Source of the DNA: an uncultured Fusobacteriaceae bacterium
Lineage (GTDB): Bacteria; Fusobacteriota; Fusobacteriia; Fusobacteriales; Fusobacteriaceae
Length of the DNA stretch: 64,000 bases
Reading direction: 5' to 3'
NCBI GenBank assembly: GCA_947038515.1
Contig: CAMQWJ010000001.1
Span: 205,580-269,579, forward strand
Shown: positions 1 through 64,000 of the stretch, one piece after another
How the letters are laid out: the number at the start of each line of letters is the position of its first letter
How positions within the stretch are numbered: the first letter of the stretch is position 1
Notes under the pieces: model-generated
What the model saw: only the letters and a program-made list of their open reading frames with translations
Told to the model about the DNA's origin: nothing
Databases searched by the model: none
Made by a program: the position numbers and the translations under genes

Positions 1-102
1 GAATACATACTATTACTCATAAAAGTACTAACACCTTTTTTAATTTTTTTATAAAAAAAAATTAACTTCAAGGTATTCTACTCCGAAGTTAATTTCTTAT
101 TT

Positions 103-321
103 CTATTTCTCTATTTTTGTATAAGGTATTAAAGCAACATTTCTTGCTCTTTTAATTGCTTTAGCAATCTTTCTTTGTAACTTAGCATTAGCACCTGTTA
201 CTCTAGATGGATTTATTTTACCTTTATCAGAAACAAATCTCTTTAAAAGATCAACATTCTTGTAATCAATCTCTTGTGCTTTAACTCTTAATTTTGCTCT
301 TCTTCTTCTAAATTCAGCCAT
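103..321 (-). CDS. rpsR: 30S ribosomal protein S18
   Basis: 72-aa basic protein. Arg/Lys-rich N-terminus and the '[10 protein letters not shown]...RVTG' core are typical of S18. Lies directly downstream of S6. Confidence 0.9.
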
Positions 322-375
322 TTTTATATCCTCCCTTTTTTCAACAAACGATTTTAGTTTTTTAAGATTAACTTT

Positions 376-654
376 TTACTTAACGATCATGTATCTCATT
401 ACTTCTTCTGAGATGTTAAGCTTCTCTTCAACCTCTACTAATTTAGTCCCGTCCATTTCAAAATTTGTTAGAACATAAAAACCTGTTTTCTTTTTTTCGA
501 TTGGATAAGCTAGTTTTCTTTCTCCCCACTTCTCACTTTTAAGAATTGTTGCTCCAGCTTTAGTTAATATTTCATTTACTTTTTCGCTTACAGCCTCTCT
601 TCCCTCTTCTAAGATAGTTGGATTAATGATGTACATAATTTCATATTTTTTCAT
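376..654 (-). CDS. rpsF: 30S ribosomal protein S6
   Basis: 92 aa; 'MKKYEIMYII...' is the classic S6 N-terminus. Adjacent to rpsR. Confidence 0.9.
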   Translation of the reverse strand: MKKYEIMYIINPTILEEGREAVSEKVNEILTKAGATILKSEKWGERKLAYPIEKKKTGFYVLTNFEMDGTKLVEVEEKLNISEEVMRYMIVK

Positions 655-806
655 GTTATTACCTCCTCCCTATGGTTTTGGCCCAAAGAATTAATATCTT
701 TAAGCAGGGTACTTAAGAAGTATACCAAATATTTCATTTTATTTCAAGTTTTTTTCGAAATAATTATACTTTATTTGATATACTTAAGTTTTAAATCTTT
801 TCTCTA

Positions 807-2414
807 TTATTCAGAAACTGAATATTTTTCTATCATCTCTCTTTCTTCTTCTTTGGTATTATCTATCTCTAATTTTTTTATTGATAATTTTATTTTTTTC
901 TTTTCTCTATCAATTTCAATAATTTCTGCTTTTACTCTATCTCCAACATTAAAAGAATCCTTTAAATTTTTAATAAATTCTTTAGAAGCTAATTGTGCTG
1001 GAATAAAACCATCAAGATTTTTTTCAAGATTTATAAACATTCCAAAATCCATCACAGCTTTGATATCTTTCTCAACAATATCTCCAACTTTATAATTTTC
1101 TAATGCTTTTTCAACTGGACTTTTTTCAAGTGCTTTTATACTTCCTTTTATCTTATGTTCTTCACAATTTAACTCTGTAACAATAAATTCTACAATATCT
1201 TCAGCTTTTATTTTTTCTACAGTAGTACCTGCCCAAGAAATGTCAGATTGATGAACAAAAGCATCTACTCCACTTTCTACTTCAATGAATATTCCAAAGC
1301 TCTTTACATCTAAAACTTTTCCTTTTAATTTAGTCCCCACTACAAACTTTTCTCCAGCAGTTTCCCAAGGATTAGCTTGAAGTTGCTTTATTCCTAATTT
1401 TAATTTTCTACCTGAAGGGTCAAAATCAATTATTTTAACAGTAATAACATCTTCAATTTTTACAAATTCTGACACATTAAGTTTTTTCTTATTCCAAGAA
1501 AAATCAGATGCATGTACTAATCCTTCCACACCAGGTAAAACTTCAACAAATACACCATATGGTAATATTCTTGTAACTTTTCCAGAAACTTCTTTATTTA
1601 TTTCCACTGTTTCTGAAGCAACTTCCCAAGGATTTCTACTTAATGCTTTTATTGATAACTTAAGGTTTTTCTTTTCCATATCTATTGATATTACTTTAAC
1701 TTGAATTTTTTCACCAGTTTTATAACAAGATTTTAAATCATCAATTTTTTTCCAAGAAACTTCTGAAATATGAACAAATCCTCTTAAAGATCCACACTTA
1801 ACATTAACTCCAAATTCAAGAACATCTCCTACCTCACCATCAAGAACATCTCCTATTGAAATTAACTTAAGCTCTTCAGCTCCTTTCAACATTGTAATAT
1901 CTTTTTTAGAGAATGTAACTCTCTTTCCTTTCTTATCTGCTTTAATTTCTTTTACCAAAACTTCTATTATTTTTCCAACAGAGGCTTCAGCATCTTTCAT
2001 TGATATTTCTGATAAAGAATTTGGTAAAAAACCTTGTTGTTTTTTATGTTCAAGAATATATCCACCATTAATTCTTTTTATAATTTCACATGTTAATATT
2101 TCTTTATTTTCATATGCTTCTTCTATAATTTTTAGTCCTTCTTCCATCTCAAGTCTTCTTCTTGAACCTATTATAAAATCACCATCTTCTGTTTCACCAA
2201 TAATTAAAACTTCTACCTCTTCTCCTAACTCAACACCCTCTAACTCTTCACTTCTAACTCTAATTGCTGTAGGCTGTCCTGAAGCATCTAAATAGGTAAA
2301 ATTTCTATCTTTTTGTGCTAATTTAGCAGTCACCTTTATCCTGATATTTTCCTCTGGTGGCAAATACTCATTCAGCAAAGCCTCAAATTCATTATACTCA
2401 TCACTATTAAACAT
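807..2414 (-). CDS. rpsA: 30S ribosomal protein S1-like, multiple S1 RNA-binding domains
   Basis: 535 aa with repeated S1-domain blocks (GxV...GFVH/VHxSD motifs repeated about 5-6 times). Immediately downstream of ispH, as in many Firmicutes/Fusobacteria. Confidence 0.8.
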   Translation of the reverse strand: MFNSDEYNEFEALLNEYLPPEENIRIKVTAKLAQKDRNFTYLDASGQPTAIRVRSEELEGVELGEEVEVLIIGETEDGDFIIGSRRRLEMEEGLKIIEEAYENKEILTCEIIKRINGGYILEHKKQQGFLPNSLSEISMKDAEASVGKIIEVLVKEIKADKKGKRVTFSKKDITMLKGAEELKLISIGDVLDGEVGDVLEFGVNVKCGSLRGFVHISEVSWKKIDDLKSCYKTGEKIQVKVISIDMEKKNLKLSIKALSRNPWEVASETVEINKEVSGKVTRILPYGVFVEVLPGVEGLVHASDFSWNKKKLNVSEFVKIEDVITVKIIDFDPSGRKLKLGIKQLQANPWETAGEKFVVGTKLKGKVLDVKSFGIFIEVESGVDAFVHQSDISWAGTTVEKIKAEDIVEFIVTELNCEEHKIKGSIKALEKSPVEKALENYKVGDIVEKDIKAVMDFGMFINLEKNLDGFIPAQLASKEFIKNLKDSFNVGDRVKAEIIEIDREKKKIKLSIKKLEIDNTKEEEREMIEKYSVSE

Positions 2415-3292
2415 TAAAATTCCTCCTCAATTCTATTTTCTATTTTTTTTATTATTATATCTGGTGTTGATGCTCCTGCTGTAATCCCCAATTTTTTTAC
2501 ACCATGAAACCATTCACTTACTAACTCTGTTTCATCACTTATAAATTTAGTATTAGGATTTATTTGAATAGAGATATCATACAGCTTCTGAGTGTTGGAA
2601 CTCTTTTGTCCACCGACTATCAACATTAAATCTACTTTCTCAGCTATTTCTCTCACTGCCTCTTGTCTTTCAGATGTTGCACCACACACTCTATCATATA
2701 TAATAACATTAAAATGCTCTTTTTCCAAGAATGTTTTCATTTCTTTTATTTTTTTTTTATTCAAAGTTGTTTGACACAATAAAGAATAGCTCTTTTGAGG
2801 GTCTATTTTTAATGCTTTTAATTCTTCAAAGTCTTTAGCAATAATTACTTTTTTAGCAAAAGAAATTATTCCTTTAACTTCTGGATGGTCTTTATCCCCA
2901 AGAAAAATTATTTCATTCTCCTTTTCTTCCTCTTCTATCATCTTTTCTCTAATTTTTTTTACAAATATACAAGTTCCGTCTTCTATTATAACATTTTTTC
3001 TTGCTAAATTCTCATATATTTGTTTTGTTGTTCCATGTGCACGAATTATTACTACACTTTTTTCATTTAACTCTATTTTATCTTCTAAAATATCCTCTTC
3101 ATTTAGAGTAATAAAACCTTTGTTTTCCATTTCTTTTACAATATATTCATTATGTACTAACATTCCAAGAATATATATTTTTTCATTATTTTTTATATTT
3201 TCTATATATTTATTACAACTTTCAATTGCAGCTTTAACTCCAAAGCAAAAACCCATCTTTCTAGCTTTTATTATTTTTATCTTACTCTTCAT
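2414..3292 (-). CDS. ispH: 4-hydroxy-3-methylbut-2-enyl diphosphate reductase (LytB)
   Basis: 292 aa. 'GFCFGVKAAI' N-terminal Cys-loop plus two further conserved Cys regions are typical of IspH. Stop overlaps the rpsA start. Confidence 0.85.
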   Translation of the reverse strand: MKSKIKIIKARKMGFCFGVKAAIESCNKYIENIKNNEKIYILGMLVHNEYIVKEMENKGFITLNEEDILEDKIELNEKSVVIIRAHGTTKQIYENLARKNVIIEDGTCIFVKKIREKMIEEEEKENEIIFLGDKDHPEVKGIISFAKKVIIAKDFEELKALKIDPQKSYSLLCQTTLNKKKIKEMKTFLEKEHFNVIIYDRVCGATSERQEAVREIAEKVDLMLIVGGQKSSNTQKLYDISIQINPNTKFISDETELVSEWFHGVKKLGITAGASTPDIIIKKIENRIEEEF

Positions 3293-3551
3293 TAAATTTT
3301 TTCACTTCTATTAAATCTTTTAATGCTTCTAACAACTCTTCTTCATCAGTACCATCAGCTTCTAATATCATTTTTTTCCCCTGTTCTGCTGCAAGCAACA
3401 TTAGACCCATTATACTTTTCCCGTTAACTTCTTCATCTTCACACTTAACAAGAATATCAGAATCATACTCAGCTGCTAATTGAACAAAAAGTGAAGATGG
3501 TCTTGCGTGAAGTCCAGCTTTATTTTTTATTTCTACTTCAATACTTTTCAA
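3282..3551 (-). CDS. ptsH: Phosphocarrier protein HPr
   Basis: 89 aa. 'GLHARPS' active-site His15 motif and a Ser46-region 'KSIMGLM'. Confidence 0.85.
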   Translation of the reverse strand: MKSIEVEIKNKAGLHARPSSLFVQLAAEYDSDILVKCEDEEVNGKSIMGLMLLAAEQGKKMILEADGTDEEELLEALKDLIEVKKFNEE

Positions 3552-3651
3552 TATATCACCTCATTATTTTTTATTTATTATACCATTATATTCTATTTTT
3601 TTCTAAATATTTATTTTTATTTTTTCATTTGATAAATATAGACCTATTTTT

Positions 3652-3692
3652 TATAAAAAAAGAAGTTGGAAAACAAAAATTCCCAACTCCTT
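3652..3692 (-). terminator. Rho-independent terminator downstream of the abgT-like gene
   Basis: On the minus strand, a 'GGAGTTGGGAA...TTCCAACTTC' stem-loop is followed by a U-run (plus-strand A-run at 3654-3660). Confidence 0.5.
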
Positions 3693-3712
3693 TTTTCTTT
3701 CTATAATAAAGA

Positions 3713-5272
3713 TTAATTTAATGTTGCAGCTTTATAAACCATCTCAGCTTCTGGACCTAACGGTAGCCCTATTAGACTCCATATTATCATCAATACTGTC
3801 CAACCAAGCATAAAAATCATAGAATATGGAAGCATAGTAGATATAATTGTTCCCATACCAGCGTTTTTATCATATTTTTGAGCAAATGCCACAATAACTG
3901 CAAAATATGACATTAATGGTGAAATTATATTTGTAGTTGAATCTCCTATTCTAAATGCTACCTGTGTAAATTCTGGAGAAATTCCAACTTGCATTAACAT
4001 TGGAATGAAAATAGGTGCCATAATCGCCCATTTAGCAGAAGCTGACCCCATAAACAAATTCACAAATCCAGTTAGAAAAATAAATGCTATAATTAGAGGT
4101 AGTCCTGTAAGTCCTATTTGTTGAAGAGTTGTTGCACCCTTAACAGCCATAATTGTTCCTAAGTGTGTATAACTAAAATATGCAATAAATTGTGAAGCAG
4201 CAAAAGCAAGAACTAAATATCCACCCATTGAAGACATTGCTTTCCCCATCATAACTGCAACTTGTTTATCTGATTTTACAGTTCCTGCCCCAATACCATA
4301 TGCTACTCCTGGTATAAGGAAAAACAACATAAGAGTTGGAACTAAACCAGAGCTTGTCCACACTGATAGAGTTGGTATTAGCTTTGTTGTACCTTTTGGA
4401 ATAGTAAGAGTACGAAGAATTCCACTTTGAGGAACTGTCATATACAACATAATTCCTATAAAAATTAAAAATGATATCCCTGCCCATCTTAAACCTTTTT
4501 TCTCATGTGATGCTAATTCATTAGTAGTTATCTCAGCGTCACCTTCATATTTCCCAAGTCTTGGTTCTACTATTTTTTCAGTTATAATAGTTCCTAATAA
4601 TGTTATTACAAAAGTAGAGGCTATCATAAAATACCAGTTTGAAGTAGCTCCCACAGAATAAAATGGATCTATTAATTTAGCGGCCTCTGTAGAAATCCCA
4701 GAAAGTAGAGGATCTATAGTCCCTATAAGTAAATTTGCTGAAAAACCTCCTGATACTCCTGCAAATGCAGCAGCTAGCCCTGCCAAAGGATGTCTACCAA
4801 AAGATAAAAAGATTACTGCACCTAAGGGTACAAGAACAACATATCCAGCATCTGAGGCTACATTTGACATAATTCCTGCAAAAACTACCATTGCTGTAAT
4901 CGCTCGACGTGGTGTAGCTAAAACAGCTTTTCTTATAACTGCACTCATAAGACCTGTTCCTTCACATACTCCTACCCCTAGAAGAGCCACAAGAACGGTT
5001 CCTAGTGGTGCAAATCCCGTGAAATTTTTCACCATACTATTAAAGATATACCGTACTCCTTCGGCATTCATCAATGATTTAGCAGTTATTACCACCTCTT
5101 TTCCGTCTCTAGTATAACTAACAGTTGTTCCCATATTTGCTACAATTCCTGACAAAACAATTATTATTAAAGAAAATATTAAAAAAATAGTTGCTGGATG
5201 TGGTAATTTATTCCCACCAATTTCTACAAAATTTAAAAATTTGTTAAAAAAACCTGTCTTTTTTTCTTGCAT
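3713..5272 (-). CDS. AbgT family transporter (p-aminobenzoyl-glutamate transporter-like)
   Basis: 519-aa polytopic membrane protein with AbgT-family topology and sequence character. Confidence 0.75.
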   Translation of the reverse strand: MQEKKTGFFNKFLNFVEIGGNKLPHPATIFLIFSLIIIVLSGIVANMGTTVSYTRDGKEVVITAKSLMNAEGVRYIFNSMVKNFTGFAPLGTVLVALLGVGVCEGTGLMSAVIRKAVLATPRRAITAMVVFAGIMSNVASDAGYVVLVPLGAVIFLSFGRHPLAGLAAAFAGVSGGFSANLLIGTIDPLLSGISTEAAKLIDPFYSVGATSNWYFMIASTFVITLLGTIITEKIVEPRLGKYEGDAEITTNELASHEKKGLRWAGISFLIFIGIMLYMTVPQSGILRTLTIPKGTTKLIPTLSVWTSSGLVPTLMLFFLIPGVAYGIGAGTVKSDKQVAVMMGKAMSSMGGYLVLAFAASQFIAYFSYTHLGTIMAVKGATTLQQIGLTGLPLIIAFIFLTGFVNLFMGSASAKWAIMAPIFIPMLMQVGISPEFTQVAFRIGDSTTNIISPLMSYFAVIVAFAQKYDKNAGMGTIISTMLPYSMIFMLGWTVLMIIWSLIGLPLGPEAEMVYKAATLN

Positions 5273-5464
5273 TTCTCCTCCCTATTTATATTTCTAGTAT
5301 GGTTTATCTTACCAATAGTCAGAGTATACCCCACAATCTTCAAAAAGTCAATTTTGTTTCTTTAAAAAAGCCTTAAAGATGCTATTTTTAATTATTATAA
5401 TTGCTCATTTCTAAAAATTATTATATAATATAGAGAAACTTTAATTAAGTATGAAAGGAGATAT

Positions 5465-6277
5465 ATGGACAATATACTTTTAAATAAATCAAATCAAATA
5501 ACAGAATCTATTCGCACTACATTCAGAAAAAAAATATGGAAAAAATTTATAAAGGCAATTATTGATTTTGATCTCATTAAAGATGGAGATAAAATTGCTG
5601 TTGCAGTCTCTGGAGGTAAAGATAGTCTACTTTTAGCAAAATTATTTCAAGAATTAAAAAAAGATAAAAGTAAAAATTTTGAATTAATATTTATATCTAT
5701 GAATCCCGGCTTCAAAAATGAGGATTTGGATAAATTTAAAGAAAATATTCAAACATTAGGAATTGATTGTCAAGTTTTCGATGCTAATGTTTGGGAAATT
5801 GCTTTTGAAGCTTCCCCTGAAAATCCTTGTTTTCTTTGTTCTAAAATGCGGCGTGGAATTCTTTATAATAAAATAGAAGAACTTGGTTTTACTAAACTGG
5901 CTCTTGGACACCATCTTGATGATTTAATAGAAACTTCACTTATTAATATTTTTTATGCTGGAACGATTAAAACAATGATACCAAAAGTTCTTTCCACAAG
6001 TAAGTCTTTAGAAATTATTCGGCCTCTCTCTTATATTTATGAAAAAGATATAATTTCTTTTATGACCTCAAATGACCTTGAAGGAATGTCGTGCGGTTGC
6101 CCTGTGGAGTCTAAAGAACTCGATTCTAAAAGAAAAGAAATTAAAACTTTACTTACAACTTTAGAAAAAACTAATCCACATATTAAACAAAGTATTTTAA
6201 GCTCTTTAAAAAATGTAAATTTAGATTATATTTTAGGGTATACCCGTGGAAATAAAAAAGATATTTCAAAGAATTAA
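5465..6277 (+). CDS. ttcA: tRNA 2-thiocytidine biosynthesis protein TtcA-like PP-loop ATPase
   Basis: 'SGGKDS' PP-loop, 'CFLCSKMRRG' CxxC and a downstream 'CGCP' Cys, the TtcA Fe-S ligands. Confidence 0.75.
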   Translation: MDNILLNKSNQITESIRTTFRKKIWKKFIKAIIDFDLIKDGDKIAVAVSGGKDSLLLAKLFQELKKDKSKNFELIFISMNPGFKNEDLDKFKENIQTLGIDCQVFDANVWEIAFEASPENPCFLCSKMRRGILYNKIEELGFTKLALGHHLDDLIETSLINIFYAGTIKTMIPKVLSTSKSLEIIRPLSYIYEKDIISFMTSNDLEGMSCGCPVESKELDSKRKEIKTLLTTLEKTNPHIKQSILSSLKNVNLDYILGYTRGNKKDISKN

Positions 6278-6292
6278 AAAAGGAGCCACTAA

Positions 6293-7246
6293 ATGATTAC
6301 AATCAAAAATATTTCTGATTTAAATAATATCACCTTTGAAAATTATCACTTAACAGTCTTAGATAATCTAATTACAGCTACTAACCATAGAGAGGACAGT
6401 ACTACTACTATTCTAATTAATGAAAAAAACAGGTTAAAAACAATTAGAACTCTTGAAAAATTACTTTCTACTAAAATTGAGCTTACCACTTTTAAAGAAA
6501 AAGAGATTCTCTCTTTTATTGAAAATGAGGGGTTTTCTAAAACTATTTTTACTCCTGTTGGAAATGCTGCTTCAGAATTTAATATGATTGTAGAGGGGGA
6601 TAGAATAGCCATTGGTTTTTCAGGTGGAAAAGATAGCTTTACACTTTTAAATACCCTTGTAAGAATAAAAAAAATAAGTAATGTTAATTTTGAAATTTTT
6701 CCTATCCTTATACATCCAGAATATGATTTGGCTAATACAAAAGAAATTTCAGCTTACTGTGAGAAACTTGGGCTCCAGTTACAAATCGAACAAACAACAT
6801 TATCTAATTTTCTTTTTGATAAAGATAAGAACAGTAATATTAAAAACCCTTGCTTTTTATGTGGAAGAATTCGACGTGGAATCCTTTACTCCATTATGAA
6901 AAAACAAAATTTGAATAAACTTGCTCTTGGACATCACAAAGATGATATTATAGAAACTTTTCTTATGAACTCTTTCTTCCAAGGAAATCTACATATGATG
7001 AAACCAAATTACTCTTCTAAAGAGCATAATGTAACAATAATTAGACCATTGGCTCTTATTGAAGAATCCAATATAATTAGATATGTAAAGAAACTAAACT
7101 TACCTCTTTTAAAATCACTCTGTCCATACGAGACTAGTGAAGATTCAAAGCGTCTTAAAGTTAAAAATTTAATAAAAAATTTATCCCAAGAAAATAATGA
7201 TATTCGTAGTGTAATTTTCAACTCAATTTTTCCTTTATTAAAATAA
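6293..7246 (+). CDS. Second TtcA-family PP-loop ATPase paralog with ~100-aa N-terminal extension
   Basis: 'FSGGKDS' PP-loop, 'CFLCGRIRRG' CxxC and a 'SLCPYE' third Cys. Only 15 bp downstream of the first copy. Confidence 0.7.
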   Translation: MITIKNISDLNNITFENYHLTVLDNLITATNHREDSTTTILINEKNRLKTIRTLEKLLSTKIELTTFKEKEILSFIENEGFSKTIFTPVGNAASEFNMIVEGDRIAIGFSGGKDSFTLLNTLVRIKKISNVNFEIFPILIHPEYDLANTKEISAYCEKLGLQLQIEQTTLSNFLFDKDKNSNIKNPCFLCGRIRRGILYSIMKKQNLNKLALGHHKDDIIETFLMNSFFQGNLHMMKPNYSSKEHNVTIIRPLALIEESNIIRYVKKLNLPLLKSLCPYETSEDSKRLKVKNLIKNLSQENNDIRSVIFNSIFPLLK

Positions 7247-7268
7247 AAAAAAGGGTTATCCCTTTTTT

Positions 7269-7685
7269 TTATTTTAATTTATTTTTATTTAATCTTTCGA
7301 TAGCTACTTTTCTAGCTTCTAAATATTGTTCTTTAGTTATATATTTAAGCATCTCAACTTGACTTCTAATTTTTATTTTATATAATCCTGCTTCAAAAGC
7401 TCCCATTTTATCAAAAATACTTTCTAGCTTCTCTAAGTTTTGTTCTGCTCCTTCCAACAGTAATTTATTGACTTCCAATTCTAGTTGCTTTTGACTTAAA
7501 GTTATTTTTTTATATTCAATACCTGTTTCATCCATAAGTTTTTTGGCTTTAGTCAATTTTTCTTGAGAAACACCACTTTTTTTAAAATCTTCATCTAAAA
7601 TTACCCCAAAATTATGATTTTCTACTGCAAATGTAAGAATAGAAAAACTTATTATAACTACTATATATATTATTTTTTTCATCAT
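7269..7685 (-). CDS. Secreted Spy/CpxP-like (LTxxQ motif) periplasmic stress protein
   Basis: Signal peptide. Helical protein with 'LTKAK' and 'ITKEQ' LTxxQ-like motifs. Downstream of the ECF sigma/anti-sigma pair. Confidence 0.5.
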   Translation of the reverse strand: MMKKIIYIVVIISFSILTFAVENHNFGVILDEDFKKSGVSQEKLTKAKKLMDETGIEYKKITLSQKQLELEVNKLLLEGAEQNLEKLESIFDKMGAFEAGLYKIKIRSQVEMLKYITKEQYLEARKVAIERLNKNKLK

Positions 7686-7730
7686 TACTCCTAAAATTCT
7701 TTAATTTTATATTTTATAATTACTTTTTTA

Positions 7731-8039
7731 TTAACTTTTAAGATCTAAATCAAATAAATTTTTAGTTTCTATTTTCACCTCTTGTTTTCTTTTATTAAAT
7801 TTTTCATTAGCAAAAAATTCATCAATTAAAATTTTATCGTTTACAGCAACATTATTTGTTAAATTAAAGACCATTCTTTTTTCATTCGTATCTAAATATA
7901 AATTTTGATATCCTACCAACCCAATTATTCCCACAAAAACTAGTGAAAGCGAAACTTTTGAATACCTACTATTTTTCTTTTTTTCTGTTTCCAGCAATTC
8001 CTTATAAATATTGGCTCGTACTCTTTCTTTTGCTGACAT
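7731..8039 (-). CDS. Putative membrane-anchored anti-sigma factor
   Basis: 102 aa with a single TM segment ('VSLSLVFVGIIGLVGY') after a charged N-terminus. Immediately downstream of the ECF sigma (3-bp gap). Confidence 0.45.
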   Translation of the reverse strand: MSAKERVRANIYKELLETEKKKNSRYSKVSLSLVFVGIIGLVGYQNLYLDTNEKRMVFNLTNNVAVNDKILIDEFFANEKFNKRKQEVKIETKNLFDLDLKS

Positions 8040-8041
8040 CT

Positions 8042-8500
8042 TTATACCTCCATATCTCGTAATGCTTTATAGTAAATTGATTTTATTGTGGACAAATTAA
8101 CACCTTTCATTTTACTAATTTCCCTTAATTTATAACCATAAATATCTTTTAGTATTACAATTTCTTTCTCTGAAGGTTTTATTTTCTCTAACCTTTCTTT
8201 TAATATAATATTATTATTTAAATCCACACCGTCGTCAATTTCTAAAATTTCTTCATTGAGCTCTAAATCTAATTTCTTTTTCCGATAAAAATCATAAATT
8301 TTATTAATAGCTATTCTATAAATCCAAGTATATAAACTACTGTCACCTCTAAAGTTTTTCAAGTATTTATAGACATTTATAAATACTTCTTGGGCTATAT
8401 CTTCCGCATCTTCAGGATTCTTAACTGTCCCTAAAATCTTATAATAAATTTTATCAAAGTTTTCTTCAAAAACAACTTCAAAATCCATATTCCATATCAC
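8042..8500 (-). CDS. ECF-type RNA polymerase sigma factor (sigma-70 family)
   Basis: Region 2 'IAQEVFINVYKYL...YTWIYRIAINK' and a region 4 HTH near the C-terminus. Confidence 0.8.
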   Translation of the reverse strand: MIWNMDFEVVFEENFDKIYYKILGTVKNPEDAEDIAQEVFINVYKYLKNFRGDSSLYTWIYRIAINKIYDFYRKKKLDLELNEEILEIDDGVDLNNNIILKERLEKIKPSEKEIVILKDIYGYKLREISKMKGVNLSTIKSIYYKALRDMEV

Positions 8501-8560
8501 AACCTTCCTAATCTCTTAATATAACTTAGACTTTGCCACTGATAAAAAAGTTTATTTTTA

Positions 8561-9607
8561 TTAATAATCTTCTTCTATCATTTTTTTTAGTTCCGCTAAT
8601 ATCTCGCTTTCAACAACTCTTTTTACAACTATTCCTTTTTTAAATAAAACTCCTATTCCTTTACCACCAGCAACACCATAATCTGCTTCTTTTCCTTCTC
8701 CAGGTCCATTAACTATGCAACCCATTACAGCTATTTTTATGTTATATGACTTATTTTTAAATTCTCTTTCAATTTTTTTAGCTAAACCAATTAAATCTAT
8801 TTCTGTTCTACCACAGGTTGGACAAGAAATTATTTCTGTGCCTTCCTTAAGTCCTAAAATTTGTAATATTTCCTGTGCAACTTCAATTTCTTCCACTGGA
8901 TTTTCTGTTAATGACACTCTGATAGTATCGCCTATTCCATCCAAAAGAAGAGATCCTATTCCTATACTTGATTTTATTGTTCCAGAAAACTTTGTCCCTG
9001 CTTCTGTCACTCCTAAATGTAGAGGATATTTTATTGTTTTAGCCAATTCTCTATATGTTTCTACCATTATTTTAACATTGCTTGATTTTACCGAGACTAC
9101 TATATCATAAAAATCCAATTTTTCTAATAATTTTATATGATATAATGCACTTTCAACCATTGCTGCACTGCTTGGAGAACCGAATTTTTCTAAAATATGT
9201 TTTTCAACTGAACCTGAGTTTACACCTATTCTAATGGGAATTTTTTTTGCTTTTGCTGCTTCAACTACTTTCCTTATATTTTCTTCATTTCCTATATTTC
9301 CAGGATTAATTCTTAACTTATCAATCCCATTTTCTATTGCTACAAGTGCTAATCTATAATCAAAATGAACATCTGCAACTAATGGTATTTTTATATTTTT
9401 TCTTATTTCTTTTATAGCATGGGCAGCTTCCATATCATTAACTGTTACTCGAACTAATTCACACCCTTTCTCCTCTAATTCTTTTATTTGAGAAATAGTC
9501 TTTTGAATATCTGAGGTTTTTGTATTAGTCATGGACTGAATTATTACTGGGTTCCCACCACCTATTTTAATATTTTTCACTTTTATAACTTTAGTAAGTC
9601 TTTTCAT
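8561..9607 (-). CDS. ispG: 4-hydroxy-3-methylbut-2-en-1-yl diphosphate synthase (GcpE)
   Basis: 348 aa; 'IGGGNPVIIQSMTNT' N-terminus and C-terminal Cys cluster 'CPTCGR...GC'. Confidence 0.9.
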   Translation of the reverse strand: MKRLTKVIKVKNIKIGGGNPVIIQSMTNTKTSDIQKTISQIKELEEKGCELVRVTVNDMEAAHAIKEIRKNIKIPLVADVHFDYRLALVAIENGIDKLRINPGNIGNEENIRKVVEAAKAKKIPIRIGVNSGSVEKHILEKFGSPSSAAMVESALYHIKLLEKLDFYDIVVSVKSSNVKIMVETYRELAKTIKYPLHLGVTEAGTKFSGTIKSSIGIGSLLLDGIGDTIRVSLTENPVEEIEVAQEILQILGLKEGTEIISCPTCGRTEIDLIGLAKKIEREFKNKSYNIKIAVMGCIVNGPGEGKEADYGVAGGKGIGVLFKKGIVVKRVVESEILAELKKMIEEDY

Positions 9608-9624
9608 TTTATCTCCAGCAAAAA

Positions 9625-10659
9625 CTATTTTATTTTTCCTACCGCTCTTAAAGGGTTAATCGCTCTACCATTTTTTCTGATTTCAAAATGTAAATGGGGA
9701 CCTGTTGATCGTCCGGTATTTCCAGTTTGACCCAATATTTGTCCTTGTTTTACTCTTTCTCCAACTTTTACCTTATAACTATTTAAATGGGCATATCTAC
9801 TTTCATATCCATTTGAGTGAGTTATTATTACTATTTTTCCATATCCTCTTTGAACTCCTGCAAATTTTATTACTCCACTTTTAGTCGCCCTAAATGAGAT
9901 ATATCTAGCTTTTAAATCCACTCCTGCATGACCTATATATCTTTTCAAAATGGGATGGTATCTATTTCCAAAAGCACTATTAACTCCGGTATATTTTATA
10001 GGCATAGCAAAATTTTGAATACTTGAATATACTTCTACCTCTTGCTTTAAATTATTGTTTTTCCTTTTCAAAGTCCTTATTCTCTTTACTTCTATTTGCC
10101 TTTTAAGTTCTTCTATTTTTTTAAAGTCTGGATTAATCAAAAATATAGATTCATTTATTTGCAATTTTTCATTTATAATAAAACCATTATATCTAAGTAT
10201 TTCTGATATTTTCACACCAAACGCTCTTGATATTTTTCCCAGATTATCTCCACTAATAATTTTATAAAAAACACCATTTTCAGATGGAATACTTATTTTT
10301 TCTCCTATCTTTAATGTTTTACCTAGCTTTGGATTATTATACTCTAACACTTTCTTTTCTACATAAAATTTTTCAGAAATCTCTGCAATAGTATCGCCTT
10401 CCACAACTATATAATCAAATTTCACAACATCTTCTACTACTCCATCTTTCCTCTCAAACTCTATTTCTTCATAATCTCTTTTCAGTACAAAGTAATTTTC
10501 TTTAAGGATATTTTCACCCTCATCTTCTTGATTTGTAGTATAATAATTTTCGAACTTTTTTGTATCTACTACCTCATTATTAAAAATTCCTATTTTTTCT
10601 ATTCCATAAAAAAATAAAATAATAAAAATAATAAAAAAATTAAATCTTAATTTTATCAT
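9625..10659 (-). CDS. LysM-domain M23 family metallopeptidase
   Basis: Two LysM-like repeats followed by M23 motifs 'GHAGVDL' and 'HLHFEIRKNG'. Confidence 0.8.
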   Translation of the reverse strand: MIKLRFNFFIIFIILFFYGIEKIGIFNNEVVDTKKFENYYTTNQEDEGENILKENYFVLKRDYEEIEFERKDGVVEDVVKFDYIVVEGDTIAEISEKFYVEKKVLEYNNPKLGKTLKIGEKISIPSENGVFYKIISGDNLGKISRAFGVKISEILRYNGFIINEKLQINESIFLINPDFKKIEELKRQIEVKRIRTLKRKNNNLKQEVEVYSSIQNFAMPIKYTGVNSAFGNRYHPILKRYIGHAGVDLKARYISFRATKSGVIKFAGVQRGYGKIVIITHSNGYESRYAHLNSYKVKVGERVKQGQILGQTGNTGRSTGPHLHFEIRKNGRAINPLRAVGKIK

Positions 10660-10684
10660 ATACTTCCCCTTAATTTGTTATTCT

Positions 10685-11908
10685 TTATTCTGCCTCTAAT
10701 AATATTTTATTATTCACAGTTTTTTCAATCTTATCTAATAATTTTTTTGTTCCACTAACTTTATCTAATGTTGATAAAGCCCTTCTTATTTCCCAAATTT
10801 TTTCTAAACTATTTTTTTCAATTAACAGTTCCTCTTTTCTTGTTCCAGATTTTTGAATATCAATTGCTGGATAAATTCTTAATTCTGCAAGTGTCCGGTC
10901 TAATTGAATCTCAAGATTTCCAGTCCCTTTAAATTCTTCAAAAATAACTTCATCCATTTTACTCCCTGTATCTACAAGGGCAGTAGCTATTATTGTAAGA
11001 CTTCCACCATTTTTAATGTTTCTGGCTGATCCAAAAAACTTTTTAGGATAATAGAGTGCACTGGGATCAATTCCTCCAGAAATTAATTTTCCACTTGAAG
11101 GTATTACTATATTATATGCTCTCGCTAATCTCGTTAAAGAATCCATCAATATTACTATATGTTCCCCATTTTCAAGTTTTCTTTTGGCTCTTTCCAAAAC
11201 TATTTCTGTAACTTTAACATGATTTCTTGGATCTTCATCAAAAGTTGAAGCAAATACTTGTGCTCCTTTTACATTTTCTTTAATATCTGTAACTTCTTCT
11301 GGACGTTCATCTATTAATAAAATCCATACTTCTACATCTTTATTATTCTTTATAATTGAATTTGCCATATCACTAATAAGAATTGTTTTACCTGCTTTGG
11401 GAGGCGCTACTATTAGTCCACGCTGTCCTTTCCCTATTGGAGCAATCAAATCTATAACTCGTCCTGATATATTATTTTTAGAATCGGTTTCCAAAATAAG
11501 GCGCTCTGTAGGATATGAAGGTTTCAATTCATCAAAAGGTACTCTTGATTCAGCTTTTAAAATGGTACCATTATTAACTAATAAAACTTTTTTTAAAGCA
11601 TAATTTTTCTCTTCACCTACGGGTTCTCTAACCTCACCAATTATTTTATCTTCATTCCGAAATTTAAATCTTCTAATTTGAGATGCTGATACATAGATAT
11701 CTTTTACAACATTAGTTTCTCTTAAGAAACCGTACCCATCAGCCATTATTTCCAAATTACCCCAACCAATATCTGTTAATTGATCTTTTAAATGTTCTTT
11801 TATTAAATCTATAAGCTCACTTTTCTTACTTTTATCCTGTTGAGTAATACCAAATTGTTTTGTAATTTCTTGGATATCTTTTAGTAAAAAATCATCGATT
11901 TTTTGCAT
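10685..11908 (-). CDS. rho: Transcription termination factor Rho
   Basis: 407 aa; N-terminal RNA-binding domain, Walker A 'APPKAGKT', RecA-like core. Confidence 0.9.
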
Positions 11909-11918
11909 TAGTTCCTCC

Positions 11919-13226
11919 CTAAACTATTTCACCATAAAGTGTCCAAGTTTTACATTCATTAACTTTTATTTTAACAAATGTTCCAATCATTTCTGAAGTT
12001 CCTTTAAAAATAACAACTTTATTTGTAGAAGTCCTACCTGTTAACATTTCTTTGTTTTTTTTACTTTCCCCTTCCACCAATATTGTAAGTGTTTTTTCAA
12101 AATAATTATTGCTTGTATTCTTTGAGGCTAATGTTTGAATTTTTATCAACCTTTGCAGCCTCTCATTCTTAACTTCTTCACTTATTTGTTCAGTCATTTC
12201 AGCGGCTTTAGTTCCCTTTCGTATAGAATACATAAACATGTATGAATTTTCATACTGAACCTTCTCCACAACATCTAAAGTATCCAAGAAATCTTCTTCT
12301 GTTTCCCCTGGAAAACCAACAATTATATCAGTACTAATACCTATATCAGGTATTTTTGTTTTTAATTTATCTATTAAAAACAGATAATCTTCTTTACTGT
12401 AACCCCTGTTCATCAACTTTAAAATTCTACTTGACCCAGCTTGTACTGGCACATGAATATTTTTAGCTACTTTTTCTGAAACTGCTATAGCCTCTATGAC
12501 ATCATCAGTAAAATCTCTTGGATGTGGTGAAATAAATCGTATCCAAAATTCACCTTCCAAAGCATTAAGTGCTATTAATAGTTTACTAAAACTACTCCCA
12601 TCTTTTTTCTCTTTTCCATAAGAATTAACATTTTGACCAATAAGAATTATTTCTTTATATCCTCTATCAATATATGTTTTTACTTCTGAAATTATTTCTT
12701 CCATTGGTACAGAACGTTCTCGTCCACGTACATATGGAACAATACAATATGTACAGTAGTTATTACAACCATAAGCAATAGGAATAGTTGCTATATATTT
12801 AGACTCGAACTCTGCACTTAAAGTTGAAGGTAATTCATCTTTATTTTCTACATACACTACATTTTTAAAATTACCAGTTTCTATTCTATCAATTGCCTCA
12901 GGTATTTTACCTATATTTTGATTTCCCATAATTATATCAATTGTAGGAAATTTTTTCCCCAATGCCTCACCTTGCTCTTGTGCAAAACAACCTGTTATTC
13001 CAATTATTGCTCCACGATTTTCTTTTAATTGTTTTAATTCTCCTAATTTTCCATATATTTGAACTGCAGCTCCTTCCCGGACTGTACATGTATTTAAAAA
13101 TACCAAGTCACACTCTTCCAAGGTTTCTGTCATTGTATATCCCATATTCATTAACATTTTTTTTATTTTAGCACTTTCGTTTACATTCATTGCACAACCA
13201 TAAGTGATTATCATTGCTTTCTTCAT
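11919..13226 (-). CDS. miaB: Radical-SAM methylthiotransferase, MiaB/RimO family
   Basis: N-terminal MTTase Cys triad (C..C..C), radical SAM 'CNNYCTYC' and a C-terminal TRAM domain. Confidence 0.8.
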
Positions 13227-13433
13227 TATTTAAATCCCTCCTAGTCTATAATTCTAGAGTTTTATAAAAGTGTATTATAACATAAATCTTATAGCTTTCA
13301 TATAATAAAGTAATTTTTTATATTTTATATATCTTTATTTTGTAAAAATTCTTTTGAACTTTCTTCAATATGTTGTATAATAGATTGTTATATCTTTGCC
13401 TTATTTAGGTAATAAAATTCCAATGGAGGAGTT

Positions 13434-14594
13434 ATGAAAAAAAAAATTTTATCACTAATATTAGTTTTTTTATTTTTAGGATGTGAAGGAAAAAAAGAAA
13501 AAACTGTTAATATATATATGTGGGGTGGATCTAAAGAGATAAATCTATTTATGGATAATGTTGTAGCTCCAGAGATAAAAATTAATACAGGAATAATTTT
13601 AAATAGAGTTCCTTTAACCGATATTAGAGATACTGTCAATAAGCTCATCATTGAAAAAGAAGCCAAAAGAAAAAATGGAACTTTAGATATCTTATGGGTA
13701 AATGGTGAAAATTTTAAACATCTTAAAGAAGCGAATGTTTTAATTCCTAACATGATAAAAAATTTAGAAAATATTTCTCTTGTGAATCCATCAACATTAG
13801 AAAAAGATTTTGGTGAACCTATACTAGGAATGGAAGCACCTTGGGGAGAAGCACAGTTTAATTTTATTTATAATACTGTGAACTCAAACAATAATACTCT
13901 TCCCTTTTATGATTCAGCTTCTCTTTTAGAATATGTAAAAAATAATCCTGGAAAATTCACATACCCTTCAACAACTAATTTTACAGGAAGTGCTTTTGTT
14001 AGAAATATTGCAATTGATATAATTGGATTAGAAAATATTGAAAAAATGTCAACAGTAGAACTAAAAACAGCACTAGAACCTGTTTGGAAATACTTCAGAA
14101 CTCTAAAACCATTTTTATGGAGAAAAGGAGATACTTATCCTGAATCTGAAGGGAAATTGGATGAACTTTACTCCAATGGAGAAATTAATATAAGCATGGG
14201 ATATACAATAAGCAAAGTTGTTTCTAAAATTGAAGCAGGACAATATCCTCAGTCTTCAAAGAGCTTTTTATTAAAAAATGGCACATTATTTAATAATCAT
14301 TACTTGACTATTCCTGCAAATGCAAAAAATAAAAATGAAGCATTAATTGTGATCAACCAATTATTATCTCCTAAAATGCAACTTTTAAAGCAAGATCCTA
14401 AAAATTGGGGAGATTTTACAATATTATCTCTTGATATGCTAAGTCAAACAGAGAAAGAATCATTTAAAAATCTTTCCCAAAATGATAAAGTTGTTCCTTT
14501 GAATGAGTTAAAATCTAAAAGAGTTAGAGAACTTTCACCTGAAAAAACACTTATTATAGAAGAGGGTTGGTATGAAAATGTTGGGAAAAGATAA
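13434..14594 (+). CDS. ABC transporter substrate-binding lipoprotein (PotD/Fbp-like solute-binding family)
   Basis: Lipobox 'LFLGCEG'; 386 aa. First gene of a 4-gene ABC operon. Confidence 0.7.
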   Translation: MKKKILSLILVFLFLGCEGKKEKTVNIYMWGGSKEINLFMDNVVAPEIKINTGIILNRVPLTDIRDTVNKLIIEKEAKRKNGTLDILWVNGENFKHLKEANVLIPNMIKNLENISLVNPSTLEKDFGEPILGMEAPWGEAQFNFIYNTVNSNNNTLPFYDSASLLEYVKNNPGKFTYPSTTNFTGSAFVRNIAIDIIGLENIEKMSTVELKTALEPVWKYFRTLKPFLWRKGDTYPESEGKLDELYSNGEINISMGYTISKVVSKIEAGQYPQSSKSFLLKNGTLFNNHYLTIPANAKNKNEALIVINQLLSPKMQLLKQDPKNWGDFTILSLDMLSQTEKESFKNLSQNDKVVPLNELKSKRVRELSPEKTLIIEEGWYENVGKR

Positions 14595-15465
14595 TAAAAT
14601 TTTTCTTTTATTTCCTTTTATAATTTATATGATTTTTTTCTATTTTTATGGGATCTTTTATGGGATTTCTACTTCTTTTGGGTATAATACCATTGGAGGA
14701 ATCTCTAAATTTTCATTGAAAAATTATTTTGAAATTTTTAATGATAATAACCTATATACTTCAATATTATTCACCGGTCGAATATCTCTAATCTCAGGTA
14801 TAATATCTTTAACACTTTCAGTGGCTATTATCTATTTAATTTATTTAAATTTGAAAAGAAAAATTCTTTTTCCTACTTTTTTTCAAAAAATAATAGAAGC
14901 TCCTCTTTTTGTTCCATATCTCGTTGCTGCTTATGGTATTTTAATTCTTTTTATGCAAAAAGGAGTCCTAAGCACATTATTAATAAATTTAAATATTATT
15001 AGCAAATATCAAGATTTTCCTATTTTAACCAATGATAGATTTGGAACTGGTATTATAATCACTTATGTTTGGAAAACAATTCCATTTATTGTAATGATGT
15101 CACTCCCTGTAGTTAGAAGAATCATTAATAAATGGGAACCTTTGGGGTATCTCTACAATATGAGTGATTTCAAGTTTTTTATAAAAATTATTCTCCCACT
15201 AATTTTCCCAACACTTATAATTTCTTTTTTCATTATTTTTTCTTACTTCATAGTTGCTTTTGAAACTCCATATTTACTTGGAGTCACTTATCCCAAGTCG
15301 CTTTCTGTCTACATTTATGAACTTTATTCTAGAGGTTCACTAAGTAATCGTGGAATCATCATGGGAATAAATTTATTAATATCAATTTTTACTCTTTTTA
15401 TTGGCTATTTAGCCTTCAAAATATTAAATTCACTTACTAAATATAGCGAAAAAGGATGGAATTAG
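14572..15465 (+). CDS. ABC transporter permease
   Basis: Polytopic membrane protein. Overlaps the substrate-binding gene's end. Confidence 0.75.
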   Translation: MKMLGKDNKIFLLFPFIIYMIFFYFYGIFYGISTSFGYNTIGGISKFSLKNYFEIFNDNNLYTSILFTGRISLISGIISLTLSVAIIYLIYLNLKRKILFPTFFQKIIEAPLFVPYLVAAYGILILFMQKGVLSTLLINLNIISKYQDFPILTNDRFGTGIIITYVWKTIPFIVMMSLPVVRRIINKWEPLGYLYNMSDFKFFIKIILPLIFPTLIISFFIIFSYFIVAFETPYLLGVTYPKSLSVYIYELYSRGSLSNRGIIMGINLLISIFTLFIGYLAFKILNSLTKYSEKGWN

Positions 15466-16245
15466 ATGACTTCTATGTTTAAAAACATTCTAATGCGACT
15501 TTTATTATTCTTTATTATCCTTATATTTTTACTTCCTTTTGTTGGAATAATTTTAGAAGGATTTAATTTAAATAATTGGAATTATGTTTTAATAAACAAA
15601 AAAACTTTATCTGCAATAAAAAACACTAGTCTAATTGCGATAATAGCAGTCTTTATAAATATAATATTAGGAACTCCAGTAGCTTCTTATATTGGTCAAA
15701 ATGATTTTAAAGGTAAAAGCATCATAGAAACGATTATACTTTTACCACTTATTATTCCAGCTTTTGTCACAACCATGGGAATACAATTTTTCTTTATTCA
15801 ATTGAATTTAATTGAAACATTTTTAGGAGTCGGTATTGTTCATTCATTAATTACATTTCCATATTATATTAGGACTCTCTCAAGTGGTTATTCTACTCTA
15901 AATAAAGATTATGAAAAAATGGCTACAATTATGGGTGCAAATTCTTTTCAAATTTTTTTCAAAATTAATTTACCCATTCTTCTACCAACTTTTATAACTG
16001 CTATTTCTTTTGTAATTATAGTCTCTTTCTCTCAATACCTAATCACCCTTATTATAGGTGGAGGTGAAATCATCACTATTCCAATTTTGATGTTTCCTTT
16101 TATTTCTGGTGGAGATTTTAAGATAGGGGCTGTCTATAGTATCATTTATATAGTTATAAATATGATTTTCATTTTGTTTATCGAAAAATCTATTCAAAAC
16201 TTTTTTTATACAAGCAAGGAGAAAAATAATAATGGTAATAATTGA
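15466..16245 (+). CDS. ABC transporter permease
   Basis: Second permease; starts 1 bp after the previous stop. Confidence 0.75.
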   Translation: MTSMFKNILMRLLLFFIILIFLLPFVGIILEGFNLNNWNYVLINKKTLSAIKNTSLIAIIAVFINIILGTPVASYIGQNDFKGKSIIETIILLPLIIPAFVTTMGIQFFFIQLNLIETFLGVGIVHSLITFPYYIRTLSSGYSTLNKDYEKMATIMGANSFQIFFKINLPILLPTFITAISFVIIVSFSQYLITLIIGGGEIITIPILMFPFISGGDFKIGAVYSIIYIVINMIFILFIEKSIQNFFYTSKEKNNNGNN

Positions 16246-17266
16246 AAATATATATAAAAGCTATAGTGATTTTTCTATCTCTGCTTTAAACTTTAAAGCA
16301 AAAAAAGGAGAATTTCTATCTATACTAGGACCTTCTGGTTCAGGAAAAACAACTATTTTAAATATTATTTCAGGACAAGAAAAAAAATTCTCTGGAACTG
16401 TTACAATTCAAGATAACACAGTGGAAGAGGCTATTGAACAAGGTCAAATTTCCATGGTATTTCAAGATTCACTTCTTCTTCCTCATCTTACTGTTTTTGA
16501 AAATATTGTTTTTGGACTTCGACTAAAAAAAATAAAAAAAAATGAAATAGAGACTAAAGGAATGAAAATTCTTACTCTTTTAGGATTAGAAGATTTAAGA
16601 GAACGATTTCCTAATCAATTAAGTGGTGGTCAAAAGCAGAGAGTAGGAATAGGAAGAGCCCTTATAATGGAGCCATTGTTACTTCTTATGGATGAACCTT
16701 TTTCAGCACTTGATGGTGAACTTAGAGAAAAAATGCAAAATTTAATAAAAAAACTACAAAAAACTTTAAAAATAACTATTATTTTTATAACTCATGACAA
16801 AGATGAAGCTTTTTTTCTTTCTGATCAAATTATTATAATGGAAAAAGGTCAAATTATTAGAAAAGGGACTCCAATTGAAATCTATTCTCAACCTTTGTCT
16901 TTCAATGTTGCCAGTTTTTTAGGTATGGAAAATATTATTTCACTTAATAAATTTTCTATTTTATTTCCTCAACACCCAAAAAATAGTTCCACATTTATAA
17001 AAGAACAAATAAAAGAAAATACTTTTTTTATTATTCCAAGTGAAAGAATTGAAATAACCAGTTCAATTAATACTAATATAGAAAATATTGTCTATAGCAA
17101 AGGAATCCTTAAAGAATGTATTTTTAAGTTAGGATATTATTTTATTAAAGTTAATATTTCTGGACTTCTTATAACTATAAAGCAAAATAGACTACCATTT
17201 TCACTTACTTTAGAAGAAGAAGTTTTTCTTCAATATAACTTTAATGATCTTGTCTTCATATCATAA
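16232..17266 (+). CDS. ABC transporter ATP-binding protein with C-terminal TOBE-like domain
   Basis: Walker A 'GPSGSGKTT', signature 'LSGGQKQR', Walker B 'LLLMDEPFSALD'. Confidence 0.85.
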   Translation: MVIIENIYKSYSDFSISALNFKAKKGEFLSILGPSGSGKTTILNIISGQEKKFSGTVTIQDNTVEEAIEQGQISMVFQDSLLLPHLTVFENIVFGLRLKKIKKNEIETKGMKILTLLGLEDLRERFPNQLSGGQKQRVGIGRALIMEPLLLLMDEPFSALDGELREKMQNLIKKLQKTLKITIIFITHDKDEAFFLSDQIIIMEKGQIIRKGTPIEIYSQPLSFNVASFLGMENIISLNKFSILFPQHPKNSSTFIKEQIKENTFFIIPSERIEITSSINTNIENIVYSKGILKECIFKLGYYFIKVNISGLLITIKQNRLPFSLTLEEEVFLQYNFNDLVFIS

Positions 17267-17345
17267 AATTAAATTATTCAAATAAAAATATAGAAAATAG
17301 GAGGGGTATAATAATTTAAAAGTATTATTATTATACTAAACAAAT

Positions 17346-17936
17346 ATGCTCGATACTAATTGTAGAAAATTTATTCAACCATTTATCAAACTTGGAGCAA
17401 ATATTTTTATAAAATTAAATATTACAGCCAATCAAGTAACAAGTATAGCTCTCATCTTTGGAATAGCAAGTGGAATCTTAATTTATTTAGATTTTCCATA
17501 TATAGCTATAGCTTTATTGTGGTTTTCAGGTTATTTAGATGCCGTTGATGGGACTATTGCTAGACACAGTGGTTCTACTCCCTTTGGGACAGTTATGGAC
17601 ATAACTTTTGATCGGATAGTAGAAATATCTCTAATTTTGGGTTTAGCACTAAAAAATCCAAATATTAATTTTTTATTTTTATGCTTAGCTTGCTCAATTA
17701 TAATTTCAATGACAATTTTTTTAGTGACTGGTTCACTAACAACAAAAAAAAGTGAAAAATCTTTTTATTACCAACCAGGTTTAGCTGAACGAACAGAAGG
17801 TTTTATTATGTTTTCTCTAATGATTCTATTTCAAACTTACTTAAACTATTTAACTTTAATTTTTATTTTTATTGTCTTATTTACAGCTACACAAAGATTT
17901 TTAGAAGGAAAAAAAATATTAAACAAACTATCTTAA
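17346..17936 (+). CDS. CDP-alcohol phosphatidyltransferase family protein
   Basis: 'DAVDGTIARHSGSTPFGTVMDITFDRIVE' matches the D-G-x2-A-R...G-x3-D-x3-D motif. Confidence 0.7.
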   Translation: MLDTNCRKFIQPFIKLGANIFIKLNITANQVTSIALIFGIASGILIYLDFPYIAIALLWFSGYLDAVDGTIARHSGSTPFGTVMDITFDRIVEISLILGLALKNPNINFLFLCLACSIIISMTIFLVTGSLTTKKSEKSFYYQPGLAERTEGFIMFSLMILFQTYLNYLTLIFIFIVLFTATQRFLEGKKILNKLS

Positions 17937-17989
17937 TCTATAACTTAGATTATTAAATAAGGTTCACATTATTTAATAAAGATAAAAAT

Positions 17990-18040
17990 AAAATGAAGCT
18001 ATATAGACTTAACTATATAGCTTCATTTTATTTTTTTATT
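17990..18040 (+). terminator. Intrinsic terminator (perfect 17-bp stem, 6-nt loop, T-run)
   Basis: AAAATGAAGCTATATAG-ACTTAA-CTATATAGCTTCATTTT followed by a T-rich tract. Lies between convergent genes. Confidence 0.7.
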
Positions 18041-18049
18041 TTTTTTTAT

Positions 18050-18712
18050 TTATTTTTTAGCTTTCGATTTTTTAGCTATTACTTTAGTTATCATTGTTAA
18101 TGCAAAGAATATCAATGAAGCTATAAGAGAATATTTTACTGCTGTCCCTTTATCTCCTGAAGCTACTGCACCTGCAAGCATTACAAATACTGATGTTCCT
18201 GGCAAAATAAATATTGTTGATAATACTGCATACTGTACAAATCCTATTGAAGTTAAACCATATACGTAGTTTTGTATTCCAAATGGAAATATTGGTAAAA
18301 GACGAGTTGTAGCAAGAATAAACCATCCTTCGTTTTTTACTCCTTCATTTATTTTTTTAAAAGTTTCAGTATTTCCAAATTTATTTTCCATTGGTTTTCT
18401 AGCAATATATCTTGCAATTAAAAAGGCAAGAGATAGACCTAATGAAGCTCCTATGGCAGTATATAATATTCCCATTACTGGTCCAAAAACAATTCCACCT
18501 ACAAGAGTAATGGGTAATACTGATATACAAGTTATCGCTACTGCAGCATATAATCCTATATATGCTACTGGACCCCAAATTCCTAAACTTTTAATCAATG
18601 TTTCTAATTTTTCTCTATCCTTTAAATATTCTATAGCTCCACTTTTTACTAAAATTACAGCCAACCCTACTAAAACTAAGATTGCAATTATTATTTTTGT
18701 TATTTTATTCAT
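18050..18712 (-). CDS. DedA/TVP38/TMEM64 family membrane protein
   Basis: 220 aa, multi-TM; 'VLPITLVGGIVFGP' core of the DedA/SNARE-associated family. Confidence 0.7.
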   Translation of the reverse strand: MNKITKIIIAILVLVGLAVILVKSGAIEYLKDREKLETLIKSLGIWGPVAYIGLYAAVAITCISVLPITLVGGIVFGPVMGILYTAIGASLGLSLAFLIARYIARKPMENKFGNTETFKKINEGVKNEGWFILATTRLLPIFPFGIQNYVYGLTSIGFVQYAVLSTIFILPGTSVFVMLAGAVASGDKGTAVKYSLIASLIFFALTMITKVIAKKSKAKK

Positions 18713-18729
18713 TTTTATTCCTCTCTTTT

Positions 18730-19629
18730 TTATTTAATAGGAGCATTATTTTTTGATGCTTGATATGACCATTCTATCCATGATCCATCATAATTTTTTA
18801 CATTTTTATATCCTAATAACTCTTTTAATACAAAAGTAGTATGAGCTGATCTTACTGCTGATTGACAATATGCAATAATCTCTTTACTTTTTACTACTCC
18901 TTTTTCATTAAAAAGTTTTACTAATTCATCATATGATTTCATCTGTTTATTTTCATCTAATGCATCGCTCCACTCTAAGAAAGTACACCCAGGTATTTTT
19001 CCTTTTACAGAAGCACCTACTTTTAAATCAGTTCCATTATTTTCAGTATTTGAACGAGTATCTAATATTAAAACATGTGTATTTAAACATGCTTTTACAT
19101 CATCGAATGTTGACACTGTATCTTTATTTGAACTTTCAGGAAATTTATAAGTCCCTTTTTTCACTTTAGCCTCCCTACCTAGTTCTGTTTTTATACCTGT
19201 CTTTTTTAAAGCAGCATATCCTCCATCAACTATTTTCATGTTTGTTGCTCCATACAAATCCATAATCCACCATAATCTATACTCATCTAAGTTATCGCCT
19301 AAAAGTATGATTAATGTATCATTATTGATTCCCATTTCAGAAAACTCTTCTTCCAATTCTTCTCTCGAAGCTCTCATTCCTTTTATTTTTCCATATCTCC
19401 CGTCTTTAGACTCCATATCAGGTCGCCACATATTATATGAACCTTTAACATGATTTCTAAAAAACTTTAACTTACGTCTTACATCTATTATTACAAGGTT
19501 TTTCTCTTCAGTTATCAATTTTTTTGCAGTTTTTGGACTGATAAGAACATCACTTTTGTATTGTGAGTAGTCCTTTCCAAAAATAGTCAACGAGATTAAA
19601 AGTATTATTAATAAAAATATTTTTTTCAT
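18730..19629 (-). CDS. Secreted tandem-rhodanese sulfurtransferase
   Basis: Signal peptide and two rhodanese domains; active-site 'YCQSAVRSA' Cys loop in domain 2. Confidence 0.75.
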   Translation of the reverse strand: MKKIFLLIILLISLTIFGKDYSQYKSDVLISPKTAKKLITEEKNLVIIDVRRKLKFFRNHVKGSYNMWRPDMESKDGRYGKIKGMRASREELEEEFSEMGINNDTLIILLGDNLDEYRLWWIMDLYGATNMKIVDGGYAALKKTGIKTELGREAKVKKGTYKFPESSNKDTVSTFDDVKACLNTHVLILDTRSNTENNGTDLKVGASVKGKIPGCTFLEWSDALDENKQMKSYDELVKLFNEKGVVKSKEIIAYCQSAVRSAHTTFVLKELLGYKNVKNYDGSWIEWSYQASKNNAPIK

Positions 19630-19666
19630 CTTTTACTCCTTTTTTATTTTTTTATATTAATTTTTA

Positions 19667-22363
19667 TTATTTTTGAGCTATCTCTTTTAATTTTCTCTTA
19701 GCTTTATATCTGTTCATCCATTGCTCTACAGGTCCTTGATTTCTTTTAGCTACATGCTTATTCATATACGTATCTCCAAATACTAAGTCTAGTATATGTT
19801 GTGCATCTGTTCCACCATTCTCCATAGACTCTCTACAAGCTGCACAATATGTTACCATATGACCTGTTGTAGTTTCATGGGCTCTTCTTTCCATAACTCT
19901 TTTTGCTACTCCAGGAACAGCTGGAACAATCATTCCTCCAAATCCACAACATCTTGTTTTCTCTCTTGAATTTTCTAATTCTTCTACATTATATCCTAAC
20001 TCATTCATAATCCATCTTATACCATCATGAATATTAGTCATTTTTCTAATTGAGCAAGAATCGTGAATATTAAATTTAACATCTGAATTTTCACCTATTT
20101 TAATTTGAGATTCTGGAAGCCCTATTTTAGGTAGTAATTCCCAAAGTGATATTACATTTTGCTTGGCATAAGTATCAAAAATTCCATAACAAGATTGGCA
20201 AGCAACAATAACAGTTTCACATTCTACTTTATCCAATTCATCTTGAACTGATTTAAATCTCTCTTTAAACAATTCATCTTGACCTAATGCTTTAGGAGGC
20301 TTTCCACAACATTTTAAGACTGAACCAACTTCTCCTCCTAACTTATCGTTTAAGTGCTCTAAAACATTTCCTACAGCACTTGGATTATAAGAAGGTAATG
20401 AACATCCTGGAAAGAAAACATATTTTGTTTTCTTCTGGTTTGGAGCAGCATTAGTAGTATTAAACATCTTTGAAAAACCTAAATATTGATGTACTTCTAT
20501 AGCTCTATGTCCCTTCATTGGAGATCTTCCATCATTATCTTTTATATATTCACTTCTTATTCCACCAAATATTTTTTTTATTTCAAATTCTTTAGGACAC
20601 TTCAAAGTACACTGATCACACATATTACAAGAATATGCAATTTTTGCATCAAGATGCTCATATCCTTTTTCTAAATACTCTTTAAATAATGTTTTTGGAC
20701 AATCAGTATAATCATTTAGCATTATACACTCTTTCATACAAAGTTTACATTCACACTGTAAACATCGATTAGCTTCTTTTTCTGCTTCTTCTTTTGTTAA
20801 AACATTTTCTATTTCAGAAAATGACTTGTTTCTCTCTTCTACTGAAATAGTTGAATTATAATTTCTTTTTATTTTTTCTGCTGAATCCCAACCAGCAGGT
20901 AAATATTCTTTTGGCAACTCTAATTTACTTTTATAACTTTTTTCTTCTTCTAAAATTCTTCCCTCTTTTAAATCTTTTTCATTTAAGAATCTGTCTATTG
21001 AAATACTTGCTCTTCTTCCTTCAGCCATGGCTTCAACTACAATAAATGAGCTTGCACAATCTCCAGCTATGAATATTTTTGGATCTGAGGTTGATTGCAT
21101 TGTTACTTCATCAAAATCAAAAGTTCCATTTTTCTTTTTTGAAAGAGTATCTTGAATATCAAAACTACTATCCACCCCTTGTCCTATTGCAAAAACAAGA
21201 GTATCAATTTCTATTATTTCTAAATTGTTAACATCATATTTAGGAGAAAAATTTTTATTTTCATCAAAAAGTGAAATACATTTTTTTAATTCTATGCTAC
21301 AAATTCTATTATTTTCATCTTTAATTATTTTATTAATTCCATATCCAAGTTTGAATTCAATCTTTTCTTCTTTTGCTCCATGAATTTCATGCGAAGAAGA
21401 AGGCATTGCTTCAAAAGAACCTTCTAGAGGAATAGAGATAACTCTTTCTACTTCTCCTATTCTCATAGAAGATCTTGCACAATCCATTGCAACGTCTCCA
21501 CCACCAATGACAGCCACTACTTTTCCAGCTTTTTTAAAATCTTGAGTTAAAGAAATCTCTTTTAAATATTCGGCTGCATGAAAAATTCCTTCTGCATCTG
21601 AATTTTCAAGAGAACGATCTATTCTACCCTCTTGTCGACCTACACACACTAAAATACTATCATAGTTGTTTTTTAATTCATCAAATGATATATCTTTTCC
21701 TATCTCTGTTCCTAACTTTATTTCTACACCTAATTTTTCTAAAAGTGAGTACTCTTTATCTATTATATTACGTGGCAAACGATATTCTGGTATTCCAACT
21801 CTCATCATTCCACCAAGCACTGTTAATTTTTCAAATATAGTTACTTGATAACCTTTTTTAGCTAAATCTATTCCTGCTTGAGCTCCAGCTGGTCCTGCTC
21901 CTATAATAGCAATTTTTTTCATATTTGAAGGCTCTTTTTCTAAATCCCAGTCCTCTGATGAATCAAAATTATCAGCAGCATATCTTTTTAAAGAAGCAAT
22001 AGAAATTGCAAAATCTTCTTCATTTCTTCTACATCCCTCTTCACAAGGGTGTGCACATATTCTTCCCAGTGTCCCTGGTAAAAAAAGTTTTTCACGAATA
22101 ACTCTTATCGATTCTTTTCCATTCCCTTCCCCTATTAATTGTACATACTTTTTTACATCAGTATGCATTGGGCAAGAAGACACACAATTAGCAGTTGCTT
22201 CCCCCATACAATTTTCAACAATATCGATTATTTTTTCTTTAACTTCTACCTTTAGAACTCCCATTTTTGCTCTCCCCTTGCTCTTTAGATTAATTTTTCT
22301 AGCCATATTAGAATAGCCCATAATTTTTTTTATGTCAATATTTTTTTGCCACAATTTTGTCAC
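19667..22363 (-). CDS. Fusion oxidoreductase: GltD-like NAD(P)H flavoprotein + 2x[4Fe-4S] ferredoxin + HdrD/GlpC-like CCG domains
   Basis: N-terminal Fe-S Cys motifs ('CVSSCP', 'CAHPCEEGC') and a dinucleotide fold 'IAIIGAGPAGAQAG'. Ferredoxin motifs 'CLQCECKLCMKEC' and 'CNMCDQCTLKCP'. CCG motifs 'CCGKPP' and 'CCGFGG'. Confidence 0.75.
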   Translation of the reverse strand: MTKLWQKNIDIKKIMGYSNMARKINLKSKGRAKMGVLKVEVKEKIIDIVENCMGEATANCVSSCPMHTDVKKYVQLIGEGNGKESIRVIREKLFLPGTLGRICAHPCEEGCRRNEEDFAISIASLKRYAADNFDSSEDWDLEKEPSNMKKIAIIGAGPAGAQAGIDLAKKGYQVTIFEKLTVLGGMMRVGIPEYRLPRNIIDKEYSLLEKLGVEIKLGTEIGKDISFDELKNNYDSILVCVGRQEGRIDRSLENSDAEGIFHAAEYLKEISLTQDFKKAGKVVAVIGGGDVAMDCARSSMRIGEVERVISIPLEGSFEAMPSSSHEIHGAKEEKIEFKLGYGINKIIKDENNRICSIELKKCISLFDENKNFSPKYDVNNLEIIEIDTLVFAIGQGVDSSFDIQDTLSKKKNGTFDFDEVTMQSTSDPKIFIAGDCASSFIVVEAMAEGRRASISIDRFLNEKDLKEGRILEEEKSYKSKLELPKEYLPAGWDSAEKIKRNYNSTISVEERNKSFSEIENVLTKEEAEKEANRCLQCECKLCMKECIMLNDYTDCPKTLFKEYLEKGYEHLDAKIAYSCNMCDQCTLKCPKEFEIKKIFGGIRSEYIKDNDGRSPMKGHRAIEVHQYLGFSKMFNTTNAAPNQKKTKYVFFPGCSLPSYNPSAVGNVLEHLNDKLGGEVGSVLKCCGKPPKALGQDELFKERFKSVQDELDKVECETVIVACQSCYGIFDTYAKQNVISLWELLPKIGLPESQIKIGENSDVKFNIHDSCSIRKMTNIHDGIRWIMNELGYNVEELENSREKTRCCGFGGMIVPAVPGVAKRVMERRAHETTTGHMVTYCAACRESMENGGTDAQHILDLVFGDTYMNKHVAKRNQGPVEQWMNRYKAKRKLKEIAQK

Positions 22364-22376
22364 AATTAGAATTATA

Positions 22377-22410
22377 CTTAAATAACAATTCTTATTAATT
22401 GTTATTTAAG
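22377..22410. promoter_or_regulatory. Perfect 14-bp inverted repeat (CTTAAATAACAATT-N6-AATTGTTATTTAAG) in divergent intergenic region, followed by TATAAT
   Basis: Read directly. Lies 14 bp from the minus-strand oxidoreductase start and about 120 bp upstream of the SNF2 gene. Confidence 0.45.
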
Positions 22411-22527
22411 TATAATATTTTCTTTACTCTCAATAATATTTAACTTCTATCTCTTGAAAAAAAACGTTATTCATGATAAAATTAAGTTTACAATAATTAT
22501 AGATTCCACTCTAAGGAGAAAACATTA

Positions 22528-25296
22528 ATGAATCCAACCATAAAAAAAATTTACTTCATGCTTAAAGTTGATGAAATAGGGACTTATATTATCCCTACTA
22601 CTGACCTTTATGATGAATTAACTAATATTCCAGATATTCTTGATAATAATATTTTTTCACCTACAGCTATTAAGAGTCTGAATTTTTTTAATAGCATAAA
22701 AGACGAAGTCTTTGTTCAAAATTGGAACAATCTTTGGGAAGACAACAATAAAGATTCTAGCAGTAGACTTTCTATTTCTGATAATCCAGAATTATTAGTC
22801 CACTTTATCAAACTTCCCAATTTTATTAATGAAAATTTTAAACAAATTATTTTATCAGACTCAACAAATATTTTATCATTAAAAATATCTGAGCTGTTAA
22901 ATGACCCTACAAAGCTACAGTCTACTATTTTTTTAAATAATATTTATTCTGATTTTTTAATAATAACTGATGAATATTTTCTAAGAGATGATACTTTGTA
23001 TAAAATAAATATCAATAATCAATCTATTTATCCAATTAGCAGCCTAAATTCTATATTTCCAATTGAAAATGCTGAAAACTTTATAACACTTTTCTTTACT
23101 CATTTTCAAAATATTGATTTTAATTTTTTGGATTACACACTAGAAAATGGAGATTTTTCTCAGCTTACACCTGTGATTATAATTGAAAAAATTACTCCTG
23201 ATAATTGTCTATATATGAAAATAAACTTAGAAATTTCTACAATGAATTATGATTTTTTTATCCAAAATTCAATAAAAAAAATTGCATTAATCAATTCGTT
23301 AGAGAAAAAAATTACTCTTTCTGATATAAATACTGATGAATTTTCTGAAGTTATAACATTTATCAGTAAAATTATTGCAAAACATCAAAAAAAACTTAAA
23401 ATAAAAGATGACTACTATTTTGATAGTGAAAATCTTTTTATCTTAGAAGAGCAACTAGCTAAAGAATTTATTGGAAAAGAACTTCTTAAACTTGCAAGTC
23501 TTTACAAAATTATTGGAACTGAAAAATTAAAAAAATATAATATTAAGGCTGTCACTCCTAAAATCATAGGGATTTTTCATCATTCTTTAGATTTTTTAGA
23601 AGGTGATATCCAAATAGAGATTGAAGGTGAAACTTTTTCTCTTTTAGACACTATCTCAAAATATAAAACAGACTCATATATTTTATTAAGTGACGGTACT
23701 AATGCCTTAATCAATCATAAATATATTGAAAAACTAGAACGTCTCTTTAAAAGAAAAAATAAAAACAAAATAAAAATTTCTTTTTTTGATTTCCCTTTAA
23801 TTGATGAGTTAATTGTTGATGGAGTGTTTACTCAGGAATTAGAAAAAAACAAAAATTTCTTTAAGGGCTTAAACAATCTCAATAACTTAAAGTTTGATTT
23901 TCCCGTTATCAATGCTCAGCTTAGAAATTATCAAGAATACGGCTATAAATGGTTAAGTTACCTTGTTGATAATAATCTAGGAGCTTGTCTTGCCGATGAT
24001 ATGGGACTTGGTAAAACCTTACAAGCCATAACTTTATTAGCTCAGTCTCATAAGCAAAGTAAAGAACCTAGTTTAATCATAATGCCTAAAAGTTTAATTT
24101 TTAACTGGGAAAATGAAATACAAAAATTTGCTCCTTCACTCAGTACTACTATCTACTACGGCAATGATAGAGAGCTTTCTAGTATTAATAATTCTCAAAT
24201 CGTTCTTACCACTTATGGTACAGTTAGAAATGATATAGAAAAATTAAAAGACTATAAATTTAATATCTTGGTTTTAGATGAGTCACAAAATATAAAAAAT
24301 ATTAATGCTCAAACTACAAAATCTATTCTACTTCTTCAATCTAAAAGTAGAATAGCACTTAGTGGAACTCCTATTGAGAATAACCTTAGTGAGTTATATT
24401 CTCTTTTTAGATTTTTAAATCCAACTATGTTTGGAACTTTAAACGAATTTAATAATCTTTATGCCATTCCTATTCAAAAAGAAAATGATAAAGAAGCCAT
24501 GGAAGAATTAAGAAAAAAAATCTATCCATTTATCTTAAGACGTTTGAAAAAAGAAGTTTTAAAAGACTTACCAGACAAAATCGAACAAACTCTATTTATA
24601 GAAATGAACCCTGAACAAAAAAGATACTACGAAGATAGAAGAAGATACTATTATGATATGATCAATAATAGAATTACAACTCAAGGTTTAGAAAAATCAC
24701 AAATCCATATACTACAGGCTCTTAATGAACTACGTCAAATAGCAAGTTGTCCTGAAAACAAAAGAGATTATATAACTTCAAGTAAAAAAGAATTATTAAT
24801 TAACAATGTAAAAGATGCAGTTGCAAATGGTCATAAAGTATTAATTTTTACTAATTATTTAGCATCCATAAAAAGTATTTGTGAAAGCTTAACAACAGAA
24901 GGCATTAATCATTTATCAATGACTGGTAGTACTAAAAATAGACAAGAACTCGTTGAAAAATTTCAAACTGATTCCACTTATCAAGCATTTGTTATGACTT
25001 TAAAAACTGGTGGAATAGGTCTTAATCTTACTTCGGCAGACACTATTTTTATATACGATCCTTGGTGGAATAAAACTGTTGAGAATCAAGCTATTGATAG
25101 AGCATATCGAATGGGACAAGATCGAACGGTTTTTTCTTATAAACTTATACTCAAAGATACTATTGAAGAGAAAATTTTAAAACTTCAAGAATTAAAAAGT
25201 GAATTGCTCGATGAATTAATTTTTGAAGATAATAGCTCTTCAAAATTTTTAACAGAACAAGACATCAAATTTATTTTAGGAAATGAAACAACATAG
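22528..25296 (+). CDS. SNF2-family (Swi2/Snf2) helicase with uncharacterised ~450-aa N-terminal region
   Basis: Motif I 'LADDMGLGKT', motif II 'DESQNIKN', helicase-C block 'LIFTNYL...TGGIGLNL...DPWWN...QAIDRAYRMGQ'. Confidence 0.85.
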   Translation: MNPTIKKIYFMLKVDEIGTYIIPTTDLYDELTNIPDILDNNIFSPTAIKSLNFFNSIKDEVFVQNWNNLWEDNNKDSSSRLSISDNPELLVHFIKLPNFINENFKQIILSDSTNILSLKISELLNDPTKLQSTIFLNNIYSDFLIITDEYFLRDDTLYKININNQSIYPISSLNSIFPIENAENFITLFFTHFQNIDFNFLDYTLENGDFSQLTPVIIIEKITPDNCLYMKINLEISTMNYDFFIQNSIKKIALINSLEKKITLSDINTDEFSEVITFISKIIAKHQKKLKIKDDYYFDSENLFILEEQLAKEFIGKELLKLASLYKIIGTEKLKKYNIKAVTPKIIGIFHHSLDFLEGDIQIEIEGETFSLLDTISKYKTDSYILLSDGTNALINHKYIEKLERLFKRKNKNKIKISFFDFPLIDELIVDGVFTQELEKNKNFFKGLNNLNNLKFDFPVINAQLRNYQEYGYKWLSYLVDNNLGACLADDMGLGKTLQAITLLAQSHKQSKEPSLIIMPKSLIFNWENEIQKFAPSLSTTIYYGNDRELSSINNSQIVLTTYGTVRNDIEKLKDYKFNILVLDESQNIKNINAQTTKSILLLQSKSRIALSGTPIENNLSELYSLFRFLNPTMFGTLNEFNNLYAIPIQKENDKEAMEELRKKIYPFILRRLKKEVLKDLPDKIEQTLFIEMNPEQKRYYEDRRRYYYDMINNRITTQGLEKSQIHILQALNELRQIASCPENKRDYITSSKKELLINNVKDAVANGHKVLIFTNYLASIKSICESLTTEGINHLSMTGSTKNRQELVEKFQTDSTYQAFVMTLKTGGIGLNLTSADTIFIYDPWWNKTVENQAIDRAYRMGQDRTVFSYKLILKDTIEEKILKLQELKSELLDELIFEDNSSSKFLTEQDIKFILGNETT

Positions 25297-25304
25297 GGGA
25301 AAAT

Positions 25305-27092
25305 ATGATGAAAACACTACCATTTTATATAGAACTGGATAATTTTTATTCAAAAGAAGCACTTTTTAAACTTTTTAAAACATATTTTTTAAACTGGATT
25401 TCAGAAGGATATATAGGAAAAAATCTTAATGTTTTTGAAATTAGTCTTATTAAAGAAGATAGTTCTAAAGAGATTTTTCTTAACCTTCTTGAGGAAGCTC
25501 TGCAACCAGATACTTTTAAAGTTATCTATAAAACTTTACCAAAAAGAGTTCAAGAAATTTTCTATACAATAGCTTGGAATGGTAAATATTTTATAGAAGA
25601 TAACAGAGAGGAAATTTTAACTAATGGTACTAACTATGATTTAAATAAAAATTTACATAATGAATTTTTATTTTTTAAAATAATAAAAGATATTCCTAAA
25701 AAAGAGTACTTATCATTAAATTATAGCATTATCAAAAATATCCGAAAAGGTCTTGAAGAAAAACCTAAAGAATATCATATTCTTAACTCTGAAGAATTAA
25801 ATTATGAATTTAATGACCATAATGAAAAAGAATTTATAGAAAACATTAAAATTTATTATAATTTTTTCAAACAGTCAGGAATTTCTCTATCTTCCAGTGG
25901 GAAAATCCTTAAAAATATTAAAATTAATATGATGAAATACTGTAATATTACAGAATATTATCAAGATGGAAAAGACTTAGAGCAACTTAAAACTGAAAAT
26001 ATTGCTTTGTTTTTTTATTTAATTAATGAAGATACTTTAATTGAAAAATTTTCTGAAGATGATGGTATTAAAAATTTAGTTTTAGAGTTTCTTTCTGGAA
26101 AAGCATTAGATAAAAATTCTCTTTCATACTCTTTCCTCTATTTAAATTTTTTAAAAGGAAATGCAGGTAAATTAGAACAAAAAGAAAATTTAATAAAATG
26201 TTTTAATACTATTACAAAAGTTATTAAAGAATTTAGTTCCACCAATACTTCCAACTCTACTGTAAGTATTGATAATATTATTAATAGAATTCTTTTCCAA
26301 GATGATTTTATTGATATAATTGCCCCTGATATAGCTTATGAGTATCTTTATATAAATGAAGCTAACTATGAACGGACTAAAATTTTAAATTATGAAAAGT
26401 ATATTGAATATGTAATTATTCCATTTATCAAATCTATTTTTTTTCTTTTAGGAAGTTTAGGTATTTTTGAAGTTTTCTATAATAAACCCAAAAATGATAA
26501 TTCTCTATTCATAAAAAGTGGTCACTTAAGTAAATTTGATGGTTTAAAATATGTAAAACTTACAGAATTTGGTAAATATGTTTTTGATATACAAAAAAAA
26601 TATCAGTTTAAAGAATTAAAAACTGAAGGTACTTTAGAACTTGATGAAGAGCGTCTTATTATCACAATTTTAGGAGATTCACCTTCTAAAACTATACTTT
26701 GTGAAAAAATTGGTATTAAAATTAGTCCTCATAAATATAAAGTTACAACTGAAACTTTACTCAATGATATTTTTTCTAAAACAGATCTTATAAAAAAAAT
26801 CAATAATTTTAAAAGCAGTGTGAAATGTGATTTGCCTACATTTTGGGAAGAATTTTTTAATACTGCCCTACAAAATAGTCTGGCAATAGAAGTCACAACT
26901 AAATATGTAGTTTTAGCATTAAAAAACAACAAAGAATTGTTACAACTTATTTCAACCAATAAAAAATTAAAAGACCTTGTTCTAAGATGTGAAGATTACC
27001 ATTTACTAGTAAAAAAAGAGAACTTTGAAATAGCAATTGCTACTTTTAAAGAATTAGGATATATAATTGAAAATTTTTCTCTGGATGAATAG
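25305..27092 (+). CDS. Hypothetical protein (595 aa), no recognisable domain; operon partner of the SNF2 helicase
   Basis: Long uninterrupted ORF starting 9 bp after the SNF2 stop, with its own RBS 'GGGGAAAATATG'. Shared terminator at 27160-27215. Confidence 0.5.
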   Translation: MMKTLPFYIELDNFYSKEALFKLFKTYFLNWISEGYIGKNLNVFEISLIKEDSSKEIFLNLLEEALQPDTFKVIYKTLPKRVQEIFYTIAWNGKYFIEDNREEILTNGTNYDLNKNLHNEFLFFKIIKDIPKKEYLSLNYSIIKNIRKGLEEKPKEYHILNSEELNYEFNDHNEKEFIENIKIYYNFFKQSGISLSSSGKILKNIKINMMKYCNITEYYQDGKDLEQLKTENIALFFYLINEDTLIEKFSEDDGIKNLVLEFLSGKALDKNSLSYSFLYLNFLKGNAGKLEQKENLIKCFNTITKVIKEFSSTNTSNSTVSIDNIINRILFQDDFIDIIAPDIAYEYLYINEANYERTKILNYEKYIEYVIIPFIKSIFFLLGSLGIFEVFYNKPKNDNSLFIKSGHLSKFDGLKYVKLTEFGKYVFDIQKKYQFKELKTEGTLELDEERLIITILGDSPSKTILCEKIGIKISPHKYKVTTETLLNDIFSKTDLIKKINNFKSSVKCDLPTFWEEFFNTALQNSLAIEVTTKYVVLALKNNKELLQLISTNKKLKDLVLRCEDYHLLVKKENFEIAIATFKELGYIIENFSLDE

Positions 27093-27159
27093 AAATAAAA
27101 ATTAAGCACTACTGAATAAAATAAAGTATCATCTTTAAACTCTATCATCTCTAAATATA

Positions 27160-27215
27160 AAAAAACCTTTAATAGTAATCTATTTACTATTAAAGGTTTT
27201 TCTTTATTTTTTTAT
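27160..27215. terminator. Bidirectional intrinsic terminator (15-bp perfect stem AACCTTTAATAGTAA / TTACTATTAAAGGTT)
   Basis: A-run upstream and T-run downstream. Sits between the convergent hypothetical gene (+) and fruK (-). Confidence 0.7.
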
Positions 27216-27255
27216 CTACTAACTTGACATATAAATCTATCCTTGTTTATATTTT

Positions 27256-28197
27256 TTAGATTATAACTTCAATTTCTATCATTGTTAACAAACTTTCCAT
27301 AAGTTCAAATTTCCCCAATCCCTCTGAAAAAGCAGTTGCACTTCCTGAAGCTATTCCATATTTATAGGCATTTTCTATTGTTCCATATTTATTTAATCCA
27401 TAAACTATTCCTGCTACCATTGAATCTCCAGCCCCCACTGTACTAATCATTTTTCCCTTAGGTACATTACCTTTATATACCAAATTTTTTGTCACCAATA
27501 CAGAACCTTTTTCACCTAATGATATCAATACATTTTCAGCACCTAATTTTTGTAACTCTTTTCCTGCAAATATAAATTCCTCTAAAGTTTCAATCTTTCG
27601 ATTAAAGTATTCCTCTAATTCTGTTTGATTAGGTTTAACTAAAAAAACTCCTTCTCTTAAAGCCAAATCAAAACCTTTTCCTCTTGAATCTAATATAACT
27701 TTTGTCTCTCTTGGAACATTACAAATTATTTCACTATAAATATTTTCATTTAAACTTTTTGGAATACTTCCAGACAAGATTAAAATATCAGTTTTTTGTA
27801 TTTCAATCAGTTTTTTTAGGAATTCTTCTTTTTTACTTTCAGAAATCTTTGGAGCTTTTCCTGAAATTTCTGTTTCTAATCCATTATTATTTATTTTTAT
27901 ATTGATTCTAGTATCTTCTTCTAATTCCGTAAATTTAAATTCTATATCTTCTTCTCTTAAAGAGGTTCTCATATAATCCCCTGTAAATCCTCCCACAAAG
28001 CCTAAAGCTATGGATTTTTGTTCAAAATTAGCCAATACCTTGGATACATTTATCCCTTTACCACCAGGAAGAGTATAAGCTGTTCTTGGAGAATTTAATT
28101 TTCCCTCTTTAAAATTATCAAATCCTAAATAATAGTCTACTGCAGGATTTAATGTAACAGTATAAATTTTATTTTCATTTTTATTCATCATCATCAC
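27256..28197 (-). CDS. fruK: 1-phosphofructokinase (PfkB family)
   Basis: 313 aa; PfkB ribokinase-fold motifs ('GGKGINVS', C-terminal 'GAGDSMVAG'). Confidence 0.85.
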   Translation of the reverse strand: MMMMNKNENKIYTVTLNPAVDYYLGFDNFKEGKLNSPRTAYTLPGGKGINVSKVLANFEQKSIALGFVGGFTGDYMRTSLREEDIEFKFTELEEDTRINIKINNNGLETEISGKAPKISESKKEEFLKKLIEIQKTDILILSGSIPKSLNENIYSEIICNVPRETKVILDSRGKGFDLALREGVFLVKPNQTELEEYFNRKIETLEEFIFAGKELQKLGAENVLISLGEKGSVLVTKNLVYKGNVPKGKMISTVGAGDSMVAGIVYGLNKYGTIENAYKYGIASGSATAFSEGLGKFELMESLLTMIEIEVII

Positions 28198-28243
28198 AAC
28201 CTATTTTCAAGAATAAAGCTTTCATAATTTTATTCTTTTTATT

Positions 28244-30127
28244 TTATTTTATTGAAGGTTTTAAGACCCCTATTATCATTGCAGTTATTACAGAACCCAT
28301 AATCACAGAAAAAAAGTACATCCCTGGATTGGTTATAATAGGCAGTACAAAAATTCCACCATGTGGTGCAGGTAATAAACAACCTAAATATAGTGCCATT
28401 CCCCCAGCAAATGCTGAACCTATTATTGAAGCTGGTATAATTCTCATAGGGTCTGATGCTGCAAACGGTATTGCCCCTTCTGTTATAAATGAAGCTCCCA
28501 TTACATAGCAAATTGCACCTGCCTCTTTTTCTTCCTTTGTAAATTTGTTTTTAAATATCGTTGTTGCCAATGCTATCCCAAGAGGAGGTACCATTCCACC
28601 AGCCATAACAGCCGCATGTGGAGCATAATTTTTAGTAGCAATTGCTGCTATTCCAAAAGTAAACGCTGCTTTATTTATAGGACCACCCATATCTACTGCC
28701 ATCATTCCACCTAATATTATTCCTAAAAATACTAAATTTCCAGTTCCTAAATTTTTCAAAAATTCTGTCATTTCATTATTTAGAAAAGCTACTGGCTCAA
28801 TTATTAGTCCATACATTGCAAGACCTGTAAGAAAAATTCCAAGTAACGGATATATCAGAACAGGCTTCAATCCTTCAAGAGAAGCTGGTAACTTTGAAAA
28901 TACTCTTTTTAATCCTAATACAATGTAACCACCTAGAAAACCTCCTATCAACCCACCTAAAAATCCGCCACCATTATTTGTAGCAATGAGTCCTGCAACC
29001 ATTGCTGGTGCAAATCCTGGTCTGTCTGCTATACTCATCCCAATAAAACCTGCTAATACAGGTACCATTAGGAAGAAAGCATTTCCTCCCCCTATATCCA
29101 TTAACATTTTAGCCAGTGGATTAAAAGTCTCATGCTTGGAGTTTGCAGCTTCGATTCCGAAAATGAAAGAAAGAGCTATTAATATTCCCCCACCCACAAC
29201 AAAAGGTAACATATTAGAAACACCATTCATAAGATGTTTATATATCCCTTTTCTTTCTGATGAAGTCTTAGACTTATTTCCATTCATTTCCCCTTGATAT
29301 ATCGGTGCTTTTTTTTCTAAAGCTCTCAAAATAAGCTCCTCAGGTCTTTTTATTCCATCTTTAACAGGGACTATATCAACATTTTTCCCCTTAAATCTAT
29401 CCATTTCTATTGATGTATCTGCTGCAACAATAATTCCTTTTGCCATTTCAATCTCTTTATCAGATAATTTATTTTTTACACCTGTTGACCCATTTGTCTC
29501 TACTTTTATTTTTATTCCTAAACTTTCAGCTTTTTTTTCTAAAGAACTTGCAGCCATATATGTATGAGCTATTCCTGTTGGACAACCTGTTACAGCTAAA
29601 ATATCATATCCTTCATTGAAATTTATTTCTTTTTTTTCTTCATTTTTATACTCTAATAAAATCTTTAGAACTTCTTCTTTTGTTTTTGCATTTAATAGCT
29701 TCTCTCTAACATCATCTTCTAATAAAATTGTTGTTAATTTTGAAAGTGTTTCTATGTGGGAATCTGTAGCTCCTTCAGGAGCTGCTATCATAAATATCAT
29801 AGTTGTTGGATTTCCATCTAATGATTCAAATTCTATTCCATTTCTTACTCGTCCAAAGGCTATGCTGGGAAATATTACTGTTTTATTCTTCCCATGTGGA
29901 ATAGCAACTCCATCTTCCAAACCTGTTGATGATATTGATTCTCTTTTCAAAATTTCTTCTTTAAAAATTTCTTTATCTTTTATTTTTTTTTCATTAAAAA
30001 GCATTTCTATTAATTCATTAATCGCTTCTTCTTTATTTTGTGCCTTTAAATTAAGGTTGATTAAATTTTCTGTTAACATTTCTTTTAACATTTTAAAATC
30101 CTCTCCTTTTACTTTAAATACTTTCAA
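28244..30127 (-). CDS. fruA: PTS fructose-specific transporter subunit IIABC
   Basis: N-terminal EIIA-2 ('GVAIPHGK'), EIIB-Fru 'AVTGCPTGIAHTYMA', large C-terminal EIIC membrane domain. Confidence 0.85.
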   Translation of the reverse strand: MKVFKVKGEDFKMLKEMLTENLINLNLKAQNKEEAINELIEMLFNEKKIKDKEIFKEEILKRESISSTGLEDGVAIPHGKNKTVIFPSIAFGRVRNGIEFESLDGNPTTMIFMIAAPEGATDSHIETLSKLTTILLEDDVREKLLNAKTKEEVLKILLEYKNEEKKEINFNEGYDILAVTGCPTGIAHTYMAASSLEKKAESLGIKIKVETNGSTGVKNKLSDKEIEMAKGIIVAADTSIEMDRFKGKNVDIVPVKDGIKRPEELILRALEKKAPIYQGEMNGNKSKTSSERKGIYKHLMNGVSNMLPFVVGGGILIALSFIFGIEAANSKHETFNPLAKMLMDIGGGNAFFLMVPVLAGFIGMSIADRPGFAPAMVAGLIATNNGGGFLGGLIGGFLGGYIVLGLKRVFSKLPASLEGLKPVLIYPLLGIFLTGLAMYGLIIEPVAFLNNEMTEFLKNLGTGNLVFLGIILGGMMAVDMGGPINKAAFTFGIAAIATKNYAPHAAVMAGGMVPPLGIALATTIFKNKFTKEEKEAGAICYVMGASFITEGAIPFAASDPMRIIPASIIGSAFAGGMALYLGCLLPAPHGGIFVLPIITNPGMYFFSVIMGSVITAMIIGVLKPSIK

Positions 30128-30276
30128 CTTATATAATTAAAATCAACTCTATTTATTTATACCAAACTAAATAAATATTCCCTCTATATTTTACTATTCC
30201 AATAGTAAAATATAGATAATTAAATTGTAAAAAAACTCTAGTAATCGAAAATTACTAAAGTTTTTTTTAATTATTA

Positions 30277-31008
30277 CTAAAATCCAAACAAATTTTTTAT
30301 TGTAAATAAAAACTCTCCATTTGCAAAAATAATTAATTTATCAAAAGCTAATAAAGTTCCCATAATTACCAGAATAACTCCACTAACTTTATCTGACATT
30401 GCAAATATTCTTCTAAATTTAGTTAATCTATCTAAAAAGAAAGCAAAAAGTAAAAATGGAAGCCCCACTCCTAGAGTAAATATCCAAATATAGAAAATAC
30501 CTTCTTTTATAGTTGTATTTGTTGATAAATAAGAAAAAATTGTAAAAAGAATTGGACCCATACAAGGAACCCATCCAAATCCAAATGTAAATCCAAAAGC
30601 AAAAGAAGTTAAATAATTTTTTCTGACAAACTTTACTTCCATTCTTTTCTCTGAATATAATTTTTTTATTTTAAATACTCCTAAAACATTTAATCCCATT
30701 ATTATTATAAAAATTCCAAAAATAATATTTAATATTTTACTTTCTATAAATAAAGAAGCAAAATTAGTAAACTTAGACAATATTAATTGTAAGATTGAAA
30801 AAGCTGTCCCAAATCCAATTATAAAAAACACTGTATTTGAAATTATCCACCATCTTTTCTTTATATCTATTTCTTCTCCAATTACAACCCCTGAAATATA
30901 AGAAAGATAACTCGGAACAATTGGAATAATACAAGGACTTAAAAACATTCCCAAACCTGCCAAAAAAACAACTATAATACTTAAGCTTTCACCCATATTT
31001 CCCTCCAA
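30277..31008 (-). CDS. ccdA: Cytochrome c biogenesis/thiol-disulfide transporter CcdA (DsbD membrane domain)
   Basis: 243 aa, 6 TM; 'LSPCIIPIVPSYL' and a second conserved Cys 'WVPCMGPIL'. Confidence 0.75.
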   Translation of the reverse strand: MEGNMGESLSIIVVFLAGLGMFLSPCIIPIVPSYLSYISGVVIGEEIDIKKRWWIISNTVFFIIGFGTAFSILQLILSKFTNFASLFIESKILNIIFGIFIIIMGLNVLGVFKIKKLYSEKRMEVKFVRKNYLTSFAFGFTFGFGWVPCMGPILFTIFSYLSTNTTIKEGIFYIWIFTLGVGLPFLLFAFFLDRLTKFRRIFAMSDKVSGVILVIMGTLLAFDKLIIFANGEFLFTIKNLFGF

Positions 31009-31021
31009 AATATTATTCTTT

Positions 31022-31522
31022 TTATTGTATTTGAAGTTTATTTAATTCTTCAATTGTAACTTGATCCCAATTTACAGCTCCTGATATTCTCGCCATGATA
31101 ACACCCTCTTCATCAACAACATATGTTGTCGGAGTCCCACGTACTATAAATTTATTTGCTATTTTTTCATCTTTGTCATGGTAATACTTATACGCTGCAG
31201 GATGTTTTTTCACATACTCATCTATGGATTTTCCACTTCCTCCTATAAAAATAGACACAACATTTAGATCTTTTTTATTATTTTTATAAAAATTACTTAA
31301 TAATGGTCTTTCTTCTGTACAATAAGTACACCAAGTTGTTACAAAACTATAGATTGTTTTTTTTCCTTCTAATTCTTTAGAAGTTATTTTATCTTTTCCA
31401 TCAGTTGAAATTAATGTTATCTCTGGAAATAAATTATTCTTTTGTAATCCATATTTTTTCGTAGTATCCTTTGAAAAACCCACTACTGATAACATCATTA
31501 ACAATATTATTACTTTTTTCAT
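31022..31522 (-). CDS. TlpA/ResA-like thioredoxin-fold thiol-disulfide oxidoreductase
   Basis: Signal peptide; 'WCTYCTEE' CxxC active site. Directly downstream of ccdA. Confidence 0.75.
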   Translation of the reverse strand: MKKVIILLMMLSVVGFSKDTTKKYGLQKNNLFPEITLISTDGKDKITSKELEGKKTIYSFVTTWCTYCTEERPLLSNFYKNNKKDLNVVSIFIGGSGKSIDEYVKKHPAAYKYYHDKDEKIANKFIVRGTPTTYVVDEEGVIMARISGAVNWDQVTIEELNKLQIQ

Positions 31523-31546
31523 TTTTAGCTCCTTTCTATTTAGATA

Positions 31547-32455
31547 TTAAAGTTTTACAATTGGAGTTGCATTTCCTTGAACTGTAGGCATTATACCATT
31601 CCATTTTTTTACTCTCTCATACTCTACCAATTCTTTAGTTAGAGACTTTGAAATTTTTATATTTGATTGTGAAACTGCTTCAGCATTTAATAAAATTCTT
31701 TCTGCCTCTGCTTTGGCCTGAATTATTTTTACATTTCCTTTTCCCTGTTCCTCTATTGCCATTCTTTCAGCTTCGATTACAGCTTTTTCTTTCTCTATTT
31801 TTTGCTTTTCCAATTCCTGCTGTGCATTTACTCTAGCTTGTATCGCATTCTCAGTCTCTGCATCTAGACCTATTCTAGAAAAATTAACAGATTCTATTAT
31901 TATACCATAAGGTTCAAACTGTTTTTGAATATGATTAAATGCTTTTGTGTTCAGCTCGATTCTCTTAGAACCATAAATATCTAAAACATTAAATTTAGAG
32001 GCTACTTCTGATGCCCAAGTTTTTAATTTTCCTCTCATAAATGTATTTTGAATATCTTCACCTGTTCTTCCTCTAAATCTAGTAAAAATAGAAGTTACCA
32101 TTTCAGGATCAAATCTATATGAGTACTCAAGATCTACCGATACCATTTTTCCATCACTTGTTGGCACTAAAAACGAATCATCATCATTACTTCCCTCTTT
32201 TCTATCTTTTGATAAAAAAGCTTGTTCTGTTGAAATAGTATATTCTGTAACTTTATATAACGGATTTATAAAATTCCATCCTTGAGTTAATATTTTTTCT
32301 TTCACTCCACCATTGGGACTATAAACTACTCCTACATATCCTGGACCTATTTTTTTGAAACATACTATTGATAAGAATATAAGAGCAATTGCAATAGCAC
32401 CTGTCACTATCATTGCTTTAGTTATTATTATGGCTTTATTCATTTTAAATTCCAT
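31547..32455 (-). CDS. SPFH/band-7 (prohibitin/HflC-like) family membrane protein
   Basis: N-terminal TM anchor, SPFH domain, C-terminal coiled-coil 'QQELEKQKIEKEKAVIEAERMAIEEQ'. Confidence 0.8.
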   Translation of the reverse strand: MEFKMNKAIIITKAMIVTGAIAIALIFLSIVCFKKIGPGYVGVVYSPNGGVKEKILTQGWNFINPLYKVTEYTISTEQAFLSKDRKEGSNDDDSFLVPTSDGKMVSVDLEYSYRFDPEMVTSIFTRFRGRTGEDIQNTFMRGKLKTWASEVASKFNVLDIYGSKRIELNTKAFNHIQKQFEPYGIIIESVNFSRIGLDAETENAIQARVNAQQELEKQKIEKEKAVIEAERMAIEEQGKGNVKIIQAKAEAERILLNAEAVSQSNIKISKSLTKELVEYERVKKWNGIMPTVQGNATPIVKL

Positions 32456-32717
32456 TTATTCCCCCTTTTACCAACTTTCCTTCTATTTTATCATAATAAT
32501 TTTATGAAAGCAATTGAATTAATATTACAAAATAAAATCTTCTTCATAACTATACATCAATTGTTTTCTTGAATTTCATTGAGTACTTTTAAAAATTCAA
32601 GTTCCACAAAAACCACACAAAACCACATAAAACAAATTAATATTTGACTTTTCTATTTTTATTAACTATACTTAATAAAAGATAGAGTTCTCAGAATTTG
32701 AACTTTAATTACAGGGG

Positions 32718-33995
32718 GTGTTTTTTTTGAAAAAAAATCTAAAAAAAATCTTTACTTTTATTGTATTAATTATTGGTGGGGGTACTATTTTCAAACTTTC
32801 TTCACTAAAAGATGCATTTTATATTCCTATGCAAGAATTCATGGGATTAACACATACCCAAATTGGTTTAGCCTTATCCGTATATGGAGTAGTTCAAACT
32901 TTTGGTAACTTTGCTTCTATTTATATATCTGATCGATTTTCTAAGAAAAAATTAATTCCTCTATCATTAATAAGTATTGGATTTGTTGGTCTATATATGT
33001 CGACATTCCCAAATTATTATGGTATTCTTCTTTCATGGGGTCTATTATCTTTATTTGGTGAAGTTATTTATTGGCCAGTTTTGTTAAAAGCTGTTCGATT
33101 ATTAGGTTCTAGTGATGAGCAAGGACGATTGTTTGGATTTTTAGAAGCTGGTAGAGGTGTTGTAGATACAATAGTTGCATTTTCTGCTCTAGGAATTTTC
33201 TCTCTATTGGGAGAAGGGGCAAATGGATTAAAAGGTGCTATTTTATTTTTTTCTATTACCATTGCATCTGTTGGAGTCCTTTCTTATTTTTTACTAGAGG
33301 ATGATAAAATTATTGATACCAATAGTCAAGGTGAGAAAATAGGAAAAAATAAAATTGCATGGGAAGGAGTAAAAACAGCACTAAAAACAAAAGAAATTTG
33401 GGCAGTTTCATTTACAATCTTCTCAATATACTCTGTTTACTGTGGGCTTACTTATTTTATTCCTTTTTTGAAAGAAATTTATGGAATGCCTGTTGCATTA
33501 GTAGGAGCATACGGAATCATTAATCAATATGGTCTAAAAATGATTGGAGGACCTCTTGGTGGAGTCCTTGTTGATAAAAAATTTAAGTCTTCTACTAAAT
33601 TTTTAAGAATTGCTTTAGCAGTTTCTGCAGTAGCAATGACAATCTTTATTTTTCTTCCACACGAAACTTTCAATACATATTTAGGAATGATTTTAACTTT
33701 AGGATTTGGAGTCATTATTTTTTCAATGAGAGCAGTCTTTTTTGCACCCATTGATGAAATTAAAGTTCCAAAAGAAATTAGTGGTGCAGCAATGTCAATA
33801 GCTTGTATTTTAGGATATTCACCACAAATGTTCGCTTTTACTCTTTATGGTAGTATTCTTGATAAATTTCCTGGTATATTAGGATTTAGAATCGTTTTTT
33901 CCTTTATGGTCGGTTTCTCTTTATTAGGAATTCTTGTTACTACAGTACTCTTAAAAATGATAAAAGCTAAAAACGAAAAAGAAAAATCTATCTAG
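32718..33995 (+). CDS. MFS transporter
   Basis: 12-TM-like 425-aa protein. The start is more likely the TTG at 32727, which has better spacing from the AGGGGG Shine-Dalgarno sequence. Confidence 0.65.
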   Translation: MFFLKKNLKKIFTFIVLIIGGGTIFKLSSLKDAFYIPMQEFMGLTHTQIGLALSVYGVVQTFGNFASIYISDRFSKKKLIPLSLISIGFVGLYMSTFPNYYGILLSWGLLSLFGEVIYWPVLLKAVRLLGSSDEQGRLFGFLEAGRGVVDTIVAFSALGIFSLLGEGANGLKGAILFFSITIASVGVLSYFLLEDDKIIDTNSQGEKIGKNKIAWEGVKTALKTKEIWAVSFTIFSIYSVYCGLTYFIPFLKEIYGMPVALVGAYGIINQYGLKMIGGPLGGVLVDKKFKSSTKFLRIALAVSAVAMTIFIFLPHETFNTYLGMILTLGFGVIIFSMRAVFFAPIDEIKVPKEISGAAMSIACILGYSPQMFAFTLYGSILDKFPGILGFRIVFSFMVGFSLLGILVTTVLLKMIKAKNEKEKSI

Positions 33996-34039
33996 TTCTA
34001 ATTTTATATAAATAAAGTTACTTTAAAATGGGGTGAATT

Positions 34040-35386
34040 ATGGAAAGTCTAGAATTTTTCTTTAAAAATTTAGCTAATCTTATATGGGGAAATTGGTTAT
34101 TAGTAACCCTTATCGGTCTTGGAGCTTATTTTACTATCATTACAAAATTCTTTACTATACTAAAATTGCCTAAAATACTAAAAACTACACTTTATGATTC
34201 ACTACATAAAAAAAATAAAATAGTAGGAAAAGGGACTATTACCCCTTTTCAAGCTTTATGTACTGCTCTTGCAAGTTGTGTTGGAAATGGAAATATTATA
34301 GGAGTTGGTACTGCTATTGTTGGAGGTGGACCAGGAGCTATTTTTTGGATGTGGGTTGCTGGAATTTTAGGTATGGCCACTAAATATGCAGAAATTCTAT
34401 TAGGAATCTATTTTCGTGAAAAAAATGAAAAAGGAGAATATGTAGGTGGTCCTATGTATTATATAGAGAAAGGAATGAAGCTTAAATGGCTTGCCACCCT
34501 CTACTCTTTTTTTATGGTTTTACAAATAAGTGGAGGAAATTTAATTCAATCTAATGCTATTTCAAGTGTTTCACAAAATATTTTTGGTATTCCACCTATC
34601 TTTTCTGGTATTTTTATCGTAATTTGCGTAGGAATAGTAATTGTAGGAGGAATTAAATCTCTTGCCCGTTTTAGTGAAAAATTAGTCCCTAGCATGGCTA
34701 TCATTTATATTATAGGTTCTCTTATTGTTTTATTTTTTAATTTTCATAATATTATACCAGCTTTTAAATCTATATTTGCAGAAGCTTTTAATTTTAAATC
34801 TGGAATAGCTGGAGTTGTTGGCTATAGTATTAGAAATGCTATGAGATATGGAATAGCAAGAGGCCTTTACTCTAATGAAGCTGGTGAAGGTTCTGCACCT
34901 GTTCTGCATTCTGCCGCTATTACTGACCATCCAGTAAGACAAGCATTATTTGGAATAAGTGAAGTCTTTATAGATACTATAGTTATATGTACTTTAACGG
35001 CATTAGTTATCTTATCCTCTGGTGTTCTTAATACTGGACTTCCTTCTGATTTACTTGTAGGAGCAGCTTTTGGAAAAATAAATCCTTTTTTAAAATATTT
35101 AGTCTCTATCTGCATGCTACTTTTTGCGTATTCATCAATTTTAGCACAATGGTATTTTGGTGTAGTTGGAACTACTTACTTATTTGGTAGTGCTATAGCC
35201 CAATATTTCAAATATCCATTTTTATTATTATCAATACTCGGAGCTTTAAGCTCTTTAAAATTAGTTTGGTTTATACAAGATTCAATTCTTGGTTTACTTA
35301 TCATTCCAAATATTATTGCATTAATTTTTTTAGAAAAGATTGTAAGAGAACAAACAAAAGATTTTTTTTATAACTACAAAATGTAA
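34040..35386 (+). CDS. Alanine/glycine:cation symporter (AGCS family)
   Basis: 'GNGNIIGVGTAIVGGGPGAIFWMW' AGCS signature. Confidence 0.85.
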   Translation: MESLEFFFKNLANLIWGNWLLVTLIGLGAYFTIITKFFTILKLPKILKTTLYDSLHKKNKIVGKGTITPFQALCTALASCVGNGNIIGVGTAIVGGGPGAIFWMWVAGILGMATKYAEILLGIYFREKNEKGEYVGGPMYYIEKGMKLKWLATLYSFFMVLQISGGNLIQSNAISSVSQNIFGIPPIFSGIFIVICVGIVIVGGIKSLARFSEKLVPSMAIIYIIGSLIVLFFNFHNIIPAFKSIFAEAFNFKSGIAGVVGYSIRNAMRYGIARGLYSNEAGEGSAPVLHSAAITDHPVRQALFGISEVFIDTIVICTLTALVILSSGVLNTGLPSDLLVGAAFGKINPFLKYLVSICMLLFAYSSILAQWYFGVVGTTYLFGSAIAQYFKYPFLLLSILGALSSLKLVWFIQDSILGLLIIPNIIALIFLEKIVREQTKDFFYNYKM

Positions 35387-35396
35387 GGAGAAAAAT

Positions 35397-36440
35397 ATGA
35401 AAATAGGCATTGAAAGTGAAAGTTATCATTTATTATTCCAAAATAAAAGAATGGATGTCTTTTCTTTTATGGAAAAAGCTGTAGAATTAGGTCTTGATGG
35501 GGTTCAAATAAATATTGTTCCTGATTATAATTTGGACCAACAATGGGGAGCACTTGGCTCTAATAAGCCTGAACATTTAAGAAAAATAAAAGAATACTTG
35601 CAAAAACATAATCTATATGTCGAACTTGACACTAGAAACCTTGAGGTCGACCATCTTAAAGAAGTGATCTTAGTAGCTAATTTTTTAGGTGCAGAAGTCG
35701 TTAGAAGCTATATTCCGGTAAAGAAAAAAGCGAGTTCCTCTAATTTAGCTACCTGTGGGGCTGACGGTATTCATGATTATGCTAAAGTAAAACAAAAATT
35801 TGATATCAGTGTCTATGACGACTCTCTTCAAAATTTATATGAAATTATTCCTTTTCTAAAAAAATATAGAATAAAATTAGCTTTAGAAAATCATGAATAT
35901 GAAACTTCTGAAGAATTAGTTAAGGTTATAAAAAAAATTAATTCACCATGGATAGGATTAAATTTTGATTTTGGTAATTCTATGATGGCTTGGGAAGAAC
36001 CTTTAAAAGCTGCTGAAAATATGCTTCCATTCGCTTACACTACACATTTTAAAGATCATATAATTATAAAAGATGAGAGTGAGGAATGTGGTTTTCTTGT
36101 CTGTGGTGTTCCTTTGGGAGAAGGTAATTTAGAACTTGAAAAAATGTATGTATTGATGTTAGAAAATTCTTCTTTAACAAGAGTAAATCTTGAAACTTGT
36201 TTTCCTTACTGTGCTCAATTTAAAAGAGATATTGGGACAGGTGGAGTTTTTCAAGTGGGGTCTGGTGCTTTCAAAATAGAAAAAGCCCCTTTTAGCCATC
36301 TTCCAATAAAACCACTACAATATTATTACCCACATGAAATTTCTGAGTCTATTTTAGAAGAACTTATTAATCAACAAATACTTGGAGTTGAGAGAAGTGT
36401 CACTTTTATAAAAAATTTAAGAGATAAATATTTAAAATAA
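35397..36440 (+). CDS. Sugar phosphate isomerase/epimerase (xylose isomerase-like TIM barrel) family protein
   Basis: 347 aa; TIM-barrel family pattern ('LALENHEYET', 'FDFGN'). Confidence 0.55.
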   Translation: MKIGIESESYHLLFQNKRMDVFSFMEKAVELGLDGVQINIVPDYNLDQQWGALGSNKPEHLRKIKEYLQKHNLYVELDTRNLEVDHLKEVILVANFLGAEVVRSYIPVKKKASSSNLATCGADGIHDYAKVKQKFDISVYDDSLQNLYEIIPFLKKYRIKLALENHEYETSEELVKVIKKINSPWIGLNFDFGNSMMAWEEPLKAAENMLPFAYTTHFKDHIIIKDESEECGFLVCGVPLGEGNLELEKMYVLMLENSSLTRVNLETCFPYCAQFKRDIGTGGVFQVGSGAFKIEKAPFSHLPIKPLQYYYPHEISESILEELINQQILGVERSVTFIKNLRDKYLK

Positions 36441-36490
36441 CACTTTAACTTATTATATAAATCAACCTATTTATATTGAAGGAGACATAA

Positions 36491-37255
36491 ATGTTTGCTG
36501 AAAAAAGACATCGAGAAATTGTTACTATTTTAGAAAAAGAAACAGTTGTAAAAGTAAAAGAATTATCTATTCTTTTTAATGTCTCTCTTGAAACAATTAG
36601 AAGAGATCTTGAGATTCTTGATAAAAATAAATATTTGAAAAAAGTATATGGTGGAGCAATTTTATTAGAAAAAGATATTTCTAATTTAAAATTTAACGAA
36701 AGAAAAAAAGAAAAAGTTAGTGAAAAAAATGAAATTGCCCAATTGGCAATTAGATACATTGTTGAAAAAGATATTATTACTATCAATGGTGGTACTACTA
36801 ATTTAGAAATAGCAAAACTTCTTAAAAATAAATTTAGTAATCTTACAGTTATTACTAATTCATTATCCATTGCAAATATCTTAGCTGAAGATAACAACAT
36901 AAAACTTTTGTTAATTGGAGGACTTTTTAATCCCAAGGAAAATTCATTCTATGGAAATTTTTCTTATGATATTATAAAGAAATTTAATTCGACAAAAACT
37001 TTTTTAAGTGTTGGTGGAATCGATTTATCCATTGGTATCACTGAATTTATATTGGAAGAAGTAGAAATTCAAAAACTTATGATAAAAAATACTAAACAAA
37101 TTATTGTTGTATCAGACAGTAGTAAATTTGAAAAAACTTCTTTAGTAAAAATAATAGAACTTAATAAAATTGATTTTATTATTACAGATTCTAATTTACC
37201 TCCCTCAATTTATAAAAAATATACTCAAAAAGGGATTAAGATTGTAAATCAATAG
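36491..37255 (+). CDS. DeoR family transcriptional regulator
   Basis: N-terminal HTH 'RHREIVTILEKETVVKVKELSILFNVSLETIRRDL' plus a DeoR C-terminal sugar-binding domain. Confidence 0.8.
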   Translation: MFAEKRHREIVTILEKETVVKVKELSILFNVSLETIRRDLEILDKNKYLKKVYGGAILLEKDISNLKFNERKKEKVSEKNEIAQLAIRYIVEKDIITINGGTTNLEIAKLLKNKFSNLTVITNSLSIANILAEDNNIKLLLIGGLFNPKENSFYGNFSYDIIKKFNSTKTFLSVGGIDLSIGITEFILEEVEIQKLMIKNTKQIIVVSDSSKFEKTSLVKIIELNKIDFIITDSNLPPSIYKKYTQKGIKIVNQ

Positions 37256-37327
37256 AATTTTACTGACAAAAAATATTTTTTAGAGTATAATCTTTCTAAT
37301 AAAACTTAATTTAATTGGAGGTAGAAT

Positions 37328-37861
37328 ATGGCTTTGAAATTTGTAAAACCTAATCTTAAATATATTGATTCATATTTAAATGAACTTATCCAATTGGAAA
37401 AAGAAAATTTTCCTGACTTTATATCTGCTTCTGATATAAAAAAAGATAAAGAAAAATTTATAGAAGATATCAAACTTTGTGAAGGAACAAGATGTTCTGA
37501 GGTCAAACCTTATTTTGTTCCCAGTACCCTATACTGGTTAGTCAATGAAAAAACTAATGAATATCTTGGAAGAGTTTCTATTCGACACTCTTTAGGGAAT
37601 GAACTCTTACAAAAATTTGGTGGTCATATTGGATATGTTGTAGCTATAAAGCATCGACAAAAAGGATATGCTACTAAATTATTAAATTTTGGATTAGAAA
37701 TAGCAAAAGAAAAAGAGTTAGCCGAAATTTTAATAACATGTCGTGAAGATAATCTTATTTCTAAAAAAATTATTGAAAGTGCTAATGCACTCTATATAAA
37801 CTCTCTTTTTTCTGAACAGTCTGGTGTTAATATGTTAAGATACAAAATTATTCTTATTTAA
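37328..37861 (+). CDS. GNAT family N-acetyltransferase
   Basis: Motif A 'IAIKHRQKGYATKLL' (Q/RxxGxA). Confidence 0.7.
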   Translation: MALKFVKPNLKYIDSYLNELIQLEKENFPDFISASDIKKDKEKFIEDIKLCEGTRCSEVKPYFVPSTLYWLVNEKTNEYLGRVSIRHSLGNELLQKFGGHIGYVVAIKHRQKGYATKLLNFGLEIAKEKELAEILITCREDNLISKKIIESANALYINSLFSEQSGVNMLRYKIILI

Positions 37862-37890
37862 ATTTATAAAGTATACAAGGAGAACTTAAA

Positions 37891-38328
37891 ATGAACAAAT
37901 TCTTATTTTTATTATCTTTATTCACTCTATTCCAAGGAGTTTTTGCAACAGGAAATTACCATCAAGAAGTTTTAAATCTTGTTAACAAAGAGAGAACTCG
38001 CCACAATCTAACATCTCTTCATTTAAATAATAAACTTAATAAAGTAGCAAAACTAAAATCTAATGATATGTCAAAAGAAAAATATTTTAGTCATAATTCA
38101 AAAAAATATGGAAGTCCTTTTGATATGATGAAGAAAGAAAAAATCAAATATAAATCTGCTGCTGAAAATATTGCTAAAGGGCAAAAAACTTCTCAGCATG
38201 TTTTTAAATCTTGGATGGAATCTAAAGGACACCGAAAAAACATATTAAATCCTCGATACACAGAAATGGGAGTGGGTAAGGACGATTATCAAGAAAATAT
38301 CTGGACTCAAGTTTTTATTGGGAACTAA
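37891..38328 (+). CDS. Secreted CAP/SCP (PR-1-like, YkwD-type) domain protein
   Basis: Signal peptide. CAP motifs 'HNxxR' ('RTRHNLTSL'), 'GENIA' ('AENIAKG') and 'GHRKNIL..YTEMGVG'. Confidence 0.75.
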   Translation: MNKFLFLLSLFTLFQGVFATGNYHQEVLNLVNKERTRHNLTSLHLNNKLNKVAKLKSNDMSKEKYFSHNSKKYGSPFDMMKKEKIKYKSAAENIAKGQKTSQHVFKSWMESKGHRKNILNPRYTEMGVGKDDYQENIWTQVFIGN

Positions 38329-38365
38329 ACTTATATATCTAAAATAAAAAAACTAGAGAATAATA

Positions 38366-38416
38366 AACTGTAACCATGAAACTGGACACATATAAAAAAG
38401 TGTCTGTTTCATGGTT
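38366..38416. repeat. ~50-bp palindromic element, copy 1 (AAACTGTAACCATGAAAC...GTTTCATGGTT)
   Basis: Hairpin just after the CAP-domain gene. An inverted copy occurs at 39533-39590. Confidence 0.7.
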
Positions 38417-38658
38417 TTTTTTGATATAATTTTTGAAGAAGCTGGTTTAGATGTTAAAATTCTTGAAAAAAGAGAGTAACCGTTGGAGAAAAGCATTTAA
38501 AAAATAAGAGAAATAACAAAAAAAGAACAAGAATATAACAAATTAAATATTATTGAAATAATAGATTTAGAAAAACCTACTCAAAAAATAAAAAAATAAT
38601 AGACTTAAAATTTATTAATATTATAAAAACTAAGTAAAAATATTAATGTGAATAAAAA

Positions 38659-38687
38659 TTGTATTTAATTGGGAAATATAGTATAAT
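38659..38687 (+). promoter_or_regulatory. Sigma-70-like promoter for the Fic toxin-antitoxin module (TTGTAT-N17-TATAAT)
   Basis: Read directly; lies about 40 bp upstream of the antitoxin ATG, which has RBS 'AGGAGTG'. Confidence 0.45.
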
Positions 38688-38723
38688 TAGACTTAAGATA
38701 GAAAGAATTAGGAGTGTGAATTA

Positions 38724-38918
38724 ATGGAAAAATTGAACTCAAAAATAATAATAAGTAAAGTCAAGATAACTATGAGTATAGAAGGTTTTTCAATTAAAAA
38801 AGAACAGATTAAAATTTTGAAAAATATAATCGAACAAAAGAGTGATTCTAATTCTATAATTGAAGAACGAAAAAAAATGTTATTGAATAAAAAGGAAAAA
38901 ATATGGTATGCGATGTAA
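38724..38918 (+). CDS. VbhA-like anti-Fic antitoxin (inhibitory [S/T]xxxE[G/N] motif)
   Basis: 64 aa. 'KITMSIEGFS' contains T-M-S-I-E-G, which equals TxxxEG. Overlaps the Fic start by 16 nt. Confidence 0.55.
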   Translation: MEKLNSKIIISKVKITMSIEGFSIKKEQIKILKNIIEQKSDSNSIIEERKKMLLNKKEKIWYAM

Positions 38919-39514
38919 AAGATTATACTTCTAGAGATACCATTTATATGTATTCAAATACAGATGTTTTTAAAAATAAATTTGATATTCGTGACTTAAA
39001 AGATTTAAAAGAACAAGAAATGTTTTTCACCTCAATAAGAATAACTGACCTACAAATAAAACCTCTTTTGGGTGATTTAACATTTGAACATTTAAAAAAA
39101 ATTCATAAGTATATATTTCAAGACATATATGATTTTGCTGGTGAGACTAGAAAAGTTGATATAGAAAAAGGGAATAGTAAATTTTGTTGTTCCCAATATA
39201 TAGAAATAGAGGCAGAACGAATATTTAAAAAATTGGCGGAAGAAAAACATTACTCTGAATATAATTTTTTGCAATACAGTGAAAAAATAGCAAATTTTAT
39301 GGGTGATCTAATTGCATTACATCCTTTCCGTGAAGGGAATGGTAGAGCAAATAGAGAATATTTAAGAATTCTTTGTTGGAGGAATGGGTACGAACTAAAC
39401 TATAATTTTTTTTCAAAAGAAGAAATTTTGAAAGCAGATATTTTAGCTTTTAATGGTGATATATCTTTATTACTAGAATTGATAAATAAGGGACTAATAA
39501 ATAAAATTAAATAA
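38903..39514 (+). CDS. Fic/Doc family protein (class I Fic toxin, FicT/VbhT-like)
   Basis: Canonical Fic motif 'HPFREGNGRANR' (HPFx[DE]GNGRxxR). Confidence 0.8.
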   Translation: MVCDVKDYTSRDTIYMYSNTDVFKNKFDIRDLKDLKEQEMFFTSIRITDLQIKPLLGDLTFEHLKKIHKYIFQDIYDFAGETRKVDIEKGNSKFCCSQYIEIEAERIFKKLAEEKHYSEYNFLQYSEKIANFMGDLIALHPFREGNGRANREYLRILCWRNGYELNYNFFSKEEILKADILAFNGDISLLLELINKGLINKIK

Positions 39515-39532
39515 AGGAGTATTACCTAAATA

Positions 39533-39590
39533 AACTGTAACCATGAAACAGACACTTTTTTATATGTGTTCAGTTTTATGGTTACAGTTT
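39533..39590. repeat. ~55-bp palindromic element, copy 2 (inverted relative to copy 1)
   Basis: AACTGTAACCATGAAACAGACAC-loop-GTGTTCAGTTTTATGGTTACAGTTT. Its reverse complement matches copy 1, including the loop. Confidence 0.7.
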
Positions 39591-39598
39591 TTATTCCA

Positions 39599-40375
39599 TC
39601 ATATAGTTTTATGTAATGTAGTTCCACTAGCCTGATTAACAGGCATTAATGTTAAATCTGTTATTTGAATATTTTTTGGTAAATTACTTACATATAAAAC
39701 TGTTCCTGCCACATCTTCAGGAGTTAAAGCTTCTATTCCTTTATATACATTGTTAGCTCGTTCTTTGTCTCCCTTAAATCTCACTAGACTAAAATCAGTT
39801 TCTACCATTCCTGGTAATATTGTTGTTACCCTAATTTGAGTATCAACTAAATCAACTCTTAATCCATCACTTATAGTCTTAACAGCACTCTTTGAGGCAC
39901 AATAAATTCCACCACCTGCATAAGCATAATTACCTGCAACAGACCCCATATTTATAACATGTCCTTCTATATTATTTTCTTTCATTAAAGGAACAATCAG
40001 TTTAATCATATACAAAATTCCTTTTATGTTAGTATCTATAACATTATCAATATCATCCTCTTCATTTAAATATATTTTTTCTAATCCTAGAGCAAGTCCT
40101 CCATTATTTATCAAAATATCTATTTTCTTGAATTGATCAGGTAATGATTCTATTTTTTCCTTTAAAACTTTAAAATTTCTAAGATCACAAACACAAATAA
40201 AAGCATTTACTGAAAACTTTGTTTCAATCATTTCTTTTAATTCTTTTAAAGCTTCTTCATTTCTTCCCATCAAAATCAAGTTAGATCCATGTTCTGCATA
40301 TTTAATAGCTATAGATTTTCCTATCCCATTACTTGCACCAGTAACTAATACTACTTTTCCCTTTAAATTGTTCAT
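39599..40375 (-). CDS. Short-chain dehydrogenase/reductase (SDR)
   Basis: 'VLVTGASNGIGKS' cofactor motif, 'NNGG', catalytic 'YCASK'. Confidence 0.85.
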   Translation of the reverse strand: MNNLKGKVVLVTGASNGIGKSIAIKYAEHGSNLILMGRNEEALKELKEMIETKFSVNAFICVCDLRNFKVLKEKIESLPDQFKKIDILINNGGLALGLEKIYLNEEDDIDNVIDTNIKGILYMIKLIVPLMKENNIEGHVINMGSVAGNYAYAGGGIYCASKSAVKTISDGLRVDLVDTQIRVTTILPGMVETDFSLVRFKGDKERANNVYKGIEALTPEDVAGTVLYVSNLPKNIQITDLTLMPVNQASGTTLHKTI

Positions 40376-40475
40376 AATTTTCCTCCTTAAAATAAATTAA
40401 ATATCAAAATTTTGAAAAACAATTCAGTTTTTATTTGATAAGGTATAGTATAACTTCTTCTTTTTTAAGTCAACT

Positions 40476-40889
40476 TTAATTTTTATATGATTCTATTAAA
40501 TGTTTTACTATTGGAATATCTGCTGGAACCCAAACTAAAGATAATAAACTTTCTGGTTTAAGCCAAAGATATGCTTCATGCTCATTAAGTGTAAGTTTCC
40601 CTGCAATAATATCACATTCAAAACAAGTTAAATTAATAATAAAATTTTCTCGTTCACAAATTGTTTCCATTAAAATTTCTTTACTTTTTACTACTAAATC
40701 TAACTCTTCTTTAATCTCACGTTCTATTGCTTTTTCTTTTGTTTCGTTAGGTTCTATCTTACCGCCTGGAAATTCCCAATAATTTCCTAAATCTTTATCT
40801 TTATTTCTTAAAGTACAAAGAATTTCATTTCTTTCATTTTTAATAACTGCTCCTACAACATTTATTATTTTTTTATTGTTTATAGTCAT
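40476..40889 (-). CDS. NUDIX hydrolase (MutT-like)
   Basis: Nudix box 'GGKIEPNETKEKAIEREIKEELDL'. Its start ATG overlaps the stop of the upstream helicase-nuclease as ATGA. Confidence 0.8.
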   Translation of the reverse strand: MTINNKKIINVVGAVIKNERNEILCTLRNKDKDLGNYWEFPGGKIEPNETKEKAIEREIKEELDLVVKSKEILMETICERENFIINLTCFECDIIAGKLTLNEHEAYLWLKPESLLSLVWVPADIPIVKHLIESYKN

Positions 40890-43756
40890 ATAAATTTTTC
40901 CTCCGAAATCAAATATTCATAAAGATGAGGTTCTATTTCATTTTCCATTTCCAAAACATATTTTACTAAATAAGTTTCATCACTTTTTTTAGTTTTAGTT
41001 GCTTCTTTTACATTTTTAACTTTACCTAAATAATAAAAATTTTCACTATTAGTTTTTTTCAAAAATATCTGAATATTGTAATAATTATTTGCAATAAGTC
41101 CTTCTTTTGTAATTTTTCCTTTTCTCTCCAAGTCTCTATTATTTTTAGAAAACCAAGTTAAAGTTTTAGAATTCAAAATTTTATTATCATATGATGTAAA
41201 CGAACTACTCGAATCCAAAGTTATAAAAACAGTTACAATTTTCGACTCATCAAAAATATTGTATCCACTCACTTGCAATCCATTATTAAAATCAAGATTC
41301 AAATATCTATGAGCTTCCTCTTTTGTATAAGATTTAAAAAGTGTTATTGCTTTTTGGGATAATTGCTTATAATTTTTTTCTATATAATTAAAATTATACT
41401 CTAACAAATCTAAAATCAGTGTTTCAAAATACTTATTTTTATTAAGTGATTCTTTAAAATCTTTCTTTAATAAATATGTATTCTTCTCTCCTTTCTCTAC
41501 CAGTGGAAGATAAGATTTTATAGTTGAAAAACTTGTGAAAATTGTCTTCATTAAATGAGAAAAAGCATTTTTAATATTGTCTTCTTGATCATATAAATCA
41601 TGTTTTGTCTCTAATATTTTTTTTATTCTATCCTCATCAATAAAATCATTTTCTATTAAATATTTTAATATTTCAAATTCATGAACTCTTTTTCCTGGAG
41701 TAAAAAACTTAGAAATAAAATTCAAATAATTTTTTTCATTCTCTGACAATTTTTTTGAATAGGAATTATAATCTTTATCAAGTATGCTTAATACTTCATC
41801 ATAATTACCCTTATATTTTAAAACTACACTTGGTTCTATCATATTTTTAGTAAAAAAATCATTTAAATAAGGAGTTCTTCCCAATTGTTTCTTCAACAAA
41901 TTAAAATTTTCTTGAATATTTTTTTTTGTTGAAAAATTCGTATTATTAATATTTTTAAAAATTGTCTCTTTAACTATTTCATCAAAAACTACAGAACTTT
42001 GCCCTGGTATTAAATCTGTTCCACCAGTAATAAATCTTTTCATAAAATCTTTATCATAACTATTATTTTGAGAAATAGCGATAGGAACAAGAAAGTTTTT
42101 ATCATAATTTCCTATAAAATCCAATATCACTACAAACTCTTTATCGACACATTTTCGAAGCCCACGTCCAAGCTGTTGAATATACACTATAGATGAGTCT
42201 GTTTCTCTTAGAAGCACTACCTGGTTTATACAAGGTATATCTATTCCCTCATTAAAAATATCAACGGTAATAATATAATCTAGTTCTCCCTCTTCCAGTT
42301 CTTCAATACTATTCTCTCTTATACTTTCACTATCATCACCTGATAAAAATTTTGTTCTAAAATTATAATTATTAAGAGCTTCACTTAAAAGCTTCCCTTC
42401 TAATCTCCCAGAAACAAAAATTAATCCTTTAACAACTGGTCCACTAAATCCATAATATTTTATCTTTTCAACAATATGTCTTATTCTCTCTTCACTTACT
42501 AAATCATTAATTGTTGATGTTTTAGATATCTCTTTTCCATCAACAAAAATATCTGAAATACCAAAATAATGAAAAGGACACAGTAAATTTTCATTTAAAG
42601 CATCATGTAATCTAATTTCATAAGCAATAGTATGATTAAAAAGTTCATAAATATCAAATTCATCATTTCTTTCTGGTGTTGCTGTCATTCCAAGTAAAAA
42701 TTTAGGCTTAAAATAATCCATAATTTTTTGGTACGTGCTTGCTCCACCATGATGAACTTCATCTACAACTATATAATCAAAAAAATCTGGACTAAATTTT
42801 TTCAAATGTTCATCTTTATTCAAAGTCTGAACCATACAAAAAAAATAATTTGAATTAAGGTCTGAATTAGCTTCATAAATTTCCATTTTGGTATGAGGTA
42901 TAATAGTTTCAAAAGTCTGCTTTGCTTTTGTTAAAATATTTTTTCTATGAGCAAGAAATAACATTTTTTTTGGTTTAACTTTTTTCACATCAAAAGCAGT
43001 TAAAAAAGTTTTCCCTGTTCCTGTTGCACTAATTAAAAGAGCTTTTTCTTTTCCTTGTTTTCTAAGTAATTCAATATTTAAAAGAGCCTCTTGCTGCATA
43101 AAGTTGGGTTTTATAATTTTTTTATTATTAGTACGACTATCTCTATTCCCCATTGGCAAATATCTTTTTTCTCTAAAAGCCTCATAAAGTTCATTATATT
43201 CACTTACCTCGTATTCTGTAAGTGGTTCTAATGAATTATAAAGATAATTAAACTCTTCTAAAATTTCTTTAACAATTTTTCCTTTATCTAAAGAGGTTAT
43301 CTTAAAGTTCCATTCATGATTAGTTGTTAAAGCATTTTGAGTAAGGTTACTACTTCCAACTATTAAGCTCCAAACATTATTTTTTCTAAAGAAAAAACCT
43401 TTAGCATGAAGATTTTCTCCTTTTAAAAGTCTCAGTTTAATATTTTTAAATTCTAATAACCTAGATAATGCTTTTGGTTGTGAAAAATTAAGATAATCTC
43501 CTGTTAATATTTTACCTTTAATTCCTCTTTTTTCTAAAATTCTTAATTGTTCCAATAGTAATATTAATCCACTTTCTGTTATAAAAGCTACTGAAATCAA
43601 AAATTCATCACACTCTTCCAATTCCTGACGAATTGTCATTACAATTTGTTCTTTTCTATTTGTCAATAATCTATGTTGATAAGAATAATTAGAATTCGTT
43701 TCTCTACTAATTAAACTTGTTTCTGCACTTTTTAAAATTTCCCTTGATACTATCAT
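40886..43756 (-). CDS. PLD-like nuclease / SF2 (ResIII-type DEVH) helicase / long uncharacterised C-terminal domain (DUF3427-like architecture)
   Basis: N-terminal PLD-like 'LHAKGFFF...GSSNLT', Walker A 'ISATGTGKT', 'VVDEVHHGG', a helicase-C block, and a ~330-aa C-terminal extension. Confidence 0.8.
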   Translation of the reverse strand: MIVSREILKSAETSLISRETNSNYSYQHRLLTNRKEQIVMTIRQELEECDEFLISVAFITESGLILLLEQLRILEKRGIKGKILTGDYLNFSQPKALSRLLEFKNIKLRLLKGENLHAKGFFFRKNNVWSLIVGSSNLTQNALTTNHEWNFKITSLDKGKIVKEILEEFNYLYNSLEPLTEYEVSEYNELYEAFREKRYLPMGNRDSRTNNKKIIKPNFMQQEALLNIELLRKQGKEKALLISATGTGKTFLTAFDVKKVKPKKMLFLAHRKNILTKAKQTFETIIPHTKMEIYEANSDLNSNYFFCMVQTLNKDEHLKKFSPDFFDYIVVDEVHHGGASTYQKIMDYFKPKFLLGMTATPERNDEFDIYELFNHTIAYEIRLHDALNENLLCPFHYFGISDIFVDGKEISKTSTINDLVSEERIRHIVEKIKYYGFSGPVVKGLIFVSGRLEGKLLSEALNNYNFRTKFLSGDDSESIRENSIEELEEGELDYIITVDIFNEGIDIPCINQVVLLRETDSSIVYIQQLGRGLRKCVDKEFVVILDFIGNYDKNFLVPIAISQNNSYDKDFMKRFITGGTDLIPGQSSVVFDEIVKETIFKNINNTNFSTKKNIQENFNLLKKQLGRTPYLNDFFTKNMIEPSVVLKYKGNYDEVLSILDKDYNSYSKKLSENEKNYLNFISKFFTPGKRVHEFEILKYLIENDFIDEDRIKKILETKHDLYDQEDNIKNAFSHLMKTIFTSFSTIKSYLPLVEKGEKNTYLLKKDFKESLNKNKYFETLILDLLEYNFNYIEKNYKQLSQKAITLFKSYTKEEAHRYLNLDFNNGLQVSGYNIFDESKIVTVFITLDSSSSFTSYDNKILNSKTLTWFSKNNRDLERKGKITKEGLIANNYYNIQIFLKKTNSENFYYLGKVKNVKEATKTKKSDETYLVKYVLEMENEIEPHLYEYLISEEKFI

Positions 43757-43968
43757 TTTATTCTCCTAACTTAAATATTATTATTTTTATTCATAAAAAA
43801 TAACCTTGATAAATAGAGTATACCAATCTCTATCTATAGTTGTAAAGGTTTTATTGTTCTAGTTTTTTATAAAAATAGCAATTTGACTTTCAATATAATA
43901 GGGCGTATAATATTTTTAGGTATTAATTTTTTATTATTATTTTATTTTTTAAAATTAGGAGGAATCTC

Positions 43969-44613
43969 ATGATATCAGAAAAATTAACTCTCTTAAGAGA
44001 AAATTTTAAAAACAATGCTTCTCCTGAAGCGAAAAAAATTATTATGAATAGTTTAAATGAGCTAAAAACAAAGAAAATTTTAGAAACTTCTTTAAAAATT
44101 GGTGATAAAATACCCAACTTTACTTTATCAAACTCAGAAAATATAAATATTAATTCTGATGATTTATTATCTAAGGGCGAGCTTATTATCAATTTTTATA
44201 GAGGTAGTTGGTGACCATACTGTGCCATAGAGCTTGGAGGTTTCCAAGACATATTAACAAAAATTAGAAGTAAAGGAGCAGAAATAATTGCCCTCTCTCC
44301 TGAATTACCAGAAAAATCTTCTGTTTTTAAAAAAAAATTAAGTCTTGATTATGAAATTCTTACTGATAAAAATAACGAAATTGCAAAAGCTTTTGGAATT
44401 TCATTTACTTTAGATGACGAATTGATAGAACTTTATAAGGAGTTCTCTATTGATTTGAAAATATCTAATGGTACTAACAATTGGGAACTACCTGTTCCTG
44501 CAACATACATAATTAGTCGTGAAGGAATTATTCTTTTTTCCTGGTTAGATTTAGATTATACCAAAAGGGTTGAACCAGAGGATATTTATGCTCTTTTAAG
44601 TGATAAAAATTAA
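43969..44613 (+). CDS. Peroxiredoxin-like (AhpC/TSA, redoxin) thiol-disulfide oxidoreductase with in-frame TGA at 44212-44214 (putative selenocysteine; W-U-P-Y-C)
   Basis: ORFs 43969-44214 and 44422-44613 are in the same frame. No other stop lies between them. The TGA replaces the first Cys of the 'FYRGSW-C-PYC' active site. Confidence 0.5.
44233..44248 (+). promoter_or_regulatory. Candidate bacterial SECIS apical stem-loop (CTTGGA-GGTT-TCCAAG) 19 nt downstream of the in-frame TGA
   Basis: Perfect 6-bp stem with a GGUU apical loop. The G-U in the loop and the distance to the UGA fit the bacterial SECIS model. Confidence 0.45.
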
Positions 44614-44773
44614 ATATTTTATTGAATAAAAAATTAAAACCTATAGAAAGAATTAAAAAATAAAATCTTACCCTAGAGATTGGGGAATAATAGTATTATT
44701 AGAATAATCAATAAAAAATGGGTCGAATTCTATTCTTCCCATTTTTTTAATTCTAAATATTCTTTTAAAAGAA

Positions 44774-45121
44774 TTAAAATGTTATAACTTTAATTCCATT
44801 TTTTAAATACTCTGTTAAAGGTATTCCCATATAAATAACTTTTAGTTCCAATTTGTTTTCTAAAATATCAGTTACTCCATACTCATCTGCACAGGCACGA
44901 CAAGCTAAAACTTCAACTCCAGACTCTTTGATAACTCTCAGATAATTTTGAATTTCTATATTTTCACTTAAAAGTTTAGTTGAAGGTCCCCAAACAACTA
45001 AAGTTACTTCTTCCCACCATGATTTTAATTTAGAGTTTAATGTATACATAAATACCATTTTTAAGGCAACTTCTATATCTGAACTTGTCCATAAAACTAC
45101 TAATTTTTCATCATTTTTCAT
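44774..45121 (-). CDS. DsrE/DsrF-like (YchN-fold) sulfur-relay family protein
   Basis: 115 aa; family-size protein with conserved Cys ('ACRACADEYG'). Confidence 0.55.
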   Translation of the reverse strand: MKNDEKLVVLWTSSDIEVALKMVFMYTLNSKLKSWWEEVTLVVWGPSTKLLSENIEIQNYLRVIKESGVEVLACRACADEYGVTDILENKLELKVIYMGIPLTEYLKNGIKVITF

Positions 45122-45142
45122 AAGTATTATCTCCTTTTTTAA

Positions 45143-46219
45143 TTATAGAAAAATACAAATTGACCCTTTTGGTCCGAAACATTTATTGCATGAAATACAT
45201 TTAGATGTTTTATCTGATTCTAATTTCCATTTTTCTATTAAATCTGGTTCTCTAAGAAGTGGTCTAGCCATTGAAATATATTCTATATTTCCTTTATTCA
45301 GCACTTCTTCAATATTTTCAAGAGTACGATGACCACCAATTAAAGAGATTGGAGTTGAAATTATATCCGATATTTTTAATGCAAACTCTTTAAAGTATGC
45401 TTCTTTTTCTGGACCATCTATTCGAGTTCTAATAACTCCTTCATATTTTCTTGAAGTTGCATTTCCACCACTTACTTCAATAAGATCAATTCCTTCTTCA
45501 GATAGTTTTTTACAAACCCACATCATATCATCAGTTGTAGCTCCACCATCCATAAAATCTTCACAATTAACTTTAATAAAAATAGGGAAATCTCCTACTT
45601 TTTTTCTTACCTCTGCATATACTTCAAAAAGAAATCTTGATCTATTCTCAATACTTCCTCCATATTCATCTTCTCTCTTATTAAAAAATGGATTTATAAA
45701 TTGACTAATCAGGTATCCGTGAGCTCCATGTAATTGAACAGCATCAAAATTTGCTTCTTTAGCCCTTTGAGCTGCCTCTGCAAATTTTTCAACCAATTTT
45801 TTAATATCTTCTTTAGACAGCTCTTGAGCTTCTAGCTTCGTTACAGGATTAATATGAACCGAAGGTCCAACTATCTTTTTACTTATCCCTGGGCTTCCCT
45901 GAGAACCTCCTACAACTATTTGCAATACAATATTAGCTCCATTTTCATGAACTGTTTTTGTTAATTTTTGCAATCCTGGTATAAAGCTATCATCGTATGC
46001 AGATATCATATTATGAGCTGGTCTATCATAATCAACTATAGAGGTAAATCCAGTTATAATTGTTCCTACACCTCCAACAGCTAATTTTTTATAAAATTCT
46101 ATTAGATTCTCTGTTACATAACCTTTTTCATCTGAAAATCCTTCCCAAATTGCACTTCTAATAATTCTATTTTTAAATTCCATCTTTTTTATTTTTGTTT
46201 TATCAAATATAGTTTTCAT
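45143..46219 (-). CDS. NADH:flavin oxidoreductase, Old Yellow Enzyme family
   Basis: OYE TIM-barrel pattern ('HGAHGYLISQF'). C-terminal Cys cluster 'CISCNKC...C'. Confidence 0.85.
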   Translation of the reverse strand: MKTIFDKTKIKKMEFKNRIIRSAIWEGFSDEKGYVTENLIEFYKKLAVGGVGTIITGFTSIVDYDRPAHNMISAYDDSFIPGLQKLTKTVHENGANIVLQIVVGGSQGSPGISKKIVGPSVHINPVTKLEAQELSKEDIKKLVEKFAEAAQRAKEANFDAVQLHGAHGYLISQFINPFFNKREDEYGGSIENRSRFLFEVYAEVRKKVGDFPIFIKVNCEDFMDGGATTDDMMWVCKKLSEEGIDLIEVSGGNATSRKYEGVIRTRIDGPEKEAYFKEFALKISDIISTPISLIGGHRTLENIEEVLNKGNIEYISMARPLLREPDLIEKWKLESDKTSKCISCNKCFGPKGSICIFL

Positions 46220-47175
46220 TAGTTTCTCCTTTTTTTCTTTAAGATATATATTATTATCATTCCAATTAGAAAAGAAAAAATTATTATATAATGATAAATA
46301 TTAGTTCTCTTCTCATAATATAAATTTAGTTCTTCCTTTCCTTCTACAATACCTTGAATAGCAGCTTTTTGCTTTATATTCAACATGGATATCACAGGTA
46401 TTTTTTTCTTTGTATAATATTTTTCTAATTGTTCGTGTAACAAATTGCCACCAATATTAAAAAAAAATTTAATTTCTCCAAAATCATTAAAAAATTCTAT
46501 TCTTTCTTTCAAATTTTCTTTATAATCTTCATTATAAAATTTTTTAATATCTAATTTTTCTATTCTTTTCTCAATTTTCCTTTTTATTTCATCATCAAAA
46601 TTTTTACCAAGATCACTATCTCCACCTAATGAATAAGCATTTATAAAATTTTTAATCATTCCTTTTTCTTTCAAAAAATAAGCCATCTCCAAAAATGTAA
46701 ACTCTTCATTATTTGCTCCATACATAGAGGAACCTATTGAATTAACAATTATAGCTCTCAACTCTAAAATATCTAATGCAGAAATTAATGAAATATTCAT
46801 TCCAGGGAATGAACTTGACATATTCACTGCGACTAGATCACCTTTTTTTAAACCTTTTTTCTTTAATACTTTAACAAAATAACTAGAAAAATTAGGATTT
46901 GTTGATATTTTTTTACTTTCTAAATCACCTAATGTTGTTGTTATTCCTGTAAATTCTTCTCCTATCATTCCTGTTTTCTTTAAATCTATTTCTTCATCAA
47001 TAAATATTCCTCTTCTCAATTTTTCACAATAGATCTCTTCATACAGTTTCAAAGTATTTTTTTTAGCCTTTAACATTTCATTATGATAGATTACTTTCTC
47101 ACGATAGATATTTTTATCCATCATAAATAGTACAACTATTATGACACATAGAATATAAGTAAACTTGTTTTTCAT
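46219..47175 (-). CDS. Poly-gamma-glutamate system protein (PgsAA-like accessory)
   Basis: N-terminal TM anchor. Sits directly downstream of pgsB-pgsC in the same operon, with an overlapping stop/start. Confidence 0.45.
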   Translation of the reverse strand: MKNKFTYILCVIIVVLFMMDKNIYREKVIYHNEMLKAKKNTLKLYEEIYCEKLRRGIFIDEEIDLKKTGMIGEEFTGITTTLGDLESKKISTNPNFSSYFVKVLKKKGLKKGDLVAVNMSSSFPGMNISLISALDILELRAIIVNSIGSSMYGANNEEFTFLEMAYFLKEKGMIKNFINAYSLGGDSDLGKNFDDEIKRKIEKRIEKLDIKKFYNEDYKENLKERIEFFNDFGEIKFFFNIGGNLLHEQLEKYYTKKKIPVISMLNIKQKAAIQGIVEGKEELNLYYEKRTNIYHYIIIFSFLIGMIIIYILKKKRRN

Positions 47176-47600
47176 ATAATTCCTTCTACTAAAATAATAA
47201 TACTTTTCATAACTATACTTAAAATAATTAAAGAAGGCAATACTCTTTTCACTCCATTTTTCTCAAAATCCTGAGCCAAAATAGCAGGAATCAATATCCC
47301 TATTATAGCACTTCCTATCAAAATTTCCAAATCAAGATACCAAAATATTTTTTTTATAGCAAAAGATAACACAATATATATTGCAAATTTTCTTCTTCCG
47401 AAAAGGATTAAATAATTTTCTAATATTTTAACTGTATAAAATAATAAAAGTGAAATTAAAACTGTTAAAATTATTCTTTGAGGCTCATTAAAAAAAAGAG
47501 CAAAATATCCTGGAACAATCATTCCACCAGGTGACATTTCAGTTATTTCATAAAAAAATATACTTAAAATTACTCCTAAGACAACTATTGTCTCATTCAT
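47172..47600 (-). CDS. pgsC: Poly-gamma-glutamate biosynthesis membrane protein PgsC/CapC
   Basis: 142-aa 4-TM protein, the size and position of CapC. Confidence 0.6.
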   Translation of the reverse strand: MNETIVVLGVILSIFFYEITEMSPGGMIVPGYFALFFNEPQRIILTVLISLLLFYTVKILENYLILFGRRKFAIYIVLSFAIKKIFWYLDLEILIGSAIIGILIPAILAQDFEKNGVKRVLPSLIILSIVMKSIIILVEGII

Positions 47601-48726
47601 CTACTCCCCCTCCAGTTTCTAATTTTTCAACAATTTTTTTTCCTTCTCCACAAATATTACCAATAGCAAAAATCAATATTTCTTCCTCTATATCATCAAA
47701 ATATTTTATTGAATCTACTATTTCTATTTTTTTTTCTATTTTTTTTAATCCTTTACAAAAATTTCTTTTATTTTCGCCTGAAATTATTATTTTTTCAAAA
47801 TCATTTTCTATATTTAAAGTAAAGTTTTCAAACTGTTTCATTCGACTAATTCTATCTTTCCTATTATTAACCATTAAATATTTAGTTTTTGTCCAAATTT
47901 CTTTTTTTCTATAAAAATCTATAATTTTTTTAGTAGAATCTGGATCATTAGCAGCTAAAGCATTTATAAAAAGAATTTTTCCACCTTTTTTAGTTAGATA
48001 TTCAACTTCTTTTAAAACTCCTGGATCTTTTTTATATTCTTTCATTCTTTGAAGTGCAATTTCTTTTTTCACTCCTAAATGTTCACAAATTTTCAAAGCA
48101 AGTCCAACATTTTCTATAAAGTCAATTTCTCTATATTCCTCTTCTTCTGCTGTAACTAAATAAGTCTTTGTATTTTTCTTTTTAGCACATTCTTTAAAAA
48201 ACTCAAAATATCTTTTATCTGATGTAAAAAGAAAGCCATTTTTAGGAATTGTTAAACTCAAGGAAAAAGCTATTTCATCCAAGGTCTCCCCCATCTCATC
48301 TAAATGATCTTCTCTAACATTTGTAATAAGAGTTATATTGGATTTCACAATCTTTTCTTCACAAATTTTTTGTAACTCTGGATTTACAGCCATACATTCC
48401 AATATTAAAATATCCACTCCTAAATTAGCAGCTTTTTTTATAAATTTTATTTGTTCTCTAATATTTGGTAAACCTCTTCTAAATATTTTCTTTTCTACTC
48501 CATCAATATCAATATACCGCGGTTCTGTTCCTGTTATTTTAGTAAAGATTTTCTTTTTCTCATCTCTAAGACCTGCATCTATTAATCTAGAAATTGTTGA
48601 TTTCCCTCTAATTCCATTAATATGAATAACCGTTTTTATTTTATTTCTATTCTTTTTTAATTCGATTTTTTCATATATAATTTTAGAAAAATATATAAAA
48701 GTTAAGATCAATACAACAATTTCCAT
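47593..48726 (-). CDS. pgsB: Poly-gamma-glutamate synthase PgsB/CapB (Mur-ligase-like amide ligase)
   Basis: N-terminal anchor, P-loop 'INGIRGKST', Mur ligase fold. Confidence 0.75.
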   Translation of the reverse strand: MEIVVLILTFIYFSKIIYEKIELKKNRNKIKTVIHINGIRGKSTISRLIDAGLRDEKKKIFTKITGTEPRYIDIDGVEKKIFRRGLPNIREQIKFIKKAANLGVDILILECMAVNPELQKICEEKIVKSNITLITNVREDHLDEMGETLDEIAFSLSLTIPKNGFLFTSDKRYFEFFKECAKKKNTKTYLVTAEEEEYREIDFIENVGLALKICEHLGVKKEIALQRMKEYKKDPGVLKEVEYLTKKGGKILFINALAANDPDSTKKIIDFYRKKEIWTKTKYLMVNNRKDRISRMKQFENFTLNIENDFEKIIISGENKRNFCKGLKKIEKKIEIVDSIKYFDDIEEEILIFAIGNICGEGKKIVEKLETGGGVDE

Positions 48727-48744
48727 ATAATAGCCCTCTTTTTA

Positions 48745-49872
48745 TTATTTTATTTCATTCAAATAATATCCTATTCCATTTTGTTTTATCTCTAAACTAC
48801 TAGGAACATTTTTTATTACCATAGCTTTTTCTGTTTCTAATTCCCCCATAGCATTTATAAGTGCCGTTATTCCTGCTATATGTCTTCCTACCCTCTCTTC
48901 TAAAGAGTGACCTTTTTCATCAAATGGAACAAATAATCTTCCTAATTTTTGAGCTTTTACATATGTTGGATCTATTCCTGTTAAAACTAATTTTTCATCA
49001 GTTTTTCCTCTCAGTCTTCCTTGACTTGGATTAGCAGTTTCCATTAAAATAGCATATGTATTAGTAAAATCTCCTAATTCTCTATGTGTCAAACCTCTTA
49101 AAGAGACAGGGGAAGGCTCTAAACCTATGGAAATATTCTCAAATTCTAGGTTCATTACTGCTGTTGAAGCAATTTCCATCGCCTTATCATGAGCAACCAT
49201 TGCATTTATTACTGGATATTCTGGTGAAGCTTCATGTAAATCTATTGTCATATTAATATTATTTTTTTTGATTAATTCTGTAATTCCATATGCTGCTTTT
49301 TCTGTAAAAGTACCATCAGCTCTTCCAGGATATGCTCTATTTATATTTCTTGTTTCATTTCCTGATAAACTTTGCCCCGAACTTGCATGAATATATACAT
49401 CTGGATCTGGCCATTGATCTAGAGGATTAGTTGCACGTGAACCATATCTAAACCATCTTTCTCCATTCTTTGTTTTTATATGAAATCTTTGAGGAGAGCC
49501 TTCTTGAGGATCATTATGGGTAAGTCCACTATTATTTGTTCTAGGAATCACATATAAAGTCCCTTTTTCAACCTCTGCTTTTTCTATTAAAAGTATCGCC
49601 CCCATTAATCCTGAAGGTTCATTTCCATGAGTTGCACCTAAAACAAGAGCTGTTCCTCCTTTTTCTTTTCCTTGAAGTATATATACTTCTGTATCAGCAT
49701 TTGTTCCTTTTACTCCTTCAAAAAAGTCACTTAGCATTTTTACTTCTGTTACTCCTTTTCCTTTTACAATAATTTCAGGTTCTCTATTCTTCACAAACTC
49801 TTTTCCTGCTAAAAAAGCAATAGATAAAGAGCATATTACTAAAATTATTGCACTAATCTTATTTCCTTTCAT
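48745..49872 (-). CDS. Secreted succinylglutamate-desuccinylase/aspartoacylase (M14-like zinc carboxypeptidase) family protein
   Basis: Signal peptide. 'GATHGNEPSG' zinc-binding motif typical of the AstE/AspA subfamily. Confidence 0.7.
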   Translation of the reverse strand: MKGNKISAIILVICSLSIAFLAGKEFVKNREPEIIVKGKGVTEVKMLSDFFEGVKGTNADTEVYILQGKEKGGTALVLGATHGNEPSGLMGAILLIEKAEVEKGTLYVIPRTNNSGLTHNDPQEGSPQRFHIKTKNGERWFRYGSRATNPLDQWPDPDVYIHASSGQSLSGNETRNINRAYPGRADGTFTEKAAYGITELIKKNNINMTIDLHEASPEYPVINAMVAHDKAMEIASTAVMNLEFENISIGLEPSPVSLRGLTHRELGDFTNTYAILMETANPSQGRLRGKTDEKLVLTGIDPTYVKAQKLGRLFVPFDEKGHSLEERVGRHIAGITALINAMGELETEKAMVIKNVPSSLEIKQNGIGYYLNEIK

Positions 49873-50045
49873 TCATCTACTCCTTCTATTTTATTAATAA
49901 TAATCTCAAAATTAAAGGTATTATTACCAATGCTGCATTTAATTGATTTAATAATTTTTTCTCTTCAAATAAATTTAAAATTACTAAGAAAAATATATAT
50001 AAAGTTATTCCTAAATATATTATCATCATTTTTATTCATCACTCC

Positions 50046-51344
50046 TTAATATATAATTGAAGCCAATTCTTTTGAAAATATAATCAAAATAATAGAGTAT
50101 ACTATTATAACTATTGCAGGTACTAAAGCTTTTTTTAATACTAGTGTGTATTCTTTTAACCCTACCACTTGAGCTGCAAAAATTCCTGCCAATGCTGTTG
50201 GAGGCATTAAATCTCCTAGTCCTGCTATAAAAGATATTGCTGAAGCTGTAATTATTTGATTGCTTCCTAAGAAAACCATTAAAAACGGCACACCTAGAAC
50301 AGAAGCTGCTCCAAAAGATGATACTGCTCCAAATAAAGGTATCGTTACTGCCATTGCTAAAAAAATAAGAGCTGGTGGCAAGCTTAAACTATTCACAACA
50401 ATAAATCCTCTTACACCTGTTAGAGTCATTACTTGAATAAACATTCCAACACCCATTAATATACCTAATACAGGTAATGTATCTTTTATTGCATCTTTTG
50501 ACACTTTTAAAAAATTGATTTTTTTACCACAAAATAGTGCTGCTATGGCACTAATCAAAAAGATTAAAGGCATTCCTAAATTAAAGAAATCTGGCATTAT
50601 TTTTCCTAATAACATTAAAACTACTCCTAATATTATTGGAATATATAACCTAACGCCATACTTGTCTATATCTTCAGTATTTATTTGATCTTTTATTTTA
50701 TTGTAATCTAAATTTTTTGTATGCTTTAACCCTAAATATAGAACTGTAAATATTGCTACTGGTACTGTTAAAATTAAAAGTGGAATTGTAAACCCTACAT
50801 AAGGCATATCTATTCCCCCACCTATTATCATAGCTGGTACATTTACTGGTGGAGCAATCATTCCAAGAATTCCACCTATTGCTATTATTGTCGCTGTTTC
50901 AACTATTGGTATTCCTATTAAAATCAAAATAGGAGCCACTATACTTCCCGCTGTAAGCACTGATGCAGTTGACGAACCTGTAATCATTCCGGGAAACATG
51001 CTAATAAACATTAAAAATATTAATAAAATACTTGGTTTCGAATGAAATTTATTCAAGATTGTTGAACTTAGGGCACTTAATGTTCCTAATTCTTGAAGAG
51101 TCTTCATAAAAATCATAGCTGTTGCAATTACAAGTATTGTATCTAAATATCCAAAAGTTCCTTCTACAAGATGTCTAATAGGAATTCCTTTTCCGGCAAT
51201 CAGAGTCCCTGCCACTGCTGATAGTAACATCGCAATACTTACAGGTAGTTTAAATTTGAAACAAGAAATAATAAAAACAATAACCATCCCTAAAAATATA
51301 ATTAATTCTATTGACACTTCTTCCTCCTTTGAATAAAAGGACAA
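50046..51344 (-). CDS. Polytopic membrane transporter (DctM/ion-transporter superfamily-like)
   Basis: 432 aa with about 12 TM segments; family assignment uncertain. Confidence 0.4.
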   Translation of the reverse strand: MSFYSKEEEVSIELIIFLGMVIVFIISCFKFKLPVSIAMLLSAVAGTLIAGKGIPIRHLVEGTFGYLDTILVIATAMIFMKTLQELGTLSALSSTILNKFHSKPSILLIFLMFISMFPGMITGSSTASVLTAGSIVAPILILIGIPIVETATIIAIGGILGMIAPPVNVPAMIIGGGIDMPYVGFTIPLLILTVPVAIFTVLYLGLKHTKNLDYNKIKDQINTEDIDKYGVRLYIPIILGVVLMLLGKIMPDFFNLGMPLIFLISAIAALFCGKKINFLKVSKDAIKDTLPVLGILMGVGMFIQVMTLTGVRGFIVVNSLSLPPALIFLAMAVTIPLFGAVSSFGAASVLGVPFLMVFLGSNQIITASAISFIAGLGDLMPPTALAGIFAAQVVGLKEYTLVLKKALVPAIVIIVYSIILIIFSKELASIIY

Positions 51345-51371
51345 CTTTTAGCTAGTTGTCCTTTCACTTTT

Positions 51372-51905
51372 TTATTCAAAAATTTCTTTTAATGGTCCTA
51401 CTGCTTCACTTATTTTATTAACTAATACCAATTTAATATTGTTATCTTTAGCCATTTTTGTGAAAGCACCATCTTTATTTCCTTCTGCTACAACTATTAA
51501 ATAGTCACATTTAGAAGAAGCTGCATTAACAAACTTATCTGATAATTCTCCTCTTCTTACTTGTCCACCAACATGCATTCCTACTATTTTAATTCCTTTT
51601 TTTCTAGCTGCATCTATTAATTTTTCTGATCTGTCTAATTCATCTTCCACTTTAATACCAGCTGCTCCTAATCCTTTTGAGCTTCCACCAATAGCAAGTA
51701 TTAATGTTTTTTCATTTTTTAATGTTTTATCCGTCACTGATTTATCAAATTTTGTTTCTAAATTTGCTTTTTTTAATAAAACTTTAACCATCTGTACATC
51801 TGCACTTTGTCCGATTGATGTTAGAATAATTGGTTTTTCAAATTTTTCTGCAAAAATAGATACTCCCAATAATAAAAATAATAATGTTATAAATTTTGTT
51901 TTCAT
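51372..51905 (-). CDS. Secreted hypothetical protein
   Basis: Signal peptide; 177 aa with no recognised motif. Confidence 0.4.
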   Translation of the reverse strand: MKTKFITLLFLLLGVSIFAEKFEKPIILTSIGQSADVQMVKVLLKKANLETKFDKSVTDKTLKNEKTLILAIGGSSKGLGAAGIKVEDELDRSEKLIDAARKKGIKIVGMHVGGQVRRGELSDKFVNAASSKCDYLIVVAEGNKDGAFTKMAKDNNIKLVLVNKISEAVGPLKEIFE

Positions 51906-51926
51906 CTTTAAACCTCCAATTTTTAA

Positions 51927-53666
51927 TTAAATACCTATTGCTTTTCCATCTCTTCTAGGGTCTGCTCCACCTTCTAAAGTTCCATCTTTTTTATAAAGAA
52001 CACCTTGAACCGATCCCATTCCTCTATCCCACTCAGTCGTTTTAGTTACCTCATGTCCCATTTTTTTCAATTTTTCTATTGTTTTATCTGAAATTCTACT
52101 TTCTACATTAATTTTGTTAGATGTATTATCAAATAATCTCGGTTCATCTATTGCTTCTTGCATTCCCATTTTATGATCTATAACTTTACTTATCACTTGA
52201 GATACTGTACTAATTATTTTAGTTGCACCTGGAGATCCTAATAACATAAATGGTTTCCCATCTTTTAATACTATTGTAGGCGACATTGAACTTAATGGAG
52301 ATTTACCTGGTTCCACTGAGTTAGGGTGATTACCACCAACAACAAAATCATCCATTTCATTATTAAGAACAAAACCATATCCATCAGCCACAATTCCATT
52401 TCCAAATAACCCATTAACTGTTTTTGTTATTGAAACCATGTTTCCTTCTTTATCTGCAATTGAATAATGTGTTGTATCCTCAGACTCATATATCCAAGGG
52501 TCATGAGAGACACTTTTCTTAGATTTTTTCATATCTATTTTCTTAGAAAGGTCCTTTGCATATTTTTTTGAAGTTAAACCCTTTAATGGTACAGGTGTAT
52601 AATCTGTATCCCCCATATATTTAGCCCTATCTGCATAAGCTAATTTATAAGCTTCTGAAAACAAATGTAAATACTCTGGTGAATTAACTTTTAATTTTCC
52701 AACATTAAAATTTTCTAATATATTTAATATCTGAATAACAATAGCTCCTCCAGAACTTGGAGCTGGTGATGAGATTATTTCATATCCTCTATAATTACCA
52801 ATAATAGGTTTTTTTATTTTGGGTTTATAATTAGCTAAATCTTCCATTGTAAATACTCCACCATATTTATTCAAAGAATTTACAATTGATTTTGCTACAT
52901 CTCCCTTATAGAAGCCCTCTTTTCCTTCCTTGATTATAAGTTCTAATACTTTAGTCATATCTTTATTAGTAAATTTTTCACCAATTTCATAAGCAAAACC
53001 TTCTTCTGTTAAAAAAACCTTACCAAATTCAGGATACTTTATCATCAAGTCATATTTATTTTTCATATCTGCTGAAAGTGTTGGTGTTACTATAAATCCT
53101 TCTTTAGCCAACTTAACAGATGGACGAATAACTTGCTCTCTAGACATTGTTCCATAATTTTCAAGAGCATAAATAAGACCTGCTACTTCTCCAGGAATTC
53201 CTGCAGCTTTTCCACCTTCTTTTTTTTCATTCCCTATTACGTCACCCTTTTCATTTACTTTCCACATATTCGATGTAGCATTTTTAGGTGCTCTCTCTCT
53301 AAAATCTACAAAAATAGTTTCACCTGTTTTAGCTATTCTTATTAGCATAAAACCTCCTCCTCCTAATCCTGAAGAGTTTGGTTCACTAACACCTAATGCA
53401 AATCCTGCTGCTACTGCTGCATCTATCGCATTTCCACCTTTTTTTAAAATATCCATTCCAATCTTACTTGCTTCATATTTCCCTGTAGAAACAACACCTA
53501 TTTTTCCTACTGCCCCTCTACCTGTTCTTATCATTTCTCCATTTTCATCAAAAGCTCTAAATTCTTTAGTAGTTAAAGAAGGTGTGGATGTTGCTACAGC
53601 TCCTTGCACTACATTAAATATAAAAAAAGTTGATAACAATGCTCTACATAAATATTTTTTTGTCAT
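51927..53666 (-). CDS. ggt: Gamma-glutamyltranspeptidase (GGT/CapD family), secreted
   Basis: Signal peptide. Autoprocessing/catalytic Thr region 'ESEDTTHYSIADKEGN'. Confidence 0.85.
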   Translation of the reverse strand: MTKKYLCRALLSTFFIFNVVQGAVATSTPSLTTKEFRAFDENGEMIRTGRGAVGKIGVVSTGKYEASKIGMDILKKGGNAIDAAVAAGFALGVSEPNSSGLGGGGFMLIRIAKTGETIFVDFRERAPKNATSNMWKVNEKGDVIGNEKKEGGKAAGIPGEVAGLIYALENYGTMSREQVIRPSVKLAKEGFIVTPTLSADMKNKYDLMIKYPEFGKVFLTEEGFAYEIGEKFTNKDMTKVLELIIKEGKEGFYKGDVAKSIVNSLNKYGGVFTMEDLANYKPKIKKPIIGNYRGYEIISSPAPSSGGAIVIQILNILENFNVGKLKVNSPEYLHLFSEAYKLAYADRAKYMGDTDYTPVPLKGLTSKKYAKDLSKKIDMKKSKKSVSHDPWIYESEDTTHYSIADKEGNMVSITKTVNGLFGNGIVADGYGFVLNNEMDDFVVGGNHPNSVEPGKSPLSSMSPTIVLKDGKPFMLLGSPGATKIISTVSQVISKVIDHKMGMQEAIDEPRLFDNTSNKINVESRISDKTIEKLKKMGHEVTKTTEWDRGMGSVQGVLYKKDGTLEGGADPRRDGKAIGI

Positions 53667-53838
53667 ACTTTCCTCCTATTTTTTTTTATACTTTAGATTT
53701 TTTGTATTCCCCCCTCCTTATTGCCAATATAAAAATAAAGTATATCTAGATGTTAATATAGATATACTTTATTATATGTGGTCTGTAAATAAAAAGAACC
53801 TTTCTTCTTTTAATCTCTTTATTCTCTTTATTCTCATC

Positions 53839-54468
53839 TTATTCTTTAGTTTTATATTTCTTTTTAGGACGCCCAATTTTCCCATAAATAATTTTCACTT
53901 CAAATTTTTCAGTTGAATCCAAAAATTTTAAATATCTATTAATAGTTTTAGAAGCAATTCCCGTCATTTCTTTGATTTCCTCTACTCCTAAATAAATTTT
54001 CTCTTTTTCAAAACATTGCTCTATAATGGACAATGTGTTTTTATCTACTCCCTTAGGTAATTTTCTAATTTCTTCCACTATTTTTTCTTTTTTAACTATA
54101 CTTCTATTTTTTGTCAAATGAAGATTTACTCTATAATATAAATCTAACATTTTTATTGGCTTAATTACAAAATCATTGACACCTGCTATAAAAAACTCCT
54201 CTGCAACACTTTCTTCATCAGTAATCGTTAAAGCTATTATTTGTACATTTTTATCTATTTGTCTTAATAATCTCGAACCCACTACTCCATTTATGTGTGG
54301 CATATTATAATCAATCAAAATAATATCAAAGTTAATTTCTCTTACTATTTCCAAAGAAGTTTCAATATTATTTTTTGTTGTTACAGACCATTTTTTAAGT
54401 CTAAAGAATTCTGCTATTGCAAAGCATACTTCTTCAGAGTCATCAATTATCAACATTTTATTTATCAT
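53839..54468 (-). CDS. Response regulator (receiver + CitB/DcuR-like C-terminal HTH)
   Basis: Receiver 'MLIIDDSEE...DIILIDYNMP'. C-terminal HTH 'VEEIKEMTGIASKTINRYLKFL'. Confidence 0.75.
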   Translation of the reverse strand: MINKMLIIDDSEEVCFAIAEFFRLKKWSVTTKNNIETSLEIVREINFDIILIDYNMPHINGVVGSRLLRQIDKNVQIIALTITDEESVAEEFFIAGVNDFVIKPIKMLDLYYRVNLHLTKNRSIVKKEKIVEEIRKLPKGVDKNTLSIIEQCFEKEKIYLGVEEIKEMTGIASKTINRYLKFLDSTEKFEVKIIYGKIGRPKKKYKTKE

Positions 54469-55772
54469 ATTTCCCCCTTTAATACTATATATACTTTTAT
54501 TCCTATTTTTTTAGGTCTTATATAAAAAATTCCATTTGACTCCTCAATTACTTTTTTAACAAATGCCAACCCTTTTCCTGATGAATTTTTTGTTGAAACC
54601 CCTTCAATAATCAACTTATCTAAATCTTTTTTTTTGATTCCCGATCCAAAATCTTCTACTGTTATTATAATTTTATTTAAATGATTTTTTACAATAATTT
54701 CAACTTTTTCTGAATTTGCCTCCCATGAATTAATTACTAAGTTTGTTATCACTCTAGACAAAAGACTTCTATTTCCAAAAACTTTACAATTTTTATTCGC
54801 ATAATTTTTATACACTAACTTATTAGCATTTTTATGTGCTGATAAGAATGAAAATGAAAAATTCATTACCTCTTCTATGAAAATAAAACTATTATTTTTT
54901 AAATTAACCATATCACCTATCATCAAATTTAATTTATCAATAGAATTTTCTATTCGACCAATATATTCGATATTTTTTTCAACTTCTTCATTATACCTTA
55001 GAACTTCTAGCAAAGCACTTACAGCAAAAATAGGTGTTTTTAAATCATGAACTAATTGTTGTAATTCTTTTAAATATCTATTTTCAACTTCTGAATAACG
55101 TCTATTTATTATCTCTTCTTGACATTTAAAAAAATAGAGCAACAATATTGAAACTAAAGTAAAAAAAATAAAAAAACTCATACATAATATTATGACAATT
55201 AATTGAGCCTCCATAAAATTAATGGCATTATTTAAATCTAAGGTTATTTCTCCTACTCTTAAAAAATTTAAATATGGAGTAATATCTAACCATTGTAACC
55301 CTATTATAAATGCCAAAAAACCTACTGTTTTTTCTAAAAAATTTAAATTTTTCAACTCTATTTTTGTATAATAAAAAAACCACAATATTCCTAATATTGA
55401 AGTTTTTCCTATCAACAAATTTATACCATAAAATATTTCTATTAAAATATACATAATTGGAAGCATCAAAGAAATCATTATAATTTTATAAAATGTTTTA
55501 TTTTTTTTATCAACAATAATTTCTATACTATCAAACAAAATAAGCATAGAAATATAAGCTGGAAAAGCTCTCAGTGTATTAAGTAAAATCAATTTAAAAA
55601 TAGCTATTAATAAATATTCTTTATCCCAATTTTCTAAAGCTTTTTCGATAGAGGTATATATACCAAAATTTTCATGTGTTAAAACTATTGGCATTATTAG
55701 ACCTATTATTAATACTCCCATTGCCAATAGTATATTTCTTTTTTTTATTTTTATTTCCCAATTGGATTTCAT
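54465..55772 (-). CDS. Sensor histidine kinase with membrane-embedded multi-TM N-terminal sensor
   Basis: H-box 'LVHDLKTPIFAV', HATPase_c G-boxes ('DFGSGI', 'GKGLAF'), about 6 N-terminal TM helices. Confidence 0.75.
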   Translation of the reverse strand: MKSNWEIKIKKRNILLAMGVLIIGLIMPIVLTHENFGIYTSIEKALENWDKEYLLIAIFKLILLNTLRAFPAYISMLILFDSIEIIVDKKNKTFYKIIMISLMLPIMYILIEIFYGINLLIGKTSILGILWFFYYTKIELKNLNFLEKTVGFLAFIIGLQWLDITPYLNFLRVGEITLDLNNAINFMEAQLIVIILCMSFFIFFTLVSILLLYFFKCQEEIINRRYSEVENRYLKELQQLVHDLKTPIFAVSALLEVLRYNEEVEKNIEYIGRIENSIDKLNLMIGDMVNLKNNSFIFIEEVMNFSFSFLSAHKNANKLVYKNYANKNCKVFGNRSLLSRVITNLVINSWEANSEKVEIIVKNHLNKIIITVEDFGSGIKKKDLDKLIIEGVSTKNSSGKGLAFVKKVIEESNGIFYIRPKKIGIKVYIVLKGEI

Positions 55773-55820
55773 TTCAATGCACCCTAATATTTATGTGACT
55801 TTAGAACACTATCTTTAATG

Positions 55821-57065
55821 CTATCCCACTATTATATATGAAACAACAGTTGCACTTGCAAGAGCAATACCTATTAAACATTCATATGGAATTAATTTTA
55901 ATCTCTCTTCTAATTTTATATTACATGCCCCACCAGTACTGTGAAAAAACGAACCATGTGGTAAATGATCTAAAACTGTGGCTCCTGAGTTAATCATTGC
56001 AGCCCCCCATATTCCACTTACTCCAGCAGCTAAAATTGCTCCTGAAAATGTTGCAGCAGCTACTGTGGCTCCTGCTGTTGTAGAAGCTGTTGCTCCTGAC
56101 ATAAGTGCTCCTGAAATTGGTGCTATTAATTGCTCGCTTATATTCATCGTTTGTAATGTAGATAGTATAAGGTCTTTTAATGTGGAATTTTTTATTATTC
56201 CAGCCACTGTACCAGTTCCTACTAATAAAATTGCTATTCCTGACATTTTTTGCAGTCCATATTCCATTGATTCTTTTAATTTTGTTGTTTTTCCCATTAC
56301 AATTATTCCAACAAGTCCACCTACCGGAAGTGCTATTAAAGGATCAATATTAATTTTCATAATAGGTCGTAATGCCAAAAGAAAAATCGTTACAACTGGA
56401 CCTATTATACTTCCAAAGAAACTAGGTAAATCCTCTTTATTATAATCTTTTCCTATTTCTAAAACTTTTTCTCCTCTCTCTACTAATCTTCTAGCTACAA
56501 GAACTGTTATAACTAAACCAAATATTGCAGCAGCTATATTTACCCACATAACAGAAGACAGTGAAACAGAAAAACTTTCTGCTGCTGCTATTGTATTTGG
56601 ATTAGGTGATATTATATTTCCACTTTTTCCTCCACCTACCATAGCACATAAAATTGCCATTTTAGATATATTTACTCTTCTTGCAATTACCAGTGCTATT
56701 GGTGAAACTGTTATTATTGCAACATCGATAAATACCCCAATAGCTGTTAAAATAAGAGTCGCTACTGCCAAGGCTAATATTGCTTTTTTCTCTCCAAATT
56801 TTTCAATAATTGTCTCAGCAATTTTTGTTGCCGCATGAGTTTTTATAAGAATTCCTGCAAGGATTCCTGCAGTTAATATTCTTACAATTGCTGGTGTAAC
56901 ATCTTTAACCCCACCTATCATCAAGTTTACTGTTTCTGCCAGTGGTACTCCACCAGAAAGTCCTCCTAACACTGCCCCAAATATTAAACTATAAGCTGGA
57001 TTTACTTTTCTCATTATTAAAATTATAGCTACTACTAAACCAAATATTGCTCCAAATGCTGTCAT
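55821..57065 (-). CDS. GntP family permease (gluconate/glycerate transporter)
   Basis: GntP-family TM pattern; adjacent to glycerate kinase. Confidence 0.75.
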   Translation of the reverse strand: MTAFGAIFGLVVAIILIMRKVNPAYSLIFGAVLGGLSGGVPLAETVNLMIGGVKDVTPAIVRILTAGILAGILIKTHAATKIAETIIEKFGEKKAILALAVATLILTAIGVFIDVAIITVSPIALVIARRVNISKMAILCAMVGGGKSGNIISPNPNTIAAAESFSVSLSSVMWVNIAAAIFGLVITVLVARRLVERGEKVLEIGKDYNKEDLPSFFGSIIGPVVTIFLLALRPIMKINIDPLIALPVGGLVGIIVMGKTTKLKESMEYGLQKMSGIAILLVGTGTVAGIIKNSTLKDLILSTLQTMNISEQLIAPISGALMSGATASTTAGATVAAATFSGAILAAGVSGIWGAAMINSGATVLDHLPHGSFFHSTGGACNIKLEERLKLIPYECLIGIALASATVVSYIIVG

Positions 57066-57076
57066 TTCTCTCCCCT

Positions 57077-58231
57077 CTATTTACAAAATTTTTTTTGACA
57101 AATTTTTATAAGTCTAAATATCTCTTCTGTATTTCCTGATACAAATTTCTTAGCAGTTTCTTTTTTCATTGCTTCTTTTAATGTTATAGGATAATTAATT
57201 ATAGAAAAATAACTATCTATTCCTTTTAAATGTGTTTCTTTTGCCTCATCAGTAATTCCACCTGCAAGTGCTATTACTGGTATATCAAATTTTTTAGCAA
57301 CTTTTGAGACACCTACTGGTGCTTTTCCCATAGCTGTTTGATGATCTAATCTTCCTTCTCCAGTTATGACAAAATCTGCATCTTTAAGTTCATCTTCTAT
57401 TCCAACTTTTTCTAAAATCATATCAATGCCTGGAGATAATTTAGCATTTAGAAATGCAACTAATCCTCCACCTAATCCACCTGCTGCTCCTGAACCTTTT
57501 AAATTAGAAATATCTATTCCTATTTCTTTTTTTATAGTTTCAGAAAAATCAAAAAGTCCCTTATCTAAAATTTTAACTATTTCTTCTGTGGCTCCTTTTT
57601 GTCTGGAATAGATTTCAGCAGCTCCTTTTTCTCCATAAAATGGATTTTCCACATCACAAGCTACTAAAAAATTACATTCATCTAATTCTTTTAATCTATC
57701 TTTACACTCTATAAATTTAACTTTAGATAAAATTTGACCACCAAAACCTAACTCTTCTCTATTTTCATCTAGGAATTTGAAGCCTAAAGCTTGTAACATT
57801 CCAATCCCTGCATCATTTGTTGCACTTCCACCAATTCCAATTATAAACTCACGACATCCCTTTAATACAGCATCTTTTATAAGTTCTCCTGTCCCATATG
57901 TGGTTGTTTTCATGGGGTTTCTTCTTTCCTTAGAAATTAAAGTTAATCCTGAAGCTTCTGCCATTTCAATAACTGCTGTTTTTCCATCACCCATAATTCC
58001 ATATTTAGTTTCTATTTTTTCCATCAAAGGATTATTTACAACTATATTTATAAATTTTCCATTTGTTCCTTCCACTAAAGATTCTACTGTACCTTCTCCA
58101 CCATCAGCTATAGGCACTTTCACAATTAAACTTTCAGGATATACTTTTTTTATTCCATTTTCAATTTCCACTCCTAATTCATAGGAGGTTAAACTCCCTT
58201 TAAAAGAATCAATTGCTATTACTATTTTCAT
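57077..58231 (-). CDS. glxK: Glycerate kinase
   Basis: 'MKIVIAIDSFKGSLTS' N-terminus and conserved GlxK/GarK family blocks. Confidence 0.85.
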   Translation of the reverse strand: MKIVIAIDSFKGSLTSYELGVEIENGIKKVYPESLIVKVPIADGGEGTVESLVEGTNGKFINIVVNNPLMEKIETKYGIMGDGKTAVIEMAEASGLTLISKERRNPMKTTTYGTGELIKDAVLKGCREFIIGIGGSATNDAGIGMLQALGFKFLDENREELGFGGQILSKVKFIECKDRLKELDECNFLVACDVENPFYGEKGAAEIYSRQKGATEEIVKILDKGLFDFSETIKKEIGIDISNLKGSGAAGGLGGGLVAFLNAKLSPGIDMILEKVGIEDELKDADFVITGEGRLDHQTAMGKAPVGVSKVAKKFDIPVIALAGGITDEAKETHLKGIDSYFSIINYPITLKEAMKKETAKKFVSGNTEEIFRLIKICQKKFCK

Positions 58232-58385
58232 TATTCACTCCTAATAATAAATTTCTTTTACTACTCTATTTTATTACTAATAAGCTTTTTTTTCAATATA
58301 AATTTTTAAAATGTTACATTAATAGAAAAAGGTTATAGACAAATTCATGCTATAACCTCTAATTTCTATTTTAATTTACATGTTT

Positions 58386-58931
58386 TTAGTAGTTTTTTAC
58401 TCTAAGCATAAAGTATGCTTTTGGATGTTCACAAACTGGGCAAAGATCAATTGCTTCTTTCCCTTTATAAGTGTGACCACAATTACTACATTCCCATTCA
58501 ACTACTTCACTTTTCTTAAAAACAGTTCCTGTTTCTATATTTTTTAATAAATTTCTATATCTTTCTTCATGTTGCTTTTCAATTAATGCAACAGAATCAA
58601 ATAGTACTGCAATATCTTCTAATCCCTCTTTTCTTGCATCAATAGCGAAATTTTTATACATATCAACCCATTCACCATGTTCTCCCTCAGCTGCTGCTAA
58701 TAGATTTTCAGCAGTGGAACCAATTCCAGCTCCTAATAATTTAAACCATATTTCTGCATGTTCTTTCTCATTATTTGCAGTTTCTTCAAAAATTTTAGAA
58801 ATTTGTACAAAACCATCTTTTTTAGCTTTACTTGCAAAAAATGTATATTTATTTCTTGCCTGTGATTCACCTGAAAATGCTTCCTGTAAATTCTTTTCTG
58901 TTTGTGTTCCTTTTAATTTTGTATTTGTCAT
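58386..58931 (-). CDS. rbr: Rubrerythrin
   Basis: Ferritin-like di-iron ExxH motifs and a C-terminal rubredoxin-like 'CSNCGH...CPVCEH'. Confidence 0.85.
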   Translation of the reverse strand: MTNTKLKGTQTEKNLQEAFSGESQARNKYTFFASKAKKDGFVQISKIFEETANNEKEHAEIWFKLLGAGIGSTAENLLAAAEGEHGEWVDMYKNFAIDARKEGLEDIAVLFDSVALIEKQHEERYRNLLKNIETGTVFKKSEVVEWECSNCGHTYKGKEAIDLCPVCEHPKAYFMLRVKNY

Positions 58932-59129
58932 AACTGCCTCCCTTATTTTGTTAAAAATTATATTTTTTAATATAACTCTACTTTAAGTATACTCTTTGTC
59001 CAATCTAGTGTCAAGAACACTTTTTTCCTTATCACCAGATTTAAAACTTTGTTTCCTACCATTTTAGTTTTATTAAATTATTACTCTTGTACTAATAATA
59101 TACGCTAATAATAAGAATAATCCTCTATT

Positions 59130-60479
59130 TTAATTTTTTTTTAAAAATTTCAAATATTTTGTAAGATGATTAATATAACTTTTTTTAGCTAAATTTCTTA
59201 AGGAAACTCCATAAGTTGGATATGCTTGAATTGAGTCTGCAAATTTGTATAATGGAATCTTTTTTGATTTTAAAAATTGGATAGTAGAAATAATTTCTCC
59301 TGATCTATCACCTATACAAGATGCACCTAATATTCTCTCGTTTTTATCAACTATTATTTCTAAATTAAAATATTCTTCACTAGTTGAAAGAGATCTATCA
59401 TTTTCACTCTTGTCTAATTTATATATAGTATATTCAGAATATTTTTCTTTTGTTTCTTTTTTAGTTAATCCTGTTCTAGAAAATTCAGGATTAGAAAATA
59501 CTGTCCATGGAACACTTGTATAATCAACAGATTTTTTTATCAATGGAAACAAGAGATTTCTTACAATAACTTCTCCATGATATCCTGCCATATGAGAAAA
59601 ACGATATGGTCCTACAACATCCCCACCACTTAGAACATTTGGTGATGTTGTTCTTAAATATTTATCAACAATGATACCATTTCTATCATATTTAATTTTT
59701 GCATTTTCTAATTTTAAATCTTCTATATTAGGAACTCTACCAGTGGATAAAAATATCTCCTCTGATTCTATCATTAAGTTTTTTTCTTCTGAGCTTATTT
59801 TTACACCAATTGGAGAACTCTCTAATTTTAATGCTCCCACACCTAAATATAGTTTAATCCCTTCTTTTTTTAGTTTTTCTTCATAGTATACCCCTATTTC
59901 TTCATCTTCACGTGAAAAAAGAGTTGGTGAAACTTCTAAAATAGTTACTTCAACACCAAGTTTTTTTAGTGGAAAAGCCAATTCTAATGAGATAACTCCA
60001 CCACCTATAAAAGTTATAGAGCGAGGAATTTTTTTCATTTTAAAAAAATTTTCATTATTCAAATATTTTATAGTATCAAGTCCTGGTATTTTAGGAGTTG
60101 ATGGTGAAGTTCCTGTTGCTATAATAATTTTTTTACCTTCATAAACATCTTCTCCAACTTGAATTTGATTCTCTGAAACAAAAAATCCTTTTCCTTTTAA
60201 AAATACAATTCCCATTTTCTCTAATTTTTCTGGATTTTCATTTAAGTATACTTCCTCTTGAATTTCTCGAACTCTTTCTAAAACATCACCAGAATAATTT
60301 TTATTAACAAGTGATATAAATGCTTTAGAGGGAATACAACCGTTCCAAGTACATTCACCACCACTTTTATTTTTTTCAACTAATAAAACTTTTTTACCAC
60401 TAAGTACACTTCCTATTGCTACTGTTAATCCTAGTGCACCACTTCCTAAAACAATAACATCATATTTTATATTTTTCAT
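59130..60479 (-). CDS. Pyridine nucleotide-disulfide oxidoreductase (dihydrolipoamide dehydrogenase / mercuric reductase-like class I)
   Basis: 'VIVLGSGALG' FAD fold, redox-active disulfide 'GGECTWNGCIPSK', dimerisation domain. Confidence 0.8.
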   Translation of the reverse strand: MKNIKYDVIVLGSGALGLTVAIGSVLSGKKVLLVEKNKSGGECTWNGCIPSKAFISLVNKNYSGDVLERVREIQEEVYLNENPEKLEKMGIVFLKGKGFFVSENQIQVGEDVYEGKKIIIATGTSPSTPKIPGLDTIKYLNNENFFKMKKIPRSITFIGGGVISLELAFPLKKLGVEVTILEVSPTLFSREDEEIGVYYEEKLKKEGIKLYLGVGALKLESSPIGVKISSEEKNLMIESEEIFLSTGRVPNIEDLKLENAKIKYDRNGIIVDKYLRTTSPNVLSGGDVVGPYRFSHMAGYHGEVIVRNLLFPLIKKSVDYTSVPWTVFSNPEFSRTGLTKKETKEKYSEYTIYKLDKSENDRSLSTSEEYFNLEIIVDKNERILGASCIGDRSGEIISTIQFLKSKKIPLYKFADSIQAYPTYGVSLRNLAKKSYINHLTKYLKFLKKN

Positions 60480-60553
60480 TTATAACTCCTTTTTTATTTA
60501 GAAAATTAAAAATATTTTTTAGAATCTAATGAAATTCTTTTATAATCTAAGAA

Positions 60554-61558
60554 TTAAAACAATTTTTTCCACTCTCCATACCCTTCTTTTTCAAAAGATT
60601 CTAAAGGTATAAATTTAAGAGCAGCAGAATTCATGCAATATCTTAATCCATTTGGCTCTGGTCCATCATTAAATACATGTCCTATATGATTATTACCTTT
60701 TTTACTTCTAATTTCTGTTCTTTTAGTAAAAAGTGTGTTATCTTTTTTCTCTACAACTGCTTCTTCCTGTATAGGTTTTGAAAAAGTTGGCCATCCTGTC
60801 CCTGACTTATACTTATCTTTTGAACTAAATAGGACCTCTCCTGAAATCAAATCTACATATATACCATCTCTCTTATTATCCCAGTATTCATTTTTAAAAG
60901 GTGTTTCTGTGAAATTTTCTTGGGTTACTTTATATTGTAATTCTGTTAATTGTTTTTTCAACTCCTTAACCCCCTTCTCACCTCTTTTTTCTCCCCATAT
61001 CTTATCTAAAAACTCATCTCTTCCAGAACGACCTCTATAATATTTATATTTAAAACTATTTTTCTTATAGTAATCTTGATGGTATTCTTCTGCATTATAA
61101 AATGTAGTAGCTTTAGAAATTGGTGTTATTATAGGTTTTTCATAAACTCCTCTTTTATTTAACTTTTCTTTTGATTGTTCAGCTAATTTTTTTTGCTCAT
61201 TATTAAAATAGAAAATAGCTGAGCTATATTCATAGCCTCTATCAACAAATTGACCACCTACATCTGTAGGGTCTATTTGTTTCCAAAAAACATCTAGTAG
61301 TTTTTCATAACTTACTTTTGAAGGGTTATAAATAATTTTAATTGCTTCAATATGACCACCTTTTCCATAATTTTCATATGTTGGGTCTTTACTTGTACCA
61401 CCTATATAACCAGAAACAACTGCCTTTACACCATCTAATTTTTCAAATGGCTCTTCTAAACACCAAAAACAACCTCCTGCAAAAACTGCTTCTTTAAATT
61501 GTCCAGCAAAAACTAAATTACTTAATAAAAATATTGATGTCATCATAATTTTTTTCAT
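60554..61558 (-). CDS. msrAB: Bifunctional peptide methionine sulfoxide reductase MsrA/MsrB, secreted
   Basis: Signal peptide. MsrA '[11 protein letters not shown]'. MsrB '[10 protein letters not shown]...RYCMNSAAL'. Confidence 0.85.
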
Positions 61559-61629
61559 TTGTTTGCCATCAGCTCCTCTTTTTTAGTATTATTTATTTTT
61601 TCTTAAATATATTATACCATATTTTTTAA

Positions 61630-61667
61630 AAAATGTAACAATTATAAAATTATAATCGTTACATTTT
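61630..61667. other. 18-bp-stem hairpin (AAAATGTAACAATTATAA-AA-TTATAATCGTTACATTTT, one mismatch) in the ribBA/msrAB intergenic region
   Basis: Read directly; T-rich tract follows on the plus strand. Confidence 0.4.
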
Positions 61668-61712
61668 AGTTTTTCTCATATTTCTTTCTTACTTTTTTAT
61701 AATATAAAGTAC

Positions 61713-62915
61713 TTATATTGTCTTTAATGTATGCCCCATTCTATTTTTTTTTGTTTCCATATAGTTTTTATTTAATTCATGAATACCAACTTCTAAACTT
61801 TCAATAGAATTAATTTTAGTTCCATATTTTATTAGACCCTGATTTTTTTTAGGATTATTACTTAAAAGTCTTATCGATTTTACATTTAAAGCTTTTAGCA
61901 TTTGTGAGGCCACTGCATAATCTCTTAAATCTTCTTCAAAACCAAGCTTTAAATTTGCATCAACTGTATCACTTCCTTTACTTTGAAGTGCATATGCTTT
62001 AATTTTATTTGTAATTCCTATTCCACGTCCCTCTTGTCTCAAGTAAAGTATTACTCCAGAACCATTTTTTTCTATTTCCTCCATTGCTCTCCCAAGTTGT
62101 GTTCCACACTCACATCTCATGGAAGCAAAAACATCTCCTGTTAAACATTCAGAATGTACTCTTACAAGAATATTCTCTTGATTTTCGATATTTCCTTTAA
62201 TTAATGCTATATGTTCTTTATCATCAATTTCATTTGAAAAACCTATTATTTTAAATTCACCTCTGGATGTAATCATTGGTGCTTCTGCAACAACTTTCAT
62301 CAAAGTTTCCATTTTTTTTCTATAAACAATTAAATCTTCAATTGAAATAATTTTTAATTGATGTTCTTCAGCAAAAATCTCAAGATCTGCCAATCTAGCC
62401 ATAGTACCATCATCTTTTAAAATCTCACAAATGACTCCAATGGGCTTAGCTCCTGCTAGAATAGCCAAATCAACTATTGCTTCTGTATGACCTTCTCTTT
62501 CTAAAACTCCTTTTTTCTTAGCTACTAATGGAAATATATGTCCAGGCTTTGTGAAATCATTTTCAGTTTTTTCAAAATCTGCTAAATCTATAATTGTTTG
62601 CAATCTATCTTGTACAGAAATCCCTGTTGTTCCTATTTTAGAATCTATTGAAACTGTAAAGGCTGTCCCTTTTAAATCTGTATTTTTCATTGTCATAGCC
62701 AATAGACCTAAATTTTCTGCTCTTTCGTCAGACATTGGAGCACAAATCAATCCTTTAGCATATTTAGTCATAAAATTAACATTTTCATAAGTTGCATATT
62801 CTGCTAAAAAAACAATATCTCCTTCATTCTCTCTATTTTCATCATCTACAACTATTACCATTTTTCCTTGTTTTAAATCCTCTATACATTCTTCAATCTT
62901 ACTAAACATATCCAA
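61713..62915 (-). CDS. ribBA: Bifunctional 3,4-dihydroxy-2-butanone-4-phosphate synthase / GTP cyclohydrolase II
   Basis: RibB core 'RENEGDIVFLAE'; RibA zinc motif 'CECGTQL'. Confidence 0.9.
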   Translation of the reverse strand: MDMFSKIEECIEDLKQGKMVIVVDDENRENEGDIVFLAEYATYENVNFMTKYAKGLICAPMSDERAENLGLLAMTMKNTDLKGTAFTVSIDSKIGTTGISVQDRLQTIIDLADFEKTENDFTKPGHIFPLVAKKKGVLEREGHTEAIVDLAILAGAKPIGVICEILKDDGTMARLADLEIFAEEHQLKIISIEDLIVYRKKMETLMKVVAEAPMITSRGEFKIIGFSNEIDDKEHIALIKGNIENQENILVRVHSECLTGDVFASMRCECGTQLGRAMEEIEKNGSGVILYLRQEGRGIGITNKIKAYALQSKGSDTVDANLKLGFEEDLRDYAVASQMLKALNVKSIRLLSNNPKKNQGLIKYGTKINSIESLEVGIHELNKNYMETKKNRMGHTLKTI

Positions 62916-62919
62916 CTCC

Positions 62920-63567
62920 TTAAAAATTATTTTTCAATAGAAATTCTAGTGTCATATCTTTTTTTTCATTATCTTTTTTATTAATTCCCATAAAATTTTC
63001 TATATATTTTCCAATAATATCAGTTTCAATGTTAACAACATCACCACTTTTTTTATTTCCTAAAGTTATAAAGTTTGCTGTAAATGGAATTAATGATACT
63101 GAAAATTGATTTTTTGAAATATCAACAACAGTTAAACTAGCTCCATCTATAGTTATTCTACCTTTTTCAACAACATATTTAGAATATTTACTACTCAATT
63201 CTATCATATATATTTTTGCTATTCCAATATTTTTTATATTTTTTATGACCCCTTCACATTCCACATCACCTGTGACTAAATGCCCACCTAGTCTTGTATT
63301 TAGAGTCATGGCTCTTTCTAAGTTTACCATATCTTTTATCTTTAATATTTTAAAATTACTTCTATTTATAGTTTCAAACATACAGTCTGCTACAAAACTA
63401 TTTTGTTTTATATCAACAACAGTTAAGCATACTCCATTAGTACAAATACTATCCCCTATGGAAATATCTTCTAGAATTTTTTCACACTTTATTTCTATTT
63501 TGATACTCTCAGATTTTTTATCAATTCTTAAAACTTCTCCTATCTCTTCAATTAATCCTGTAAAAAT
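62920..63567 (-). CDS. ribE: Riboflavin synthase alpha subunit; N-terminus extends beyond the ORF-track Met, apparent non-ATG (ATT) start
   Basis: In-frame upstream translation gives 'IFTGLIEEIGEV...', the conserved RibE N-terminus. It is preceded by GAGGTGA and by a stop 3 codons upstream. Confidence 0.75.
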   Translation of the reverse strand: MFTGLIEEIGEVLRIDKKSESIKIEIKCEKILEDISIGDSICTNGVCLTVVDIKQNSFVADCMFETINRSNFKILKIKDMVNLERAMTLNTRLGGHLVTGDVECEGVIKNIKNIGIAKIYMIELSSKYSKYVVEKGRITIDGASLTVVDISKNQFSVSLIPFTANFITLGNKKSGDVVNIETDIIGKYIENFMGINKKDNEKKDMTLEFLLKNNF

Positions 63568-63604
63568 ATGATCACCTCAAGTTAATTATATTTTTTATTT
63601 TAAT

Positions 63605-64000
63605 TCAAATATTTAAGTCTATTTTGTTATAAAATTCAATAGATATATTATCATCATAAATATTAAATTTCGGACTTTTTATTTGAAAGCAATTTTCCAT
63701 CTTATCTATTTTAAAACCACTCATAAAGGGTAAAGCTTTTTCATCACCTAAAATTTTAGGTGCAATAAAAATTTCACCACCATTAATATGCCCCTCTTCC
63801 ACTACTCTTGAAATAAGGTTAGAACCTCCTTCTAAAATCAAAGAATCTATTTTCAACTTCCCCAACTCTTCCAATATGTCTTTTATTAAGAAATTTTTAT
63901 TTTTTAATAAAATAAATTGAACACCTAATTTTAGAAGTTCCATATATTTAGGAGAATTTTCATTACTTAAAGAAGTTACTATAATATTTTTTTTATCATT
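63605..64000 (-). CDS. ribD: Riboflavin biosynthesis protein RibD, C-terminal reductase domain (partial; 5' end beyond window)
   Basis: 'LILEGGSNLISRVVEEG...IFIAPKILG' RibD reductase-domain C-terminus. The ORF runs off the window edge. Confidence 0.7.
   Translation of the reverse strand, partial: NDKKNIIVTSLSNENSPKYMELLKLGVQFILLKNKNFLIKDILEELGKLKIDSLILEGGSNLISRVVEEGHINGGEIFIAPKILGDEKALPFMSGFKIDKMENCFQIKSPKFNIYDDNISIEFYNKIDLNI

Follow-up and report, generated by a model that had tools for sequence, protein, structure and literature searches.

A Fic toxin-antitoxin module between inverted insertion-sequence ends in a transcription terminator of Fusobacteriaceae

Genes and features of the locus

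The window, i.e. the whole stretch of 64,000 nucleotides from an uncultured Fusobacteriaceae bacterium that was analysed here, holds a Fic toxin-antitoxin module between a CAP-domain gene and a convergent short-chain dehydrogenase (SDR) gene. The module is bracketed by two palindromes, copy 1 and copy 2. The features are, from left to right:

37891-38328, + strand: left flanking core gene, secreted protein of the CAP/YkwD family, 145 aa (PF00188 CAP, E 3.8e-21), named YkwD family protein in sources
38346-38363, no strand: remaining left half of the original bidirectional terminator, with A7, the stem CTAGAGA and the loop bases ATAA
38364-39587, no strand: inserted segment of 1,224 bp, in the place of which empty-site strains have 10 nt (ATCTCTAGTT)
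38364-38416, + strand: copy 1, left end of an IS3-family insertion sequence (IS), from repeat search, fold and match to the starts of full-length IS copies; IRL (38364-38389, TAAACTGTAACCATGAAACTGGACAC), loop (38390-38399) and internal complement of IRL (38400-38416) form a hairpin
38415-38434, + strand: T8 tract and extended -10-like box TGATATAAT (38422-38430), within the leader conserved from the IS hairpin to orfA
38426-38533, + strand: decayed remnant of the IS gene orfA, codons ~50-83 (IIFEEAGLDVKILEKR.. / NRWRKAFKK), from blastn, tblastn and frame translations
38659-38687, + strand: putative Fic-operon promoter, TTGTAT - 17 nt - TATAAT, read from the sequence
38724-38918, + strand: VbhA-like antitoxin ORF, 64 aa, inhibitory motif T16-M-S-I-E20-G21
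38903-39514, + strand: Fic toxin, 203 aa, active-site motif HPFREGNGRANR (PF02661, E 5e-14)
39531-39591, - strand: copy 2, inverted relative to copy 1 and "closed" as a palindrome, from its -28 kcal/mol fold and repeat search; the internal complement and, joined to it, the 8-nt IS tip TAAACTGT make up the inner arm (39531-39555), and the outer arm (39566-39591) is the true IRL, facing the SDR gene
39588-39598, no strand: right flank of the native terminator with the remaining T tract, the right stem TCTCTAG being lost (comparison with empty alleles)
39599-40375, - strand: right flanking core gene, SDR, 258 aa (PF00106, E 2e-49), convergent with fic

The toxin matches the NCBIfam VbhT model over positions 3-195 (E 3.5e-46), its best solved homologue is the FIC domain of VbhT (3zcb/3shg, E 2.5e-35), and HPFREGNGRANR has the form of the class I FicTA active-site motif, HxFx(D/E)GNGRxxR. 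The antitoxin has no match among Pfam, NCBIfam and PDB sequences, and its VbhA-like assignment therefore rests on motif, size and position: it is a small separate ORF just upstream of fic, the start of which overlaps it by 16 nt, it carries the class I FicTA motif (S/T)xxxE(G/N), and the column [ST]xxIE[GD] is kept in four homologues, with IE invariant and S/T conserved. Homologous Fic modules (57-63% identity) lie in unrelated contexts and have the promoter in common; no hairpins were found near those of L085, L088 and L094. In L085 and L094, homology to the window starts at the upstream promoter box AATTGTATTTA..TATAGTATAAT.

An earlier note on this DNA had called a vbhA-like/fic pair, a call that holds given the active-site motif, the proximity to VbhT and the conserved TMSIEG of the antitoxin. 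The TTGTAT-N17-TATAAT promoter which it proposed is present and, being conserved upstream of homologous modules, remains a good candidate. It had also placed nothing but an AT-rich leader of ~300 bp and these two genes between the palindromes. This is correct for part of the leader only, as its first ~110-170 nt are the decayed orfA remnant.

Copy 1 and copy 2 are inverted relative to each other and identical at 50 of 52 positions, loop included. A repeat search placed the arms at 38365-38416 and 39539-39590, and these are 96% complementary over 52 nt. Copy 2 thus reads as copy 1 reverse-complemented, in its loop and bulge as well. The earlier note had claimed this of the sequence and its loop; as a refinement, each unit starts one base earlier, with a T at 38364 and at 39531. 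Copy 2 is the full 60-nt palindrome; the right arm of copy 1 is without its final 8 nt and continues as T8 and GATATAAT. The window holds these two palindromes and no more: with up to 3 mismatches, the 18-mer AAACTGTAACCATGAAAC occurs in the 64 kb only at 38365, 39532 and 39573 (- strand), against 0.06 occurrences expected from shuffled windows (0 of 100 shuffles reached 3). A search of Rfam returned only sub-threshold miRNA-hairpin noise.

The palindromes are left ends of an IS3-family insertion sequence

Both palindromes represent the left end of an insertion sequence that belongs to the IS3 family and occurs in Fusobacteriaceae, hereafter the owner IS. Four full copies were found (L099, L101, L110 and L022), all opening with the sequence of copy 1. 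The L101 and L110 contigs consist of the IS alone and begin at the hairpin, and copy 1 is identical to the left end of L110 at 49 of 52 positions. The element is ~1,453 bp long and comprises orfA (HTH_Tnp_2), an A6G -1 frameshift site and orfB (rve transposase). In L099, orfA spans 468-878 and orfB 911-1774 in the -1 frame; the slippery site TTTTTAAAAAAGTTA (A AAA AAG) is present in L099 and L022. The orfB product of L099 reaches 265.8 bits with the model NF033516 "IS3 family transposase", whose cutoff is 160, that of L022 matches rve, rve_2 and HTH_21, and the orfA product matches HTH_Tnp_2.

The terminal repeats are imperfect and ~28 bp long (TAAACTGT...ACAGTTTA), IRL and IRR matching at ~18 of 28 positions with identical tips, so the tip TAAACTGT recurs at the right end. 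TG/CA dinucleotides are present in the ends, 5 nt inside the boundary set by 14 different left flanks. On the left, IRL is adjoined by its own internal complement, and every copy of the IS consequently has a hairpin and T-tract at that end. The element is flanked by AAAT/AAAT in L022, and its internally deleted 310-bp derivative L103 by AAAA/AAAA, a 4-nt match being weak evidence in DNA this rich in AT. The owner IS, a hairpin-bearing member of the IS3 family in marine and gut Fusobacteriaceae, is apparently undescribed.

In a scan of genome contigs, true relatives of the hairpin were found in Fusobacteriaceae only (Psychrilyobacter, Ilyobacter, Cetobacterium), with one or two exact-pattern matches per representative genome. 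Among the metagenome contigs, 12 of the 13 matches outside the window have the hairpin, then TTTTTTGATACAATTTTTTAATAAG.., then the ATG of orfA, and the left flank differs in each of the 12. TTTTTTGATACAATTTTT follows the hairpin in these 12 copies and also in solo remnants. The closed form of the palindrome stands solo in L052 and L104 as well, and the outer arm of copy 2 together with its junction is identical in L127.

We considered whether the hairpin might be a target of the IS, because the right end of L022 (...GGGG|ACAGTTTA) looks like a split full palindrome. This was rejected: loop variants and orfA-leader variants change together, which makes the hairpin a part of the IS, IS-linked and solo palindromes stand at 12:1, and the empty site described below has no such palindrome. 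Snap-back synthesis was likewise discarded as a source of the closed palindrome, the inverted flank copy that it predicts being absent.

Next to copy 1, on its inner side, orfA survives as a frameshifted remnant that has lost its first ~49 codons and, by an internal deletion, 13-14 nt. With blastn, it matches L099 255-347 at 71% (E 4e-11), L101 at 75% over 124 nt (E 2e-18) and L110 at 73% (E 3e-16); with tblastn, it is the best match of the whole window to the orfA of L099 (E 0.002). No orfB remnants were found in the 64-kb window.

Empty and occupied alleles in one species

Three allele states of the locus exist in one species: empty (3 contigs), with an IS in opposite orientation (2 contigs) and of the window type (16 contigs), the flanks of all types being ~99% identical. 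The empty alleles (L123, L124 and L128) read AAAAAAACTAGAGAATAAATCTCTAGTTTTTTT, i.e. an intact native terminator from which exactly 38364-39587 is absent. In blastn against L123, window positions 38300-38363 correspond to 4410-4473 and 39588-39660 to 4484-4556. Each limit of the segment coincides with the outer tip of a palindrome, IS-type ends standing in inverted orientation at both, and the segment sits in the loop of the bidirectional terminator common to the CAP and SDR genes.

For several choices of terminus, no target-site duplication was found around the 1.2-kb unit or around copy 2 alone, and 10 nt of target are lost. An inverted match of the outer flanks (GAATAA) is only apparent, since it pairs the terminator loop on one side with AT-rich flank on the other. 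All 16 window-type contigs have the segment in the same orientation. No second locus of the same unit was found, the exact Fic protein occurring at the CAP-SDR locus only, nor was an intact composite with two full IS copies around fic seen. SDR orthologues of other species (P0123, P0124, P0131) were tried as an empty-site outgroup and set aside: they have no hairpin and are not syntenic, hence the comparison stays within the species.

In the reverse-IS alleles (L125, L126), a type represented by samples ERZ27297900 and ERZ4740408, IRR lies at the same nucleotide as the window insertion. L127, from the sample of L125, has the SDR-side junction and the private IRL SNPs of copy 2 on a flank haplotype other than that of the window. 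This allele is seen at contig ends only, where L125/L126 show 50 nt of IRR and L127 shows 40 nt of IRL, and L125/L126 are linked to L127 by the common sample and a flank SNP. It appears to share the junction and SNPs of copy 2, pointing to common descent and not to independent hits.

The earlier note had read the locus as a discrete cassette that entered between the CAP-domain and the convergent SDR genes, with the repeats as a possible footprint of the event that delivered it, and had proposed to compare syntenic loci. The empty-site strains bear out both ideas, in that some members of the species are without the 1.2-kb segment. The situation which it named as damaging to this view, a high-copy terminator motif with the module present in all relatives, is not what we found: the repeats are low-copy and IS-linked, and the module is missing from some relatives.

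Terminators as probable target and as predicted replacement

The empty-site terminator is a perfect hairpin with predicted folding energies of -18.1/-20.0 kcal/mol (z -9.4/-7.7). The two palindromes are themselves predicted intrinsic terminators. Copy 1 folds with -21.7 kcal/mol (z -5.3) and is followed by T8; copy 2 folds with -28.0 kcal/mol (z -7.4), has T5 on the + strand and TTTATTT on the - strand, starts 17 nt past the fic stop codon and has no other terminator-like structure beside it in the interval between fic and the convergent SDR gene. A simple terminator scan did not report either palindrome, as both have loops longer than 8 nt. Judging from sequence and fold, both hairpins most likely act as intrinsic terminators today: copy 1 most likely ends CAP transcription and insulates the toxin operon, while copy 2 most likely ends transcription of both fic and the SDR gene, replacing the terminator that the insertion destroyed. 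The T8 after copy 1 would be the U-tract of the predicted CAP-gene terminator, and the -10-like box that follows is the presumed orfA promoter.

Elsewhere, the owner IS is also found at such sites. The rebuilt target of L022 is a hairpin in whose 4-nt loop the IS lies, with the loop apparently duplicated (AAAT), and 16 of 24 IS end flanks have a run of A6 or more within 35 nt, against a background of 10.5%. We tentatively raise the possibility that the owner IS is "terminator-swapping", i.e. that it seeks the loops of intrinsic terminators, splits or destroys them, and supplies a replacement hairpin with its left end. If so, insertions would be near neutral, and the ends would outlive the transposase as working terminators in the form of solo open or closed palindromes. 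Small operons with a terminator on either side, toxin-antitoxin pairs among them, would under this view readily be bracketed and become mobile cassettes.

Origin of the segment

The insertion is read directly from the alleles; for its route, we favour with moderate confidence IS-mediated gain, with the segment as what remains of a composite transposon or of a mobile insertion cassette after decay. The ancestral composite would have been IS(forward)-FicTA-IS(reverse), with the IRLs outward. A terminator-seeking IS would have landed on either side of the Fic operon elsewhere, and the whole would then have moved into the CAP-SDR terminator. Internal deletions would have removed both transposase genes and, in the sister strains, deletion between direct TAAACTGTA repeats would have left the reverse-oriented IS alone. 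The segment has the features of a mobile cassette in its inverted IS-type ends and in an interior made of antitoxin, fic and an orfA pseudogene fragment, with no functional transposase. Signs of movement as a unit were not seen, as there is no target-site duplication and no second locus, and homologous Fic modules elsewhere are without hairpins; presence or absence between strains is by itself insufficient to prove unit transposition.

A less probable but possible course of events is assembly in place. Here, an IS in the terminator loop would have decayed to copy 1 and the orfA remnant, a 60-bp MITE-like derivative with closed palindrome (copy 2) or a second, reverse IS would have arrived separately at this hot spot, and so would the Fic module, by a route such as illegitimate recombination or replacement of the IS interior, such that the 1.2-kb unit never moved whole. 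The lack of a target-site duplication and of a second locus fits such a history, as do the solo closed palindromes of L052 and L104, the preference of the owner IS for terminator loops and the two orientations in which the CAP-SDR site was struck (L125/L126 versus the window), for which IS1272/TnSha1 offers a precedent with its repeated hits on one terminator both ways (PMC4923244). However, three or more independent events would have to fall within 1.2 kb, with the entry of fic still to be accounted for, the 16 window-type contigs are all of one identical architecture, no intermediate such as a forward-orientation IS without fic was seen, and the reverse-IS allele appears to share the junction and private SNPs of copy 2.

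It is very improbable that the palindromes belong to a generic dispersed family of REP-like or terminator repeats with no causal tie to the Fic module, next to which the IS merely inserts. Solo hairpins do lie just 3' of genes in L036, L021, L064 and L052, and IS1397 targets REP loops (PMC1525189). Against this, there are two copies in 64 kb and one or two exact-pattern matches per representative genome, 12 of the 13 unbiased metagenome matches are IS-linked, the loop variant co-varies with the IS interior, the right end of the IS bears the matching imperfect repeat with its tip, the contigs L101 and L110 contain nothing but the IS and open with the hairpin, and neither the empty site nor the SDR orthologues of other species have such a hairpin. 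A REP/BIME (RAYT-associated) identity was rejected on the same low copy number, which compares with tens to hundreds per genome, and on the IS linkage. The earlier note had suggested a REP/MITE-like family doubling as terminators; as the repeats are the ends of an IS3-family IS, MITE-like is the closer term, and the REP or generic-terminator part falls away. Finally, an invertible switch or an attC-like integron cassette acting through the 52-bp inverted repeats is hardly credible: toxin-antitoxin cassettes are common in chromosomal integrons and the repeats, 96% identical, do enclose a 1.1-kb segment with its own candidate promoter, but all 16 occupied contigs have one orientation, no recombinase or integrase lies within 10 kb on either side, the arms CTGTAAC / GTTACAG do not fit the attC core sites RYYYAAC/GTTRRRY, and the repeats are fully explained as IS ends.

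Significance and comparison with known systems

The locus illustrates gene gain mediated by an insertion sequence clearly, but it is an ordinary case and leaves current concepts unchanged. Its value lies in base resolution: empty, IS-only and cassette alleles within one species document the gain of a toxin-antitoxin module via insertion-sequence ends, and the locus shows how such ends can replace a terminator that they disrupt. It also provides a warning for annotation, since what looks like a short conserved "terminator palindrome" in an AT-rich genome can be a relic of an IS, and a lead on target choice in IS3-family elements.

In VbhA/VbhT of Bartonella schoenbuchensis, to which the FIC domain described here is closest, the active-site motif HxFx(D/E)GNGRxxR and a small, upstream, overlapping antitoxin with (S/T)xxxE(G/N) are the same. 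Unlike VbhT, the toxin has no BID/secretion domain (203 aa versus 419 in the model), and the antitoxin has no detectable sequence homology beyond the motif.

The owner IS resembles other members of the IS3 family (IS150, IS911, IS1397) in its HTH orfA, A6G slippery site and rve-domain orfB passing NF033516, and in its ~28-bp imperfect terminal repeats, ~1.45 kb length and, in L022, an apparent 4-bp duplication. It differs in its tips, TAAACTGT...ACAGTTTA, with TG/CA 5 nt in where the family has a canonical terminal TG, and in the built-in terminator-type hairpin of IRL and its own complement. Of this element, the window has ends and a piece of orfA only, and no transposase. IS1397 inserts into the loops of extragenic palindromes (REP) (PMC1525189), whereas the targets of the owner IS resemble ordinary intrinsic terminators and not a REP family.

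A parallel for target choice is IS1272/TnSha1 of staphylococci. There as here, terminator hairpins are the target, part of the hairpin is deleted with no target duplication, and one terminator is hit in both orientations, in that case by repeated independent events (PMC4923244). TnSha1 arose when IS1272 landed in the terminator of a cargo gene (PMC4923244), and copy 2 similarly starts only 17 nt after the fic stop. IS1272 differs in belonging to the IS1182 family and TnSha1 in retaining an intact IS, while the owner IS in L022 keeps both stems and apparently duplicates the loop.

The palindromes also recall terminators of the MITE type. Correia elements of Neisseria are short IS-end-derived palindromes that remain in intergenic sequence, where they can serve as hairpin terminators. 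The closed palindromes of copy 2, L052 and L104 and the 310-bp L103 are of the same type, but at 60 bp the palindromes are much smaller than typical MITEs, are low in copy number and are known from sequence.

Lastly, mobile insertion cassettes such as MIC231 of the Bacillus cereus group and the composites Tn10 and Tn5 carry passenger genes between inverted IS ends, as is the case for FicTA here. The segment shares with them outward ends of the kind recognised by a transposase and, with mobile insertion cassettes, the lack of a transposase inside a unit that is here present or absent between strains. It departs from them in that both ends are of the IRL type instead of IRL plus IRR, in the lack of a target duplication and in being known from one locus, where we infer its mobility as a unit.

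The palindromes are the ends of an IS3-family element

The locus between the CAP and SDR genes is a decayed Fic toxin-antitoxin (FicTA) cassette, 38364-39587, bounded by ends of an insertion sequence (IS) and polymorphic within the species. Its features are:

Left flank, + strand: CAP/YkwD gene
38364-38416: copy 1 of the palindrome, with the right arm lacking its final 8 nt, then T8-GATATAAT
Inside the cassette: 64-aa ORF, overlapped by 16 nt by the gene of a 203-aa Fic protein
39531-39591: copy 2, the full 60-nt palindrome
Right flank, - strand: SDR (short-chain dehydrogenase) gene, convergent

The near-identical inverted hairpins claimed in the earlier note were recovered by an inverted-repeat search as arms at 38365-38416 and 39539-39590 (52 nt, 96% complementary). 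An asymmetric loop and a bulge of one base establish that the two copies are genuinely inverted with respect to each other. Both copies fold far beyond shuffled sequences (-21.7 and -28.0 kcal/mol for copies 1 and 2), and the 18-mer arm, allowing up to 3 mismatches, does not recur in the 64-kb window beyond the two repeats (0.06 expected).

When one genome per species was scanned for the pattern, genuine relatives of the palindrome turned up only in MAGs of Fusobacteriaceae (Psychrilyobacter, Ilyobacter, Cetobacterium and other genera), one or two per genome and frequently close to contig ends. In their alignment, conservation extends past the hairpin (GGTT-TTTTTTGATAYAATTTTT), and at several loci an ORF starting MSKK(L/I)FSD... 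lies 45 nt downstream. Among the contigs retrieved for comparison (L-numbers), L022 holds a complete element, comprising the hairpin, orfA (HTH_Tnp_2), an A AAA AAG site, orfB (HTH_21, rve, rve_2) and a right end reading ...GTCCTTGACAAAGGGGACAGTTTA. L099 holds a further full copy (orfB, 265.8 bits on NF033516, 'IS3 family transposase'), and L101 and L110 consist of the 1.45-kb IS alone, from TAAACTGTAACC... to ...GGGTACAGTTTA. A metagenome scan that demanded the left arm alone gave 13 matches besides the window-type ones; in 12 of these, the sequence carries on through the orfA leader to the ATG and the upstream flanks all differ, which places the family boundary at T|AAACTG.

Thus, the palindromes are the ends of an apparently unnamed IS3-family element; in the hairpin, the left terminal repeat (IRL, 26 nt) pairs with an internal stretch complementary to its positions 9-26. 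Loop (CACATAAAAAAG versus CTTGAAAAAGAG) and orfA leader both separate two IS sublineages, and their co-variation shows that the hairpin is inherited as part of the IS and was no pre-existing target. After the hairpin come a T tract and a TGnTAYAAT box, which give the IS left end a built-in terminator-like structure and a probable promoter. The REP-like repeat family offered in the earlier note is ruled out by the IS linkage of 12 of the 13 metagenome matches, by this co-inheritance and by the low number of relatives per genome.

In copy 2, the genuine bulged IRL faces the SDR gene, and on the fic side the internal arm is lengthened by TAAACTGT, an 8-nt tip that the two IS ends share. Closed palindromes of this kind occur solo in L052 and L104.

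Decayed IS copies inside and outside the window

Immediately following copy 1 come IIFEEAGLDVKILEKR.. and, shifted by one frame, NRWRKAFKK, equivalent to orfA codons ~50-83. This remnant is the best tblastn match of orfA within the whole window and matches three IS copies at the nucleotide level (E 4e-11 to 2e-18) with an internal deletion of 13-14 nt. Its junction lies in AATTTTT, common to leader and coding sequence, consistent with loss of the first ~49 codons by microhomology deletion. No orfB remnant was found anywhere in the window.

Decay is also seen elsewhere. Solo open hairpins occur in L036, L021 and L064. L103:5230-5540 is a MITE-like non-autonomous derivative of ~310 bp, internally deleted but keeping both ends (IRL hairpin and right repeat, IRR), in which 4 orfA codons are joined to the last ~17 orfB codons between AAAA(A) flanks; its loop variant (ATATAAAAAAG) is that of the window copies, and its sampling project is shared with window-type contigs. 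Two Fusobacteriaceae genomes share an orthologous site behind an M16-type peptidase gene: in L102:9716-10004 the IS left end comes with an intact orfA start, and in L008:3300-3500 a decayed remnant of orfA (..RWKKAFK..LKDSKRNSSG) trails the hairpin. The pair shows in-place decay of the IS.

In Psychrilyobacter bin.5, another, unrelated transposase-like ORF start (MNTRKTYSSKFKFKIVLEAFTERE) breaks orfA of the hairpin IS at L059:370-516, indicating nested IS insertions; the same ORF start recurs where another contig of this MAG ends (L021:7338-7409). One more IS relic, a cut-off left arm and loop (TAAACTGTAACCATGAAATTGGACACTTTAAAAAGAG), adjoins an unrelated terminator hairpin at L021:4794-4830 in a Psychrilyobacter MAG.

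The Fic module and its neighbours

The Fic protein (motif HPFREGNGRANR, PF02661 match) is closest to the FIC domain of VbhT (NCBIfam E 3.5e-46; PDB 3zcb/3shg E 2.5e-35). Profile and structure searches gave no match for the 64-aa ORF; it bears T-M-S-I-E-G, the (S/T)xxxE(G/N) inhibitory motif of class I Fic antitoxins, with IE unchanged across four homologues. The promoter TTGTAT-N17-TATAAT (38659-38687) is kept upstream of homologous modules in other Fusobacteriaceae, which lie in unrelated neighbourhoods without flanking hairpins. Promoter, antitoxin and toxin therefore form the evolutionarily mobile module, to which the hairpins do not belong. Homologous modules have their own terminator, whereas the fic 3' flank here stops abruptly 17 nt past the stop codon without one.

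Directly beyond the SDR gene lie two translationally coupled genes that look defence-related:

40476-40889, - strand: NUDIX hydrolase
40886-43756, - strand: 956-aa PLD-nuclease/helicase/DUF3427 protein

The helicase region is noticeably less conserved among strains, at 96.6-97.9% compared with ~99.3% for the left flank. In L118:2931-6058, a 3.1-kb GNAT-CAP-cassette-SDR block 98% identical to window 37256-40392 has other outer neighbours, an ABC-transporter substrate-binding gene on the left and, replacing NUDIX on the right, a MwoI-like restriction enzyme and DNA methylase, explained either by a rearrangement at the level of the strain or by insertion of an R-M system beside the cassette.

Three alleles at the CAP/SDR site

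Same-species contigs gathered by look-up with CAP and SDR protein variants (flanks ~99% identical) fall into three alleles:

Allele E, empty (L123, L124, L128): CAP stop, AAAAAAACTAGAGAATAAATCTCTAGTTTTTTT, SDR stop
Allele W, window type (window and 15 other contigs): 38364-39587 (1,224 bp) in place of the 10 nt ATCTCTAGTT
Allele R, IS in opposite orientation (L125, L126): GAGAATAA, then TAAACTGTACACTTTATCAAGGACAC... at the same nucleotide as W

The discrete inserted cassette proposed earlier, and the syntenic comparison suggested for it, are thus borne out: the segment is present in all 16 W contigs, and the three E contigs have neither hairpin element nor fic between CAP and SDR. The E sequence is a perfect bidirectional terminator (-18/-20 kcal/mol, z -9.4/-7.7). 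The W insertion sits behind ATAA within the loop of the terminator, whose right stem has disappeared; E must be ancestral, since excision cannot regenerate the lost half-stem. TAAACTGTACACTTTATCAAGGACAC... matches the IS right end (33/36 against the L110 IRR), and R reads as an IS inserted in the opposite orientation. L127, from the same sample as L125, has the SDR-side junction and an IRL identical to the outer arm of copy 2, including two SNPs private to that copy; its flank SNP agrees with the E contigs and with 0/16 W contigs. Its end (L127:4826-4869) is an Illumina adapter (AGATCGGAAGAGCGTCGTGTAGGGAAAGAGTGT) fused within the hairpin loop, an assembly artefact hiding the interior of that allele.

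As to present role, copy 1, with hairpin and T8, should terminate CAP transcription, and copy 2 is the sole hairpin separating fic from the convergent SDR gene, with T-rich tracts on both strands. Together, the copies are predicted to replace the destroyed native terminator and to insulate the toxin operon. The TGATATAAT box of the IS leader faces the cassette interior and might supply extra transcription.

Origin of the cassette

W and R most likely descend from a single insertion, because both junctions appear shared. The cassette probably originated as a composite transposon: this terminator-seeking IS would have landed on either side of the operon elsewhere, giving IS(forward)-FicTA-IS(reverse), and the composite would then have moved into the loop of the CAP/SDR terminator. 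W would have arisen through internal deletions, and R through a deletion between direct TAAACTGTA repeats of IRL-A (left repeat of the forward IS) and IRR-B (right repeat of the reverse IS). Such a composite accounts for the outward IRLs, the extra tip within copy 2, the abrupt fic 3' flank and the upstream orfA remnant. Stepwise assembly at a hot spot, which we judge less likely, is the main rival because no target duplication was found around the 1,224-bp unit, and neither an intact composite nor a second locus of the cassette in the retrieved contigs. Under composite and stepwise models alike, the cassette is IS-delimited.

Target preference and known systems

IS insertion sites are strongly enriched for an A6-A8 run leading into a short stem richer in GC, immediately 3' of genes (left flanks in L099, L100, L102, L104, L105, L113, L036, L052, L054 and window 38346-38363), and many insertions lie 20-40 nt past a stop codon. 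A run of A6 or longer lies within 35 nt of the IS end in 16/24 flanks; for random positions the figure is 10.5%. At two sites the IS occupies the loop of a perfectly paired hairpin. In L022, the rebuilt target is a hairpin with a 14-bp stem, the IS sitting in its 4-nt loop, which is apparently duplicated; the E site (window 38346-38363 side) is a terminator loop. These patterns suggest that the IS targets intrinsic terminators, and the feature of greatest interest is its possible terminator-targeting, terminator-carrying lifestyle.

There are precedents. IS1397, another IS3-family member, uses the loops of REP sequences as targets (PMC1525189). For IS1272/TnSha1 the targets are terminator hairpins, which are partly deleted and show no duplication; one terminator is hit in both orientations, and the TnSha1 transposon arose by insertion into the terminator of its cargo gene (PMC4923244). 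The locus belongs to known kinds: the IS3 family, a mobile insertion cassette or composite-transposon remnant, and class I FicTA.

Follow-up and report, generated by a model that had tools for sequence, protein, structure and literature searches.

A window of 64,000 nucleotides from an uncultured Fusobacteriaceae bacterium, the whole stretch of DNA analysed here, contains a long gene for a combined nuclease and helicase that overlaps the gene for a small Nudix hydrolase. The locus raises the question of what the large protein does and why a Nudix enzyme should be coupled to it. Our explanation, to which we assign a probability of about 0.55, is that a SauUSI-type nuclease is accompanied by a Nudix enzyme that acts as a modified-dCTP sanitiser. 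The combination of the two genes is not new, the link having been published in 2011 (Xu 2011).

The open reading frame list, the sequence and the Pfam matches all agree with the initial annotation of a 956-aa PLD/SF2/DUF3427 protein and an ATGA-overlapping Nudix gene (Table 1). The nuclease gene ends in AAA TTT ATA TGA, and the Nudix gene starts with ATG ACT inside that stretch, 10 nt downstream of a GGAGG. Upstream of the nuclease gene, the putative promoter has 10 of 12 consensus matches and a TG before the -10 element (extended -10), which is a consensus match only. At least 19 metagenome contigs of this species carry the overlapping pair too, so the arrangement is no assembly accident. Among 45 species with the Nudix gene downstream, an overlap of -4 as here was found in 3 and a gap of 30 nt or less in 30.

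Table 1. Features of the nuclease-Nudix locus, in window coordinates
Feature	Position	Strand	Basis
SauUSI-family Type IV modification-dependent restriction endonuclease (very probable assignment), 956 aa	40886..43756	-	PADLOC, PDB, Pfam
PLD-family nuclease domain, residues 51-172, with H117-x-K119 and G134-S-S-N137	43241..43606	-	Pfam PLDc_2 1.2e-11
SF2 helicase-like ATPase/translocase, ResIII 215-363 and Helicase_C 443-534	42155..43114	-	Pfam 2e-39, 1.5e-12
DUF3427, residues 680-949, part of coupler and SRA-like target-recognition domain	40910..41719	-	Pfam 1.3e-47
Polymorphic nuclease 3' segment, last ~100 codons including base pocket	40924..41220	-	sliding-window identity against L176
Nudix (MutT/NudG-like) (deoxy)nucleoside triphosphate pyrophosphohydrolase, 137 aa, PDC-S07 family	40476..40889	-	PADLOC, Pfam, PDB
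Nudix box, residues 42-64, GGKIEPNETKEKAIEREIKEELD	40698..40766	-	alignments
ATGA, nuclease stop TGA overlapping Nudix start ATG by 4 bases	40886..40889	-	sequence reading
GGAGG, Nudix ribosome-binding site, within nuclease gene end	40900..40904	-	sequence reading
AGGAG, nuclease ribosome-binding site, 6 nt to ATG at 43756	43763..43767	-	sequence reading
Promoter-like TTTACA, 18 nt, TATACT, upstream of nuclease gene	43817..43846	-	consensus scan
Segment replaced in some same-species strains by a 3,185-bp cassette	40700..40930	-	contig search with P0362, BLAST breakpoints

The large protein is very probably a Type IV enzyme of the SauUSI family. It matches the PADLOC model mREase_IV PDLC03658 (E 2.1e-196) over residues 15-949 on model positions 16-951 of 953, and Staphylococcus aureus SauUSI, PDB 7CLG (E 1.4e-194), over residues 15-950 on 16-952. 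PLDc_2, ResIII, Helicase_C and DUF3427, for which the initial annotation had proposed a Pfam search, were all matched, and the PLD and helicase motifs that it quoted are present at catalytic positions. All 79 aligned homologues share the PLD residues H, K, G, S and N, and H117 and K119 align with H119 and K121 of SauUSI, which are catalytic (PMC7913695). Walker A (GTGKT, 246-250), the DEVH box and motif VI R534 are present in the helicase part, whose residues map onto SauUSI T256 and R544. The catalytic residues of the nuclease are intact. The C-terminal region of about 330 aa, previously described as uncharacterised, aligns with the coupler and SRA-like domain of the solved SauUSI (PMC7913695).

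These family matches bear out the earlier view of a restriction-like defence nuclease, and a reading of the large protein as a novel system was rejected in favour of the known SauUSI Type IV family (PADLOC, PDB 7CLG). The suggested comparisons with other systems fared less well: neither Mokosh nor Hna has a model among the PADLOC matches at E <= 0.01, and the protein is not a Type III Res subunit, 'ResIII' being simply Pfam's label for the helicase domain. That it is instead a DNA-repair or recombination helicase-nuclease of RadD-like or UvrB-like type is scarcely credible, since the partial matches to RadD (9.3e-26) and UvrB models are limited to the helicase core and lie far under the cut-offs (90 vs 720 bits), whereas the full-length match is to SauUSI, PLD nuclease and SRA-like reader included.

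SauUSI and the window nuclease consist of the same four parts, arranged alike, and align from end to end (953 and 956 aa), with PLD HxK, GSxN, Walker A/B and the motif VI Arg all kept and a Nudix gene directly adjacent in both S. aureus and the window. However, their identity is just 38% over the full length and 25% across the recognition domain, and Glu-126 of the SauUSI HxK(x)4E motif is Arg here, Lys or Arg being found in most homologues. Pairwise alignment of the recognition domain shows that 4 of the 6 modelled 5mC-pocket residues of SauUSI are kept (Y832, F844, I845 and W868), whereas the Met-829 wedge is replaced by S830 and Asp-858, the modelled base-specific contact, by N858 (residue roles from PMC7913695). 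Because of this last change, the modification recognised is not certain. We infer both it and the sequence recognised.

The mechanism of SauUSI is established by experiment (PMC3141236, PMC7913695). By analogy, the SRA-like C-terminal domain of the window protein would read incoming DNA by flipping out and recognising a 5-substituted cytosine, either 5mC or 5hmC. This recognition would switch on the SF2 ATPase and its translocation on DNA, and a homodimer would pair its N-terminal PLD nuclease domains to cut both strands. Such a nuclease would need no partner methyltransferase because unmodified host DNA would be no substrate; methyltransferase motifs were sought across the 64-kb window and none were found. 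In the accessible parts of the sources, SRA-HNH, PUA/DUF3427-HNH or PD-(D/E)XK enzymes carry a related modified-base reader module but fuse it to a nuclease in a short protein that lacks the SF2 translocase (PMC6765204, PMC6212794). The neighbourhood survey placed none of the short SRA/DUF3427 fusions beside a Nudix gene.

The Nudix gene is no peculiarity of this strain but a conserved partner, in line with the functional link that the initial annotation proposed. Its subfamily lies beside a SauUSI-like gene at 68 of 80 species-level loci (downstream at 47, upstream at 16, convergent at 5), which cover several bacterial phyla and the archaeal Methanobrevibacter. When metagenome loci were seeded with the Nudix gene, a PLD/helicase neighbour was found within 1.5 kb at 41 of 80, and DUF3427 was present in 7 of 7 helicase-containing partners checked. 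Pairwise identities of nuclease and Nudix correlate (Mantel r 0.62), a value reached by 0 of 2000 permutations. At least 60 linked SauUSI-Nudix pairs had been published (Xu 2011, PMC3141236), and the candidate defence family PDC-S07 of PADLOC, which the window Nudix matches at full length (1.8e-48), adjoined Type IV R-M in 23 of 23 Streptococcus suis cases of a published survey.

The association is not strict. About half of the Nudix subfamily in the Nudix-seeded survey is unlinked to SauUSI-like genes and sits in ordinary contexts, the gene for the assayed Bacteroides fragilis-type enzyme (Q5LBB1) is not adjacent to one, and SauUSI-like genes without a neighbouring Nudix occur in F. varium and at loci L001, L002 and L004. 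In some strains of the same species the nuclease ORF is intact and the Nudix truncated; the replacing cassette encodes an HNH endonuclease and a C5 DNA methyltransferase (motifs FSGIG, PCQSFS, ENV, QNRER and GN) and leaves only Nudix codons 74-137 in place. Deletion of the S. aureus nudix gene did not give the transformable phenotype of a sauUSI deletion (Monk 2012), which places the Nudix enzyme outside the actual cleavage mechanism. Nor is it essential, given the Nudix-less SauUSI loci, the truncated-Nudix strains and the viable S. aureus mutant.

Pfam (NUDIX 8.2e-15, NUDIX_4 5.4e-12), other profile matches and PDB matches place the nearest relatives of the window Nudix among MutT/NudG-type (d)NTP pyrophosphohydrolases. 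The best PDB match is the solution structure 5X1X (1e-25), the SauUSI-linked Nudix of S. aureus (P0242; SAUSA300_2432 / Newman Sae2385), which differs by one aligned position from the protein encoded 1 nt upstream of sauUSI. It has equal size, the Nudix box, the EH and W-x-PAD-I-P motifs and the same genomic partner; it differs in its identity of about 40%, in a Tyr where the window protein has Arg-80, and in gene order, Nudix preceding nuclease across a 1-nt gap rather than following it with a 4-base overlap. The second and third matches are NudG (Orf135, 2RRK; 2.7e-19) and B. fragilis Q5LBB1 (3GWY; 6.6e-18), which have the 'PAD' and 'EH' motifs in common with the window Nudix; the latter is on average 43% identical to the SauUSI-linked set.

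All 68 linked homologues keep residues G42, G43, K44, E49, R57, E58, E61 and E62 of the Nudix box, and 66 of them keep E46; D124 of the C-terminal 'PAD' motif, common to the linked subfamily, is found in all 68 and H104 in all 119 closest homologues. Position 80 is Arg in the window protein, whereas all 68 linked homologues and 118 of the 119 closest ones have Tyr there and Escherichia coli MutT has Phe; this unique substitution means that specificity or activity may differ. R72 and R77 of NudG, which we take to be important for substrate recognition, are not conserved in the Nudix alignment. Scores fall under the NCBIfam cut-offs for NudG (91.5 vs 156 bits) and MutT (79.3 vs 97.9), and the NAD-derivative substrate raised initially finds no support in the NAD diphosphatase model (19 bits vs a cut-off of 158).

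The PDB search and the literature show cytidine-nucleotide enzymes as the nearest relatives that have been solved or characterised. The kcat/Km of E. coli NudG is 1.3e6 M-1 s-1 on 5-Me-dCTP vs 4.7e4 on CTP, and that of B. fragilis Q5LBB1 is 4.8e6 on 5-Me-dCTP and 4.4e6 on 5-hydroxymethyl-dCTP, with much lower values on canonical NTPs and Km values of 2.5-10 uM. A DNA polymerase incorporates 5-Me-dCTP and 5-hm-dCTP as efficiently as dCTP, and degraded methylated DNA has been suggested as their cellular source (PMC10742078). The kinases listed there as phosphorylating modified dCMPs are phage ones alone, and it is not established that bacterial kinases phosphorylate 5-methyl-dCMP. Transferred from homologues averaging 35-43% identity, a modified-dCTP substrate is the predicted one for the window Nudix, and its role as a sanitiser protecting the host is our tentative preference, held at somewhat under even odds. 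Human DCTPP1, an all-alpha MazG-type dCTP pyrophosphatase, offers a functional analogy only: in the accessible part of its source it is selective for abnormal cytosine-derived triphosphates and modulates 5-methyl-dCTP metabolism and global methylation, but it is eukaryotic, unrelated in fold and family, and not coupled to a modification-reading nuclease.

The same activities could instead serve attack, the Nudix enzyme destroying phage 5-hydroxymethyl-dCTP or 5-methyl-dCTP and the nuclease cutting whatever modified phage DNA is still produced. Homologue rates of about 5e6 M-1 s-1 on both nucleotides, the listing of PDC-S07 as candidate defence, close co-expression with a nuclease that targets those modified bases, and the phage kinases acting on modified dCMPs (PMC10742078) would suit such a role, which would also explain why plasmid restriction is unaffected by the S. 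aureus nudix deletion. We nevertheless regard it as unlikely: the searchable literature yielded no phage-challenge data on members of PDC-S07, the low B. fragilis Km would suggest a trace scavenger more than a pool depleter, and unlinked homologues sit in housekeeping contexts.

Those unlinked homologues, half of the subfamily, are what a housekeeping MutT-type sanitiser of 8-oxo-dGTP or general (d)NTPs would lead one to expect, its place in the operon being historical with no specific tie to the nuclease. The names given by the sources (8-oxo-dGTP diphosphatase or (deoxy)nucleoside triphosphate pyrophosphohydrolase), MutT model matches of 75-79 bits and the S. aureus deletion phenotype also fit. 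However, simple inheritance of one operon fails to explain adjacency in three gene orders across phyla and archaea, partner identities co-vary, the protein falls under the MutT equivalog cut-off, and it has 'PAD' where E. coli MutT has 'PAN' and aligns with that enzyme over residues 9-71 only; we therefore judge this reading improbable.

Co-variation would also fit physical interaction, and the ATGA overlap, like the mostly tight junctions elsewhere, points to co-ordinated synthesis, as expected if the Nudix protein acted on the nuclease cycle, either as a regulatory subunit or by hydrolysing a nucleotide that serves as cofactor or signal ((d)ATP, NAD or ADP-ribose derivatives, for example). 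This appears more doubtful still, given that the nudix deletion does not mimic the sauUSI deletion and the NAD and ADP-ribose Nudix models lie far under their cut-offs. Helicases hydrolyse ATP to ADP and phosphate, with no pyrophosphate, and to our knowledge Nudix enzymes are not pyrophosphatases. Both points speak against the different suggestion of Xu 2011 that the Nudix protein deals with pyrophosphate (PMC3141236), and purified SauUSI by itself cleaves and translocates in vitro (PMC3141236, PMC7913695), which counts against any part in the nuclease cycle.

The surroundings only partly match the accessory stretch proposed for 38-45 kb. The Fic protein matches candidate defence family PDC-S04 and the SauUSI/Nudix junction is polymorphic between strains; however, GC content is ordinary, no tRNAs or mobility genes were seen, the three long contigs examined share the same block between OYE reductase and MFS transporter, and the remaining window is housekeeping. 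The nuclease 3' segment has two alleles in the species, 68-83% identical there vs about 100% upstream, and among protein variants P0367-P0376 five carry the window-type allele and five the alternative.

In the preferred reading, the SauUSI-type nuclease would restrict incoming modified DNA and the translationally coupled Nudix would be an accessory enzyme outside the cutting machine, consistent with the S. aureus deletion phenotype. No other 5mC-dependent nuclease family was recurrent among 62 neighbours of unlinked Nudix genes; if the Nudix enzyme gave general protection from modified cytosine, the company of such families would be expected too. Its predicted role is to destroy methylated-cytosine DNA building blocks, released for example from degraded methylated foreign DNA, and so to block their re-incorporation into the host chromosome, where modified cytosine would create targets for the cell's own nuclease.

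By sequence, the large protein at this locus (956 aa) is not a novel fusion but a divergent new member of a known system, the SauUSI family of Type IV restriction enzymes. Pfam places PLDc_2 at residues 51-172 (1.2e-11), ResIII at 215-363 (2e-39), Helicase_C at 443-534 (1.5e-12) and DUF3427 at 680-949 (1.3e-47), and the PADLOC model mREase_IV (Type IV methyl-directed restriction) is matched over the full length (residues 15-949, E = 2.1e-196). Residues 15-950 also align with residues 16-952 of PDB chain 7CLG_A (E = 1.4e-194). This chain was deposited as 'Putative helicase'; we treat it as the crystal structure of SauUSI reported by Tumuluri et al. 2021, because its 953-residue length and its HxK motif at position 119 equal those of the S. 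aureus gene in the surveyed locus L090. The SauUSI structure comprises a PLD nuclease, an SF2 helicase-like ATPase, an alpha-helical coupler and an SRA-like target-recognition domain, forms a homodimer held by the nuclease domains, and couples target recognition to ATPase activation and then translocation (PMC7913695). The window protein has the corresponding features, namely a PLD nuclease with HxK and GSxN, an SF2 ATPase, and a coupler with an SRA-like DUF3427 region, collinear with SauUSI. The original SauUSI report (PMC3141236) describes a Type IV, ATP-requiring enzyme that cleaves DNA containing 5-methylcytosine (5mC) or 5-hydroxymethylcytosine (5hmC), with a preference for S5mCNGS sites. 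ATP-dependent cutting restricted to 5mC/5hmC DNA and dimerization through the nuclease domains are properties established for SauUSI itself, and would extend to the window nuclease by analogy.

Residue conservation was read from an alignment of the window nuclease with the S. aureus SauUSI gene and 79 homologues. H117 and K119 of the PLD domain align with SauUSI H119 and K121, GSSN is present at 134-137 (G134, N137), and the H, K, G, S and N are invariant in 79/79 homologues. Walker A (GTGKT, 246-250) and the motif VI arginine (R534, equivalent to SauUSI R544) are conserved, and the DEVH box (Walker B) is invariant across the Fusobacteriaceae alignment. The window protein is 38% identical to SauUSI overall; by domain the figures are 39% (nuclease), 46.5% (ATPase), 27% (coupler) and 25% (recognition domain). 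The nearest homologues among the matches listed are from Fusobacteriaceae, at 52-59% identity. In agreement with a Type IV assignment, a search of all ORFs and frames of the 64-kb window found no DNA methyltransferase motif (C5, N6/N4). The initial annotation had regarded the C-terminal ~330 residues as uncharacterised; in the 7CLG alignment they correspond to the SauUSI coupler and 5mC reader. Its interpretation of the pair as a defence system was right in kind, given a SauUSI-family restriction enzyme, but the relatives it suggested were not borne out. The PADLOC matches at E <= 0.01 (14 families) included no Mokosh (Mko) or Hna model, and likeness to Type III Res is unsupported because 'ResIII' is merely the Pfam name of the helicase domain; the window lacks a methyltransferase, and the nuclease is the N-terminal PLD domain.

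Four of the six modelled 5mC-pocket residues are retained. In a direct pairwise alignment of the recognition domains, which are 25% identical, SauUSI Y831, F841, I842 and W868 correspond to Y832, F844, I845 and W868 of the window protein, whereas M829 and D858 are replaced by S830 and N858. Among the 79 homologues, asparagine at position 858 is found only in those of the Fusobacteriaceae loci L001-L004 and of locus L066. A MAFFT alignment had placed isoleucine opposite SauUSI Tyr-831; this was rejected as a shift at 829-831, since HMMER and the pairwise alignment both give Y832. The window nuclease very probably reads a modified base in the SauUSI manner; 5mC and 5hmC are its putative targets.

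The nuclease is encoded together with a small Nudix protein (137 aa). The nuclease stop codon and the Nudix start codon share an ATGA, a 4-base overlap, with GGAGG 10 nt upstream of the Nudix ATG. The nuclease gene is preceded by a promoter-like site with an extended -10 element and by an AGGAG ribosome-binding site, and no terminator-like site was found between the two genes or between the Nudix gene and the next gene. At least 19 metagenome contigs from this species also carry the overlapping pair. The overlap, the domain matches and this recurrence make the initial description, a PLD nuclease, SF2 helicase and C-terminal region translationally coupled to a Nudix hydrolase, an accurate one.

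Positions of the gene pair, its strain-variable segments and features observed nearby or at related loci
Feature	Sequence	Position	Strand	Basis or remark
956-aa nuclease ORF	window	40886..43756	minus	ORF listing
137-aa Nudix ORF	window	40476..40889	minus	ORF listing
Nudix codon 80, Arg (CGA)	window	40650-40652	minus	
Last ~100 nuclease codons, two alleles	window	40924-41220	minus	
3,185-bp cassette	L176 (also L177, L178)	1787-4971		replaces window 40700-40930; BLAST; flanks 96-99% match
Palindromic element, first copy	window	38365-38416		
Palindromic element, second copy	window	39539-39590		
Fic-plus-64-aa module	window	38724-39514		
Peroxiredoxin/thioredoxin-like ORF	window	43969-44613	plus	
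In-frame TGA of that ORF	window	44212-44214		
922-aa SNF2-family helicase	window	22528-25293	plus	
595-aa ORF	window	25305-27089	plus	
Second variable point	window	beyond about 46.2 kb		
Schlafen group 3 helicase	L172	5442-7247		
Schlafen group 3 helicase	L166	1806-3800		
Schlafen group 3 helicase	L133	1406-2353		
Schlafen group 3 helicase	L078	3772-5418		
Split enzyme	L158 (also L127)	3204-5999		

The pairing of SauUSI with a Nudix gene is already known. Xu et al. 2011 reported a conserved MutT/Nudix gene linked to sauUSI, with at least 60 such pairs, and a 2025 preprint on S. suis found PDC-S07, the PADLOC candidate defence family that includes the window Nudix, adjoining Type IV R-M in 23/23 cases. 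Our independent survey confirms the link. A scan for relatives with one genome per species, in which all 8,000 scored candidates of the family pass E <= 1e-20, confirmed at least 580 species genomes. A Nudix gene of the same subfamily lies beside the SauUSI-like gene in 68 of the best 80 loci from these relatives, in three arrangements: downstream on the same strand as in the window (47 loci), upstream on the same strand as in S. aureus (16) and downstream but convergent (5). None was found in the other 12, five of which have cut flanks. The adjacency is therefore not strain-specific, a point on which the initial annotation had called for a survey. The linked loci span Fusobacteriaceae, Clostridia, Bacilli, Veillonella, Bacteroidales and the archaeal Methanobrevibacter; 30/45 downstream junctions are <=30 nt, and 3/45 have the -4 overlap. 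Pairwise identity among the nucleases tracks that among the Nudix proteins (Mantel r = 0.62, reached by 0/2000 permutations), a value to which shared species phylogeny contributes.

Seen from the Nudix side, a PLD/helicase neighbour lies within 1.5 kb in 41/80 Nudix-seeded metagenome loci. Some partners matched only the PLD and helicase HMMs, and a different reader domain was considered for them; this was rejected, as the recognition-domain HMM proved too narrow and Pfam DUF3427 is present in 7/7 helicase-containing partners checked, including one split form with a separate PLD ORF. The eighth such partner, at locus L152, is a PLD-only ORF. The 39 loci with an unlinked Nudix have mixed neighbours, mostly housekeeping with scattered defence genes. 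McrBC, Mrr or SRA-HNH, which would have made modified cytosine the likely common factor, do not appear in the 25 most frequent Pfam/PADLOC families among their 62 neighbours. Conversely, F. varium carries a solo SauUSI-like gene amid metabolic genes. The association of the Nudix with the PLD-helicase-DUF3427 architecture is thus strong and architecture-specific, and is not obligatory in either direction. The module is rarely borne on plasmids or phages: it was found in 24/72,556 records of plasmids, megabase replicons among them, and in 9 of phages, mostly unannotated metagenome bins.

The survey also brought up variant loci. A Schlafen group 3 (DUF2075-type) helicase adjoins a PDC-S07-like Nudix at four loci, and in Fusobacterium sp. 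GCA_029264395.1 the order is SauUSI-like gene, Nudix, SLFN helicase (gaps 8-12 nt) and then a 498-aa ORF; this helicase may be a second, rarer partner of PDC-S07-like Nudix proteins. Nine Methanobrevibacter pairs (L013, L017, L023, L024, L026, L027, L030, L035, L078), with the Nudix upstream and 37-41% identity to the window protein, suggest transfer between gut bacteria and archaea. At two loci the enzyme is split, with the PLD nuclease in a small ORF of its own ahead of an ORF for helicase and DUF3427, and with the Nudix still adjacent; split forms were mentioned by Xu et al. 2011, with the data not displayed.

The small protein matches Pfam NUDIX and, over residues 6-134 against positions 4-131 of the 135-position profile, PDC-S07 (PDLC04899, E 1.8e-48). 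Among NCBIfam models it falls between NudG and MutT and below both cut-offs: it scores 91.5 bits against a cut-off of 156 for the NudG equivalog NF007834, making it a homologue and not an equivalog, 79.3 against 97.9 for MutT TIGR00586, and 75.7 against 148 for NF008044. E. coli MutT aligns with only residues 9-71. MutT Asn-119 contacts 8-oxoguanine. Where MutT has the motif 'PAN', the window Nudix has 'PAD' (D124), which is common to the subfamily, NudG and B. fragilis Q5LBB1 (PDB structure 3GWY), with D124 in 68/68 linked homologues; likewise, an invariant His (H104) is shared by the subfamily and NudG/Q5LBB1, whereas MutT has Gly there. Mean identity to the linked Nudix set is 43% for Q5LBB1 and slightly less, 40%, for the window Nudix. 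Its best PDB match is 5X1X (1e-25), which differs at one aligned position from P0242, the S. aureus Nudix whose gene lies 1 nt upstream of sauUSI, so the structure of one SauUSI-linked Nudix has already been solved; our literature search for a paper describing 5X1X returned nothing relevant.

The Nudix box is complete (G43-KIEPN-E49-TKEKAIE-R57-E58-I-K-E61-E62-L-D-L), and its sole deviation from GX5EX7REUXEEXGU, Asp for the penultimate Gly, is likewise seen in 3GWY. Box residues are invariant in 68/68 linked homologues, except E46 (66/68). Of the subfamily-invariant residues outside the box (W38, Y80, W109, W120, A123-D124), the window Nudix has all but Y80. Codon 80 encodes Arg, a change present in all full-length variants read from this species; the residue is Tyr in 68/68 linked and 118/119 closest homologues, including the nearest Fusobacterium Nudix proteins, and Phe in E. 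coli MutT. By all other criteria the window Nudix is a member of the PDC-S07/SauUSI-linked subfamily, deviant at position 80, where Arg may alter base recognition or activity.

Strains of the window's species differ at the junction of the two genes. The last ~100 nuclease codons, base pocket included, occur in two allelic forms with 68-83% identity to each other, against ~100% upstream; the window allele reads '...SSFTSYDNKILNSKTLTWF...' and the alternative '...SLYDYNNVFLDSKTFYWF...'. The pattern resembles recombination or diversification acting on the specificity domain. About 30 contigs have an intact Nudix, and on 6 others a 64-aa remnant (codons 74-137) is all that is left of it. In the strains of those 6 contigs, a 3,185-bp cassette between the SauUSI-like gene and the Nudix replaces window positions 40700-40930; it encodes a 325-aa HNH_2 endonuclease and a C5 DNA methyltransferase of 595 aa. 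The methyltransferase has all C5 motifs (FSGIG, PCQSFS, ENV, QNRER, GN), with ~270 aa inserted between motifs I and IV, and the nuclease ORF of these strains is intact (951-954 aa). We considered whether the alternative allele arrives together with the cassette and rejected this, since the strains of proteins P0368, P0373 and P0376 have that allele with an intact Nudix and no cassette; the allele occurs both with and without the cassette, so the two are not strictly coupled. The cassette places a 5mC-writing system beside a putative 5mC-reading nuclease, an apparent conflict. This implies non-overlapping specificities or else an inactive nuclease in cassette strains. Loss of the Nudix in these strains argues against its being essential. 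A SauUSI-like gene beside a C5 methyltransferase is not a recurring pattern: only 3 motif-positive ORFs were found across the 160 surveyed loci.

The window consists mainly of housekeeping genes (ribosomal protein S6, GcpE, LytB, riboflavin synthesis genes, transporters), GC content across the region is ordinary, and no tRNAs or Rfam matches were found in the 64 kb. A neighbouring Fic protein matches the PADLOC candidate defence family PDC-S04 (6e-63), which brings to three the defence-associated genes within about 5 kb. The locus is a small defence locus and not a large island, and the nuclease/Nudix junction is a site of strain-level exchange. Two copies of a palindromic 45-52-nt element, the sole ones in the window and 96% complementary as an inverted pair, bracket the Fic-plus-64-aa module; they may represent a terminator pair or else mark the two ends of a small mobile cassette. 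Gene callers break a peroxiredoxin/thioredoxin-like ORF into two pieces of 81 and 63 aa; read through an in-frame TGA at 'FYRGSW*PYC', it extends to 214 codons. This would fit selenocysteine in a UxxC redox motif, and no SECIS was matched for this ORF in Rfam at the gathering threshold. Elsewhere in the window, the C-terminal half of an SNF2-family helicase matches PADLOC DpdE (1.5e-125) and ZorD (9e-107) and is followed by an ORF without PADLOC match. Strains also differ at a second variable point, left of a conserved block with OYE reductase/DsrE genes, where CapC and Mur-ligase-like capsule genes (window and L081), glycerate kinase and GntP permease (L082) or others (L083) are found.

With respect to the role of the Nudix, the NAD-derivative hydrolysis suggested by the initial annotation is not supported, as the NCBIfam NAD and ADP-ribose models reach only about 18-19 bits. 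Sequence comparison instead places cytidine-nucleotide enzymes as its closest characterised relatives. E. coli NudG has a kcat/Km of 1.3e6 M-1 s-1 for 5-methyl-dCTP against 4.7e4 for CTP, and Q5LBB1 reaches 4.8e6, 4.4e6 and 8.5e4 M-1 s-1 for 5-Me-dCTP, 5-hydroxymethyl-dCTP and 5-OH-dCTP and is far less active on canonical NTPs. The two bases attacked by SauUSI are exactly those carried by 5-Me-dCTP and 5-hm-dCTP; these triphosphates are incorporated by a DNA polymerase as well as dCTP is, and degraded methylated DNA has been suggested as the cellular source of modified dCTPs (PMC10742078). The relatives, the match to SauUSI targets and the incorporation together lead us to propose removal of modified dCTPs as the function of the Nudix. 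It would hydrolyse modified dCTPs in the host nucleotide pool, so that modified cytosine recovered from destroyed foreign DNA would be kept out of the host chromosome and the cell's own modification-dependent nuclease would not be turned against host DNA. The Nudix would then be a dedicated 5-methyl/5-hydroxymethyl-dCTP hydrolase and the unrecognised second component, a pool 'immunity' arm, of SauUSI-type restriction, a tentative reading to which we give a probability of roughly 0.4.

The same chemistry might, instead or in addition, have another target, with the Nudix starving phages that replicate with modified dCTP. Such a role fits an accessory Nudix without effect on plasmid restriction, as does host protection; deletion of the S. 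aureus nudix gene gave no transformable phenotype (Monk et al. 2012). Several observations temper the proposal of pool sanitation. The B. fragilis gene for 3GWY is not SauUSI-linked, having a DprA-like gene, DUF2867 and HTH genes as neighbours, which makes the substrate argument homology-based. The Nudix is dispensable in several settings (the S. aureus deletion, those of the best 80 loci without one, the solo F. varium gene), the kinases described in PMC10742078 as acting on 5-methyl-dCMP are phage enzymes only, and the window protein itself carries Arg-80. Our literature search found no paper treating the Nudix, S. aureus and 5-methyl-dCTP together, and no proposal of pool sanitation for Type IV systems in the searchable literature, which is no proof of absence.

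In summary, the window pair is an orthologue of a known system and not a new one. The question of what the Nudix does is older than this find, and our sequence analysis makes it sharply testable. It concerns a very large family, present in at least 580 species genomes, most of whose members carry a Nudix partner, and whose namesake has been called a major barrier to the transfer of genes into Staphylococcus aureus. If pool sanitation by the Nudix proves true, it would be the first case in which sanitation of the nucleotide pool is functionally coupled to modification-dependent restriction, and it would explain the purpose of a conserved gene noted in 2011. The principle could then apply to other modification-dependent defences, with a eukaryotic parallel in DCTPP1. 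In practice, it could bear on efforts to make strains transformable and on how resistance to modified-cytosine phages is understood.

Follow-up and report, generated by a model that had tools for sequence, protein, structure and literature searches.

The region 43969-44613 of the window (the whole stretch of 64,000 nucleotides analysed, from an uncultured Fusobacteriaceae bacterium) very probably encodes a cytoplasmic AhpC/TSA-like thiol:disulfide oxidoreductase of about 24 kDa, with selenocysteine (Sec) at U82-P-Y-C85 as the N-terminal active-site nucleophile (probability about 0.85). The probability was not set higher mainly because the search for the Sec machinery covered 84 kb and the sister loci rather than the whole genome. 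By its sequence, the gene is an unannotated member of the described Prx-like UxxC selenoprotein family. The additions to this family are modest; they include a distinct SECIS variant in a low-GC subclade, evidence for Sec use in an uncultured Fusobacteriaceae lineage, and a recurrent OYE/TetR neighbourhood. The features of the locus are as follows.

43883..43911, + strand: promoter-like site of the sigma-70 type, TTGACT-17 nt-TATAAT, with 11/12 consensus matches
43957..43962, + strand: Shine-Dalgarno AGGAGG, read from the sequence, 6 nt 5' of the ATG
43969..44613, + strand: redoxin coding sequence, Prx-like (AhpC/TSA fold), 214 codons including the Sec codon, plus TAA (PF00578, E = 1.1e-26)
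44212..44214, + strand: in-frame TGA, predicted Sec U82, first residue of the U-P-Y-C motif (from the Cys alignment and the related loci)
44221..44223, + strand: TGT, Cys85, second residue of the UxxC motif (from alignments to BCP and ResA)
44227..44254, + strand: predicted bacterial SECIS element (from folding, criteria and conservation)
44233-44238 / 44243-44248, + strand: upper stem of this element (CUUGGA/UCCAAG), with the apical loop GGUU at 44239-44242 and a lower 3-bp stem at 44227-44229 / 44252-44254
44774..45121, - strand: DsrE-family ORF, convergent neighbour, adjacency not conserved
45143..46219, - strand: OYE-family NADH:flavin oxidoreductase (Oxidored_FMN), recurrent neighbour of the selenoprotein subclade

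The reading frame and its product

Translation of the window gives a single frame on the + strand, with 214 sense codons before the TAA and the TGA at 44212-44214 as the sole internal stop. The ORF list splits the gene into an 81-aa ORF (43969-44214) and a 63-aa ORF started by TTG (44422-44613); the earlier note had joined these two into one 214-codon frame, and the translation agrees. The peptide around the TGA reads ...INFYRGSW-[TGA]-PYCAIELGGFQD..., the part after the TGA starts with PYCAIELGG..., and the peptide spanning the predicted Sec would be GSW-U-PYCAIELGGFQDILTK. The promoter-like site is located 58 nt 5' of the start codon; it is a consensus match, weak evidence by itself, and such sites are rarer in the region than in shuffles.

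The TGA codon is otherwise an ordinary stop in the window, which has 27.7% GC and is 90% coding. The 56 long ORFs end in TAA (39), TAG (10) or TGA (7), and past each of the seven TGA stops the next stop follows within 0-14 codons. A reassigned code, with TGA read as Trp or Gly (code 4 or code 25), was therefore rejected, and any read-through of the redoxin TGA must be site-specific. A frame scan of the whole window revealed no other credible TGA-interrupted gene; the other TGA-interrupted frames were rejected as selenoprotein genes, being antisense shadows of long real ORFs.

With Cys in place of the TGA, the product contains the AhpC/TSA domain PF00578 (E = 1.1e-26, 93.6 bits, cut-off 26) and also matches Redoxin PF08534 (59.9 bits). 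No NCBIfam model reached its curated cut-off: the BCP model scored 61.6 of 140 bits, the ResA/TlpA model NF002854 55.8 against 170 bits, and the SelL-related redox protein model NF040769 30.6 against 120 bits. Among 1528 homologues, the full-length ones read W-C-P-Y-C, and the Sec column is Cys in 78/78 aligned Cys-type homologues, which bears out the placing of the TGA at the first Cys of the redox motif by the earlier note. The best matches among solved structures are the archaeal BCP 2cx3 (E = 6e-12), 2ywn (3e-11) and the ResA structure 4nmu (2e-10), and the predicted fold is based on these matches.

In these alignments, U82 lines up with the first CxxC residue in ResA and with the Ser/Thr of PxxxT/SxxC in Prx; Cys85 lines up with the peroxidatic Cys in BCP and with the second CxxC residue in ResA. 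The earlier description of the TGA as lying at the catalytic position of a peroxiredoxin-like protein is thus correct for the first Cys of CxxC, but in a Prx this is the Thr/Ser site, and the peroxidatic position is C85. The classical Prx/BCP active site (PxxxT/SxxC plus Arg) is absent: Arg78 stands at the position of the Pro and Pro177 at that of the Arg, and of the catalytic set present in 2cx3 and 2ywn, the alignments show just one residue kept, the peroxidatic Cys (C85). Because the catalytic Pro and Arg are replaced, the redoxin is probably a CxxC-type oxidoreductase on a Prx scaffold and not a peroxidase. At its N-terminus the protein is extended by about 40 residues, and a hydrophobic leader is absent.

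The Prx-like UxxC family has been described before. The "Prx-like 1 (pfam00578, UxxC)" group comprised 225 Sec sequences in the GOS data (PMC2398784), and the Prx-like thiol:disulfide oxidoreductase, found in 28 organisms, ranks in the top 20 of the selenoprotein families of bacteria (PMC5029168, Table 3). In a 2026 review, the family was graded "predicted with high confidence", not experimentally verified, with WP_010940744.1 as the representative (PMC13188914); the name "Prx-like 1" was used in the GOS and Sargasso analyses. The window protein shares with this family the AhpC/TSA domain, the predicted Sec as the first residue of UxxC, the SECIS hairpin directly 3' of the UGA, and 31-41% identity over about 205 residues to Sec-type proteins from Geobacter, Desulfoluna and others. 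However, the window copy differs in its host, an uncultured low-GC Fusobacteriaceae bacterium. Its subclade has its own hairpin, CUUGG-N6-CCAAG encoding LGG[F/Y]Q, with the loop at +27 rather than at the usual +18 to +24, and a recurrent OYE/FMN_red/ABM/SnoaL/TetR neighbourhood.

Other systems are similar in part. The Sec peroxiredoxins of the TxxU type (for example, PrxU of Clostridia) have the same fold and Pfam family, and are likewise bacterial selenoproteins with a coding-region SECIS; whereas their Sec occupies the peroxidatic Cys site, the predicted Sec of the window protein lies three residues upstream, with Cys85 at the peroxidatic position, and has Arg78 and Pro177 in place of the Prx Pro and Arg. 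BCP/PrxQ (2cx3, 2ywn) share the core fold and a peroxidatic Cys aligned with Cys85, but have no Sec; the window protein lacks their PxxxT/SxxC plus Arg set and carries the N-terminal extension of about 40 residues. ResA/TlpA (4nmu, 1st9) share the placement of the W-C-x-x-C motif, with U82 on the nucleophilic first Cys; however, they are membrane-anchored, extracytoplasmic Cys proteins, whereas the window protein has no hydrophobic N-terminus. The enzyme would cycle between a selenolate/thiol form and a U82-C85 selenenylsulfide. It probably works as a CxxC-type reductase, whose substrate would be a disulfide, a sulfenate or an electrophile-modified compound, and not as a classical peroxiredoxin, since the Pro/Thr/Arg peroxidase residues are missing and a Pro occupies the Arg position.

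The hairpin downstream of the TGA

A perfect 6-bp stem with a GGUU loop (CUUGGA/GGUU/UCCAAG, 44233-44248) follows the TGA, as the earlier note had claimed; the stem begins 19 nt past the last base of the TGA and the loop 24 nt past it. The published bSECIS model has a loop of 3-9 nt, an upper stem of 4-16 bp, a UGA-to-loop distance of 16-37 nt, a G in the first two loop positions (usually G[G/U]) and an MFE <= -7.5 kcal/mol (PMC13188914). The window hairpin agrees with the model at every point (GGUU loop of 4 nt, 6 bp, 24 nt, GG, -9.1 kcal/mol), and the earlier reading of it as SECIS-like stands. It resembles the E. coli fdhF/fdnG SECIS elements in that the stem-loop lies within the coding region, immediately 3' of the UGA, and its small apical loop contains G/U; however, there is no sequence similarity to them, and the SelB site of the window element is presumed. 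In the proposed mechanism, SelB-GTP-Sec-tRNA(Sec) would bind this stem-loop 19 nt past the UGA (6-bp stem, GGUU loop at 24 nt), the UGA would be recoded as Sec instead of acting as a stop, and the ribosome would go on for 132 codons.

The dinucleotide-shuffle z-score of the 64-nt segment is -0.87, which is not significant, so the hairpin is unremarkable by this measure alone; an MFE profile of 112 Sec-type genes, computed in sliding 45-nt segments, was not significant either (z -0.32). Because these two measures fail to discriminate, a position-specific hairpin count and synonymous recoding were used. Just 1% of synonymous recodings of the same peptide form a stem of >=6 bp, and 0.6% reach equal stability; the window has 0.25 comparable hairpins per kb. 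The stem is encoded by rare codons (TTC, 10% of Phe; GAC, 10% of Asp; CTT, 22% of Leu). A set of 176 non-redundant Sec-type genes shows a concentration of hairpins of >=6 bp whose loops start at +12 to +29 past the UGA: 52, 46, 21 and 7 genes fall into the 3-nt bins at +18, +21, +24 and +27, compared with about 3 in each of the other bins, and G-containing loops predominate. In this count the window loop lies at +27, in the tail of the zone.

The core CUUGG...CCAAG is invariant in the 10 lineages of the closest subclade, which span 28-37% GC and 42-64% protein identity. The alignment of nine subclade genes has CTT for Leu89 in 9/9 (background 26%), a C-ending codon for Phe/Tyr92 in 9/9 (background 26%), and CAA for Gln93 in 9/9; the other 11 invariant-Leu columns use 2-5 codons each, and just 2 of 44 other amino-acid-invariant columns show a single codon. 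The synonymous-site test was borderline with four sequences (p = 0.053) and clear with nine. The hairpin-encoded peptide LGG[F/Y]Q is found in 0/119 Cys-type homologues, and the protein sequence at this site appears to be under constraint from the RNA structure. The five core pairs form in 10/10 sequences, with 86.7% of cells paired compared with 34-51% in slid controls. Double compensatory changes are seen at two pairs, solely in one distant sequence (L094); the RNA-level support, as read from these alignments, is mostly conservation, and covariation is thin. An Rfam scan gave nothing at the gathering threshold, and around the hairpin chance-level matches only (E up to 10).

Relatives, selection and alternative explanations

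Two other Fusobacteriaceae lineages (L216/L217, from the MAGs GCA_051659505.1 and GCA_051649945.1, and L218-L220) carry the TGA at codon 82 in a W-U-G-Y-C motif, with 60-64% identity to the window protein and 28-29.5% GC. In both, the frame stays open for 134-139 further codons and the 16-nt hairpin is identical to that of the window. Nei-Gojobori comparisons among the window and the sister lineages gave dN/dS of 0.14-0.24 before the TGA and 0.32-0.37 after it, at dS 0.5-0.85. The latter values indicate that the region past the TGA is translated and under purifying selection; moreover, every comparison shows stronger conservation in the C-terminal part than in the N-terminal part. When the downstream sequence was shuffled 5000 times, no shuffle kept 132 codons free of stops. 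The earlier note had preferred a Prx-like UxxC selenoprotein to a pseudogene, and had reasoned that decayed orthologues in close relatives would indicate the latter. The relatives support its preference: all close ones have the TGA, the sisters keep the open frame and the hairpin, and selection downstream is purifying.

The alternative that survives best, though it is improbable, is a relic: a Sec-type gene inherited by a host that lost or never had the Sec machinery, in which the UGA terminates and the 81-residue product is non-functional without the redox motif. No selA, selB, selD or tRNA-Sec gene was found in 84 kb (the window plus 10 kb of flank on either side) or in the sister loci, where the search consisted of Pfam annotation of most long window ORFs, with precomputed Pfam calls for others, the 10-kb extensions, and tRNA scans of all related loci; the scan of the window itself gave no tRNA. 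These four missing genes are consistent with a relic but mean little, because 84 kb is a small part of the genome. Sec use is known in Fusobacteria, with 11 selenoproteins in Psychrilyobacter atlanticus, 2 in Ilyobacter polytropus and 4 in each of two Leptotrichia (PMC5029168, supplement file 3). The gene adjoins a defence-like helicase in a variable region and has been deleted in at least one strain (L123), so it is dispensable; both points would fit a relic. Four within-species variants all keep the TGA, hairpin and frame, but they differ by 2-3 substitutions only, so this comparison is low in power and the diversity too low to show selection. On the other side, the genome, at 27.7% GC, retains an intact frame, promoter, Shine-Dalgarno and hairpin, the last being built from rare, GC-rich codons, and post-TGA dN/dS is no higher for window versus sisters (0.34-0.37) than for sister versus sister (0.32). 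The three Fusobacteriaceae lineages would each need to be recent relics.

Less probable still is selenium-free read-through, in which a standard tRNA (near-cognate Trp or Cys) would decode the UGA, perhaps stimulated by the hairpin, and a full-length non-Sec protein would be made. A UGA followed by C or G is known as a weak termination context, and the downstream purifying selection shows that the UGA is read through, not which residue is inserted. However, the codon coincides with that of the redox Cys, and inserting Trp there would destroy the active site; for Cys, TGT or TGC would be simpler, as used by all the aligned Cys-type homologues (78/78). In addition, the hairpin fits the SelB-type bSECIS model, and the arrangement recurs in hundreds of genomes of a recognised selenoprotein family.

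A recent nonsense mutation from TGT or TGC to TGA in an ordinary Cys-type redoxin would take just one base change. The closest Cys-type proteins are 48-49% similar, about equal to some Sec-type ones, and the phylogeny is poorly resolved: the nearest neighbours of the window protein in the NJ tree are Sec-type, with a bootstrap of 40% (9-10% for larger clades). Nevertheless, the TGA at the homologous codon and the same hairpin occur in ten lineages, up to 60-64% full-length identity, and no Cys-type homologue encodes the hairpin. A Cys allele was found neither in the species nor, at >50% identity, in a collection of about 15 billion proteins. A simple nonsense mutation is effectively refuted, since every close relative has the TGA. 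Two small genes, or a functional 81-residue N-terminal product, would match the public 81-aa "hypothetical protein" call and the C-terminal AhpC-TSA fragment sometimes called with it, but are hardly credible: the 81-aa piece stops one residue short of the active site, the next in-frame start (TTG at 44422) skips the redox motif and half of the fold, and homology and purifying selection are continuous across the TGA.

The selenoprotein reading also agrees with the wide spread of the TGA form. A scan of one genome per species, with a DNA pattern for Y-R-G-x-W-TGA-P-Y-C, revealed this form in at least 120 species genomes, where a few would be expected by chance (a back-of-envelope figure). In all 120 loci listed the frame stays open for about 100-200 codons past the TGA, contig ends excepted, and the product shows homology to the window protein, usually on both sides of the TGA. 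With the pattern biased towards low GC, 86 metagenome contigs were matched, all of them true homologues; altogether, the identical TGA form is present in at least 200 other genomes and metagenome contigs.

Public annotation mostly misses this form. In a profile search with the pre-TGA fragment, 112 of the 119 best matches are 80-85 aa long and end at the Trp before the TGA, labelled "hypothetical protein" or "redoxin domain-containing protein". For example, the truncated call is found in the complete genome of Oceanirhabdus sp. W0125-5, and in the species of the window the 81-aa fragment is recorded on 19 + 9 contigs as "hypothetical protein"; one ENA assembly renders the TGA as Trp under code 4 (P0001). 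In more than 100 relatives and in the window's species, the gene is therefore truncated, or its UGA given as Trp, in public gene calls, which suggests that the selenoproteome of low-GC anaerobes is under-counted. The selenoprotein reading also implies that an uncultured Fusobacteriaceae lineage uses selenocysteine, with a SECIS variant that is compact and well defined.

Gene neighbourhood and possible function

The earlier note had pointed to a DsrE-like gene and an OYE gene beside the redoxin, and both ORFs are present (44774-45121 and 45143-46219, both on the - strand); their significance differs. The OYE gene recurs next to the gene in relatives. The DsrE-like ORF is absent from this place in all relatives and is deleted in strain L124, which keeps the redoxin, while strain L123, without the DsrE-like ORF and the redoxin, has two separate deletions. 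DsrE was rejected as a functional partner, because the adjacency is not conserved among relatives, and the ORF probably lies outside the system.

The recurrent neighbours include OYE-type flavoenzymes, FMN_red, ABM, SnoaL_4 and a TetR regulator (TetR_C_13), at the loci L146, L222, L224 (Oceanirhabdus), L221, L223, L158 and L216-L219; msrAB is also alongside the gene in the Fusobacteriaceae sisters. By tblastn, TetR was found in 7/12 and OYE in 5/12 subclade loci, compared with 1/60 loci of the wider subfamily and 0/141 loci of the other W-U-P-Y-C subfamilies; this enrichment is a lead and not a proof, because the queries were taken from the subclade itself and the loci are partly redundant. 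The OYE neighbour is possibly a functional associate of the selenoprotein. The association with OYE, FMN reductases and TetR offers a functional lead for a family that is still only "predicted".

The gene of the relatives lies in a TetR-linked OYE/FMN reductase cluster, which suggests a role in the response to oxidant, electrophile or quinone stress. It is conceivable, though on balance doubtful, that the LGG[F/Y]Q subclade is the thiol/selenol part of an undescribed TetR-controlled detoxification module, fed electrons by the OYE/FMN reductases. In such a module the selenoprotein would repair or reduce substrates damaged by electrophiles, quinones or oxidants. The OYE-type or FMN reductases are sometimes fused to a pyridine-nucleotide-disulfide reductase domain. 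If the proposal is true, the electrophile stress response of anaerobes such as Fusobacteriaceae and Clostridiaceae would have in this module a branch that depends on selenium.

Elsewhere in the window are poly-gamma-glutamate synthesis genes. A 449-aa disulfide reductase encoded nearby is 58% identical to proteins of MAGs named "Fusobacteriaceae bacterium" and about 51% identical to those of Cetobacterium.

Variation of the predicted Sec-type gene among relatives and strains

The sister Fusobacteriaceae lineages (L216-L220) have W-U-G-Y-C, differing at codon 83, whereas the redoxin gene of the window, a predicted selenoprotein gene, has W-U-P-Y-C; the residue following Sec is therefore variable within the clade. 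A recurring cluster surrounds the closest Sec-type relatives (L146, L158 and L216-L224), including OYE, FMN_red, ABM, SnoaL_4 and a TetR_C_13 regulator, and the OYE is in some cases fused to Pyr_redox_2. In the Fusobacteriaceae sisters, the Sec-type gene is flanked by msrAB and TetR, and adjoins a lysine-fermentation operon.

Within the species of the window, the redoxin gene and its convergent DsrE-like neighbour are both missing from strain L123 through two separate deletions (window 43899-44685 and 44805-45134); the intergenic piece between the two genes is retained despite both. Only the DsrE-like gene is missing from strain L124. The first of the following two genes lies directly upstream of the redoxin gene:

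40886-43756, minus strand: PLD-nuclease/SF2 helicase/DUF3427 protein, 956 aa
40476-40889: NUDIX protein, accompanying the 956-aa helicase protein

The gene for the 956-aa protein resembles those of defence systems, and its surroundings appear variable. The helicase gene of L123 is followed by a DNA methylase and an HNH gene, both of which are absent from the window.

Public annotation of the gene

An ENA assembly with a further locus of this species (L125) calls the gene as a full 214-aa protein (P0001) in which the TGA is read as Trp. Genetic code 4 had apparently been applied to the contig, so that a mistranslated sequence is now present in public protein collections. For the homologue, the complete, PGAP-annotated genome of Oceanirhabdus sp. 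W0125-5 (L224, CP115913.1) gives nothing more than an 82-aa 'redoxin domain-containing protein', and Oceanirhabdus seepicola has two paralogues truncated in this way (P0304 and P0355).

Other redox genes and remaining genes of the window

Further redox genes of the window:

18730-22363, minus strand: Fe-S flavoprotein, 898 aa (Fer4_20 + Pyr_redox_2 + CCG + Fer4_17), beside a double-rhodanese protein
30277-31522, minus strand: second Redoxin/AhpC-TSA protein, Cys-type, 166 aa, paired with a DsbD/CcdA-type membrane protein
58386-61558, minus strand: oxidative-stress cluster of rubrerythrin, a 449-aa pyridine-nucleotide-disulfide oxidoreductase and a fused MsrA-MsrB

Selenoprotein families are known elsewhere among both the Fe-S flavoprotein and the rhodanese protein types; the 898-aa and double-rhodanese frames in the window are both uninterrupted. 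The redoxin and DsbD/CcdA-type pair resembles an extracytoplasmic thiol-disulfide system. This 166-aa redoxin is also a paralogue of the fold of the Sec-type gene.

The window also contains:

22528-25296: SNF2-family helicase, 922 aa
25305-27092, plus strand: 595-aa ORF without a Pfam match, directly after the SNF2-family helicase
47172-53666, minus strand: poly-gamma-glutamate capsule genes (Mur_ligase_M/CapB-like, CapC), gamma-glutamyltranspeptidase, DUF6305 and a DctM transporter
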